The position numbers and the translations under genes are program-made. A stretch of 64,000 nucleotides of DNA, counting the filler, from Sphacelaria rigidula (taxonomy: Eukaryota), in NCBI GenBank assembly GCA_964200075.2. It is 7 parts of 7 records of this genome, joined end to end, with 100 filler letters (N's around TTAATTAATTAA, not from the genome) between each part and the next. Parts side by side here need not be neighbours in the genome. Positions count along the whole stretch, not along the records: positions 27,489 to 36,550 come from CAXNAA020009398.1; 6 more parts are not named here. One strand, given 5' to 3'. Below, piece by piece: positions 1 to 64,000 of the stretch (positions are counted from its first letter, which is position 1; every line of letters starts with the position of its first letter). The notes beneath the pieces are model-generated. The model was not told the DNA's origin, made no database searches, and worked only from the letters and a program-made list of their open reading frames with translations.

Positions 1-3000
1 GTTTCTGGCCATTTTTCGTACCTTTCTTAGGCAAAAAACGAGAAGGTATACCTTTTCTAGGCCATTGCCCAAAAAATAATGGCTATAATGTTAGGGATGC
101 TAATCGGGGCCAAAATATAGATGAAATTTTTGCGAAGAGTGTGTAGGATCTCCCTGGCGGAAAATCGCACAAGTCAATGAGATGGGAATGATTCGCCCAG
201 TCGATCGGCGAAGAAGCGAATGGGCCGCCCGGTTGGTTGGGAAAAGAAGCGCAGAAGGCCATCTCCACCCATGACACGCACACGTCCCTGCTGCATTGCA
301 TCGCCGGTACTGTCTGTTCATTCAGTTTCACGTCAAAACTGTGACAATGCAACACACATGACCCGCCCTGGGGGTGCTCGTCTGTATAGATCGAGACGAA
401 GCCGATCGAAAACGCACAGTAAAGTACAGCAGTGCAATGCTTTACATTACATTACAGTGTTGTCTTCTCTCTCCCATCCGTTGCGTTCCTTCCGTATGTC
501 TATGGGTATCACCAAGGATCAGACGACACGAAACTCTCCGACACCGTCATCCCTTCCTGCCTCCAGTTGCAAAAACAGTCCTTGGGCTGTGGTAGGCATT
601 CAGTTCTGGAGTAAATAGTTCGCCCATACAAACACAACTGACTCATCATGAGGTGGCTGCTGTCTATTTAAATAAACAAATCCAAAGTGCACCATACAGT
701 ACACTCAGTATAGTACAGTACAGCGCAGTACTGTATAGTACAACGTCATCTTCTCTGTGCCCCCCGCCGCATTCCTCCCTTCTTCTGTGGGTATCGTCGA
801 GTATCGGATTACTCCTTTGGAGATCGTCACTCTTCCCGCCCGCTCTAAAAGTGACGCTTGATCGCCAGGATGGTGTCTTGTCTTAATTTCTCAAGTCAAA
901 ATCTCTGGAGACGGCCGCCTCTCCCTACAAATAACCGGCTCTAAAGTTGAACTCTCCGACCCCCGTGTAGGTCATCTGGGTTTTGCACTCATTTTCAAGT
1001 GAAAAGTATGCCGATACGAGATATGCCCGGCCCTGGGTTGAGTGGAGGGTGAGAGACATTTGTCCGTGTATTCTCAATGTACAAGCTCAAGTCGCAGCGG
1101 ACGGAGGCTGTAGACGCGGTACGGCGAACATGGCGGTACCAATACAATCAACACCACAGACGGAGAGGAGAGCACAATTCGGCCATGATGTTGTCTGCTC
1201 CGGTACACGCAATGCTTTTTACCTTGGGTTCCTTGTGCGGCTGTGTACACAAACGGCGGATTTTTCGTCACTAGAAAATATCTGAGGGTATCATATTTGC
1301 ACATGCGTACGCACCGAATTAAAGTTACTCCGCGACCGATTCAGATCTGCCCCCCGACGTTTCCCCCCGAGCCCCTTCTGGCTGTGATTATTTTTCACTT
1401 GAATTTCTTGGGGACGGTGCGTTGCCCAGGACATACTCCACCGATGGATAAGTTTAATCCGGGCGGTTCTCCAAGGTTACGTTTGCGATTCGAGTGCCGA
1501 TTCTTGCGTTGGGTGCTGCTCCCAACCCCAATGCATCACACTGCAGTGGCCATTTCAGGGCACGTCCCGCGGTCAGATCAGTAAGCCGGAAATTATATAT
1601 ATTTTTCAGGTTTAGAAGGTTCGCCTTCGAAGCAGGAGGACAAGGCCACTGCTATCGGGTACGTGTGGGTGGTCAGCAACAGGGTGTAGGGTGTGAACAG
1701 GGAGGGTGTTGCCTGCGCCTGCGATCAACCCGTCAAGAGATTGGATTGTAGAAACAAGTGTGTTTGGGCGGGGCATCCCAGGACAAAAAAGGAAAAGGGG
1801 AATTTTCGTCTGTAGTTGTGATTTGCTCGAACAGCCCACTCACTTTTTTGGTCCCGATTAGCATCCTCAACTGTACGTTATACCGTGTAACCTCGCAGAG
1901 AAACCGACATAAGGTGTACGTTATGCCGCGGCTTCCTCGTACACATCAGCAACAACGACGTTAATTAAGTACGGAGGTCGCAATTATACCGTTACAACTT
2001 TGCATGACCCCATAGTCAGCTCCGACGCACTGTGCAGGTTCATTTGTTTTGCGTGCTTTCAATGCTTGAGCGAAACGGATGGATCTGATTGATTACATGT
2101 GCGGACGCAACTAGCTCTTATGTTTTGAAGGGCGAGGAAATTTGCCGCCCCTTCTCTGCATGCAAACTCCACGACTTTTTTGCGAACCGCTTGGCACGAA
2201 CTGATAATATTCTCGTGATTTTCGCCATCTCATACCTGTTACGAGAGTAAAGTGACGCCGCGATAGGCCGGTGGGTCAGTGGCGCGCCCGACAGCTACCG
2301 TACCTATTCACGATTACACAACTCGCTCCGCTCACTCTCAACACAATCCTGCTCCACATCGATCATTCAGGCAGTTGGCGAGATATTTCAAACACATTGG
2401 TGGGCCCAGAACCCAACGTACTTACTTGGAGCTAGCGGCGGAACATAACGCGAACAAGGTTGATGGAGGCACACTTCTTGTTATGCTGCTTCGGCACTCC
2501 AGATGATCGGAATTATTCGCCTCCATATCTCCTTCACCGAGCAACGCAAACGGCAGCCCCTTCCGTCCAAGTAACACGCGACATACGCGCAGGGAAGCTT
2601 GGTTTTACTCAAGTAGGAATTGACATCGGCAAAAACTGATGCATGTATAGTGGCCGCACGTACTGTTGATGGCAACACTTCAACGGTCGTACCTTCCTGA
2701 ACCAAATTTGCCGCGTGTTTTTATTATTTTGAGGTCATTACTGACTTCACAAATCAGTCCACAATTTTTGCGCAGTAGGGTAACCAACAATTGGAGCGTC
2801 ACGGAAAAGTGCCAAGCGCAATGCGCACTACATCCTTCGAGCGGTATATTTTTATTCTAGCCTCGTCCGACCATTCCTCGCGACCCAGACTTCCAGCTAA
2901 CGCCTGATCTACTGAGGAAACACTGAATCAAACTACTCTTTCTAGCAATTTCTTCGGGATACAGTCGTCACTTGGCACGTCCTTGATGGCTTGGCGGCTG

Positions 3001-6000
3001 AGCGAGTGAACGTGACGAGAGTCGAGCACTTGTGCTTCCCTAAAATCTGATCGCATTTCAAGTGCGTTGGACGAGAAGATGCATCAAGGTATCTCAAGCT
3101 GTAGCATAATTCTCGCTGCAGACCTGACAGTCTCAGATCAGCGAGAGGGAAGCCCACCGGTCGAGGGGCCCGGCAATGCTTTCAACAAATCGATAAATGT
3201 GGCGAATTTACGGTTTCATTAATCGAGTAATGAGCACAACAAGCAGTCATACACACACGGCGAACCAACTTCACGCCGCTAACATGTTGCAGAAATCCCT
3301 CAATCGGCATGAGACTGTCGCGAGGGCGGAGATCCTTGGTCAGGTCACCAATGCAAACGCCAAACAAAGAGTACGCTCTCACAACAACTGTATCCCGTAC
3401 CCAACGCACACCGTGCAGTGTCAAGACACGTTGTCAGGCAAAACCATTGCTAATGATGAGTGTTGCAGATCCCGGCCTTCTCACCTCTGTGACCTCAACA
3501 GCTTGGGTTGCAGTTGCAAATTTCCGGTCATTTTGGCCTGGAGCAGAAATCAACGGTCTCTCAAGCATTGGCAACGCCAGCGAAGTTGAAAAACGAGCGT
3601 TTGTCCCTGTTGCGTCGGCAAGTGCACTAGGCTGAAGGCTCGTTCTTGTCCCTGGAGCCGATGAAAATGGAGATTTTGGAAGGGTTTCGAGCAGAGCCGG
3701 GGAGCAACTAGCCGCAAGGGCAAGTGAAGTACGTGCCCCTCGGCATGTTACCTCTGTCCCACTCTGCCCATGAACTGTACGCATCGATGACACATGGCCG
3801 ACTCCGTCTTCTGGTCGAGGGAGCTGACGGTGTCCGCCCGGGGAAAGAGGGGAAGCGTCGAAGGGCGGGCTGAAACTGACGAGAGGCTGGTCTAGGTCAA
3901 ACGGCGATCCGTCGACATTGGCCTCGACAGGGCGGGCCGTGCTAATGTTCTCGCAGTACGAAAATGGGGGCGTGGATCCGGTCTGTCCAGTCGTGGTACG
4001 TTCATGCCTTGGCTGGTTTGTGTCATCCTTCATCACTGCGAGCAGCGCTTGCTCATGCGGCATTATCGCCACCGCACCCGTGGGTGCCTCGCTAATGGAA
4101 TTTCTTCGGTATACCGATCGCAACGGAACGCTGCTTCGTTGCTCCGGTCCAGCTGCAGCCTGTGTCTTTGAAAAAACGAGCGGTAATGGAAAAGAGGCGG
4201 TGTTCACGCTAAGTACCCATTCAGTCAAAGACATCAATGCGCGATAGGGCATCACGGCTATCAGCCAAAAGCGCGAGACAAACGCGGAGGCACACAGCCT
4301 CAAGGAAAGCAGATCACAATTTGCCTTGATACGGTTGCACTCAGCGAAGCAATACCATCTCACCCCAAAGTGAGTGTCTGGAACATGATCTGGTCGTGTG
4401 TGACCTTGGTGCAGCGAGTGTACGCTCCCTCTCTGACCCATATATGCCTGTAACACACGGGGAAAACAGGAGGGGACGTTGAGAACAGCTAACAGCTTCC
4501 CCTGGGCCTGACGGTTACGCTTGTAGGTCGCCACAGTTGTCTACAATACGAGGTCCAATGCATCACCAGCGGAGGCAGTAAAGAGTAGCTAAAGACGCTC
4601 ATGTGGACCACTCCACGATCAGCAAGACCACATACATACACGTGCATTCGTCGGTAAACGTTCGGGTGACAGGTGTTTGGGCTATTATAACAAGCAGCAC
4701 TTTGCAGTCTAGCAACCCGAACTCCATCCACTGCGTCCATACGACACGGTCGCTTCAGCAATTTAACGTGATCACATCACATCAAATCACATTACATCAC
4801 TATTATAGCAAGAATGTGCGATACACACCTCAAGACTGCCGTGGGTGTCGAGAGAGCGAGAGCGAGACTCTGCTCGCTTTGCATCGTCAGAAGGAAGCAC
4901 GTTAGGAAGCACGTGCTCTGGTCGTCGTGTATTGGCGCCATGGCGATTTACCTCAGCGTCGGCGAGAATACTGCCCCGTCCTGATGACCGTAGCCTGGTT
5001 AACGCAAAACATAGCGTAATGGAGCATATCTGTCTTGATGATGAACGCTGTGAAGCAGCACCGCCACGGCACAATCGATGACGACTCCTGTCTGTGTAGC
5101 GCTTGCGAAACATATTTCAACACAACTACAAGCATGCACTCGTTACGGGTCTGTCTTCAAGAAGAGTATCGCGCTTGCTTCAAGGTTCTCATCACTTTTC
5201 ATCCACCTCAACATGGTACTATGAACTAAAATATACCACCTGTAATCCCCATGAAAGATGTTCGATCATAACTGCTCATGATTCCTTCTTTGCAATCTGA
5301 TGGATGGTATGGTTGCGTTTGATCTGTGTTTCAATAGATTTTTATAAATTTTCAAAATTGTGCTAAAAAAAACAAGCGACTCTCACTTGAATTTCCCCCC
5401 CCCCTGTTGGACTATCCAGCCCAACCAATAACACGCCTTGCCGCCTCCCGTTGTGCCTCGCAACACCCCTCAAGTCATCCGACAACACCCATGCCGCTCC
5501 CCACCCTCCTTCTCGAGCACCACTCGTGTTTGTTCTACAAAAAAAAAAAATCAAGTCGTAAAAATGTAGTCGTTTATCCCACCGGTGTCACAGGGGTACA
5601 CCCCTGCGGATAGACCGGCGCCGCATCTTTTCGACGCTGGAATGATACATGACACATGCACAACAACAGCACAGTATAGTATAGTACAGTACAGTACAGG
5701 ATATATCATGCCTATAAGTTCAACTAAACCAGACAGGCCACTGACCAAATGCGCGCTTTCGCGAAAGAGATATGTCGGACTAGGCCTGCGTTCTCTAGCC
5801 AGCAGAGCCTTGAGACTGACCTGTCCGCAACTTGTATCTCAAGGCTTAACGGTAAGTAGGCAAGCCGAACCCAATGGCGTCATATACATGCTTGGCATGA
5901 GACCTGCGTCTCTGACTGAGATAGTGTAGCAAATCGTATTCCAGCTATTTGAGTAAGGGCCGTCCAACGGATCCACGCAGCATAAAACAGGGTGGAACTA

Positions 6001-9000
6001 ATATAGCAAGGCAGACTAAAAACTAAAAACTCACAAGGGGTCAGCTGGCCGTCGATTGTCTTGCACTTGTACACCAGCGTTTGGTCCCAAATCCAGCGGC
6101 TCCATGTTGCCATGCCTGACGGGTGTTGTCAAGGGCACGTCCAGTATGTTCAAGCAAAAGTACACAACCGTCGTTCCTGCACTTTCGGGGGGGTGCAGAG
6201 CATGATACATGCAGTATACCTTGGCTATGTCCGCTACAGATAGCCCTTGACGGGGCGTGAGGATGATACCACAGCTTCACAGTTTACATATAGTAGTGGG
6301 CGGTCTAACTATTCAGAGGTGTTTTGGGATTTTCTTCGCGTACTACCCTTCGATAGAACTCGAAATTGCCGGCGTCAGTAGATTTTGGTACAATAGACAG
6401 ATTATCCTCGAAACACAGTGTCCAAGTCAGTGTTAGTTGGTGTTATGACGCGATACTGGTAAATACCCCGTTTATCAGGAGGGTGTTTTTGACCGTGAAA
6501 CACAGTTTTTCGGCTCTACTGCAATGAATAGGTAGAATTTAGAAAAAACAAAACTGTACATTTCTTGACAAAGATGATCTGGACAGGCTCGGTCGACCGA
6601 AAGTACCGAAGAGTAATAATCTAGGCTGAAACGTCGCAGGACCCCCAATGACCGATCAGCCCGTAAGTCGCTCGAAATTGAGTACAGAAATATTTTTTTC
6701 TCGGAATGTGGAGTGGATACAAATAGATACAAATATTTTCAGATCCCCAATGTGATGAGCGGTGGGAAGCGAAAAGAGTCCAAGAAAATCGCCAATTACG
6801 AAAATTCACAAAATGCCACAATATGAATGGTTAGACCGCCCACTACTGTACCCTTGGCTGCCGCAAGGTATCAGTTTGTGCCGATGTGGTCCAGGTGTAA
6901 GGAACGGCGCGGGACCCTGTCCCTGGAGTTTGTAGACACGACCATCAGCATATCCATGGCCCGGTCCCGGAAATGGCCAGTGAAGCACCCCTGGTCCCAG
7001 TCCAAGATCTGCGTCTCCGGACGAATCAGCACCGTCGTCTGGATCATGCCTATACTCAGACACACCGGATCGATCGTTGACGTTGTCCCCACGCAGTGCA
7101 ACACCAAGTCCGCTCATGGCGACATTATCATGTCCGTCAGGTCCATATTCGACGACTTCTTCCTTTTGGAAAGTAGGGTTTTCTGGCATGGTGGTCAACT
7201 TGGGCCCCTGCTGCTTCAGATGCTTCAGATGCTTCGCACCCTCCACTGCTCCCTCAGACATGGGTGCACCCTTCGCCTCATTTTGGTCCATGGAATTTTT
7301 CGCGTATTCATCCGGGACGTAGTCCTGAATGATACTCATGGTCATATTTGGTGCCCCGGTACAAGTTTGACAACTCAAACCCTCGAGTTCTTGCCGTGCC
7401 TGCCCGAGGAACCAACGGGAGAGTGGCGGTGGGGAAAACCGGTCTGCTGCATAATTTTTTTCTCGCCTTGAGAGCGAAACCTATTAAAAATTAATTGCGC
7501 ACTGAGTGGTATTCCGTGAAACGCACCCCCAAAACATACCGATCAGCGATTGGAGTCTGCATGTTCATTTCGGAGCAAGCAAGTCTTGAGGCCAACGATG
7601 ACTCACACAGTACACGTTTTTCGCAACCTAAATGCTCTACAGTAAGTAGTAGGGTGAATCACCACGTGGTAAAGTTCAGGGTTGCTCCTGGTTCGTGATC
7701 CTCCACAGAAACAATTATCGATGCAGCCGAAGGGCTGAAGTAGAGGGCGGCCTAGCCCTAGAGGCAGTACTCACCTTCGGGTCAACACCCCGTCGATAAG
7801 TAACATTGATCTTTATCGAACCATCAGGAGCTTCCAGCGGCTTGAACGAATAGCGTCCGATGGACGTGTTCAATTCTTTACGGCATTCGCCGTCATCATT
7901 GCCAGAGGTAGCAGTAGAGAAGCTCAAGCCTGAGCCGCCCCCGCCGCCATCGAGAATTGGGTACAGGCAGAACCCCATGTCATCCCGCTCCGCCCTCGGA
8001 GACCTGTCCGTACTGTCAAAAGTCGTTTGAATGCGTTTGTGAACCTGTTGAATGGACATCACCCAAGGAGGGGGGCGGTGTGCATCATGTCGTCCCAGAT
8101 GAGAAAGCAAGCAGCACCGGGAACCGTACGCATCCGGGACACCGGCACACCACGCAACTCCAGCGTGTTCACCGCATTTTGGCGGAAATGAATCCAACAG
8201 GAGGAATCTCAACTCGACAGAACACGGTCAGGTCACCATCACACAGCACACAGCAGACATGGTCTCGGTGCACTCCAATCGGTGTTGGAAGTTCATGACG
8301 CACCTGGTACGCCGGCACCATCCTCACGAACGAGTACAAGGTGCGGAGAAGAATGATAGCTCGTTTGCACATATGTCGCAACTGAGCAGATCTACTCCCG
8401 ATGCAGTCATGTGCCTCATACCTGCGTGCACAACAAAACCACATGGAAATTCACATGTGCTTGCAGAAACATTTGTGGGCGATGGTGGGTGATTAGTCAC
8501 GCTTGCCTTGATTAAACTTACGGTGCTTGACTTCGTTACTGGTCGGCACCCCCGTCGCACTTCATATGAAACAATCAACATATTTTTACCAGAGAAGTCT
8601 TTCGAATGTCGTCATCTCGTCCAAAATTCCGATTAAGTGATGAACGACTTTTGGCATATTTTCGAGATCACCTGGCCGTAATGCTTTACAGGACACGCGC
8701 TTTTGGGGGTATCATTTAACGATACTGGAGTGTACCTGGGGACGTGAGGAGTACAGTAAGCGATTCCAATGGAGCTTTTTGGACCATAGTTAATCACAGT
8801 GCATTGCGGGGGGTAGAACAGAGTCGGTGAGGTTTTATCGAATACAGCTTACAGTGCATGAAAAATAGCGCAAGTTGGCCTCGGGGGACGCTCGTCAGAC
8901 AGTGTGTTACTGTGTTGTCAGTGAAAAATGTGTCAATCATCTCAAGTCTTGAAATTCATAATTTTATTAGGGGTCCACTGCTAGGAATGAAGCACGGTTA

Positions 9001-9063
9001 GGACAAATCATCACGACTCAAAATCACCAAATTCACGATTTGTTCGGCCTGATTGCCCAAAAG

Positions 9064-9163
9064 NNNNNNNNNNNNNNNNNNNNNNNNNNNNNNNNNNNNN
9101 NNNNNNNTTAATTAATTAANNNNNNNNNNNNNNNNNNNNNNNNNNNNNNNNNNNNNNNNNNNN
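9064..9163. other. Artificial contig linker (N44-TTAATTAATTAA-N44)
   Basis: An identical 100-bp spacer with six-frame stops recurs at 18227-18326, 27389-27488, 36551-36650, 45713-45812 and 54875-54974. The contigs between are 9062-9063 bp. Confidence 0.98.
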
Positions 9164-9224
9164 CATTTGTTGCTTGCCTTAGTCGTTTGACCATTGACCA
9201 CGCATCCCTTTCGAGACGGAGCAC
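9164..9224 (-). mobile_element. 3' end fragment of oligo(C)-tailed LINE, family A
   Basis: CATTTGTTGCTTGCCTTAGTCGTTTGACCATTGACCACGCATCCCTTTCGAGACGGAGCAC matches the other A copies. A G-run lies at 9234-9242. Confidence 0.85.
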
Positions 9225-9374
9225 GTCTCCAGGAGGGGGGGGTTGGAAAGAAGTATTCAAAAGTAGTGCTACCTAGGCCGCAACTCGACTTCTTCTCCCG
9301 CCTGTGAACCTACCTCTGGGTCGGATCCCACCTCCGAGTTAAAGTGAGCGGAGACGTATCCATGTTTGTTAAAG

Positions 9375-9593
9375 TGTAATGCGTGGGAGGACCGCTTGCT
9401 ATTTTGGACCGCATCGGAATTTGATCAGCCCAGGATAAATGTCTTTCAAGACCGCTCGGGCGAGTCCCTGCAGAGACCGCGCTCCTGATCCTAACCCTAC
9501 CATTAACCCCAACCCTACCCTAAACCCTAGGGCCATAGGGGTGTATACACTCCGATGGGGTCCTAGAAGCACGCGGTCCTCCCACGCATTACA
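9375..9593. mobile_element. TIR MITE with internal degenerate telomeric (CCCTAA) repeats, copy 1
   Basis: TIRs TGTAATGCGTGGGAGGACCGC / GCGGTCCTCCCACGCATTACA, with internal cctaaccct-like units. Confidence 0.9.
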
Positions 9594-9849
9594 ACAGTAT
9601 TCCCCTGAATCCCCCTCCCCCCTCGTCATGAGGCTGTTCTATAAACCGCATTGTCTTGAACCAGGACTGTCCTTAATTTCAGAGTAAATCGTATATGACG
9701 AAATGGGAGAAGATGGTGTAGATCAATATCGCCACCATCGAAGTTCGAGGTTTCATTTTGAAGGAATACCTCACTCTTTGTCCGGCAGGGGTTCGGAAAG
9801 CCGTGGTAGTTGGTGAGGGTTTTGTTCATGTCGTTCTCGATTCTTCATT

Positions 9850-10560
9850 TTGGAGAGAATGACCAAGTGCGAGTTTAAAAAAGCTCTCTTTTCACGAGAG
9901 GTACCAGCGGAACATCTTTGTTTCCTCCCCGACGGTGAAAGTTGGGCAAGCGCAACAGTCGCAGTGGTCTATCATATAAGAAAGTCATGTTCATGTCGTC
10001 ATGCGGCGTAAATTGACACTAGATATATACGGATTTGAGTACTGTTGTACTCGTGGAAAATGTCGACAACTTGCATTGTCGCACTGTGTCGACGCGGCTT
10101 GTCGGTAATCTCGACCTGAAGAAGAAAGTTGCGAAATGGCTTTCAAGTGGAACCGTCGATGTACGGGGTCCCTCGTGGTTGTTTTGCACCAAAGCACCCG
10201 ACGTCGGGCACTTGGGCGGGACAGACTCCATCGCTCGTATTACTGAATCGGCGGACGTGCTTCTTTCTAGTGGTTGTTCCCAACGATGCTTGAAGAACCG
10301 TTTTTCTCCAGCAAAGTAGAGGAAGTGCGGGCCGCAGTGTACTGTGCCCTGAACGAGCGTCGATCCTGCAGCGTAGCAGCAGTAGCGTTGCAACTCGAAA
10401 ACCCGAGTTTCACCTGCTTTCACGAGCACAGATGGTCATTGTTCCGTGCATGGGCATGCAATTCTGCGCCTTGTTCAGCAAGTAGACCTATACAGGCAAG
10501 TGTGGTACCCAGCCTGAGGACATCGTTCGCGTAGGGTCATCATACTGTGCTTTATCCACA
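9850..10560 (-). pseudogene. Decayed pogo/Fot1-like DDE transposase
   Basis: Frameshifted motifs in the expected order: MSSGWV (cf. CENP-B HTH xxSxGW), CCYAAGSTL (cf. CCNAAG), YIDG/ESH (cf. LDGHxSH), FSTSTTVLKSVYI (cf. P.HTTHxLQPLDV). Confidence 0.45.
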
Positions 10561-11844
10561 CACTGTCCCCACGACAGAGCCCGATGATGGCGAATCCTGT
10601 AAGCCTGATGAAAATGCCATCAATTCAGACCCCGCACTTCGTGTATCTTACGGTAACCCATACCCACATGCTGGTGTCTGAGTTCCTGCTCAAACGCCCT
10701 TCACCAAACTCGAAGCTCTTTCTTCCTCTTTGGTTTCTGCCTCCCCTCTTCTTTCCTGTTTCTACTCTCGTTTTTTTCTTCCTCTGAACCTCTCCACAGT
10801 TGATGTAGTTCCGTGGGTACTAAATGCGACCTGAGCAAGCACCGACTGAATACGTCCATGCACCACCAGAACCTTATTCGCATTGCACTTGCTCGGGTTC
10901 CTCTCGAAATCGGTGAAAAGGTGGACACGTGGGCGACGCGGCCGACATCGGCGGAGCAGCGACCGTACCGCACCGGGATTGGGGCGGGGGCGGTGTTCGA
11001 TGCGGGCGGCGAGTGGCTAGCAAAGGAACGGAAGAGGACGGAGGGCAGGGGTGGACCGCGAGAACGTGACCCCTGGTGAAAACAACGTTTGTTTCCCCGT
11101 TCACAACACGCCGCCCGAGCGTGATGGCAGTCGATTTCGATGTTTTGCTGTTCTAGTGGGAGCCCACTAAAACCATTCCGGGAGGAAAAAACAAAAACTT
11201 TTTACATTTAGGATAATCCGTCCGTTTATTGTGTGACACAATTTTGTGGGCAGTGGTCACCATTTTGCAAGCTCTACCTCGGCTTCAGTTGAATAGAGAC
11301 GTCATCTTGCGAACAACGATACGTGAGAAGAAAACGCTACAGCAGCGTGATGGTTTTATTGATTTGTAGACTCTGTCTGAAACGAGTTATTCACCACCAT
11401 TCGCCAAGGTAATTGGCTCTTTTGGCCTCTCTTGTTACTGCGGTTCTCGCTTGTGTTCAAAATAGTCATACACCAACACGGCAGCGGTGACAGCAACAGC
11501 AACACCGACATTATCAACGCCGAAATCTCCGTAGAGCGCGGTACTGCTATTAGAACGTTTGTCCCCAACCCGAATACATCATTGATACCGGTTCACCTTG
11601 CTGCTACTGCTGTCTTTGCGTCGACAGGGTACCTCCAGCAGACGGTAGTGCTTTCGGATCAATATTGGGAGGACCACCAACGACTACCGTTATAGAAGGC
11701 CTCGTCATCCCCACCAAATTGGACGGCGTCCAGGCGACAAATTTCGTGCTTACCCAGCAGGCAAGAGACCGCCTGCGCAGAAGGATACAGAAGAGTAGCA
11801 GACCTTACTACGGCACCGTTCGATTCCAAGGAATTTGAATTTTC

Positions 11845-11942
11845 GACCGGGGAAAAATGGGCTAATCCCTTGAGACCACGGGCTCGTCCCGAGGAAGGGA
11901 AGGGGGTCAAAGTGCGACAAATAAAATAAACAAAAAAAAAAA
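11845..11942 (+). mobile_element. 3' portion of SINE (same family as 47200-47962)
   Basis: CCCTTGAGACCACGGGCTCGTCCCGAGGAAG...AAAGTGCGACAAATAAAATAAAC is the reverse complement of the tails at ~47220 and ~47665. Confidence 0.75.
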
Positions 11943-13594
11943 CCTCATCGAACCCATGGTATCGACTACCGCAAGCACTGACTATTCTAGACTACCTGCG
12001 ACATCGAGTGTGGGAATACTGAGGAGTCCACGGCACCCAGCCAGGATATCGAAGATGGGTTGTACTTTGTATTTTAGGATACTCCGGGCATGGGCTGCAA
12101 ACTATCCTTGGTCTTTCAGGGTATCCAGCGAAGCAAAGGCAGAACATCCTCAGTACTCCAGAGTACCCCGAGTGTCGACCGCAAATAAAAAGTTGCTATT
12201 CAAGGGTACCAGATGAATATCGCCTACCAAAATACCGATTATTCTAAGTTACCTGGGGCACGAATACTCCCGAACATGTATGTTCTCGGACCCTACGCCA
12301 CTCCAACCCTTAGGGACTCTGCCACATCCAACCGCATACCCTGGTCGTTTTCCGATATTGCTTTCCAGATGAATTATGATAGGACAATGACTGTCACCTG
12401 CAACATCCCACTGACCGCAACACCAAAACACGTTTAATCGTACGTATATTGATTGTCCTGACCGAGACCACAGCCCCACCGGGGATGGTCGTGAGGGGTA
12501 AGGCTGACACCAACCAGCAACCAAATGAAAAGCCCAGGCGTGGGAGAGAGTGCATGACCTACAGACTAGTCTGTCTTTTGCGTCGGCGGTAATGCACCAC
12601 ACAGTCTAGCTACCGGGCCATGCCGATCGTATTGGACTCCAAACTGAACCTTGTAGGTGCTGTATTTACCCAGTTCTGGGGTTCAATTTCATCCCCCAGC
12701 TGAAGAGAGATACCCGCACAGTCATGGACACCACGTTGATGGAGCCGAGACACGTATGAGTAAATACCAGATCTGGCAAATTGGAGCTAGCGGCCGACGC
12801 GGGCTGGGAAGGCTACTACACCCGTCCGGCGAGACCAAAAGGCAGGGTGAGTACCATGCCAAGAGAAAATCGGAACATAAACAAAAACCTCGCGCTGAAG
12901 ACATGAAGGAGAAACAAATCTCAAACGGGGGCACAACTAAGGTTAGGGCTACGTCGTGTATAGGAGACCACAAAGTGGCCTACAACACCGTAACACTTTC
13001 CCTCACGGGAACAGATGGGTTCGGCGGTGATCCTGAGATGGTTCTGCGAAAGGGTTGATGTGACGCCATTGGACTGCAGGAGACAAGGAGGCCCGGCACT
13101 GATCGATAGGCGGCCAATAATATCTTACACCGATAGATGTGAGCAACTCACGCAGCTCATCATGAACGATCTCAAGCAGGGTAGGACTCGCGATACAGTC
13201 GGTGCACTAGGTGCGAACTATGCCGACGCCCCCCAGAGTTCCGCTAAGACGGTGGTGGTTTGAAGATGGCGTAATCCGAACGAAGTTCGAACATTCCTGA
13301 AATGAACGGGAAAGGGCGAGATCGACTGCGCGACTGGGATCGAGAGATAAACCCTACTCGTAGTGGTGCACAGTGCGAGCAGGGTGCAGGAAGCTAAGAC
13401 AGGTGATCCAACTCAAAGGTATATGCTAGAGGGTTGGAGGAATGTACAATAATGGAGACATGAAAGGATGATACAGACACCTCACAGGAGGGTGGAGTCT
13501 CGGCAGAGGAGAAGCAGTGAGCGAGTAGCATATCAGAGATGAGGACGGGAACCCACTGGGACGCAAATGTCCGATCTATGAGAGATGGGGACAA

Positions 13595-13745
13595 CGCTCA
13601 CTGGTCCAATGGGTAAACTGTTTGCTTCCCGAACAAAACGTTATGCGGTTCGAGTCCCGGCATGATTGAGTGTGGGAGGAAAGTTTGACATGTGAATAGT
13701 GAGCACTCACTGGTTCAATGGGAACATTGCTCGCTTCCTGAACAA
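13595..13745 (+). repeat. tRNA-like (Pol III A/B box) head with a partial second copy; SINE fragment or tRNA pseudogene
   Basis: TGGTCCAATGG ... GGTTCGAGTCC. CACTCACTGGTTCAATGGG is repeated at ~13704. Confidence 0.4.
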
Positions 13746-14111
13746 CTCCTGCACCTTGCTGAACGCCGTATCGGCAACTGTCGACTGAACGGCCATCGAG
13801 AACTTTGCGCAATAACGACCGATGGTGCTGTAACTTGAAGACCGGCCAAGCCCACGTGAAACTGAGGGGTCTCTGAGAGTTACGGCGAACGGCAAAACGA
13901 CGGGTCCGGATGGTCTATCTGTTGAACACCTGGATCTTGGACTGAGCGAGGATCTTTCGGAGATTCTTCCGGAGATTCTGTATCACGTCCACAGCATCGT
14001 CACTGCGGTCTTGACATCTCACAACGTGCCGCAGGAGGGGAAATGTGACACTTTTCAAGTGCTACGCACTTAGAAGAATAGTAGCGAGTGTGGTAACCCC
14101 GGGGGCGTTTC

Positions 14112-14328
14112 TGTAATGCGTGAGAGGACCGCGTGCTTAGAGGACCGCATCGTAATTTGAACATCGCAATGGTTAGGGTTAGGGTTAGGGTTCGGGTTTG
14201 TGTTGGGGTTAGGGTCAGGGGCATGCTACCTGCAGGGACTGGCCGGATTGGTTTTGAAAAACGTCGATCCTAAGGTGTTTTGAACTACGGCGCGGTCCTC
14301 TAAGCACGCGGTCCTCTCACGCATTACA
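14112..14328. mobile_element. Telomeric-repeat MITE copy 2, inserted in the RTE RT
   Basis: Perfect ~37-bp TIRs, internal GGTTAGGGTTAGGGTTAGGG, flanked by GTTTC/GTTTC. Confidence 0.93.
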
Positions 14329-16290
14329 GTTTCACTCGTGGCACATGCTGGCAACGTTTTCCTCAAGATTGTAGTCAGCATGCTCAGTGATTTCATTGAG
14401 GAGGTAGGAATCTCCCCGGCGGAGTAGTGCGGTTCCGACGCAAACAATCGACCAACGACATGATGTTCGTGGTACGCCGACTATAGGAGCTACGACAGGC
14501 TAGCAGTGTCCCACTCAACATATGCCCCATCGACCTTCAGAAGGCCTACGATTCCATAGATTGCAGGATCCTGTTGGTAGTGCTTGCACGGTTCATACTC
14601 CTCTCGCGAATGATCGCAGTCATCCGTTTGGTTCATGACTGCATGGGAACTCGAGTACAGCTGGATAATGGCGGACCATCAGTGTGGGTTCACGTCTACC
14701 AGGGACACAGACAAAGGTGTTTTTCTTCCCCGCTGTGGTTTAGCATCTTGGGCACTGCCATGGCTGACATTGTCGTGCAGCAGTTCGCAGCAGATACAGC
14801 CATCACATCAGACTTCGCATTTTTGATTGATGCGTCAAACGCCGATAGGGAGGAGGCAGAGCGAGAGTTGCACAATCCCATATGCGGATGATGCCAGCAA
14901 AGTCTCGAAGTTCACACAAGGGCATGCTGGAATGATGGACATAGTAGTGGTGACCTGTCAGGAGTTCGGATTGACGCTATCGAGGAGTAAGACAAAGCCA
15001 GCTCCGCATAGACCGTCCTGCACATCAGCGCGGTAGGTCAGCGATACAGGCAGACGGCCGAGTTTGTCTGCCCTGCTGGCGGGTGCTGTCTGCGCGGATG
15101 CGAATATTTCCCTCGAAATCACCCGCCGCATCAGCGCGGCGTGGGCACGTCTCCGAACGTATTGCCGCCAACTTTGAAATTGACCCAACGCCAAACAATA
15201 TATGAAGAGCTGTCCGTTTAAAGCGGGGGTGATGGAAGCATTACTGTGTTGTTGCGCTACGTGGACGCTGCGTTCCGCACAATGCAAGAATCTGCGTATT
15301 GTCCACCACAAGCGTTTGCTGCGAGTAGATGGATTCCGCAGGAAAGACCGAAAGGACTATAACACTCATTCCGACAGAGTTGCTCGAGATGATCAACTGT
15401 GAATGTATCGAGATGACCATCTGCAACCGTCAACTCTCGTGAGCGCGGGCCCGTGTGCGGCGGAACGAAACTCGTCTTCAAAAACGCCATCATGCGCGGT
15501 CGCTTAGCCTCACAACGGCTCACGGCGGTGAGCCGCCCCCCCCGAAGACTACGGGGATGACCTCCAGGAGAAGTTACGTGCGCTAGGGACTGTTCCATGC
15601 AAAGCAGCACAACGGAAATGATTCGCCTATGGTGTTAAGGCTAAAGGCACACACGATCGGGTCAACGCGGCGACGAATAGGCGAATGGCATCTTGGAGTC
15701 GAGAGAGGGGCGGAGTATTTCGAGGGAAAATGGCGATGCGCGGACAAACGGGAATCGCGCCTCCGCTACAAACGAGAGGCTGCTCCGTCGGCAGCTGCCA
15801 CACGGAGAGCTGCCACCGCTGCTACATTAACGACAACAACAACTCGTGAGATGTGGAGGAAGCTCGTTTAACACGGAACCCATGCATCCCTGTCGTTTCC
15901 CGTCCGTTGTGGGCATTGTCCTTAGCCGGTGGTCTTAAGGTGTTACCTTGATGTGAGTTTGTAACTGCTCAACTGCAATGCCCTTGGGTTTCATCACTCC
16001 CGCAGTCTCCTTCTCTCTGTGTTATGTTTCTCGCCATCTCTCTCTTTCCGTGTGTACGTATGTCGTTTCCTACTGATGTACACGCGAAAAATCGTCAAAC
16101 ATACCCGATTACAAGATGTGCGCAGCTTGCATGCGGATTACCACATGGAAGTCGATTGGGCCCCACTTCCGTAGGGCTCATAGGTGAGAGCTCATACGCA
16201 AGCTAGTGTAGCCGAAACAGATGAGCTGCAACCTGTTCCCGTGGCTCTTCGCCATTTCTGATCGGGTATGAGTGCATGTTCTTTCGTCAG

Positions 16291-16505
16291 TGTAACGGGT
16301 GGGAGGACCGCGTGCTTTTCGGACCGCATCGAAATCTGAACACCCCAGGATCGAGTTTTTTCGAGACCGCCCGGGCCAGTCCCTGCGGGGACCGCGCCCC
16401 GGACTCTAATCCTAACGCTAATCCTAACCCCAACCCTAACTCTAACCATAGGGATGTGTAAACTCGGACGGGTCCAAAACCCACGCGGTCCTCCCACGCA
16501 TTACA
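16291..16505. mobile_element. Telomeric-repeat MITE copy 3
   Basis: TGTAACGGGTGGGAGGACCGCGTG ... CACGCGGTCCTCCCACGCATTACA, with an internal CTAATCCTAACGCTAATCCTAACCCCAACCCTAAC array. Confidence 0.9.
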
Positions 16506-16765
16506 GCGAAGACCATTTCCACCTAAAGCCATGTTGCAGAGACCGGCCATTTTTAGTGTTTCGTACTTGTCTTGTTTTGATTCGTTCGCTTGAATGGATT
16601 TTTCAGTCTACTCTGTCTGTTCTACTTCTCTTTTCTTGTTCTTTTACTTTCTGCAATGGATTTTTCCGTTTTTTTTCACTTCATCTCGTGTATGTCTATC
16701 ATGTGGATAATGGCCACGACCGGATCATGACTCCTGGGGGATCAGTTAGTGTGCAACAATCCACC
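16506..16765 (+). mobile_element. Retroposon 3'-UTR fragment (same family as 29360-29980 minus)
   Basis: Shares TTTCCACC.AAGCCATGT.GCAGAG, a T-rich tract, GTATGTCTATCATGTGGATAATG.CCACG and the GTGCAACAATC tail. Confidence 0.7.
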
Positions 16766-16959
16766 ATTCGAATTATCTTTGAGTCGATATAGCCCACAGA
16801 GTAGAGGCCTTGGGAGTTGTGCTTCTGGGGGAAAGGGATGGCGGGCGGCCGGGGGGGAAGGGGGGGGGGGTTCCTGTTCTGGTTGACAGTTGTTTGTGCC
16901 GCTGCGGCGGCGAGCAGTACCTACCCTTAGAAAGAGTATACCCTCATTGAACCCGCTGC

Positions 16960-17990
16960 GAGAGTGAGGCTGAATTAGATTCACCGAACCTTGGCATCGA
17001 CGTGAGAACGAAGAATATCCGGAGAGAGGAAACTTCGTAGAACTTTCTTCGGTCTCGTCAGGTAGGTAACACATCAATCACCATCCAACGGCCTTTTACG
17101 AGTCCACGGATGTGACTACCTACCCAAGACGCAGTGACTACTGCCACTACATCAACCATTCCACACGACAATGGTGTGCGTGCTGTTCCTTCTGCGGTGC
17201 TAACATTCGTCGGTTTGCACCTAGTGCGTCTGTAACAGATGGGAGAGCCCAGAACATGGATATAGATATTGCTGGGATTACCCTTCATACACCTCGACTT
17301 CTCTCGCATCCATGATCGCTTCAAGCTTGCGTGCTTGCCTACTACAGCACGTTTTCTACCGGGCGTCATTCGTGCACTTTCTCCGGTCTCCGCCTCCACT
17401 GTATGCTCAATAACACGAAACCAAACACGAGATCTAAGAGGTAGACTTGGTTGTTTTTTCGGGCGAAAGCGCAGTAGGTATTTTACTGAATTCTTCGAAA
17501 CGTGGTATTGACAAACATAGTTGACCGTCTCCACACGCCGTCTCCACACGGAAGGAATGGGAAGGGTTGAAAGCGTGCCAACAGAAATATATGTTACGGC
17601 AGTAGAAAACTGCCAGGAAACCTGCGAGTGTTGCCTACCCGATCCGAAGGTTGAACGGCCCACCTGGTCACTCCGGTTGGTCATGAAGTTTATTACCGGA
17701 GGCAGCAGGAAACTTACCGCTGATAATATTTCTATGTTGAAGAAAGGATTCCGCTCCCACAAGATCTCATCTATGTACAACGCTTTCAACCTTTTGTTTT
17801 CACCGACGTGACGTTCAGCGGCGTAGTCGCCGTAATCTCACCACAAAACCGAGGGCTGCTCGCCCCGCGTTACACACTCCGCATCCTGACGTGCTGTTGA
17901 TTTTAGCTGCACCCAAACCTTCATGTGTTGCCAGCGATGCTGTGTAGGCAAGCTCGATAATCCACGTGTTGGTAGTTAGAGAGATGCATA
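16960..17990 (-). pseudogene. Decayed PIF1-family helicase (possibly Helitron-derived)
   Basis: Ordered motifs: AYTASLATHEGLGAAKINSTSGCG (Ia-like), KALYIDEI (II), NPFFNIEILSAVSFLLPPV (III-like, cf. PFGG..GDFxQLPPV), GYSSFSR (VI-like, cf. YVALSR). Confidence 0.55.
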
Positions 17991-20456
17991 GGGAGTCGGT
18001 CAGCAACTAAATCGAAACGCGCAAATAACTCTACAGGTGGCACATGTTGGGTAAATAAAAACATCTCCATGCCGTATACAGTCGGTCGTTGTCGCCTGGT
18101 GCTCCTCCTCTTTGTCGTTCCGAATCAGCTTCGAAATTTATAGCAAAAAATTATGCGGTGCGAGCTGTGCTTTTTTTTTTTTTTCGTCCCCAGAGGACAG
18201 GAAGGAACCTTTTATCCATGCAATTCNNNNNNNNNNNNNNNNNNNNNNNNNNNNNNNNNNNNNNNNNNNNTTAATTAATTAANNNNNNNNNNNNNNNNNN
18301 NNNNNNNNNNNNNNNNNNNNNNNNNNATAGGAGCAGAGCGTAGTGATGGCCCAGGGTAGGGACCAAGGCAAGCCGGTAGCTGATTGAGATGGGGTAACGC
18401 GGCCTGCAGCCGCGGCTGAACAACCCTAACTAATGACAGTAGCAAACGCAGTAGCAACGCGTCACGGAATCCAGGGTCTACGAGCAGACCCGCACAGCGT
18501 ATATTTTGCAACGCCTCTCTGAGCTTCATCACAGTACCCTACTATCCTGGATTTCATGAGGAGCTTGCCCGAGTTATATATCCAGAAAGACATTCTCTTC
18601 TCTTTAGATTATACGATTTTCAATTTTCTCACAAAGGCTTGGTATCGAGAGAGGCCTGACGAGTTCGAATTTTCCTTGATAAGTCGTATCCACGACGTTC
18701 TCGTAATGAGATTGCAGACCATTAGATGTGTGTCACCGCTACACAGGCCTACAATGTATTACAGGGACCCCGATGTAATTACGGGAGTCTGAAAGTTTTT
18801 CTTTGTTTGACTTGTTTTTACTCTGAGTATGGTGAGCGGGCATAGAGTATCATACTGTGACACAATAAATCCCCTGTGTCGAGTCAAGCGCACATGACTT
18901 CTTCTTTTTGGTTTGCCTTTTGAGAGCACGGCGTAACACACGAGCGACAGGAGACATGTAATGGTCCCTGTATTATTGACTCTGTGTCAACAAGTAACTT
19001 GCGGGTTAATGTTTTGGTCAGGGTGAACTATGTCCTGTTCGATTGATATACAGGTTATATATGTATGTGGTATCTGATGTCACTTGTTGTTATATAGTCT
19101 CACAGATCCCGTCGGGAAAATTTGGTTTCATACTTTTATTGCTGGAGGAATTTCCTTCTACAGGGCTACGAAATGTGATGCCTATGCAACTAGTGTCATG
19201 AAGATGCATATCAGCCTGCTGTCATGCCGCTTCAGACCCGTTGTCGAGTCTGGCTTTTGGTATTTCGGGTATGCCGATATTTAAGACTGCGGATCTGTTC
19301 GGAGTTGGTCGGGTACGAATATGAACTTGTATATGGTAAGAGATGGTTACAGCTAGATCTACAGAATTGAAGATCTGGCACGCCTACCGTCTCACTACCT
19401 ACTGCTCCCCTACCCCTTTCCAGCAAAATAAATCTGAGCATCGGTGAGACGTATTGACTGGTTTGGGTTGGATTGATTGATTGGATACTGGAAGTTAGAG
19501 ACAAGATAATCAAGAAGAAGGGAAGAACCATCGCGTGAGAACTCGTCCTGACATATTGTGCTGAGCTGTGTTGAGCAGTGTGCTGGGCTGTGCCAGCCCG
19601 ACTGTTGTTAACTTGCCTTGTGAGCCTGTACTTGGACTGCAAGCTGTGCCTTGCAATAATAGCTGCGCAACCTCATTACATTTGGCGTTTGACTAAGGAG
19701 GTTCTTCTTGTGCAATTGCGTTTCCCTTCTTGACACCGATTTGTATCCCTTCCCGTCGGGCTGCACGAGCGCAGCTTTTGTGATCAATTCTGCCCCCCTG
19801 GTGTTTTTCTTCGGTTCAGGTACGGTACGTAGTCAAACCTATCGCTTCTCGATAGTCAGTCAGTAGCTACTGCAAAGCTTCCCATCTGTGCGCTACACCG
19901 TACATAGTACTCGTGACTTCCAGCTTTTGCTGCTTGCTGCTTGCTGCAACGTTTGACTGCACGCCCTGGGCACGCTGGATCACCTCGCATTGTCGCACCG
20001 ACCTTACCTTGTCGTTTTGCTGTGTATCTTGTAAAAACAATACACACCCGCACCTTGCACTGCTATTGCGGGCATTATACCTGTACAAGGTACCATCCCT
20101 GGTCGCTCAGTGCAGAAGGGTCACACCCCCGCCAGCACTGCCTTCCGTACTTGGCTTTGTTGCATCCTCCCTCCTGGCAGGAGAGGTCTTCTACTACAGG
20201 TTTGTTACAGAACACCAGTGCACAAAGTGCATTGCTGCTCATAGTCAGCCGCTGTTCCTGACATGGGCCCTTGCCAAGTCAGCAACCTGCCGCTCTCATA
20301 TTTTTCGTATCGATTTTACACGACTGTTGCATCTTTTGTTCACGAAGTCGCTGCGCAACACAACCCGTGCTCCCAAAGAGATGACCACGGGTATCTGTAC
20401 ACGAGATTTGTATCCGCTCTGGCACTTCAGTTTCGTCACGATCTACCTCATTCGTA

Positions 20457-20808
20457 GCTACTTTGTTGTTGTTGTTGTTCTCCTCTGGTGTACTTCGCAC
20501 AGCTGAAGAGCAGCGCGGTACATCACCGTGGTAAGTAACAATATACAGCTCAACGAACTGTGAGTTTTCTCTCATTTACCCCCTCTCGAACAAATATAAA
20601 TCAATTGTTCCGAGACAGGTTCGTCGCGATATAGGTCATTCGTTGCTACTTTGTTGTTGTTCTCTTCTGGTGTACTTCGCACACTGTAGAGCAGCGCTGT
20701 ACATCACAGTGGTAAGTACAATACACAGCTCAACGGACTGTAAGTTTTCCCTCATTGACCCCCTCTCGGCAAAAAAAATAAGTAATTGTTCCGAGACAGT
20801 TTCGTTGT
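20457..20808 (+). repeat. Tandem ~188-bp direct duplication upstream of gag
   Basis: Two diverged copies starting GCTACTTTGTTGTTG at ~20457 and ~20645, each ending AATTGTTCCGAGACAG.TTCGT. Confidence 0.9.
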
Positions 20809-21435
20809 AATAAACGCTCGTTTGTCATATTCCAGACCTACGCTACGTACCCATTTGGAGCAGACGGCACTCAAAACCAGTGCCCCATGCCTGTGCACTA
20901 CGCAGTCCGATCTCGCGGTCTACATCCCAAGCTTTGTAAAAGCTTTTGTGCTGCCCTACGCCGCACGACGTTTCGGTGCTCATCCACACATTTTTTCTGA
21001 ACACCGCCAGTCGTTTCTCAGCTTGTGCCGGGACCATACAGTTATAGTCTACCCGTGACGCCACAACCGGAACACGTGTGAGTTGTACAACTTTCACGTA
21101 CCAATGCTGCTACAGACAATTGGAATTTCTCTTTTATTCGACGCCATACATCTGTTTTGTGCGCAACCCCGAGCTTCCGTTGATAGCTATTACTGCCACA
21201 ACTTAGATACGTTGTATTAACTAGACCCCGGACATTGTTGTTACAGCAATTCGCTTGAATAATAATACTCGCGTTCATCAGGTCCCAAGGTCCCTCCAGG
21301 CGTTATTAGGCTTCATTATCCCGTAATTCTGGATACAAGCTTCGGCCGTTGTAGCATATCATGTCTTCATGTCACGCTCCTTTGATGAGAGCCCGCCGAC
21401 CAGACACACTGCCCCTGCCTTTTTAGGAACAAAAG

Positions 21436-24400
21436 TTGCGTACGATTCTCATGTCGCACAGAAACAACGCTGGCATTTCCCCTCAATTGGGAAACCAATC
21501 GCTTCGTCGGACACGGAGTCAAATCACTGGCGGTTCGAAATCTTTTAATTTGAGTGTCAGGTCACCTTCAACTCATCGCCGCACGTATGCGAGCGCTGTT
21601 CGATCTTCGGGATCTGAGGACCAACCTTCGAGCGATGCTTATTCTTCGATGCTTGAAGACAAGACTATAACGCCGCGACCTGTTCTCTCATGTTCCGACT
21701 CGGACTCAGAGAACAGGCTCGTGCTACCGGCTGAGTCATTGGTTCCTGACGGACATGTCAGTGAATCCATAACGGTGGATTCCGTAGCGCCCCCCTCGCT
21801 GCGTCCTGTTGTTCCGAATCCCAATATAGAATCCGAAGTCAGGATTGTGCCCCCAGCTGAGTCGTTGCCCCTGGACACATGTGTCCAGCTTGGCCTTGTA
21901 ACGGTTGCTTCAACCGTGGCACCCCGTCGCATGACGGCTGACAACTCTCGAGACGATTCTGTCCCGACGAAGCGTATCGCTTCTGGAGCAAGAGACTTTG
22001 TCACGCGGAATGTTTCCGTACCCCGTCGCATGACGGCTGACAACTCTCGAGACGATTCTGTCCCGACGAAGCGTATCGCTTCTGGAGCAAGAGACCTTGT
22101 CACGCGGGCTGCTTCCGTTACGGACCCCCATCGCACGACTCTCGATAATCCCGTGCGCCCCACTGCGCAGTCCAATGTCGGACCCGCAGTCGCGGCCATG
22201 CATGCTGCCATGCAGACTCTGCATCGCACTTCATCGGCGTCGTCGCACTCGCCAGCTTCAGCTCTCATCGAGGCATTTACGGCTTTCTGTCAGGCCACGC
22301 TCCAAGATCGCTCGGCGTCTGCTCACGTGCAATTCAATGATGATTCTGTACCTGCCACGCCCAAACCTGTACGTTTGGCACCCCGATCGGCGACATCGCG
22401 TCCCCCGTTCGTCACCCATGGAACATTCAACGCACATGAGTCCAGTCCCTCCTCAACGCCAAACCAGAGTCTTACTCGCGCTTCTGACCGGCGCCGCACA
22501 CCGACAGTTGGTCACGACCACGTCTCCCGTTCTGGCAGTTCTAAGGGCAACTCCCAGTAAAGCTTGAATTAACCGCGTGTTTTTACACGCCCGAACAATG
22601 TCGCTCATGGTCGCAAATATGACAGCAGTTCACGCCACAGTTCCAATTCATCGCGCGCTCCAAAGCGCCCGGTGAATGCCAACCGTGAACGTACTCACGA
22701 GGATGATTTGCGGGACAGATCAAGTTCTTCGCGCGCTTACACGCGCTCGAAAAACACCTATCATGCACCCGCGCGCACCCGTCCTGCTCTGCATCTGTCA
22801 TGCCGCCGTCATGTACGCAATGATAACACTGTACATGCTGATGATATCCAAAACATATTTTCGGAGATGTCACCGGCTCTGGAATCCTCAATTGAAAGAT
22901 CCGGCCGCACCTCATTGCAAAACCGACGACCCCGCACTGACTGCGAACCACCGTCCCGCTCCGATGCTGCGACTATTTGCTCTCTCCAACAACGACTGAC
23001 AGAAGTTGAGCGCCAACTCTCAACAATGTTCACCACGAGATCCACTGCCGCTGCCGCCAAGAGCACCACGGAGCCCACTGGCGTTCTGCAGCAACTGCTG
23101 CCGCAACACCTGCCGCTGCCGCCGCCGCTACCTTGGCCGCTGAGCCTTCTACCACGCAGACTACACTCACGGCCCCAACATCCGTGGCCGCCCCGTCCGC
23201 AGTCGACACCGACGCGGATAGCGGTTCAGCCACTGACCCGGTCGAGGATGCTTCCGTGCGCTCGCCCCCATCCGTGGAGGATCTTCCTCCACTCGGCGAC
23301 GAGTGCTGCCCGACTGGCCTTCTCTTGAGACTGTTCAGAAACCGCCCCCGCGCGGAGCAGCTGCAACTCATCGACGACTACGCGTCACAATCACCAGCAC
23401 TCGCCCAAGACATCCTCAACCACCAACGCGAAGCTGACGCCGCCGCTGCCCGGCTCCTTCTGAAGGAACACGCTGAGAAGCAAAAGGGTCTTCAGCGGCA
23501 GGTCTCCAACGCTCAATGCACGAGCACGGCTGCCCAACTAGCGCTTCAAGAAGGTCGTACCTCAGCCATGGCGGCTCAGAGACGGGTGCGCGAATTGGAA
23601 GATCATGTCCGATGGACGGCTCAAGAAGCGGCTACGTCGGTGGCGCGCTTGTCCAACCATCAAGTCTCTCCGCCTTTCGCCAGCAACTTGCTCAGTGCCC
23701 GTCCGCCTCGCCAGCCAACAACCAATATGTCTACTTATGTTATACCACGTAAGTCCGACAGGACATCGTATGCTGCGGCCGCTGCCGCCCCCACGACGGC
23801 CCCAACACCACCACCTCGAGGAGCTAGCTCGGCGGCGAATGCCGTTTCTGCCCAAGGTTTGCAACTGGCGCCCCACGAACAAGAGTGGCTTTCTCGTTCC
23901 GTGGCTGCCCATACCGGTCCTCTTCATCGCAACAACCACCCTCATTGCTCACGCGAAGCATACACCCAAATTCGCAGCGACTGCTCTACACCGTTGCTGT
24001 TTACGTGGACCAGGGCGGCTTCTTCCCCAAAGAGGGCGTATCGGTGTTCACCTTGGGCCAACTGGTCCTCCAAACGACCATTGGCGATCACCAGGAACAC
24101 CTGCCTTACGTTGACGCCGTCATCAAACTTTTCGCGGCGCTCCGCGCTGCCTACAACCCTCATCCCGGCGCCACTGTCGCCGACGGAGACGAAGGTAAAG
24201 ATAGGTGGACTCCCGCAACCACAAACTGCCGGGGACAGAAGAAACACCACCGGCGAGATGACAACGACAACGATGGCGGAGGTTCACGCCGCCGCCATGG
24301 CGGTGGAGGATATTCTTCGGGCGGTTCCGGACCGAACCGCCCGGCTCGCAGCCCCTGCAACCTGCCCCGCAAGAAATCCGGAGGTAATTCTTCCGGATCT

Positions 24401-27388
24401 TCTGCAACCGGCTGGAACCGGTCCGGTACAGACCTTCCCCCCTCGGGTCCGGCGACCCCCAGGCAAGTGATTCCTAAATTAGCTGATGTTTCGGCCCGCA
24501 TTTTAGGTTTATCTGATACGGATACACCTGACCGCCCTTTGTCTTCTACTACAGCCCGCGCCCTTAGCAACCGCTGCGGCTGACAAAAAGGTTCCGAAGG
24601 TAGCAAAAAAGCAGCTTCCGATAGAGCTGAGTCTGCCCGAGTAGCTGCAATACAGATACAGTATATTCAGATGGATGTGAAAAAACTCTGGCACATTAAA
24701 ACTATGCCTGCTGCGGATGACGAAGATTCGGGCCAGCTTACTTCTGCCCTTATCACGTCCATCCGCCGCACTGCTTGTAACATCTTTCACTTGGCGGATG
24801 CGACTGGCACACAACGTTTCGGAGATTCCGACTGGGTAGAGGGCTGGCAGACTGCCTTGCACAAAGCATTGCGTCGATCCATCAGCCGCCGCTCTCCCGA
24901 CCTCGCTGCTTCTTTAACGCAGATTCTCGACGGCTTCCTCGCCGAAATGGATCCGGACCGTGCTAAGGGGAAGGAAGGCCCGGTATTACTCTCTGATTTG
25001 GAGAGGCGTTTAATTGGATACTTCGACAAAAGTGACCAGGCCAGCGCCATCCAGAGGTTGTGTTCTTCTGTCGTCGCATCTGATGTCCCCTTCGCGGGTT
25101 ATCTCCGCGAATTTCAGCTTTTGGTTTCGGGTACGACGTGTGTCGGACGCCAGAACGGACCGAGCGATGTAATATGTCAGACTTCTGTTCGCAACAGCGT
25201 TGCTCAACAGTATCTGGCTCTGATGCCGTCGTTGTTTCCGGGTGTCTTGGCGCATCGCGAGGTGCCTTACGCCTCCGTTGATACTATGTGGTCTGCTTTT
25301 GTAGACCAAGAGGGTAATCTAACGCCTGCTATACGTGGCAAACCTTCTACGCCTTTGCGTTCACAACCTACGACTGCGTCCTCCGCCCATGCCCAAGGGG
25401 CTCGCGGCAGGAATTCGAGCTCATCTCGCGCTTCATGGACCCCCGACTCGGTCGCCGATTCAGTTATGCATGCTCAGAGTACCAGAGATGCATTTAGCGC
25501 GAGTTTCGATGATTGGCCGTTCTCCGAGGAAGCTTGGGGTGATGTTTATTTGACTTCAACAACGGCATTCATTACCGATGACCCCCACTTGTGGAACCCA
25601 CTCCTTTCGTCTTCCGCTAGACGCAATGCCTTCAGCAGTCATGCCAACAGTTGCATCAACTGTAGCGTTCAAGGCCACAACATGTGCGACTGCGACAGTC
25701 CATGCATGAACGCATTTGATCTCATGAACCTTGAATTGTAGGACAATGAACCCGCGTGGCGCCGATGGCAAAAACGCATGCGCGACTACCGTCCACCTAA
25801 TCGAATTACCGTAACACTTCGAACCAACGTGGTAACAAAAGTTGTAATCGCGGTTGCTGACAAAACAACAATCACGCAAGCTCTCGCCAGAACGATCAAA
25901 ATTCTCGCGACAACAAACGTTCCGCTGATAGACACCAGCGGACGGGACCGACGCAAAGCTCGAATCCCAACACCAGAAACCCCGGTACCTTCACTTCGGA
26001 TCGCCTAGATCCATGACGTGCCGACACTGGCGTTATTTGGTCTTCCACGCCGCCGACAGCACGAGCGAAGACTTTCTCAACACAGCCCGCGGAATCCGTG
26101 TCCAAAATTGCTCACTCGACTCCCCCGGCACTATCCAGGAGCGTAACTGACGGCCGTTCAAATCGACCCCCGTCTCCAACCTCCACCCAATTTTCAACAC
26201 AGCCCGCAGAGCCCGCGACTAAGATTGTCCGCCCGGCTCCCCCGGTACTATGCAGGAGTAAATCTGACGGCCGTTCAAATCGACCTCCGTCTCGACCCCT
26301 CCAGACACCGCGTAACAGTTTTGTTACCCCGCGACTCAGACCTACACCCGGGTTTGAACTTGGTCCTTCAGTGCCGAGTATAAGTCTGAGGTGTGGGAAG
26401 ACCAACCGCCAGTCCCTGAGGCAAAGGCTTCCCTCAGCGACCGCACGCACAGGTAGTAGCAAGCCTTTTTCAGCTGACCCAAGTGTTGCTGATTTGAACT
26501 TGACCGCATCGGAACATGTAATTCCCAATCAGTTGGATCGAGCTCCTTCCCCGCGATTTTCAACACGCACGGACCTACCTTCGGTCGGTTCTAATAAGAA
26601 CCGTCTCAACATATCCTCGGCCATGACCCAACAGCCAAGCTTGCCTACGGAAAGCAGTCCACAACTTTCGCTCCGTCATGCCCCGATGCTGACCCCATCC
26701 ACGCAACTGGACGCAGTTGTGGTTTCATCCCAAAATGTTTTGGAAGTTCCCCCCGACCTTTATCACGGCGAAAGAGAAAGCCCTGTAGGCATGCCCCCAA
26801 TCACGCGCGCGCATCATCACGTACACCTCTTTCGAGCGGAAATCCTCGATCTCAATCTCTCCAAAATTCGACGACTCTGAGTTCGACGGCTCTCTCAAGT
26901 ATCCCGGAAAAAACACAATCAAACAATTCTGACGGCACTACTTCCTCAACCGATGGCTCCAGCCCCGCACATTCTGGATCCCTCTTCGACGGTGATCCCT
27001 GTCAACCAAAGACGATCATTTACGAAATCGCCAATGGTCACTCTGCCCGTGCCACACCTGGAAATAATTTACCGTCCACCCCCTTCTCTGGTGAGACATC
27101 TGACCCACCGGCGGATCACCCGCCGTGCGTTTTTGCTGTCAGCCCTGCTGATCCTGACCAGTTTACCTTGCCGGAAGACGGTCCGGATCTTGTCGGCGGT
27201 AAAGTGTCTGTAGATCGGGCCACTTTCACCACTTGCGTTGCGATCCATTCCGGTCCAAACGCTATCACGCCTACGAAACATGTATCCTTGTTGGACAGCG
27301 GCAGCCCGAAAACATTTATTAACAACAAATTGTGCGAATTGAGGTTTAACTTCGAGATGAGGCTCAAGCCCAAAACAGTGCTTTCCCC
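21436..27388 (+). pseudogene. LTR-retrotransposon Gag-protease region (probably Ty3/Gypsy), disrupted and truncated by the contig end
   Basis: Chain of long ORFs; 23885-24583 and 24671-25741 are in the same frame across a TGA. CCHC knuckle CINCSVQGHNMCDC at ~25652-25693. Aspartic protease motif LLDSGS at ~27288. Internal 99-bp (21922/22021) and ~120-bp (~26075/26195) coding repeats. Confidence 0.8.
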
Positions 27389-27488
27389 NNNNNNNNNNNN
27401 NNNNNNNNNNNNNNNNNNNNNNNNNNNNNNNNTTAATTAATTAANNNNNNNNNNNNNNNNNNNNNNNNNNNNNNNNNNNNNNNNNNNN

Positions 27489-27614
27489 CCACGACATAGT
27501 CGCTCTCCACTGTTAGGCAAAATCCCAGATCGTCTGAATGCACCGAGATTCGAACCCACGACCCAACCGTCGGAAGGTTTCGACGTTACGTACTGAGCCA
27601 CCGGGGCGACCGGC
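27489..27614 (-). mobile_element. tRNA-derived SINE, 5' part
   Basis: Minus strand GCCGGTCGCCCCGGTGGCTCAGT (A box) ... GGTTCGAATC (B box); matches 32610-32984. Confidence 0.85.
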
Positions 27615-27770
27615 TACTACTTCTGCAAATACACGCCCTTTCCCCTCAGACGTGTCTAAGTACTGTGCAGGATGCAGTATGGAGTACAGCAGGTAGTTTT
27701 GATTTCGCTTTTTTGCCGGATATTTCTCTAGGGCTAATATCACGTTTCTTGTTTTTTTTTGCGGATTCAG

Positions 27771-27842
27771 GAGCGTGGGCGACGGCATGGAGACTTGTGT
27801 ATCTGATGGAGGCGTTTATGGCATCGGTGCAGGCGAGACTGG
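27771..27842 (+). CDS. Candidate internal 72-bp exon of a host gene
   Basis: T-tract plus TTCAG acceptor, GTGAGT donor, open in two frames. Confidence 0.35.
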
Positions 27843-28479
27843 GTGAGTGTTCGTGGACAGTAACATGAAGATACCACACCCTGACAATATATGTATGGTT
27901 TTAGTTGCAAAAGACTAAAAATGCACTGCGTAAAAATATAGGTGTATTGTAACTATATTGTCGGCCGACACGACTGGATCACAACATAATCATTTAATGA
28001 GCGACAATAAATCAATCAATTGGTCAATCGATCGACCAATACGAAATTAACCGCTTGATCGGTACGTTGCGTGCTTGCTTGCTTCGTTGATTTGATGGGG
28101 CGGGATGGGGCGGTCGGTTGGTCGGTCGTTACGAATCCAGCCGAGCTAATTTTACACGGAAATAATCGCCATAGGAGACTCGAAAACGGAAGAAACGTGA
28201 GAAATACGAAGGAGGGAAATATAAGGAAACGAGCAAAAAATAAATAAAATGGCAGACCCCCCGTCGCATGGCTACCAGGTATGAATAGAGATCGTGGTGC
28301 AATAAAAAAACAGCAAAAAAGCATCTTGTATTGTGCAGAAAGCACCGGGAGAGTGAACATCGTGTTCTCGACTCTAAGTTGATCGCGAATACGGGTATCG
28401 CTGCGGTTTATGGAGTCGATGTGAAGACGAAGAACTGGTGGCGGTTCGAACACATTGGCGTCCACGTTTTCGCGGCTGT

Positions 28480-28588
28480 AGAAAAATGTTAGAAAAGTAC
28501 TCGTATCGATTCATTTGGTACTAGTACCTTGCAATCATTTTTTTTTTTTTTTTTTTGGTTTTTTTTTTTTTTGTTTTTTTTGTTTTTA

Positions 28589-28619
<31 letters not shown>

Positions 28620-28780
28620 GTTTTGTTTGTCGTTCTATTCGACTTTTTTTTTTTCTGTTCATTCTTTCTTCTAGAGTGCGTTTCAGTTTCGTTCTTCTTG
28701 GGCACGTCAATCATGAGACCACGGCTGGACCCCTGGACCCCTGGGGGGTGAGTTAAAGTGCGACAATCAATCAATCAATA
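28480..28780 (+). mobile_element. Retroposon 3' end with long T-rich tract and (CAAT)n tail
   Basis: Poly-T 28537-28655, then GAGACCACGGCTGG...AAAGTGCGACAATCAATCAATC. Confidence 0.65.
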
Positions 28781-29359
28781 CGTCATATGTCACAGATGGT
28801 GTCGACAACAACCAAGAACTACCTATACCCCCGAGATGAAACGTAGGTTAGTTGTTATGATCCAACCGGCAGTCGATGAATATCTCGTCATGATGTCTGA
28901 GCAACAGATGAGCCGTGATGGTGGTTCGGATCACAAAAAATACGGGTCCAATGTGTTTTCATGCTGTGCTGCTTGTCTCTGCACTCTCATGTGTGCCTTG
29001 TGCCACCTACCTTATGAAGTAAGCATGTCAATTGTGTACTTCCTGCGATGATAAGATGGGGGGCATGTGCTGTACAAAAGGAGTAAAACGAACTGGGGTC
29101 ATGATCCAAATCACAGGTCGTCTCGTAGGGAAGCAGTGTTGCGCCTAGTTTAGTGTCATGTATTTTTACCACCCCTCTCAGAAACAATATTAACACGGTG
29201 GGGTCAGCAGACTCGATGCGGCATGAACCCAGTCATGTCGACCTCCAACTATAGACCATTGTCCATGGCTACCTCCTCCAAGAATCAACTCCAGCCCTAT
29301 CATACTTTATCGCAGTGCACAAACTGACAGACTGATACTTTTTCCAAACCGCTGGCAAA

Positions 29360-29980
29360 TTGATTGATCTGCTTGATTGTTGCACTTTTATCTGATCCCC
29401 TAGGTAGTCATGATCCAGCCGTGGTCATTATCCACATGATAGACATACCCGAGACATTAAAAAAACTGGAACACTCGCTGAAGAAAAAATAAGAAAACAG
29501 AAAAAAAAGGTAGAATAGATCAAGAGAGAAGACTACGAAAAAAAGGAAGGAAGAAATGAAAACAATTACATGAAAACAAAGAAAAAGAAAGAAACATAAA
29601 AGTGAACAGCCTCTGCCACATGGCTTCGGTGGAAAAGGTCTCGCGCAGAACCACACTTCTATCCAATCGTAAAAAACAAAAGACCGTGGGAAAATATTGC
29701 GGCTCATCTCCTACGACCGCACTATATAGGGGCATGAACCTTCTCACCCATGGGCAAACACAATGAAGCGGGGCACCACACTGCTCTGGCAGACACCGGC
29801 AGGAAAGAAGACATATATATATATATATATATATATACAGATACATAAAGGGGAAACGGAGAACAGAAAAGGAGACTACAGCAGTTGCGAAGCCAACACA
29901 ATTGTCAGGGCAGCAGCAGAAAACAGATGCCAATATTTTTCACGCGCGGTGGTCATTTTCCACTGTTGAACCAAGGACGT
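29360..29980 (-). mobile_element. Retroposon 3'-UTR copy
   Basis: Homologous to 16506-16765. Ends AAAGTGCAACAATCAAGCAGATCAATCAA on the minus strand. Contains (TA)n at ~29813-29837. Confidence 0.65.
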
Positions 29981-31249
29981 GATTGCACGAAGCTCACACC
30001 GTACTGCGGCGTGGAATATGCTGTCACTTCATGGACAAGTACGGCATGCTACCTACCAGCTATCGTTCAATGTCAAGGTTATCCTGGTAGCCTCATAAAA
30101 AAGGACGCAATATTTTTTCCTCGTGGATTAGTCTTGACTCTGCGTACGCCGCTTCTTCATTTGTGACAACGGTGTGGGTGGGACGTTGGAAGCCTGATGA
30201 GCGCTACCTACTTCCACTACTGTATGAGTTATACCATATAGCTGAGTAACTCATAGGTTTTCCGGCCTGTGAACACCTTGTAGTGGGTTTTGGACTGGAG
30301 ACAAGTCAAGCGGAATCTTTGAGCAAATTTTCTTCGGTAGGTATCGTACTTCAACCAAGCTGTCACGTGGATGAAGCATATGTAAACCCGCCGGAGCTCT
30401 TGTAATAAAACGCTGATGATCGCAAGATTACGTGCGCTGCCTGAGTGAGGTAAGAGACAGTATCGCACGAGAGCAGCACTTTCTCGTAGCACCACAAAGT
30501 TGGTCCGCGCAGGAGGGGTGGTAAACACCGAAGCAGCGATGAACTCCACCCTTCCTCGTCGCACGTTATCTGATTTTGCTCTACATTTTCGGTTATATTC
30601 CCCCCCCCTTACATATGTAGTATACTTCAATCGTTCTCACAATCGTTTGTACTCGCTGCGTGCTTGCAGTTTGCCCTGAAGATAATGAGGGTCAAGTGTT
30701 CAGTGTACCACCCCCTGGACAAAATATTATATTGTCAAAAAATGTAGCGCAGTAGTCGATACTGTACGCCGTACACGTTTTGACCATGTTTTATTTTATC
30801 ATCATCCAGGGTGTGCAGTGCACGGACCGGGAACCCGCGTGCGACATCCGTCATCATCTACGAATATACGGAGACATTTGAAAGTGTATATATGAAATAA
30901 GGAAATGGCCGGTGCAAACAGTGAGAGGAGTGGGCGGGGATGATTGATGAAACATCTGTGCCAGAAGAAGAAAGTCGACGTATGATTGGCGTAGTGTATG
31001 TTGATATTTGAACTATTCTCAATCATGTTCTTCCGTACAAATGAACACTGAAAGACTGTTCCTTACAAAATGGGTAACTGCCTCTATTTTGTTAGAGGCT
31101 TGGCATGCTCGATGTTGCGATAGCCACCACATGGCACAGCAGAACAGGAAGACAAGCACCAGCCTACGATGATAAAACTGTGAACGTTAACTACATCCCC
31201 CCCCCCACCCACACACACCTGTAATCCATATGTAAAATAATCATATGTA

Positions 31250-31446
31250 AAATAATCAGTACCCTTCAGGCCGAACAATCTTGGCACGATGTAGCTCACC
31301 CTTCATGCGACTCGCCGAACACGTCACGGCGCTTCGCGCTTGGTGATTGCGAGGCCTTGTCCGGCGAAAACCCGCCGTGCTCCGTCCCGGCTTTGTAGGG
31401 ACGCGAGGTCAATGTACATGACTACGGCATGCAAGATCATGAGTAC
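31250..31446 (+). mobile_element. Oligo(C)-tailed LINE 3' end, family B
   Basis: Ends GGCATGCAAGATCATGAGTAC followed by C-runs. Homologous to 40406, 40697, 43549, 44290 and 59576. Confidence 0.85.
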
Positions 31447-31710
31447 CCCCTCCCCCCCCTCCCCCCCGTTCCTTTACAAGAACGTTGGGTTCGTTACGGG
31501 GTACGAATTCAACCCCTAATTTTCAGTTGAGGGTAAAGTCTCTCAGGCGCAGGCTCTTGTTGAAAGTCACGTTGCAAGTTATGTATAGTGTCACTATGGA
31601 AGTACTCCTATGAAATCTCAGAGCTCATGCTTTCATTGCGCCGTACTGTGGTAATTTTTCGTGAAATTTTGCACCAAAATATTACACACATCAACTCCCC
31701 CCCCCCCCCC

Positions 31711-32070
31711 TACCGTGGCAAAGGAATAGAGAGCAGAAGTCACATAGTGGCAGAATGTTAACTATACAAGAGGGAACGGGACGTGCTAGAAGGGGAAATG
31801 CGGGACGTGAACCAAGGTAGCATGAAATCGCTTGATGCTTTAGACAGTAGGGAGAAAACGATGGCTATACTAAGAGACAGATGGTGACCACAGACAGCGA
31901 AACAGGACGGAGATAAGATATGTAAAAGGTTTTCGTGTAATGTATGGAAGAAACGTAATGAGCACCAGAATGTTGAGGATATCTCTATCAGGAGTAGGAA
32001 CGGTGCTCCGTTTCGAAAGGGATGCGTGGCCAATGGTCAAAGGACTAAGGGCAAGCAACGAATGAGTACG
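31711..32070 (+). mobile_element. Oligo(C)-tailed LINE family A, longest copy, encoding the ORF2 C-terminus
   Basis: Translates GKGIESRSHIVAEC*LYKRERDVLEGEMRDV...VWKKRNE...GCVANGQ, resembling the end of a LINE ORF2 CCHC finger (ES..H...C). C14 run on the left, C12 run on the right. Confidence 0.85.
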
Positions 32071-32117
32071 CCCCCCCCCCCCACACCCACCCACCCTATC
32101 CCTCCGCTTCAAAGCAG

Positions 32118-32556
32118 CTCTCTGAACACCCCCGGCAGCGGGGGAGGACGCGGTGGAGGCAGGTACCAAGATTTTGGAGGTGCACGATTCCACGAATTTG
32201 TCCGCAGGAGACGCGCGGGCGCCGATGGGGCGGGCGGCAGCGCACCAGCTGCTCGTAACAATAGCGAGCGAGAGATCAGCGGCGTTGGCTTCAGTGTAGG
32301 GGGAGGCGGCGCTGGCGCTGGCGCTGGCGGCGGTGGTGGGACTGTGTCCGGTCGAGATCACTCGTCCACTGGGATGATGATAGATGAGCTGGATGATGCG
32401 GAGCTGTTGGATGATGCGCGGGACGGGGGATCGCGGCAGCAGAGGGGGGTGGGTGGCGCGGCCGGAGCAGCGGGGGGCGAGGCGGAGTTTCTGAGTAGGC
32501 GGGATTCTCATAGCGCGGAGGTGAGGCACGGGGGAGAGGGAGGGGGGATTTTGTAG
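32118..32556 (+). CDS. Probable terminal exon of a host gene (Gly-rich, unknown product)
   Basis: GC-rich open frame SLNTPGSGGG...MMIDELDDAELLDDARD...GGIL*, preceded by a CAG acceptor (alternative acceptor at 32207). Confidence 0.55.
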
Positions 32557-32609
32557 TAGTACTGGAGTGAAATTACCAGACCCTGGATAATGGACAGCAG
32601 ACGCCGCAT

Positions 32610-32984
32610 CGTGTTGTGTGTTGTGTGCGTGTTGTCGTCACATCTATTCTGGACGCCGGTCTACATATTTTGGTATATGTGGGCGCACCAGCCGGGGTCA
32701 CACAGGAGGAAGGTCAACACATGATTTTTCCTTTTTTGTTTGTTTTTAGTTCTCCGCCTTCCTTCTGCGGTGCTTGCCTGTATGTATTTTTTATCGCGAG
32801 AGGAGTTCGGCGGTCCCTTTCCCTCGTCGACCGTGAAGTCGAATTTTGTGTACCCACGACATGGTCGCTCTCCATCGTTGGACATTGTGTGAGAAAAAAA
32901 TCCCAGATCGCTCCGAGATTCGAACCCACGACCCAACCGTCAGAAGGTTTCGAGGTTACCAACCGAGCCACCGTGGCGACCGGC
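32610..32984 (-). mobile_element. tRNA-derived SINE, near full length
   Basis: A box TGGCTCGGTTGG, B box GGTTCGAATC, body, and a CA-rich tail. Confidence 0.85.
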
Positions 32985-33039
32985 TTAATAATAGCAGTAT
33001 AATTTAGTGCAATAGAATCAATGTCTGCGGCAATGCTTG

Positions 33040-36000
33040 TCGATAGACAAGTTTCCCTTTCTGTTGTAGTTGGTGGTGGCTATCGATAGACCCATTTCCC
33101 ACACTACTGTCCGGGCAGCAGTCTGCTTTGACCCTGCACTAAAAGCTATTGCTGCCGACCGAATATATCGGTAGATAGCTTCCCAAAATCTATTGGTGAC
33201 GGCAATGGCTATCGTCGATAGCCTGTGTACCGAATCTATTGATGGCGGTAACAGTTATTGATGAGTTGTGTACAAAACCTGTTTGTGGCAGGAATGGCTA
33301 TCGATAGACCTATACCAGAATCTGCTGTGGCATGCGATGCCGATCGATAGATATCCTCTGTCGTGCCGCACCTACAGTGCAATATATCGTGTATGGAGCA
33401 TATACTCTATTGAAGTACAGTAGAGAGACCGCAGTTGTACATGCGGTGGATATATGATGATGCTTCCTGCGGAAGAATGATATCACGATTCTACGAATTC
33501 GAAACAGGTGGATGTTGTAGGAATCCGCGACATGCGTGGACAGAAGTTTGACGAGAGTTTGTTGTTGGTGTGGTGTTGGTACTCAGGGTTCTCCCTCTGA
33601 TGGGCAGGAGCGCTGAGAGTACTTTTTTGTGTGAGTTAAATGCGCTTATAGCCTGGACAATAGACTTGTGCAATGGAACGTTGCCGCCGCAATAGCCCCG
33701 AAAGTGTGACTGTCGACGTCCATTGTCAGCCACAATCGACTGGCATCACTGTCTAACGATAGCCCTTGCAGGCAGCTATAGATTCGGGATAACAAACAGA
33801 ATGCATCATTGCCGTGACAACAGAGTGACCAAGTCGTCTATCGTTGTATGTTATTAGTTGCAGCAGACTCTGAATTACGGTTAGCAGAGACTGTTCTTAA
33901 TCACAAAATAATCTCCACTGCGGCCACCAATGTACATTGCTGGTCACAATATGATCTGAGTGGCGTCGATCAATATCTATCGATGCACATGTTCCGATGG
34001 ATGTTTCCACCTTCCACAAGAGCTATCGGCCCAGGTAGTTGCATGTGACTATGTTAGAATTATTGCCGTTGATAATACCGTAAGACTACGACAGTGAGTC
34101 ATATATGTATATGTATAATTTCGCATTTTTCACCACTTGTGCCGAGTTTCCTCTGGCAGCAAGGCATTCCATCCCACGCTTTTTTTGTAGCACACGAAGA
34201 AGGCGTAGCGGTACATAACCGTTCAGGTTTGGGTGGCATCTGATACCTGTGGCGCGTGTTCTGGCCACCGAAAGTCTCCCAAACTGGCTCTTGTCCGCGG
34301 GGTGTCGATCCCGAACCACAAAAGCCTTTTCAAGATCGTGGAAAACTTCGAACAGGAACTCGAACCACCAAAGCCTGTTCATGGCGGGGTATTTTTTCAC
34401 CGTGAGTTTCTTTGCGTTCTCGTTGATTTTGGGAGCACGAAGACAGCGGTTTTGCAGCGAATGTCACGAGGACATGAGAGCAAAGCAGATGGAAATAGTT
34501 GAGCATTGCCTTGGCCTTAGTCAGCAGCAAACACAAGTCGAATGATCTAACACCCCTTATTATTTAGTTTTGACGTGAAGCCCCTAACACCGTCATATCT
34601 GCGTAATATGGGTCCGAGCTATGCGAACCGAACAGTCCACAAAAGCATGTTGAAGGATCACCGGAGAATGTGTAGATTGATATTGGAGGAAGGTGTCATA
34701 GTCACAGCTGCAGCAGGGAAAGTCGCCAATGGTCCGGTCTGCATTGATACGGTGGATACCCACGGTGCGTGGGATTTCATTTTTTCAACACCATGCTGTC
34801 TGATGACGGCTGTAGTGGGTACAGTGACAGTTGAGCACGCAGGCTGCGGCCGATCCTGCCGGCCTCATCATCAATCTTCACCCACTTATGGATGAACGCT
34901 CGAAGAAACCCAGCAAACAAGCATCGTTTATGGTCCGCTACATATGTGAGGGTTGGGGGCTGAACATTTCCGCCTTCAAAATTTTCAACAGTCGAAAGTT
35001 GAGCTCCTGTCGCGTGACCGGTGGGTAGTGCCACGGACCCTCGCCGGCGTACCTGGCACTGGGGGCGACTTCCCGGTGCAGACAGTCCCCATCACTACCG
35101 GGACGGCCGTGCGAACAGGCCGGCAGCCGGAATGGCCATTGCACTGGTGTTCTTCTAGCGTTATCAACTTAGAGTACGGCCGCACAGGCTTTGCACGTGA
35201 ATATTTCGGTGATTGCCTTACTTCCACTTCGGCCATGTGCTGTGGATTATTTCACGATCTCACCGCCTAATATGTGTGGAAATGTATTACACCCTGGACA
35301 AGAGCTTTCTACAGTCAGTATACAATTCAAAAGAATGTACTGTACACAGTATGAAACCTCTTGCCTATTGCAACGTGCGCAATACTCGTAGTGGGAACTG
35401 CGCGCAGTATCACTTCAAGACAGTGGAGAAATCTCTACGCGGTATGATTTGTTACAGCCGGCTTGCGCGCCATAGAGGCTGTGTTACCATACAGCTCCGC
35501 TCAAGATACAGGCAGGAGTTAGAGCAGCAGAGGTGGCCTAGTACTCCTGCGTGCGCCACCTAGGGCAAATGCACGCTTAGCTGCAACCCCGACCGCTGTA
35601 CTAGATGTGGCGGAGCGAGAGGTGGTACACCACGTACACACAAATAGTAAGCAGTATCATACAGTTATACTGTATCAAGTGTGATTTAAAAATCCGTGCG
35701 CGCGGGGTGGGGTCGGCATGTAGAGAACCCTGCTCAAGTTCGCCGTGTACTACCGGGACGCGACCCTTTTTCAGTAGCAATCACTTGCGATGTGTGTTGT
35801 GACGGGTTTCGTGCGTGATGGTGCTTTGCCCACCTCCGCACACCGCCCGTGAAGCGAGCTGTTGATGCTGGAAGTGCCCACCCCTCTTCCCGTGATGATC
35901 TCCACTCTTGTTGTGAGACAATTGAAACTGCGGCATATGACAGTAGCTACTGGAAGGTACATATCCTCCCACACAAATGCCTCCATAATATGGAAAATGA

Positions 36001-36390
36001 ATAACACTGATATATTTTCGACTTGCGTCACCTCCGGGAGGCCAGTACCAACCTCCCGAAGGGGAACCTTGTATATATATGTAATTACATTGATCGCAAA
36101 CCTATTGTTGGCAACGGCTATCGATAGACGTTTACCAAGTCTATTGATGACGGCAATGGGTATCGATAGATGGCTCGCCAAATGTATTGATTACGCTCGT
36201 GACGAGAGATATATCGCAGAATCTATTGCGGTATACACTGTCCATAAATGACCAGTAATCCTAAATCTATCGTTATTGAAATAGAGTGTTATCCCTTACA
36301 GAACATACCAATAGATGTGTTACACCATCTAGTGTGTTCGACGATACATCTCGATAGGGTTTCCTACGCGTCAAGTGTTGAAGCGATGAG
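33040..36390. repeat. Arrays of CTATCGATAG-like palindromic motifs flanking unidentified decayed sequence
   Basis: Repeated GGCTATCGATAGAC-like units at ~33040-33350, ~33770-34030 and ~36115-36360. Confidence 0.5.
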
Positions 36391-36650
36391 CTATCGTGGT
36401 CCATTGTCCAGAGCGTGGACATTGCAGAGAGCTTGCACGTGACTTCGACAGCCTGAGCCTCAGAAACTTTACCTCAACTGAAAATGAGGGGCTGCATTCT
36501 CACCCGCATTCACTTTATACCTACGTACACTCTTTCAAAGAAGGGAGGGGNNNNNNNNNNNNNNNNNNNNNNNNNNNNNNNNNNNNNNNNNNNNTTAATT
36601 AATTAANNNNNNNNNNNNNNNNNNNNNNNNNNNNNNNNNNNNNNNNNNNN

Positions 36651-36738
36651 TGCTATCTCTCCAAACCTCCGCTGAATACCGTCCACCCTACTTTTGGATT
36701 CTGGGGGCATATAGATGTTCCCGATGAAGAAGTCCTTC
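36651..36738 (-). mobile_element. LINE APE endonuclease fragment
   Basis: KDFFIGNIYMPPESKSRVDGIQRRFGEIA resembles the GxxYxPP motif of APE domains. It directly follows the C-run of an A-type 3' end. Confidence 0.6.
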
Positions 36739-36750
36739 GGGGGGGGGGGG

Positions 36751-36881
36751 TACTCATTTGTACTTGCCCTGGTCGTTCGACTACTGACCACGCATCCCTT
36801 TCGAGACAGAGCACCGTTCCTACTCCTAATAGAGACACCTGCAACATTTCGGTGTCTCTATTAGGAGTAGGAACGGTGCTC
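36751..36881 (-). mobile_element. Family A LINE 3' end ending in a 31-bp perfect fold-back
   Basis: G12 run at 36739-36750. Arms 36809-36839 and 36851-36881 are exact reverse complements. Confidence 0.85.
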
Positions 36882-38084
36882 CCACTTCCAACAGGGGCAA
36901 AAGATGGGTCGATCGTATGAGACGACGAACCAGGGCTGAGGGACGGGACGGGAAGGGGTTAATAGTATGACGAACCTTCCCCCCCCCAAAAGCCAGGGTG
37001 TACTCTCAAGAACCAGGTATTTTTGAAACACATAGGGGGAGAAGAGGTGGCGGCAAGGAACAAGTTCGATACGCTTGGAGGAGAGAGGGGGGCATGCGAA
37101 AGACGCAGCGAGGCAGGTGATTACTCAAACGTGCGGATGACGTTGCAGGTGCGCTTGTTCGGGGATCACCAACAAAAATCCGATTTGCGTGCGTGACTGG
37201 TGGTGGGAAAAATGGACAGTAAAATATACCACTCAAACGCGGTTGGTTCATTTTCTCATCAGTGTACTTACTGACCGGGCCTTCCTTCTCATACCATCTA
37301 TCTCTATGAAGCCCTGGTGACGTCTTGTCCGGTCCTCTTTTTCCGGAGCCGTTATTCTTTGTTCAGCCTGACGTGGACGTTAGTGTAGAATGTTCATATT
37401 TCCCTTCTTTCTTTCTGCGTTGCCCCTTTTGTCGAGATTCCTGTGGAGCGAGTGTCCCCCGTTTTTCATCTAGGATGCGTCTACATGTTGTGACGACGGG
37501 TGGATTCCTATCGAATCAGTCGACGTGGGGACAATTAACCGATCAAACTACAATTCTATCAATCGAATCAATCAGATCACGTAGTGTTCAGATATCAACA
37601 ACAATTTTTCGATTACTCGCGGGCAACTTGGCTGCTGTGGACGTGCAAGTAGTATTCACATCAGCAAGCGGAAAATATGTGGCATCGTAGGAAGTTGCAC
37701 ATACGCTAAGCAACGGTTCACACTGAACACTCAGAACAACAGACAACAGATTCCACACTGTACGCAGTACACTTTTTGACAATGTAATCTGTAGTCACTA
37801 TCCAGTGTGTGAACTGCTCCCCGAGCAGAAACAGCAATCAACAAACAGCAAGCAACACCAAACGAGAATCCACAGGCGACAAACGACGAGGGACACACGC
37901 AGGACCAAAAGGGAAAAACAGTGACAGCAATAGCAACAGCACCACTCACGGCATCACAGGGCAGTAACGACACGTACATTCTGAATGCACTAATACTGGA
38001 ATCCGTTGCTGTAATACATACGTGCGTCTCTTGTAACGTACAAAAGTATGCCCCCCAGCAACACTCACACGATACACACCAGAT

Positions 38085-39950
38085 TGATTGACTTCTACCA
38101 AAGTGCATACACACCAAAGTCATCAGCATGCTTGATCTAAAAAATGATTTTCTTCTTCCTTCTACTAAAATGCACACAAACCAAAATAAGCATATTTAAT
38201 CCACACAATGATCTGTTTTTTGTTCCTTCTCCTCAAGTGCGCACATACCAAAATCAGCACACTTGCTCTACGCACAATGGCATGTTTTTTTCCTTCTCCC
38301 AAAGTGCGCACATATCAAAATCAGTATACTTCATCTGCTAGAGCTCGGAAACGGTACCATTTATAATTGGCCATTATCATCATGGTGGTAATATCCCTAA
38401 CCCTAACCCGGGCCCAGCGAGTACGAGATCCTCGGGCAAGGGGGGCGCATAGGTTTTTCTAGGCAAAGTGTCCGTTGGCAGACGTCGAACCGACGCTGCA
38501 GGCGCCGGTTTCGACAAAGACACGTTCTGAACCAGCTGGGTCCACTGCTCACCTGCCCTGAACTATACACTTTCTCAGATTTGTTTTCAGTCTAAAATCA
38601 AGTAGTCTTGCCGTCGACCATGGATATACGCCCAAGGCTGTAGGCCTACAACCAGCGGGGCCAGCAAAAAAAGCAAGCGAAAACGGCCGCCATTCCGGCC
38701 AGCTCTGCTCGATCTGAGCGACTTTTACCCGTCGCTGGACAGGTAGTAACCGAAAAGCGGGCCTGTCTTTCCAGCGACAGCGTTGAGCTTCTGGTCTTCT
38801 TGCGGGCGGTGTGGCCTACACTAGACGCATGGGCTGGGCAGAAAAAAAAGCGTGCCACAGGCGGTGTTCTGTGTTCTGGCTAGTAGTTATAAGGTCAGTA
38901 CTGCGCGCTGACGTCATGGGACTTTATGGAAGTGTTATCTCCTGCTTGACTTCGTAGTCAGGATTTCTTACAAGTACATCAGAGTATTGCTTTCCTTCTT
39001 GTAGTGTGTCTTAAGTCGGGTTATCTTTTAGTCCGGCGTCGCCGCTAGTTGTTTTGTCCAATATAGCACAGCGTTTCACTGCTCTTGCCTTTGTCGTCTT
39101 CTGTTCCAGATTCATTTGTCCTATGACCACGGCTAGATGCGCAGCGAATCAGTGAATAAATGTTGGGAACTCGAGAAATCAGTCAACTGTGTGCATCTCG
39201 TACATTTACGCTTGTGTACCGTGCCACCGTCTTCCGACACCAACTGAGCCATCGCTACCTAACCGCCTTCTTGCCGAACAATTATCCCGATGTCAACTTC
39301 AGGTGGTGCAAAGCACATCCATGGTGCTCTGCCACGATGGTGCTCTGCCACGTTGCCTGTCTCAAGCTCGCGGCCAGCATTCACCATCGATGGCTCGTAC
39401 TTCAGTTCTATTTTTTTCGATCGATAATGAAAGAGACTAGGTATGACGGCTCTTTTTTTTCCCGATAAATATCCAATCGGCTACTTCTACTCATCGAAAT
39501 TCCAAGCCAGGTGTGCTATGGCCGCTATGGTTTTGCCCTTCAAAATTGGCCAAAATTTGACGTATTTTTTCGCTCTAGTGAAGCCAAATCGCGTAAAAAC
39601 GTGCCTCCGGCTCGGCGCCTCCAGCGGGGCCCTCCGGGGGCACCTCCGGCGGAACCCCCTCTGCCGGGGGGGGGGGCGGCGGCTTTTGGACTAAACCGTC
39701 ATGTACCATTTGACTGGTTAATAGTTAGACAAAACATTTCCAAGCTCTAGGATCTACACAATGATCGGTTTTTTCCTTCTACTAAAGTGCGCACATACCA
39801 AAATCACCATACTTGATCTGCAAAATGATTTGCTTTTTCCTTCTATTAAAGTGCGCACGTACCAAAAATACCATACTTGATCTGCAAAATTATTTACTTC
39901 TTTCTCAGCACCACAGTGCACATACCAAAACCAGCAGGTTTGATCCACAA
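38085..39950 (+). repeat. ~60-bp degenerate minisatellite split by an inserted element
   Basis: Unit TTTTCCTTCTACTAAAGTGCGCACATACCAAAATCACCATACTTGATCTGCAAAATGAT at 38085-38338 and 39750-39950. Confidence 0.85.
38339..39749. mobile_element. Non-autonomous hAT-like element
   Basis: TIRs TAGAGCTCGGAAA / TTTCCAAGCTCTA. Degenerate 8-bp flanks TCATCTGC / GGATCTAC. Confidence 0.6.
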
Positions 39951-40123
39951 AAAGGATTTGGTCGGTAGTACACGTACGGCCCTCAAGCTACAGAGGACAT
40001 CGTTCTAGATTACAACCAAACAAAATATAACTGTTCTGAAGCTCATTACCCAGTGGGGTACTGACAAGCGTTGGTACATGATCCATCTCTTTCTGGTCTT
40101 AGGTATCTTCCAATGGGGGGGGG

Positions 40124-40189
40124 CGTACTCATTTGTTGCTTGCCTTAGTCATTTGACCATTGACCACGCATCCCTTTCGAGACGGAGTC
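40124..40189 (-). mobile_element. Family A LINE 3' end with target-site duplication
   Basis: CCAATGGGGGGGGG is present at both 40110-40123 and 40190-40203. Confidence 0.9.
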
Positions 40190-40405
40190 CCAATGGGGGG
40201 GGGGATGGGGGGGAGGTTTATCTACAAAAGGACGTTTTTAGTAGTAAACGTTTGGCCCTTTAACTACAGTACACACCGTTCTTGATTGCAGCCGAAACAA
40301 ATGTACTTGTTCGTAAGCCCTTTACCAAGTAGGGTACCGAAAAGCGTTGATACATGGCCTAATTTTTCTGTTCTTCGGAATCGTCCAGTGGGGAGGAGGG
40401 GGGGG

Positions 40406-41003
40406 TTCATGATCTTGCATGCCGTAGTCATATGACCATTGGTCTCGCATTCCTACAAAGCTTGGACGGAGCACGCCGGGTTTTCGCTGGACCAGACTTG
40501 CATTCAAAACACCAAGCGCAAAGCACCATGATGTGTTCGGCGAGTCGCATGAAGTGCCAAGATTGTTCGGCCCGAAGCCTACTGATTATCTTGCATTTGG
40601 ATGACAGCCTACGATGAGTTGCTTTATTTTCTGGTATCGCCACTGTCAGAGACAGCCATGGCTTATACACTGCGTCATGGGTCTCACGATGGGGGGTGTA
40701 CTCATGACTATGTCATATGCATAGTCACGAGACTATTGACCTCGCATCGCTACAAAGCCCGGATGGGGCACGCCGGGCTTTCGCCGGACCAAGCTCGCAC
40801 TCAATCCCCGAGCGTGAAGCGCCGTGGTGTGTTCGGCGAGTCGCATAAAGGGTGAGCTGTATCCCGCCACGATTGTTCGGCTCGAAGCCAACTGACTATC
40901 TTGCATTTGAATGACAGCGTCCAATGAGTTGCTTTATTCTGTGGTATCGCCACTTCCAGAGACAGCCACGGCTTTTAGACTGCCTTATGGGTGTTTTACC
41001 ATA
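40406..41003 (-). mobile_element. Two head-to-tail family B LINE 3' ends
   Basis: Copies at 40406-40684 and 40697-41003. CACGATGGGGGG is duplicated at 40685 and 41004. Confidence 0.88.
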
Positions 41004-41279
41004 CACGATGGGGGGGGCGTAATCGTGTGGGAGAGAAAAATGAACCAAGTATGTCTTGTACCTGTTGTAACTTGTGCCTTTTGCACGAGAGACACAAGCT
41101 TTGGCACGTCTGTTGGTCTTCAAGCCATCTTTCAACGAAAAAAATATGGGCACAACGTCATCACACTCGTATGATTCTCTTTGTGTCAGGTGGATCCCTC
41201 CTCCCTGCAGGGATAACAAGCTTTGGGAGTGTGACAAACCATCTCTTCTTCTTGATATTTTGAAGTATCCTGTATTTTC

Positions 41280-43489
41280 CAGGGGTCTACACGTCGCACG
41301 TTCACGGTTCGTTCATCACGTTAAAAAAAATGAAAGTTCACGTTACGTTACGTATGTCACGTTAAATGTATTCTAACGTTACGTTAACGTTTTATTTGGA
41401 AAATTAACGTTACGTTCACTTTACGTTCATCACGTGAAAAAAACATAACGTTACGTTTCGTTACATGTAACGTAATATGAAACGTTTCAATTTCACGTGT
41501 CACGTCTAATATAACGTTACGTTGACACGTATAACGTTCGAAAGTAACGTTTCATTCTGTGCATGTCGCGGCTCATTTACCAGTGTTGATGCCTTGTAAC
41601 TTGTCGTGTCACGCGTGATGTTACCGTGTACGTGACGCTGACGATGATCTGTCGGCTACTTTTCATGTATAAAAAAAACTATACGAGAAATGCGTTTTCT
41701 GATGAACGACCAAGAACACACTTCTTACATGATCCGAAAACGCGTTTTGTTTCACAAAACATTTTCTGATAACATTTTCCGATAGCCCCAATTTATCAGA
41801 AAATCGGGATTTTCTCATAGCTTTGGGCTATCGAAACTTTTATTGAAAACGCGTTTGGAATCCCGTCGCACGCCAACACACCCTCTAGCCCACGACAGCA
41901 ATGGTGGCTTGGCTGCCATCACCACTGCTGTCGCTGGTGCTCGCGGGCAGTCAGCGTGTTGCTTCATTGTCCTTCGCTCGCCAGTATCATGGTGGTCCTT
42001 TACCCCATGAGAACAGCACAGGGCAAGGTCGATGACGAGTGCTGTACGAACACTCTGTATGTAGTTTGCACAGACAGTGTTGTAGCTCGCAGTTCAGGTT
42101 TGTGCATGCAGCGTGTTTTGAAGAGCACTCGCAATGCATTACAGACTGCCCACGCACCCAAGACTTGTAGAGACAGGATCGCACTGACTGTAGAGACAGG
42201 ATCGCACTGACTGTATACACAAGACCACAGTATAAGCAGTGCTACTACTGTAATGTCTACAGGGCTTGGGTGCTTGGGCAGTCTGTACTGTATTCGAGTG
42301 CTGTTTGCAGCACGCTGCATGCACAGACCTGGACTGAGCTGCAATACAGTGGAAACTACATACAGAGTGTCTGTACAGGACTCGTCATCGACCCTACCCT
42401 GTTCTGTTCTCATGGGGGTGAGGACCATCAGCCTACTGGCGAGCGAAGGACGGTAAAGCAACACGCTGGCTACTCGCGAGCACTAGCGACAGCAGTGGTG
42501 ATGGTAGTCAAGCCATCGCTACAGCCAATGCATAAAATACAGTCCTGTTGCCCGTGCTGTCCTTTCAGCCAAGTACTACCGTGCAGTGGAAAAGCACAAC
42601 CGTCACTTCTACAGCCAGTTATAGTACAGCAAGGCGGTGTTCGTATTGATCGTCTTGCGTCACGCAGCCCACCATATATTGCTCGAGCAATGTATCACAG
42701 TAGTACAGACAGTCAGTATGGATCGTACACCACAACACGGCAGCAGAGTGCTGCGTATCTCTCGCGCGCCCCAGAATTTGAAATCATGCCTGCACACCTC
42801 ACAGAAAACGATGAGAACTGCGTTTCTAATTTTGACAGAGCGTCGATCACGTGAGAAGAGCTACTTTGACAAATTATGTGGAAAATCGCGCTGTTGAAAA
42901 ACGGCTTGCCTGACAACGTGCTTCTCTATACATAAGAAGTAGCCTTGAATGTGGTCGAGATAATTATGATGTTATGATGCAGTGCTGCACGATAACTTGG
43001 AATGTGGGGTGTGGTGGGGAGAGCGCGAAATTGTTGCAATAGTACCATACCTATACCATGATCATTCAACCTCACTCGTGCTTATCGAAGCACAGTCTTC
43101 TGGAATTTGAAAATTCATTGCAAACTTGAAGTTTGACCACTTCATGTGCCATGTTCATGACGTTTCATGTAACTTGTGACGTAACATGCAACGTTACGTG
43201 TAACGTCTAACGTCTAATGCAGGCGTAACATGTCATAGACGTTACACGTTGCATGAAACGTTTCATATTACGTGATTTGAACGTTTGGGCAATTAAACGT
43301 TTATGTTACGTTACACATGTCACGTTAAAAAACATTAAGGTTACGTTAACGTTTCCTTTGAAAATTTAACCTCACGTTCACGTTACGTTCATCACGTAAA
43401 AACAATGCAACGTTCACGTAACGTTTCAGCCAAAACGTAACGTGAACGTAACGTGTAACGCCGTGGCACGTGTAACGTGTAGACCCCTG
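41280..43489. mobile_element. Non-autonomous hAT element (2.2 kb) with ACGT-rich subterminal repeats
   Basis: TIRs CAGGGGTCTACACGT / ACGTGTAGACCCCTG. Perfect 8-bp TSD GTATTTTC at 41272-41279 and 43490-43497. Confidence 0.93.
41905..42515. repeat. Long imperfect inverted repeat (~265-bp arms)
   Basis: 41905-42170 is the diverged reverse complement of 42255-42515. The spacer contains a short tandem duplication. Confidence 0.9.
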
Positions 43490-43548
43490 GTATTTTCAAG
43501 AGGTGGCACGCCACGCAGTTTCTGCACCGCCTCGCCCTCCTCCGCCCG

Positions 43549-43613
43549 CCCGGCTTTGTAGGGATGCGAGGCCAACGGTCTCATGACTGCGGGATCCAAG
43601 ATCATGACTACAC
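43549..43613 (+). mobile_element. Family B LINE 3' end
   Basis: CCCGGCTTTGTAGGGATGCGAGG...AAGATCATGACTACAC followed by a long C-run. Confidence 0.8.
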
Positions 43614-44289
43614 TCCCCCCCCCCCCCCCCCTTCCCCCCCCCGCCCGCCCCCTTCTTCCTTGACCTCAAACAAATATTCTGCATATTCGTCGCAATAGCC
43701 GCGGTACGAACGCCTCTGCAAGCAGCCGCATAAACTGCAAAAGTGGCCCAACGTACACGGAGAAGCCGTGAGGTGTCGATGATATCCTCCCATCATCCCA
43801 TCATTGATACATTTTATAGGGTGCGGCGTGGCCTCAGCACAACTCCAGATAAGTACCCGGCTGTTCAGCTGTTTTTCTTTTGTCGATTTACCACATCGGT
43901 TCGATGTTCCTGGTTATCGTTAATTTCGTACCGTTCTCTCGACTACAGTGTTTATCAAGTCTTTGCTCCCAGTGAAAAATCACACAGTACTTTCAATACG
44001 TGAACTGACTTCAGTTATAGGGGGGTGACGACGGCTAGCAGCTCAAGTATTCGGGTTAAGAGTACCTCCCCTCTCTTGAAGGGTTGGCGCCGGTTGGCAC
44101 CGGTTGGCAATGACGCTGTAAAATACACCACTCGCTGCGTAAGCTAAGCAACCAGAATACCGTTTTTTTCCCCTTGCATTTTTCTTGCGCCAACAATGGT
44201 GGTGGTAGAATTACATCATGTTGTGCGGGGTGGGAGAACCTCAATTTCGCGCAAAGAGGATGATTCTACTACGGTGTGTTGGAATGGTG

Positions 44290-44589
44290 AGAAACCCATT
44301 AGGCAGTGTATAAGCCAGGGCTGTCTCTGAAAGTGGCGGTACCAGAAGAAAGAGCAACTCATTGGACGCTGTCATCCAAGTGAAAGATAATCAATTGGCT
44401 CCGGGTCGAACGATTTCCGAAGGATACAGCTCACCCTTCATGCGACTTGCCGAACACACCACGGCGCTTCGCGCTTGGTGATTGATTGCCCGCCTGGTTC
44501 GGCGAAAACCCAGCGTGCTCCATCCCGGCTTTGTAGGGATGCGAGGTCATCGGTCATTTGAATACGGCATGCAAGATCATGAGCACACA
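44290..44589 (+). mobile_element. Family B LINE 3' end
   Basis: Translates VYKPGLSLKVAVP...GCEVIGH.NTACK and ends CAAGATCATGAGCAC. Confidence 0.85.
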
Positions 44590-45657
44590 CCACTTTCCAA
44601 CTCTTCCCTCCTCCCCAAGCTTCGGCTCAAGCAAATCATCGGGACAATGTACAATTTTTCACTCGCAGACTGCGTACCACACTCGCATTATCATAACATA
44701 TCGGTTCCCTTGACTCAAACCATCACACCAGTGTTCACGGACAATTTCAGCCCAGCATCCAAGGCTTTGGATGCAATGAGAAGATATTTTGGCCGCGATG
44801 AATATGAGAAACACGAAGTAAGTTGTCCTTTGGAGGGGCCAGGGGGGGGGGAGGGAGTGAGTTCTCACGTATGTCTTCGCCAAGCATCCCCAAGAGGAGG
44901 CAGCGGCACGGGGGGTTTTGTTGGTTCTCGAGCAAACATATTTTTTCAAGTGACACAATTAAACTCTCCAATTTTCCATAGATATGACGAAGAATCATAA
45001 TATTTTCCTGCCTCTCCATGTTCCCTGCGTCCTGTCGCACTACTACATGTGTTTGCCGATGGTACCCTAGTACTTGTTGGCTTGTCTATTCATAGATAAA
45101 ATGGTGTCCTGGTTTAATATAAATTCAATACGTTTGTTGTTTGGGAGTTGTTGGGGTTGTTGGGGGTGGATTACTTGTTTTTTTTATAAAAAGGGAACAC
45201 AATATATGGGCCCGTGGACTGAAACAATCCCATCCAGAAAATAGTTGAGATTGGGTACCGGTACGAACCAGTATTTATCTACACTCCAAAAGTACCCCTT
45301 TTGAAGCAGCAACGACTACAGATCAAAGGCGCCCGCCCGTTTCACAAGCGGTGGTGTTATGCATCAAGCTATGCAGCCGATTCCGGCCCAGCCTTACATG
45401 ATATCCCGTGTTCCGACACTTGCCCTTGGCGCGGACTGCCGCAGAGGTACACAACGAACACAGACGGGGGGAAATGCTGCGCCGGGAGTTACAGCAGGTG
45501 CCCCGAAAAAAACTGATACGTCCGGCAGTCGATAGATATTCCACGTACCGGAGGGGAAGGGGTACCCGGCACCGCACATACCCTCACTAGACTCATTAGG
45601 GTATGGTACCCTGTAGGTAGAGTAGGAGTCACGCTACGATAGGAGGGGGGGGGGGGC

Positions 45658-45712
45658 GTACTCATTTGTTGCTTGCCTTAGTCATTTGACCATTGACCAC
45701 GCATCCCTTTCG
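45658..45712 (-). mobile_element. Family A LINE 3' end at contig end
   Basis: G-run at 45645-45657 followed by CGTACTCATTTGTTGC. Confidence 0.88.
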
Positions 45713-47199
45713 NNNNNNNNNNNNNNNNNNNNNNNNNNNNNNNNNNNNNNNNNNNNTTAATTAATTAANNNNNNNNNNNNNNNNNNNNNNNNNNNNNNNN
45801 NNNNNNNNNNNNAAAAAAAGAACGCCCCCCCCCCCCCCCCCCTCACCCGATTCACCGTAAATAAAACTGTACGCTATATAGGGCGTCGGACACAAGAGCG
45901 TCTAGTGTAAAATAGTGTTTCGAAAATGATCATTTTTATTCGGATAAAGTATGGGAAGAAAGCGGACACGAGTGTATTGATTTCAGTATGGAGCGGCAAG
46001 ACATTTACGCCAATAATATATTTGATAATAAGTTTGATCATTATTACTTCCGCACATTAGCCCGATATCTCGAACCCGCGGTCACAGATGTAGGCTTGCC
46101 TTACCAGCACCTTCACTACTATTCTTCACAAGAGATAGAAGCGCTTACCAGTGTTGTTCCTTTTCAGTAATATGGAGGTGGTACAAAGGGAGACATGGGC
46201 GCCCAAACACAGCGCACCCGGCGTCTGATGGTGCTGAAACTTAACGTATGTGCGGCTTGCAGCCGCAGGTAGGTGTTGACGCAGCACCGGCGACCGAAGG
46301 CGTTTTGTGCACTGTGTGGTTCGAAAGGATGATTATGCACGATGATGCGATGATTCCTAAAATTATATCACCTTCTAATGACAATTCTAGGCAGCGGCAG
46401 ATCTTGTCAGCGTTGTCGTTTAGGTCGGCCGCTTGTCGGTCAGGGCTGGCAGCAGCACCGCAAAGAACCACCGGTCAAGGGTCGCCATATGCTAGAGGTA
46501 GATGCCCTCAGGTTATACACGACGTGTCGCGCAAGACGCGGCCGTGCAGCGTAGCCGAAGAGTAGAATGTCTTCTGCCAAGGACCACTGCGGACCTGTTC
46601 GGGGAAAGGGCAACTTCTCCTTCCAAAAAGTGCCAGACTTAGCGGGTCGGCTACCACGACGGTCTGACGAAGACAGGGGTGGTTGCTGTAGTATCCTTCT
46701 ATCAGACTCAACCGGAAATTCTTACGGTGCACGCTCCCAGGTGAATATCTTGAGCTTTCTCTGAGAGGCGCGTGATCGCCCTTCTGTGCTTTTTTTCCCA
46801 ACATGTCACTTCGTTCCAGAATAGGACAGGGTGCAAGTTCCAATTTTCAATTTTCATGGATGAATCGCGGGTATTCCAGCCTAGCCGAGGTGTGTTTCGC
46901 GTCGTACAGTCAGTACTACAGTACTCGTTGTCCTGCCGGCTAGAATTATACAGTGTCAACTTGGTCGGGTATTACCGGGCCGCGATAATTTTCGTGTATC
47001 GAGTGCTTCCTCTCTCCGCAGTGGTATGCAGCCTTCCCCTCCGGTTGTCTCAGCGACGGCGCAGGTCTGCAGCGCCATCTTGCAGTGCTGATGTGGACAC
47101 CTCTCTTCCAAGGACGTGTGCCCCTCTAGTCTCGGCATGTTCGAAGCCTTGGATCATGACCGTTTCTCATGGACACCGCGGATGATGAATTATAACCTC

Positions 47200-47477
47200 T
47201 GTAATTATTATTATTTTTCCTCACACTTTGAACCCCTCCCCTCCCTCGAGATGAGCCCGTGGTCTCAAGGGATCAACCCATCTCTCGCCCGGTACGTGCC
47301 TTTCATTTTGGTCTCCCGGATTGGGTCAGCACTCCCAGTCGACTACATTGTTTAGTCACGTTCTCACGCTTTCCACGGTGGAAATCATACATTACGGAGA
47401 AAAAACCCAACGCATCGGGAGTCGAACACGTTTTCTCCACCCTAATGGCAACAGTCGGACCACTACACCACCGGGGC
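47200..47477 (-). mobile_element. tRNA-derived SINE (second family), copy 1
   Basis: Minus strand GCCCCGGTGGTGTAGTGG (A box), GTTCGACTCC (B box), tail AAAGTGTGAGGAAAAATAATAATAAT. Confidence 0.85.
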
Positions 47478-47654
47478 GCGGCGGTGACTACGTAAAATGC
47501 CTGCAGAATATTGAAAAGGAACAACACTGTTATTGAGCGGCTTGTTCTTAGACTCCAAAACAAAACAAAACAATACAGGAAACAAAAGGGACGTACAGAG
47601 AGCAGAAGATAAACAAAGACTCCACTACGTTGTAATTACTTGATATTGTATTTT

Positions 47655-47962
47655 AGTTATCTATTTGTCGCACTTTGAACCCCTACTCTTCCTCGGGACG
47701 AGTCCGTGGTCTCAAGGGATCAACCCATCTCTCCCCGGTACACGCCTTGCATTTTGGTCTCGCGGATTTGGTCAGCACTTCTGCACCCCGCCAACGCTCG
47801 TCGAACACACTGACTCAATTACTTTTTGTTTACTCACGTACTCACGCTTTCCACGGTGGAAAGTAGAAACTCGGAAGAAAACATCCAACGCTTTGTGAAT
47901 CGAACACGTTCTCTCCACCCTAGTGGTAACAATCGGACCATCGTAATTTACACTACCGGGGC
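47655..47962 (-). mobile_element. tRNA-derived SINE (second family), copy 2
   Basis: Colinear with 47200-47477. B box GTTCGATTC, tail AAAGTGCGACAAATAG. Confidence 0.85.
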
Positions 47963-47982
47963 GTGCGGGCATATATCGGACT

Positions 47983-48429
47983 TGTTACAAGATGCTTTGA
48001 CCGCACTGTTGCAGAACCCCTGCTGTCCTACAACTTCGACACCCACCTCCCGCTGGAGGATATCCCAACACTTGGGGGTAGTAGCACACAACTTACCGCT
48101 AATGTCAACCCCCCTCCTCTCTCCACCGAACCCCCCCCCCTGACAGGATGAGGGTAAGGTAGAAGAGTAGTGACATGAACTAGGGTTTACATCAAGAGAT
48201 GAGGGTTAGGTAGAAGAGTAATGACACGAACTAGGGTTTACATCAAGAGATGAGGGTTAGGTAGAAGAGTAATGACACGAACTAGGGTTTACATTAAGAC
48301 TCGCGGGAGAAGGGCTTTAAAAGTCACCGTAGAGTTCGTGAGAGAACTCTTCATGTTCTCGTGTGAGACATGGATGACAGCTTTTATATTGAAATCTACA
48401 ACGATGTTGTCCTCATACCTCTAGTAACA
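47983..48429. repeat. LTR-like segment containing a 3x 51-bp tandem repeat (48147-48299)
   Basis: TGTTACAAGA ... TCTAGTAACA termini (9/10 inverted match). No TSD seen. Confidence 0.4.
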
Positions 48430-49992
48430 CCATGCCCAATACAGTAGGGGAGAAGAACGCCTGAACCCCGAACCTCGAACCCCGAAGCGCCCCCCTAAAA
48501 TCTACCGAATTTTAACGTCAGGGGTCGCTTGTCTGTCTTGGAAACTGAAATGCGGGTAGCCGTGGGCGATGACGGACAGCGCAGTTGGTTATATTACCCA
48601 ACAATCATGTGTATTATACCGTAATAGTGCCGAACACGCCTGGTCATCAAACCATCAAGTTGCCGAACAATGCCTAAGGAGGGATAGAGAAAACGCGACT
48701 TCCACCTCTATTATTATTTCAGCTGGTCGCTCTCGATCTGTAACGACCACGTTTGGGTTGCTGCAAGGGGTGCTGGGTCGGTGATCAAGTGTCTTGAATG
48801 CAAAATCAATGATTATTTACAGGGTCAAGTTTGTTAGCTCTCATCTCACGTGCCAACTCCCCCTTGTCCGAGACATTCCTCAAACAAGGCGAGCCCAAAT
48901 CCGACGAGAAGCGCGAGGCCCACCTCAGATTCAGTTTTTCTTCTTGCCATCCTTCACGCCTGAGAGCACGGTCGCAATGGTCACTGGGGCGAACGACGAT
49001 TATTCGAGCAGGACGTGCGCACAGCAGTCACGCAAGTGCATCGTCAAGAGTGAGTGCGCCACTGTGATGTTCCATCCCTGGTTCCATCACGATTGCTCTA
49101 ACGTGCTCATGAATTTGCACCGCACCCAATGTTCGTTGACCAATGATATGAAGAGGCGGCCTGACTGAATAAAAAGTTAGAGGTTATGCTGTACATACAA
49201 TTAAATACTTTTGGTATATCTGTCGTCGTAGATCTTGGTCAGATGAAGTTATTTTGTACCGAATGCCGTAACTGATCAGGGTAAAAATGGCAACCCCGGC
49301 AGGCGGTAGGTTCACAAATAGCTCGACAACCAATACTGGCGGCGCGAACAGTGAGGCTTATCGATTCGCCCGACCGTAAGTTCTCACAGACGGTGTATCT
49401 GCCCTCCTTTTTTTCCCCCACTACATGCAGGTTTAGTGTATACGGTATACGGTGGCGAGCCCTATATTGTACCGTGCAGTACGGTACAGATATCCCAGTA
49501 CAGCTTTCAGTCGTTGAATACCATAGTAACATCTCGTTGTTTATTAGGAACAGAAGAAGTACCCCAGAAACGATGACGACGACGATGACGACGACAATTG
49601 TTATACTCAACTCTGAAGTCCCAGTTGTATGGGGGTGCAACAACAACCCCGTTGTGGTCGTCAGGTACTGAGAATTCCGTCACATTAGCTCAATAATCGA
49701 GACCAGTAAAACGCAGGTGCAACAGACAACGACGAACCAACACAAACAAAAAGTACTAGCAACGGCAATAAGCACCAGCAAAGGCAAAGACAACAGTTTC
49801 AACAGCTAGAGCGACGGCGATCAGAATAGCGACGACGACAACAAAAGCAACACGAACCGGAAGCTTCTGGATACAACTACACGCTAGGAAAATACTTCCG
49901 ACGCAAACTTGCGGACACCCCGAGAAGAAACAAAGAAAGCAGAACTGTTTGGCGCCCTCTACACCTGCCGCTGACGACCTCTGCAGCGAGTA

Positions 49993-50498
49993 ATGGACGA
50001 CCTAGACTACTCCTGGTACCCTGGCGCCGGAGGCTCAGAAGCCCAGAACATCATCCGGCAAGCAGAGGCCGCGCCAGATTCCCCATTCCGTCCCCGGTCA
50101 AGACGACGCTCCGATAACCTTGGCAGCGGAGTGGTGGCGCCGCCAAACCCTAATCCATTTTCAACACCTAACAGTAGTCAAGTGCCGCTGTCGGTAGCGG
50201 CTGCGGGAACCCCGGCCGGCGCCGGCACTTCAAGCGGGGGAGGGGCGGTGTGGCAAGGAATAGTGCTGTCGGTGCTATTGGGTAAGCAGCCAGTGGCAGA
50301 AGCGCTGGTGAGCTTCTTGACCCTACGGGATGTGTTCAAGACGGGCAGTTCGTGCAGACTACTGATGAATCGGCTGGTGATATGTGGCAATGCGATTCCC
50401 CTGGCTACTGCTAATGGGAACGGGAGTAATGAGGCTGTTAATGGCGGAGGGGGGGTGGAGAGCGGTGCTGTTGCTGGTGATGATAATGCTGCACGACC
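49993..50498 (+). CDS. First exon of a host gene with an F-box-like motif
   Basis: ATG after an AC-rich leader, 168 open codons, GTAAGT donor at 50499. VAEALVSFLTLRDVFKTGSSCRLL resembles the F-box pattern. Confidence 0.7.
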
Positions 50499-53088
50499 GT
50501 AAGTGTGTGTCCACGTGTCTTTATCTCTTCTCTGTGCATCTGTGTTTTTAGATGTGGTGTGAAGCCATGTGCTGGATTTCGATGGGTGAAGGTGGGTGGG
50601 TTTGATGTGCGGCAATTCGGACGGCTGCTGTTTGCGCTTGCCCATGGTTATTCTCTCCATGTGCTGAGCAAGGTATGCATCCCAGGTATTCTACTGAATG
50701 TAGTACCAAGTGTGTTTCGGAAGACCGCACTGTATCCTTTTGGTAATCCACATGATATATTTGCGTATCACAACAAACAACGGGATACGGTCCTCTCGCT
50801 TCATGTTCGTGTATTGCGTTCATGGTTTCGAAGGCATTTTATTGGCTGCACTATACAGACGGTCTTCAGGTGTTCATTCGTACTGGCCTGTCTCGCCGTC
50901 TGTGCCTGCCGTTTGTGCCAGACCGTCTATACCTATATCGTTGTACTGTACTACACTGTACTGTCTGTACTGACCGTTGTGCTGTACCGTACTTTCTGCA
51001 CATCCATGTAAATGGTTTCAAACGAGCGGAGTCATGTTTGCCGCACACTTGATGTTGTCTGGAGATGACTAGAATCCATCTCTCGGGTGCGAAGTGCTCG
51101 ACTTGACCAACACGAAACGCATCACTTACGTGCAGTAAGCACAAGATGTAACACAAAGGCTGCCAATAGACGCATCCTCCTCTCGTTTTGACACCTAGGT
51201 ACTGTACCGTGCTGCACGTACGGTCAGGTACTACTGTTGTGATGATACCGTAGTGGCGCATGATCGATTGTCGTCTAGCTGGCCATCCAGCTCTTGCTTG
51301 GTAGGTTACTCGCGTAGGCAATGGTGGTGTGCTGTCGATTTACGCGCATGACGAAGAGGTCATCTCTCTTGCACACACTCGGAACATTTATATTATTCGA
51401 TGGTTAGTATATGACCAAAAACAGTCCATCGGTGATATCACATTCCTTGCACTTTCTTTCGGCTACATTTAATCCTTTCACCACCACAGTGGGGCATCTG
51501 GCTGGGCCCTCACTCAGATTTCAAGTGGAAATGGTGCCTATTCAACGGATGACTCGCACTCTGCCTGTCAAAGGTCAATAATCCCCGACTCCCTCTGACA
51601 CGCTGTTTCCTAAATCTCGTCTCTGACAGTCCCGCCAGCTTTTTTAGGAAGACTATAGCATAGGTGTAGCTTGTGTCTACCTGACCGTATGGGAGCTGGA
51701 AGGAATTGGCGAGTTTTCTGCGTTCGTACTGGGATTGCACAGCGCGACCGTGTGGCGTTTCCTTGCCTACATGTTCAAACCACAACAGCCGACAGAGGTC
51801 GCCCTGGTCTCCCCAATTCTCAACGCCACCGCTCATACCAGTGAACGCTTGATCCCAACGTCTGGGGATCGACAGGTACTAGGCATCCGCTCCACATCCT
51901 GAAAAAAGTAGGTGTTGCGCTAGCTTGAATGACGTACGGGCTGAATTGACAGCTGATTTCAGTAACCGTTTTCGGTCCAAAACACTTTTCTTTTAGGCTC
52001 TAGCGTAATCAATGGGTGAAAATACAAAATACGGGTCCGTGAAATTACTCACGAGAGCAATCAAGATTGATCCCCCCCGCCCCCCTGTGCTTTACAGAGC
52101 TCGGTTGGGCAAGTTTCGTCGTTGAATATTTTTCTCGTACATGGTTCTTTCCTTGGTGTCGACAGGGTCTGGGAAAAGGGGCAGGTGGTGCTTAGGACAC
52201 AATTTACGAGTTGGTGTTATCGGAGTGATCCGGAGTAAAGGCCGAGTTTATCAGGGGGTGTTATCGACCATTGGTGGTCCAAAAAATACAGTCTTCCGCT
52301 CTAGCGCAATGAACAGGTAGAGATGAAGGAAAAACGTACGTTTGTTCACAAGAACGACGGGGGTTGCTTCAATCGGGCAAAATAACGGAGGATCAGAACC
52401 TGGGGGTGGGTAGGGGCAGGAGACGCAGGGACCTCGTAAGTCGTTCAACATCAAGTGTGGAGATGATACACACACGCGCGCGCGCGCGCGCGAGCCCGCC
52501 TCGCGATAAAATTCAGGCAACCACCACAGAAGGAAGGTCGGTGGAGCGGAGGGGGGTAGTCGCCCAGATGGACGGAACGAAAATACACACCCGCGCGCGT
52601 GTGCCGTGCCTATACGCCTTTGCAGTTGATGCGCAGTTGTCGGTGGTACGCCCATCCCACCTATCTGTACGAGCTGGACCAGCCAACAGTGGGTATTTCT
52701 CTCGTTCAGGCGACGCACAGCGTAAAATTAGGAGTTGGACGCTGAAATTTTGACAGCAGCTTATTGCGATCGACATGCAGAATATGGCGATAGCAGCAAA
52801 GAAAAAAAGGGGGGGGAAAAAGGAATTCATGGAGATTTCAATTTTTAGCAAAAACAAGATAAGTCCAGGAAAAAAACGAGAACCTACAGCTGCGCCCGTG
52901 ATGTATTACTTCCTTGGGTGCAAGAGGTCTTCCTGAAATTTCAGCTCAAGGATCGTCGAATTGGGCGGTGCGTGCAATGTTTTGCGTGACGCTGCTGCAC
53001 CCCTATAGTTCAAGTGATGAAAGACTCCAATTATGGAAGTCACGAGTTCGAATCCCGACAGATTCTCTATTTTTTCCGGCCGCCGTTA

Positions 53089-53401
53089 GGCTGTTTCTTC
53101 CGGTTCGTATTTTGTTCGGCTCGTATTTTCCACTTTTAGGACATTTGACAAGGTTTTTGACCTAAAAATATCTACGGAGTGTGCAATATATGTTTTCCTC
53201 GTATTTTTGTCCAGAGGCCGCTCTCGAAATCTCTGACCCAAGCTAATCGGAAAAGTGGGCTAGGCTCCTGTCGGTGGGGTGATAAAAAATGTCCAAGATG
53301 TGTGGTGGCGATTTTCCCTGTTTGGGGGGTCAAAAACGTTGCCAAATGTCCTAAAAGTGGAAAATACGAGCTAAACAAAATACGAACCGGAAGAAACTGC
53401 C
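53089..53401. mobile_element. PIF/Harbinger (Tourist-like) MITE
   Basis: ~73-bp TIRs starting GGCTGTTTCTTCCGGTTCG. TTA TSD at 53086-53088 and 53402-53404. Confidence 0.92.
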
Positions 53402-54979
53402 TTAAGGTCATATATTATCCTGTACATTTTTTTTTTTTTTTTTATTCAGCGGCGGTGCCGTGTGTTACCAGGTTGGTCTGCACTTCACAGGGATATCCTT
53501 ACATCGGATTAATTCGGGGAACTGGTGAAGCTGTAGTGCGGACAACGTTTGGCCGTTTTTTAAGCTGGCCCGGCTCGTATAGGTATCATGTTGCTGTCAA
53601 CAGTGACTGTCTTACAAATTTTCCACAGGATGTCAAACTGAACCCCCCCCCTATCCACAGTACCTTTAGACGACTCGCTGCTCAAGGGGTAAGAACCTGC
53701 TCGGCGGCGAATGCCGCAGATTCCTCACAAATCAGCCACATACATGTACAACACGGGAGTCTCATTACTATATTTTTGGCCACAAGGCCTCCTATCAAAT
53801 GTCGGGGAGGAGCATTCGTTTGTATGGAACATGTCTTGAGAGCCCTGTACAACATCCCCGCTGTTCTGTTCTACTTCCCTTTTCGAGTTCCGCGCGTATT
53901 TGTGGTGACCGCAGTGGGAATGATGGCGCGTTTTTGGCAACGGCTGTCCGTCTCTCAGTGGGGTGTTGCCTCGCCTGGCTTGGAAAACTCGACGGCTAGT
54001 GTGCGTTGCGGCAACGACAAGGGTGGCTAGTGTTGTCAACACGATCAGGGGTCGGACGGATAATGACTCGTGTAGAAATTGCTTGATTTTAGTGTAATTG
54101 ATTCGTGCTGTATTAACCCTTTTGGGACCGGGCCTCCAGAACGACCAATGAGGTTGGTCAGCAATGACGTCTGGCGTCTGCACGAAACAGTGCAGTGTTG
54201 CTGAGAATCCGCGTATGTAACCGTAGGGTTGTTATGACAAAGACCGAAAGTTTAATCCAATCTGTTTTCAGGTGCAGGGTGCGCATGAGATGGTGTGCAT
54301 CTAAGCGAGCAGTATTGGTGGTGGTAGAGAGCTTCCAACAGGATGCGGCGACATGTTGCTTTGGATGATACTTTTGTCCTCATCACCTTGCCACACAGCC
54401 CTTTGTGGTCGGGGTGGGCTACCATTTCCCCCCTTGTTGCATGCGGCAAATATTCTCTTCGAAGGGTATCAACGTTGCGGCGCGCATGCATACAACAGTG
54501 TAGTGTAGTGCAGTATAGTACGCCTCTCCGACTGAAGCAGCAGCTGCCGCTGCAGACTCCCTTGCACGTTCTCGGCAACTCTCAGCTAGCGAAATCAGCT
54601 GCCTATTAACAGCTATATCATCCCCGTCCGCTACATACATGTGGACTGCACACTGCAAGTCATCGGCGGAGGAATCCGCAGAATTAATTACAGTAGCTCC
54701 TTTGTCTTTCCACAGCCCACCTGGATTTTGTGCCTCGTGAAAATGACCACATGGTGGCATGTACACTCCTTCCCGGTTTTTTCCGGTCCACCCTGTGTTA
54801 GTGTAAAGGCGTGTCTTACCACCTTTTTTTTTCGATCGAAAAAGTGCGATCGAAGTTTTTTCTGCCCATCTGATNNNNNNNNNNNNNNNNNNNNNNNNNN
54901 NNNNNNNNNNNNNNNNNNTTAATTAATTAANNNNNNNNNNNNNNNNNNNNNNNNNNNNNNNNNNNNNNNNNNNNGGGGG

Positions 54980-55046
54980 CGTACTCATTTGTTGCTTGCC
55001 TTAGTCGTTTGACCATTGACCATGCATCCCTTTCGAGACGGAGCAT
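54980..55046 (-). mobile_element. Family A LINE 3' end at contig start
   Basis: GGGGGCGTACTCATTTGTTGC...GAGACGGAGCA. Confidence 0.88.
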
Positions 55047-55699
55047 CATGTTGTGGGGGGTTGGGGAATCTCAATTCCGAGCAAACGGGATGATCGTACG
55101 GCGTAGTATTTAAATCCCGAGACGCCCATGATAAGGCAGTGTGTCACGCGTGGCTATCTCTGGCAGTGGCGATGTCAGAAAATGAAGCAACTCATTGAAG
55201 GCTGCCATCTACATGCAAGATATTTAAGACGCTTTGGGCATGTTCTCTTCGAGGAAGAAACCCGGTCATTTTCGGCTGAGTGCTTTGTTTCGGGCGCGGA
55301 CAGAAATTGAACGGTGACGTATTCAGAATTGGCGAGGGCACACTTGCTGAGGCAGTCCGCTGTTCCTTCAAGAGTTCCCCCTCTTTTTTGTGGTCACACG
55401 TGGTCGCAACAGATTGATGAAGCAAGATCGAACGTTTCGGTTTTTGCTTCTACATTCAACCTCTGACTTTCAAAGGCGCTGATGCAGGCTGGCCAGACCA
55501 ATGGCGAGCGCGCGTCGTTTGTGCCAGGATTGTTGGGGGTTCACAAAACCGGTGTGTGTGCAGTGTCATCTGACTGCTCGTCGAGAGAAGAGTGTTTTGG
55601 GGTTACACGTTTCCTCGTGAAACGCTGAAATGGATCACATGATGCGAACATCAGCCTGGACTGCTGTATTGATCACAAGTTGAAAACATTAGCTTAGTC

Positions 55700-58500
55700 T
55701 GCTGTACGGTGCAGAACAGTCACGAATGATCCCATGGGTGGGGTCTAACTCACTGGCGCTTACGGGGGAAAGCGTCGGCCGTTTGATTGATGATGCTGGT
55801 TCTCCGCACTTTCCACTGCATATCGACGTCGATTGTATGTCACATTGGTTCGGGGGGGGCGGAAAACAATTCCCAAGATACATCGAGTACTGCGCACGTC
55901 GGAATCAGGAGTTAGGGTGGATGTGAAGGAGGTTGAAAAGATATTGACAAGTGAGATACGGCAATCACAAAGCACTATGCCACATGCGCACAAGTTGCGG
56001 TCAAAGGTGAGAAGAGACGCGACTAATGGCAGAACGATTGAGTTTGACAAAACACGCGCCAACGAAAATGATCAGATACATATATCTCCGGTGTGAGTCG
56101 GTGAGATAAGTTTTGTACCATTTATGACCTTTCATTCCCAGCAATGAGAAATGGTCCCCATGGGGCCACGAGTGGTAATGCAGACACAGATTCTGCATGT
56201 GCGCCTTCAGTAGAACTGGGCCACGCGCTTGAGGATATGATGTTGCGAACTTCGTATCTACAGTGGTCCAGGGGTGGAGCTGCGTGTCTCGTAATTAGCA
56301 AGAAAGATGCGAGTGGGGTATACAGACAAGTACCTAGGATGCTCGCGGGTGAACTTGCTGTCAGCTATGCTGTCGATGATGTGGTGGTGTCTGATCTCCG
56401 GCTGCAGTTTTGATGGCGCAGCGAGTTGGGTCTCTGACCTGGCTATTGGCGGCCTCTGCGCGTAAATGATAACCTAGTCACAGGTATTTTCGCGGTGCTT
56501 GTGCATCAAATGCCCGCCGATCGGCGTCGTAAGAAGCCACGGTAACGATAAAACGTGATAGCGGCATTGTACCGGCCCCTGTCCACCGGGAACCGATGTA
56601 GGGGGCCGCCGTTCCACGGTATATACGCCACCGTGATAGTAAAGGAGTCTTCCGCTGGTTTCGTATTGCACATATAATTCGTAATTCGACCAGGACAATT
56701 CACTATACGACTATGGTTGCAATCCATGGAATTATCCACGGCACACAAGGTCAGCGTGAAATGAGAGAATTCGCCATGTGCTCAGCTAACCGGAACCGGC
56801 GAATGTTACATGGGGCGGAATTTCACGGTTTTCCGGAGATTGGTGGTCTCCGATGAACTAACAGTTACCGGGGATCGTATAGCAACTATTGGCGCGGATG
56901 CCAGCACGATCGTGGTTTTCAGACGCATCAGCGTCGGTGATTGGCGGTTTGTGCAGAAGCTGACATTTGATGACAATATGACTCGACGCATGACCAGCGA
57001 CAGCTCGTTCACAGCCGCGAAATTCATGACAGAAATGAAATTTCTACTATTGTGCTCAAACTACCGGGAATGGTCGTGTCTGCGTGGTCGATCGTGGTCT
57101 TTCTCAGAACAAAAAACAGCTGAAAATGTCAAACATCGCGTCCTGTCACGGGGAGACGATGGCTCAAACATGTAATACATCAACAAGTGCCGGGGGGACG
57201 ACGAACCGAGAGCAGGAACACTTACGCGGTACTTCGGCCACTCGAAGTAGCTAGCGCATGGTATTTTCAAGGCCAAAAGAGTCCCTGCTTCAGCAGGCGG
57301 TACTCCGCGGTGGCCGAGAAATTCTATGACCATCGATTTGATTGCTTCGTGTCCCAGTGTCTCATGGTATGTACAGATAATCGGGGACCAGGGGGCACCA
57401 GCTTCATTCCCCCATTTTGGATTCAAGTTCCCTGGAAGACCCATTGGGCAATCATCTAAGCAGACTCACCAGGGATACAATAGGTCACTCATTCGCTTCC
57501 GCCACGACATGAGCCGCCCAGGGTTTTTTGCATAAGGGTTTAAGACGACGATAATGTAAACGCACTTCCGTCTTACGCGTCGCAGGCTTGTCAAGTGTAC
57601 GGGTTACAAGCCAACTCAACTGCAAATCGTTCGGTAGCTGTGAAATCGTCGCATGCGTTGTGATACAATATTAACGAGCTGCTGCACCAAATGGATTTGC
57701 CTATCGGACACTTGTCGGCGCGAAGAGTGATAAAAGGCGTCGAAGCGTAGCTTCCCAGAAGTAGAATGTCAGCCGCGGTTGCGGCCGCCAGTATCTTGGA
57801 TGGCACCATGTACGGCGGCCCAATTAGTGGTGTCGCAGGTGGGAGAAGGGGGGCGCGTACTGCCTTCACTTCTCAGGGTGGCCTATTTCTGTTGGCTCGG
57901 GAACCCGAAGTCTCTGCCGAAGGTGCCGATCGAGGACACCATAGATATTATGTGTGACGGGAATATGTCGCTTTACTTCACGACAAGCGGCAAATCTAAT
58001 GGCCGTGAGTGTTTTCGGCCGCTCGTTTAGAGGTGCACTTTCGTGCCATCGAAGGTGAAGAGATGAGGCGGGGGGTGAGGGTGAAACGTACAGAACGCGG
58101 CGAGAATCATGGTTGTGTTAGCAGGTTGGCTCCACAACCGGAACCGGTTCACTTTTATAGTGGCATTGCTTCCTTGTATAAGGGATTTGCCTGGGGATAT
58201 ACCGTGAATGAGGTGTATACGGGGCAATAGAGTGGCCACCTGGTGGGCCCAGGGTAAAGCATCGAAGGTGTTAAGAAGCTTGGTGAAGGCGGCGGGAGCG
58301 GACTCCTACGACTACGTGCTGTTCTCTTCACGTATCGGCAGGGCTCTTGACTTCCAGCGAAAGGAGCATCGCGTGATGTAGTGCAGACAAAAGGTAAATG
58401 GAATTCAGATGCTTCTGAGCTACACGTTAAAAGGAAAAGCAGGAACACGAAGGGAGCGTCTCCTGACGTAGAACGGGCATCGCTTGGGGGGACCAAGCAA
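55700..58500 (+). mobile_element. Decayed DIRS/Ngaro-type tyrosine-recombinase retrotransposon (RT-RNase H-YR)
   Basis: RT: NADTDSACAPSVELG, ISKKDASGVYRQVP, DLRLQF*WRS. RNase H: LSRGDDGSNM*YINKCRG. YR: GGRVL..LRVAYF/LLAREPE, EVHFRAIEGEE, GASRDVVQTKGKWNSDA. Many stops and frameshifts. Confidence 0.82.
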
Positions 58501-59575
58501 CCTGGAGAGGAACCCCATCGGAATGGGGTGTGAGATGTTGAAGCGTACACGCGTTATTCGGGAAGAAAAAGGAGAGACTGCAGCAGCCACGCGTGAAGCG
58601 TATATGTACACTCAAAGTCTGAGGAAAACAACGGAAGAAATTGATACAGAGAAGGTATCCGTGCTCAAAAACCGGCAACGTCGTTTGTTGGCTGGCAGGG
58701 ACCCAGGATACTGCCGGTTGGCGTGGTCAATCTTTGCTGGCACCTAACTACGGAGCTAGTTAGCATATAAAAAATGTGCCCCTCGCCCTCCATACCTGCA
58801 CCTTGAGAGACGTATCAATGCACCACCTCGAAAGCCGAGCTCAAATCGAAATATTGACAATCGAGGGAATACGTGGTTTATGGGAGCAGAATAACTCCAC
58901 CTACCCCAATTGAAGTCAACTGAATTCACATGGGTAATCATTTGTTCGAGATGAAGAATGCTGGACAGGACCTGAAACGGTCAGTGCTTCGGATGCCTTC
59001 GCCTGTGATGCCTGGCATCGAAGCGACTACTAGCTAAAGCGCTGAGAGCAGACGCGTCAGTATACGCACGGAACGCCGGCCTGAACAGCCAGTCAGTTGT
59101 GAAACAGGGGATACAACTGTGAAACGGACGCACGGCTGGAATTGAAGTGCCGTGAGGATCAGCATCGTTTCCCTATCCGCTCGCCCTGTGCTTTCGAAAG
59201 GTGTCATGGGCTTAGCTGGAGAGATCCAACAGTGAGCGAGTAGCATTGTAACACCACGAATTGATGTAAACGGAATCAACGACGAATCTGACATTCGAAA
59301 GTTGGCGTACTGCTACATGTGCTCACGCAAAGAGATGTCTCCAAGACAACTGTAAGGTGGCGGTTTGAAGGACAGGTCACGACGGTTTCATCTGAGAAAA
59401 GGTATCAAATGCCTCTAAAATGAATTTGAAATCCATGCGACGAGTGGTCAAATAACCTAGACCACAAATGATTCGGAGGGCGTATGTTTTCCCTCGGTGA
59501 GGTAGGAAGCAGTGCAGCACGACAGCAGCAGTCTCTTGCAACAACACGGAATTTGTCACTGCACGAGCAGGGGGT

Positions 59576-59856
59576 GTAGTCATGATGATGCATGCCATAG
59601 TCATCCGACCATTGACCTCGCATCCCTACAAAGCCGGGACGGAGCACGCCGGTTTTTTGTCTGACCAGACTCGCACTTAAATCACCAAGCGCGAAGCGCC
59701 GTGGTGTGCTCGGCGAGTCGGATGAAAGGTGAGCTGCATCCTGCTGGGATTGTTCAGCACGAAGCCTACTGATTATCTTGCATTTGAATGACAGCCTCCA
59801 ATGAGTTGCTTTATTATGTTGCATTGCCACTTTCAGAGACAGCCACGGCTTATATA
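59576..59856 (-). mobile_element. Family B LINE 3' end
   Basis: G-runs on both sides (~59570 and ~59862-59873). Confidence 0.85.
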
Positions 59857-59879
59857 CGGGCGGGGGGGGGGGGTACACC

Positions 59880-60520
59880 AGAGCATCGACACACTCCGCA
59901 AATCTCTCGATACTTGCCTTACATTTCCGTATCGCGGATTGGATTATGAACATACACTCCCGCAACGCATAGACTATGGTTCAACAAAGTCATCTATAAA
60001 CGCTCTTCACTCTGCTCTTCCATATGTCGAGCATATAAATATTTTGCACAATCGGCCACGTTCACTGCGCGTTGAAGTTTCCCCAGAAGAAACCGGGGAG
60101 ATGTTTGCAGAGCACAGCCTGAAAAGCCACTACAGTCGTCACCATGTGCGATTTTACCAGGGCTCACTTCGCTATTTTTTCTACGTGGCATTCACCTTGG
60201 CAAAACCACAGCAGTTAGTGAATGGAACGTTACATAATGGATCGGAAATACCACTTCCATCCAAAGCGCTGCCACGCAAATGACTTGCTCCGGTTCCAAT
60301 CCAAACCGTTACCGAGCAAGTCATATGCTCCCGTTCCCGTCCAGACAATACCCACCCAAGTACTGCTTTTTCTGTGGTTTCTCGCCATCATCTTTACAAA
60401 ACTCGTCAAAATATATATTGGGCCGAACTGCTGTACAGAGAGGCAATGAATCAATGAATCAACATCACGTTACGTCAGTGGGGCAGTGGTAAAAATCTGC
60501 AATCTCTTGTGAACGGCTTC
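59880..60520 (-). pseudogene. Decayed IS630/Tc1/mariner-type transposase
   Basis: RNHRKSSTWVGIVWTG (cf. KHPxSVMVWAGI), TWP..LDIWKSRVKSVY (cf. WPxxSPDLNPLDxxW), ALRECMF..CKASIERF. Confidence 0.45.
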
Positions 60521-61167
60521 AAGGTGATCCCTTGGCATGAGGATTATTATCTTCGACTCGGCTGTACGGCAACATAGACGAGACGGGGTATGGGACGTAG
60601 AGCCAGCAGCCTCAACGAAACGACGGAGCCTGCCTGGTGGTTATCTGTGTTTCTGCGAGCGTAGCGTGAACCGACACGTGGTCAAACCTGAACAATTACG
60701 CCGGCCGCTGCCTCCGCGTCGATACCGTGCCCTTCATAACCGTCGTTCGAAATCCGAAAAGCTTCCAAGCGAAGGGGAAGCGTGGTGCATAGTCACGCTT
60801 TCAGCCCACGCATGCAGCGTACACACCACCCTGGGCCGTCGGTACTGTTGAGGCAAGCATACCTGCGGCGTTAACCTACACATACGTAGAGTTTCAGTGT
60901 CACCAGACGCCCATTGCGCTGTGGTTTGAACCCCCAACCTTCCGAAATACCACCTCTAGACTACTGATAACGGAACAGCACTGTGTATGATACTGTTGTT
61001 TTAATAGCGCTGACCGTAAGTGGTGAGGTATGCTGGAATGAATGCACTTTCTTGACCCTTCTGGATAGGCATAATTGATTTCGATTACGTGTGCCATTCT
61101 CTGCGCCAACGACCAGCCAGAAAGGCGCGCTCCAGGTCGTTCGTGGGGGGAGGGGCAAGGGGGGGGG

Positions 61168-61434
61168 CGTACTCATTTGTTGCTTGCCTTNNNNNNNNNN
61201 TCTGTGAGCTGCATCCTGCTGAGATCGTTCCGCCCGAAGCGTACTGATTATCTTGCATTTGGATGACAGCCTACAATGAGTTACTTCATTTTCTGGTATC
61301 GTCACTCCCAGAGACAGTCACGACTTATACTCTGCCTCGCGGGTGTCTCACCGAGGACTCATATGACTGGGGGGCGTACTCATTTGTTGCTTGCCTTAGT
61401 CGTTTGACCATTGACCACGCATCCCTTTCGAGAC
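61168..61434 (-). mobile_element. Stacked A/B/A oligo(C)-tailed LINE ends
   Basis: A end at 61168, 10-N gap, B fragment 61201-61350, A end 61375-61434. GGGAGGGGCAAGGGGG is duplicated at 61148 and 61435. Confidence 0.75.
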
Positions 61435-61454
61435 GGGAGGGGCAAGGGGGTAGA

Positions 61455-61532
61455 TGTTAAGACACCGATTGACTGCTGAGCTAAACAGCCAGCGCTGGCT
61501 GTTTAGCTCAGCAGTCAATCGGTGTCTTAACA
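61455..61532. repeat. Perfect 78-bp loopless palindrome
   Basis: TGTTAAGACACCGATTGACTGCTGAGCTAAACAGCCAGC followed by its exact reverse complement. Confidence 0.95.
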
Positions 61533-62434
61533 AAAGCTAAGTTCGGTGGGTCCGTCTCACGACCCCGAGTACTCTCACCCCAGGGTTGCTATCCCTGTAA
61601 CCAACGCTGTTCAGTTCAACCGGTAGACTTCGACCCGCACCCGGTGCTCAATATCGAAGTCAAATTCTCAATCTTTTTGCGTTTCATTCGACCGCACCCT
61701 CGCGACATCGAAGAATGCTGATGCAGTCAATGCGTATCTTAACAGTAAACACCATAACCACCATCCCGTTCGACGGTACCATCCCCGAGGCTACTGCACG
61801 TGCGTTTGTTCGGCCAGTTGCAACACTCCGATACCCAAGTTGTGTGCGTTTTACACGTTGTCACACGCGGTTTTGTCTTGGCTTGAGTTTTGGCGCATAT
61901 TTACCAATACATCAGACGCAGATAGCGTGGAGACGTGGCATCACCGGAATCGTGAGCTTGGGTTTTCGGAATAATTGAAATGTCGCATTGGACGCCGCGG
62001 GTGTAAGGTATACAATACCCGATTAGGTCGAGCAGATACATTCTGTAGATGCTTCGCAGTAGGCAATAGAGTGAATGCTCTAGAGAGTACACATTTTTCT
62101 GATGTTTTTCGTCCAGGGTTCGAGATATGGCACCCCTCACTTCATCGAACAAAGCTTTCACGAAATATCATCACTACAGCAGTCAGCATCAGAAGTATTC
62201 AGAATTCGTAGTTGTTTTAGTTTTTGAGGTTTTCTCGAGAACTATTCTTCATTCTACTTGAAAGTGCTATTGCCGGTGGATTTAGGGGGAAAGCATAGGC
62301 TGCACTCAAACGACAGTGCCCACGTTGGTGTTTTTGGGGCAGTACGGACTAGACACCCTCGTTTATCAGGAGGGTGGTATTGACCATTTTTGGCCTTCCC
62401 CGGCTCTCCCGCAACGAAACAGTAAATATTTCAC

Positions 62435-62454
62435 ACCCTGGACAATGCAATATG

Positions 62455-62488
<34 letters not shown>

Positions 62489-63406
62489 CCCGCTCAATAT
62501 GTCGACGCGTCGGGTGGTCAATATATATCGGGTGAGCAATATGATGGCACGAAAGAGGGTCAATATATATATATTGTGCCATCAATATGTCAAGGCCCGC
62601 GACATGCAATATATATCGACCGAACAATATATCACGACACGCGCCGCCTCAATATATATTGGCCGAGTAATATGTTGGTGCGAGAAGGTACCAATATATA
62701 TTTGTCGAGTAATATATTGGCTGCCACACGAGGTCAATATATATATATTGATGATTTAATATACTCAGCACCCGAACCGTCAATGTATATTGCCGCCCCA
62801 ATATGTCGTGCGTCAATGCGTCCAATATATATTGGGTGAATGGTACACGAGGGAACCCACGGTCACAATACATATTTGTGCAGCAAAGTATTTTGATTTT
62901 CAACATGTTGATTGTAAAGTGTATTGTAATTAGTATGGTGGGCAAGTTTATGTTCGCGGGTCATTGGAAGATGTATCACCACATGCCGAAAACGCTCAAC
63001 TTTTTCTCCGCAAGCGTGTTCAATATATATTGGCTGCACAATAGCTATGCGATGAGCGTGCGCAATATTGGAAAAACAATATTTTTGCATGGTTTGCGTT
63101 CAATATATATTATTGTAATATCCTACGTATCGCTTTGACTCAATATATATTGACACTTCAATACATACACGGCCGGCATGCACAATATATTTTGAATGTT
63201 TCATTCCCGGAGCAAATGCATGTTCAATATATATATATATATATATTGTCATACAATACTTCATGATCATGACAGGAGCAATACATGTTGTTGCTTCAAT
63301 GTCTCCGAGGACATCTCAACACAGTATATATTGAAAGGACAATATTTGAGCTGGCTCCAATACAAAGTATTGGTATCATATTGGAACATATTGTATTGCC
63401 CAGGGT
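62435..63406. mobile_element. AT-rich TIR element built of CAATATATATTG palindromic units
   Basis: ACCCTGGACAATGCAATATG / CATATTGTATTGCCCAGGGT termini. Recurrent CAATAT(AT)nTG motifs, which continue at ~63760-63900. Confidence 0.7.
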
Positions 63407-64000
63407 ATAGGCAACACAGCCCCGGTGACCGCAGGGGTACCAACAGGCGCATATCGACCCGCGTTTCCTGCCATCGTGATGTTTAGCCAAGATATATTAA
63501 ATACATACTGTGAAGGGATGGGCGGTCTCGCCCCGGTGGTCAGAGAGGTATCAGAAGGCGTATATACCGGGTCGCCTCTTCTGTCACCATAATTTCTGAC
63601 CGGAGTACATATAGATATATATATCAGCGTATTCGACAACTCTCCGTAGTAATGCACGCGAACGTTTGTGGCTCCCTTTAAAGCTTTTCCCAACTTGGAC
63701 GGGCTCCGGCCTCCATCGCGTCTGGACCTTTCTTGAATCGTACACCATAATAATTATATCCAATATATATTGAGCGGCCAATACAACACCCACGCAGACC
63801 CAATATGTATTGACCGGTCAATATGTTTTCATCAATGCGACCCTAATATATATTGGTCGCCCAATATGCTGTCGCCCACGCTCCCCAATATATATTGATG
63901 GGACAATAGAGGTTTCGGAAAAACAGATCAGAACTCAGGGATAAGAGCGAGAACGACTGGATTGTTTACGCTTAAACCCCAGGTTTGTTTTGATTTATTT

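Follow-up and report, generated by a model that had tools for sequence, protein, structure and literature searches.

Introduction

For L1, it is established that poly(A) pairs with a T-rich nick, and other LINEs carry tail repeats. The sharing of a LINE 3′ end by a partner is the usual SINE/LINE arrangement. To our knowledge, site choice and the start of reverse transcription are known in detail for only a few LINEs, namely L1, R2 and some silkworm elements. A LINE that uses C/G homopolymers in nature would be a clean case for comparing endonuclease specificity with primer-template pairing.

Several described systems come close to such an element. In RTE elements, the TSD starts with T and has a T stretch ~10 nt upstream of it, and the first TSD base correlates with the 3′ microsatellite-like repeat (PMC6007223, in the excerpt available). 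The available part of PMC4640811 counts microsatellites and telomeric repeats among the known LINE targets. The curated libraries of the brown alga Ectocarpus contain CRE, RTE, RTE-X and unknown LINEs (PMC12477816, Table 1), and the same paper, in its accessible part, describes RTEX-N1_Ec32 as an abundant non-autonomous Ectocarpus element whose 3′ end is common to RTE-X LINEs.

Here we analyse two repeat families, A and B, in a stretch of 64,000 nt from Sphacelaria rigidula, the whole of which is called the window. The preference for insertion at C/G runs that we describe is real and well supported; base pairing as its mechanism is what we infer. Like L1, the LINE behind family A combines an APE endonuclease with an RT, and there is 5′ truncation, one 5′ inverted duplication, TSDs of ~8-20 bp and a 3′ homopolymer that runs on into the first bases of the TSD. 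Unlike in L1, the homopolymer consists of C in place of A, there is neither a polyadenylation signal nor a real 3′ UTR, since only 5 nt come after the ORF, there is one ORF in place of ORF1 plus ORF2, and the RT resembles human ORF2p only remotely (E 7e-21 in a PDB search, about the same as the 9e-20 for an R2 protein). Also, in contrast to Alu with L1, the partner B has a specific 3′ sequence in common with the LINE.

With RTE and RTE-X, the element has in common the single ORF for APE and RT, the very short 3′ UTR and the lack of poly(A); the family A LINE has, in addition, a C-terminal CCHC motif. The source names and Atlas names of its relatives point to no clade. Abundant non-autonomous partners with the 3′ end of the LINE are a further likeness to RTE-X (PMC12477816, accessible part). 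A homopolymer stretch near the target is reminiscent of RTE, although here the TSD itself begins with the C run (PMC6007223, excerpt). As in the microsatellite- and telomere-repeat LINEs (R1, Tx1 and RLE clades), insertion is into a simple repeat that is found on both sides; however, the copies here insert at mononucleotide C/G runs, a kind of target not named in the available part of PMC4640811, and the preference is strong without being absolute (9/13 5′ flanks). In searches of full-text literature, neither a C tail nor insertion into G/C runs came up for any LINE; such tails may already be recorded in Supplementary Material 3 of PMC12477816 or in Repbase/Dfam, which lie outside that scope. 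A text search within PMC3812793 gave no match.

Make-up of the window

The window consists of seven pieces of ~9062 nt, joined by artificial spacers of the form N44-TTAATTAATTAA-N44.

9064-9163, 18227-18326, 27389-27488, 36551-36650, 45713-45812, 54875-54974: artificial spacers

The N10 at 61191-61200 is a real gap, separate from these spacers. Three pieces start or stop within family A copies or their G runs, so that these repeats probably break the assembly. The Rfam search of the whole window, at gathering score, returned no family, and neither did a Pfam search with six long ORFs elsewhere in the window. Some of the public runs that contain the window stretch are labelled algae or protist metagenome.

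Family A and its full-length relatives

Self-BLAST, direct reading and tblastn together give nine fragments of family A in the window, i.e., eight 3′-end copies and one fragment from the endonuclease region. The motif ATGAGTAC occurs nine times against 1.67 expected, a count reached in 0/100 shuffles. The fragments and their flanks are as follows.

9164-9224, minus strand: family A at a piece start, last bases missing; C8 lies 10 nt upstream of the 5′ end (G run 9235-9242 on the plus strand)
31697-31710, plus strand: C14 directly 5′ of the copy at 31711-32070; candidate 5′ TSD copy, C only
31711-32070, plus strand: longest family A copy of the window, 360 nt; last 120 codons of the LINE ORF, ends AATGAGTACG
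32071-32082, plus strand: C12 directly 3′ of this copy
36651-36738, minus strand: longer 5′-truncated LINE copy, endonuclease region (P0003 residues 273-302; tblastn E 1e-9)
36750-36854, minus strand: family A, 105 nt; C run next in sense (G run 36739-36749 on the plus strand)
40110-40123, minus strand: 3′ TSD of the copy at 40124-40187, in sense C9 ATTGG
40124-40187, minus strand: family A, 64 nt (self-BLAST, reading)
40190-40204, minus strand: 5′ TSD of this copy, in sense C10 ATTGG
45657-45712, minus strand: family A, cut by the piece end; C12 next in sense (45645-45656)
54980-55045, minus strand: family A at a piece start; only C5 of the 3′ run visible, 5′ flank CCCCAACCCCCC
61148-61167, minus strand: 3′ direct repeat bracketing a composite, in sense C9 TTGCCCCTCCC
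61168-61190, minus strand: family A 3′ end, 23 nt, after the N10 gap, then C9
61375-61436, minus strand: family A, 62 nt, then C6; leftmost unit, in sense, of the composite
~61435-61450, minus strand: 5′ direct repeat bracketing the composite, in sense C5 TTGCCCCTCCC

The longest copy has two in-frame stops. Its translation with X at these positions (P0001) matches the C-terminus of P0003, a 1360-aa protein with APE and RT, at E 4e-39, and P0002 at 1e-44; by tblastn, the copy spans residues 1246-1360 of P0003. A first-pass annotation of this DNA had seen in the longest copy a C-terminus like that of a LINE ORF2; that the copies are LINE 3′ ends is supported. The best named relatives of the family A protein come from brown algae, S. 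rigidula and Ectocarpus sp.

P0003 carries Exo_endo_phos at residues 170-392 and RVT_1 at residues 740-989 and, by sequence reading, a CCHC motif (CPCG...H....C) near its C-terminus. Two loci from other assemblies, L001 and L004, are whole elements with intact ORFs of 1426 and 1382 codons and are 78.6% identical to each other across 4.7 kb. In P0003 and these two ORFs, RVT_1 is found at E 1e-30 to 7e-32 and Exo_endo_phos at 3e-12 to 8e-11, and Exo_endo_phos_2 passes its cut-off in P0003 and L004. The ORF of L001 extends from 421 to 4701, and its stop is followed by 5 nt (GTACG) and then by a C run. All relatives have a protein that ends in ...KASNK and a TGA stop that lies within AAATGAGTAC. 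Because the stop codon sits inside this motif, the 3′ UTR is only GTAC(G); with practically no 3′ UTR, the 3′ end that is recognised is hence coding sequence.

The LINE hallmarks in the window are 5′-truncated copies of 23-360 nt, one 3′ end, variable TSDs of 8-20 bp and no LTRs. Judged by its sequence, family A corresponds to the 3′ end of an autonomous APE-type non-LTR retrotransposon with a single long ORF, from a brown-alga-like stramenopile. Protein-pattern scans of the genome_contigs and viral_contigs collections gave no relative, nor did DNA-pattern scans of viral_contigs. The 20-mer GGGATGCGTGGTCAATGGTC, which encodes GCVVNG in the LINE, was found in 53 stretches of genome_contigs, 52 of which are bacterial genes (L005-L056) that encode MGCVVNGPGE and that we take, from their look, to be IspG. 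These 52 matches were rejected as LINE relatives, the likeness being a coding coincidence; only L004 is a LINE.

The 105-nt copy at 36750-36854 is accompanied by an inverted duplicate (~31 nt) of its own 5′ part at ~36855-36886, with a loop of 11 nt, which looks like the product of a 5′ inversion or snap-back. The C run that trails this copy abuts the 5′ end of the endonuclease-region fragment 36651-36738, which itself runs off the piece; loose ends of public contigs at 36739 continue into the ORF of other copies. In four of the six family A copies with a visible 5′ end (40187, 61436, 55045 and 9224), the sequence stops 62-70 nt from the 3′ end, and the loose-end consensus of public contigs shows the same common 5′ stop.

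Family B, a short partner

Family B has eight copies in the window, of an element of ~310-375 nt with stops in all three frames.

31241-31446, plus strand: family B, 5′-truncated, ends ATCATGAGTAC; then C4 T C8 T C7 (31447-31467)
40407-40690, minus strand: family B; C8 upstream and C8 downstream (40398-40405)
40697-41003, minus strand: family B, nested at the 5′ edge of the copy at 40407-40690
41004-41017 and 40685-40696, minus strand: TSDs of the nested copy, in sense C8 ATCGTG and C6 ATCGTG, respectively
43549-43612, plus strand: family B 3′ end, 64 nt; then CT C17 TT C9
44214-44587, plus strand: longest family B copy, ~375 nt; no C run at either end
55044-55239, plus strand: family B 5′ part only, back to back with the family A copy at 54980-55045
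59571-59857, minus strand: family B, slightly 5′-truncated; C12 GCCC directly upstream (59862-59873), C5 at the 3′ end
61204-61352, minus strand: family B 5′ part in the composite, cut by the N10 gap

The upstream C8 of the copy at 40407-40690 is now split from it by the nested copy. The B copies align to L001 and L004 only across the last 58-66 nt (E down to 2e-11); a resemblance over 13 nt of the 5′ end of B to L004 at ~312 (E 2.6-5.6) was discarded as chance. B had at first been taken for a second LINE with a similar end peptide. This view has to be given up, as B is non-coding and only its last 60-65 nt are common to the LINE. Since B carries this 3′ part, it is probably mobilised by the LINE protein in the manner of a SINE/LINE pair, and on sequence grounds we regard it as a non-autonomous partner with the LINE 3′ end. 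For a Pol III-type head (tRNA, 7SL or 5S) on family B, the window gave no Rfam match at gathering score.

With respect to the RNA, single-sequence folds of the 3′ end had z values of -2.0 to +0.15, and the alignment fold contains 11 pairs with one both-sided change. A conserved 3′ hairpin is possible.

The first-pass annotation had counted about 15 copies of the two families on five contigs. Every position that it listed holds up, but the copies are on four of the seven pieces (five if the N10 gap is taken as a break), and the endonuclease-region fragment at 36651-36738 had been overlooked.

3′ junctions

A run of at least 5 C that starts no more than 12 nt past the 3′ end was found in 11 of the 13 copies with a visible 3′ junction, against a background of 1.0% (binomial P ~1e-20); the count rises to 12/13 if the CCCCC of the B copy at 59571-59857, which was scored as body, is taken as tail. 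Poly(A), or any run of A, G or T, was seen at 0/13 of these window junctions, and an A run at the 3′ end of 0/4 loci from other assemblies. These four loci all end in GTACG (ACTACG in L003), followed by C10, CCTC7.., C11 or C13; in L001 and L004, the order is TGA GTACG and then C10 or C13. As this C-run end is common to subfamilies that are ~21% apart, it is no accident of one source copy. The earlier description, according to which the 3′ end stops at a common motif, usually with a C run and in no case with poly(A) after it, thus agrees with 11/13 window copies and 4/4 external loci.

Family A in public contigs

Contigs of four public runs from three studies were compared with piece 5 of the window, and the best 15 of ~2190 joints were considered. 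Family A is a very abundant repeat in these contigs. In run X1, its bins have a summed word depth of ~1.5-3.2 million, against 57-84 for single unique contigs, a measure that is not a copy number. Past the family A 3′ end, the consensus of contig ends is a G run (antisense strand); past the common 5′ truncation point, it reads CACCG and then G-rich sequence. Joints from 40187 to 45642-45652 represent family A, a C run and family A again, head to tail and with variable run length. Among the joints listed, such A/C-run/A joints are carried by 103 contigs in X1, 32 in X2, 79 in X4 and 3 in X6. Head-to-tail chains of this kind are to be expected if new copies insert into the runs next to old ones.

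The chains could also have another origin, in that the 62-70-nt family A unit and its C run would form a satellite-like repeat, spread by unequal exchange or replication slippage. Besides the many head-to-tail joints, it would account for the fact that four of six copies stop within ~10 nt of one another. However, copies with different TSDs are dispersed on four pieces, their lengths vary from 23 to 360 nt and are joined by a fragment from the endonuclease region, and intact autonomous copies exist, all of which makes this origin very improbable.

One may further ask whether the G/C runs are real, given that homopolymers are error-prone and that three copies lie at piece ends and one at the N10 gap. 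That the runs arose through errors of sequencing or assembly where repeats begin or end is nevertheless hardly conceivable: they lie within contigs, with matching unique TSD bases after them, and the same ends recur in four other assemblies and in the contigs of the four runs and three studies.

Past the 12-nt run at 45645, the loose-end consensus is G for ~22 more positions (agreement 0.38-0.44). This hints at some runs that exceed the usual target length, which would point to slippage.

5′ junctions and TSDs

At least 5 C within 25 nt upstream were found at 9 of the 13 visible 5′ junctions, against a background of 2.4% (P ~1.6e-12), and the long LINE fragment at 36651-36738 provides a tenth case besides these; in 4/13, the 5′ flank has no C run. 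The counts are not fully independent, because two of the nine runs are tails of neighbouring copies.

The three TSDs that had been reported to hold the run do so, namely CCAATG9/CCAATG10 (40110, 40190), CACGATG6/CACGATG8 (40685, 41004) and GGGAGGGGCAAG(5-9) (61148, 61435). The third pair brackets a composite of A, C6, B, the N gap and A, not a single simple copy. As seen from the 5′ junction, the run of the TSD lies beyond the unique bases; it was thus not added there and must derive from the target. For the nested B copy at 40697-41003, the target consisted of a C run together with the 6 nt at the beginning of the older B copy, and the run hence existed before the insertion. Runs alone are found on both sides (5′/3′) of the A copy at 31711-32070 (C14/C12) and the B copy at 40407-40690 (C8/C8). 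In four of five pairs, the length of the 3′ run does not exceed that of the 5′ run (12 vs 14, 9 vs 10, 6 vs 8 and 8 vs 8, the exception being 9 vs 5). Therefore, the run can be wholly target-derived, and an added tail is not required. Taken over the three TSDs and both junctions, the position of the run within the TSD corresponds to the L1 geometry, with A/T replaced by C/G, as had been suggested, and that A and B target C/G runs is well supported.

The whole elements add an ambiguous case. In L004, the 7 nt GTTGGGG after the C13 recur ~150 nt upstream of the start of the L001 alignment, with no C run before them. If this is the TSD of L004, its C13 would be a tail and would not derive from the target. 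A candidate TSD of L001, the 8-nt CCTTATCA, was rejected, since the stretch is homologous in L001 and L004 and thus lies inside the element.

The same data bear on the possibility that the C run is nothing but an RNA-templated 3′ tail, lengthened by slippage, at sites that were not chosen for C/G runs, such that the upstream runs would be tails of older neighbours or chance. The three TSDs, in which the run and the same unique bases stand on both sides, speak against it, as do the excess of 5′ runs over background, only two of which are neighbours' tails, and the 3′ runs that do not exceed their 5′ counterparts in 4/5 pairs. We therefore consider it unlikely, even though it would accommodate the possible L004 TSD without an upstream run, the B copy at 44214-44587 without a run at either end, the composite with C9 on its 3′ side and C5 on its 5′ side, and the G consensus past 45645, which suggests runs longer than typical targets.

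The window as a whole is rich in such runs. It contains 20 C/G runs of at least 9 nt, against 0.47 in shuffles, and 33 of at least 7 nt, of which 16 have no adjoining recognised copy. These 16 may be free targets or relics. Before each of four free runs (45825-45842, 39666-39676, 15536-15543 and 55852-55859), the sense strand reads ...CG, which is also how the GTACG of family A ends; they may be what is left of extremely truncated insertions, or chance.

A possible mechanism of integration

Insertion into C/G runs could be brought about in more than one way. In the sequence of events that we favour, the first nick would be made in the strand that carries the G run, close to or exactly at the 3′ edge of that run, whereby the run would open the TSD and abut the element 3′ end GTAC(G). 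The transcript would carry C's after GUAC(G), copied by read-through from the run that flanks the source copy, and these C's would pair with the 3′ end of the oligo(dG) and so set the start of the cDNA. Each insertion would leave a C run on both sides, and with it new targets, head-to-tail chains and many G/C homopolymers. That all of this applies jointly, i.e., an autonomous LINE A and a partner B that shares its 3′ end, integration at C/G runs, and a nick followed by pairing of read-through C's, we regard as probable, with some reserve.

A bolder version draws the parallel to L1 more closely: an oligo(C) RNA end would anneal to an oligo(dG) nick as a GC mirror of L1, the targets would be self-made, and the element would be a main source of the long G/C runs in these genomes. 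We hold this for possible and put it forward tentatively. As the run is duplicated at every insertion, on the pairing reading the element would make its own targets.

A similar picture would arise if the choice of the site were left to the endonuclease, with an APE domain that recognises and nicks G/C homopolymers, an RNA without C's and an element that is strictly tailless. A G-run-specific endonuclease is compatible with 3′ runs that are not longer than the 5′ runs in 4/5 pairs and would give the same picture; the last 60-65 nt kept between A and B are reminiscent of LINEs that recognise a specific 3′ end and not a tail. Pairing fits the present data equally well, however, and the source copies all have C runs, so that a read-through RNA would carry C's anyway; moreover, on the 3′ side of the composite there are 4 C's more than on its 5′ side. 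We consider a purely endonuclease-driven choice rather doubtful.

A LINE that uses C/G homopolymers would also explain why assemblies of these algal genomes break at long G/C runs and short-repeat chains, and for RNA-templated insertion tools it could be the source of a protein whose target rule differs.

Other features of the window

Other repeats and possible retroelements were noted in the window. A chain of long open frames at 21427-27440 (plus strand) contains tandem repeats of 99 nt and 117 nt and a CxxC...H...C-like knuckle (CINCSVQGHNMCDC), with no Pfam match, and may be the gag-like part of another retroelement. At 14421-14804 (plus strand), there is a weak RT likeness to residues 780-903 of P0003 (26% identity, E 4e-5), which probably belongs to a different retroelement.

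A repeat of ~220 nt is present in both orientations at 9368-9593, 14111-14335 and 16289-16506, with telomere-like GGTTAG/AACCCTA units. A tandem repeat of 64-67 nt forms two arrays, at 38085-38338 and 39751-39952, which are 1.5 kb apart. The 167-nt inverted repeat 41905-42071 / 42349-42515 has arms that are 86% complementary and lie 277 nt apart, and it may be a foldback or MITE-like element (41905-42515); ACGTT-rich repeats are found near it, at 41297-41479 and 43291-43428. Finally, a long T-rich low-complexity tract with runs of T19, T14 and T19 is located at 28538-28654.
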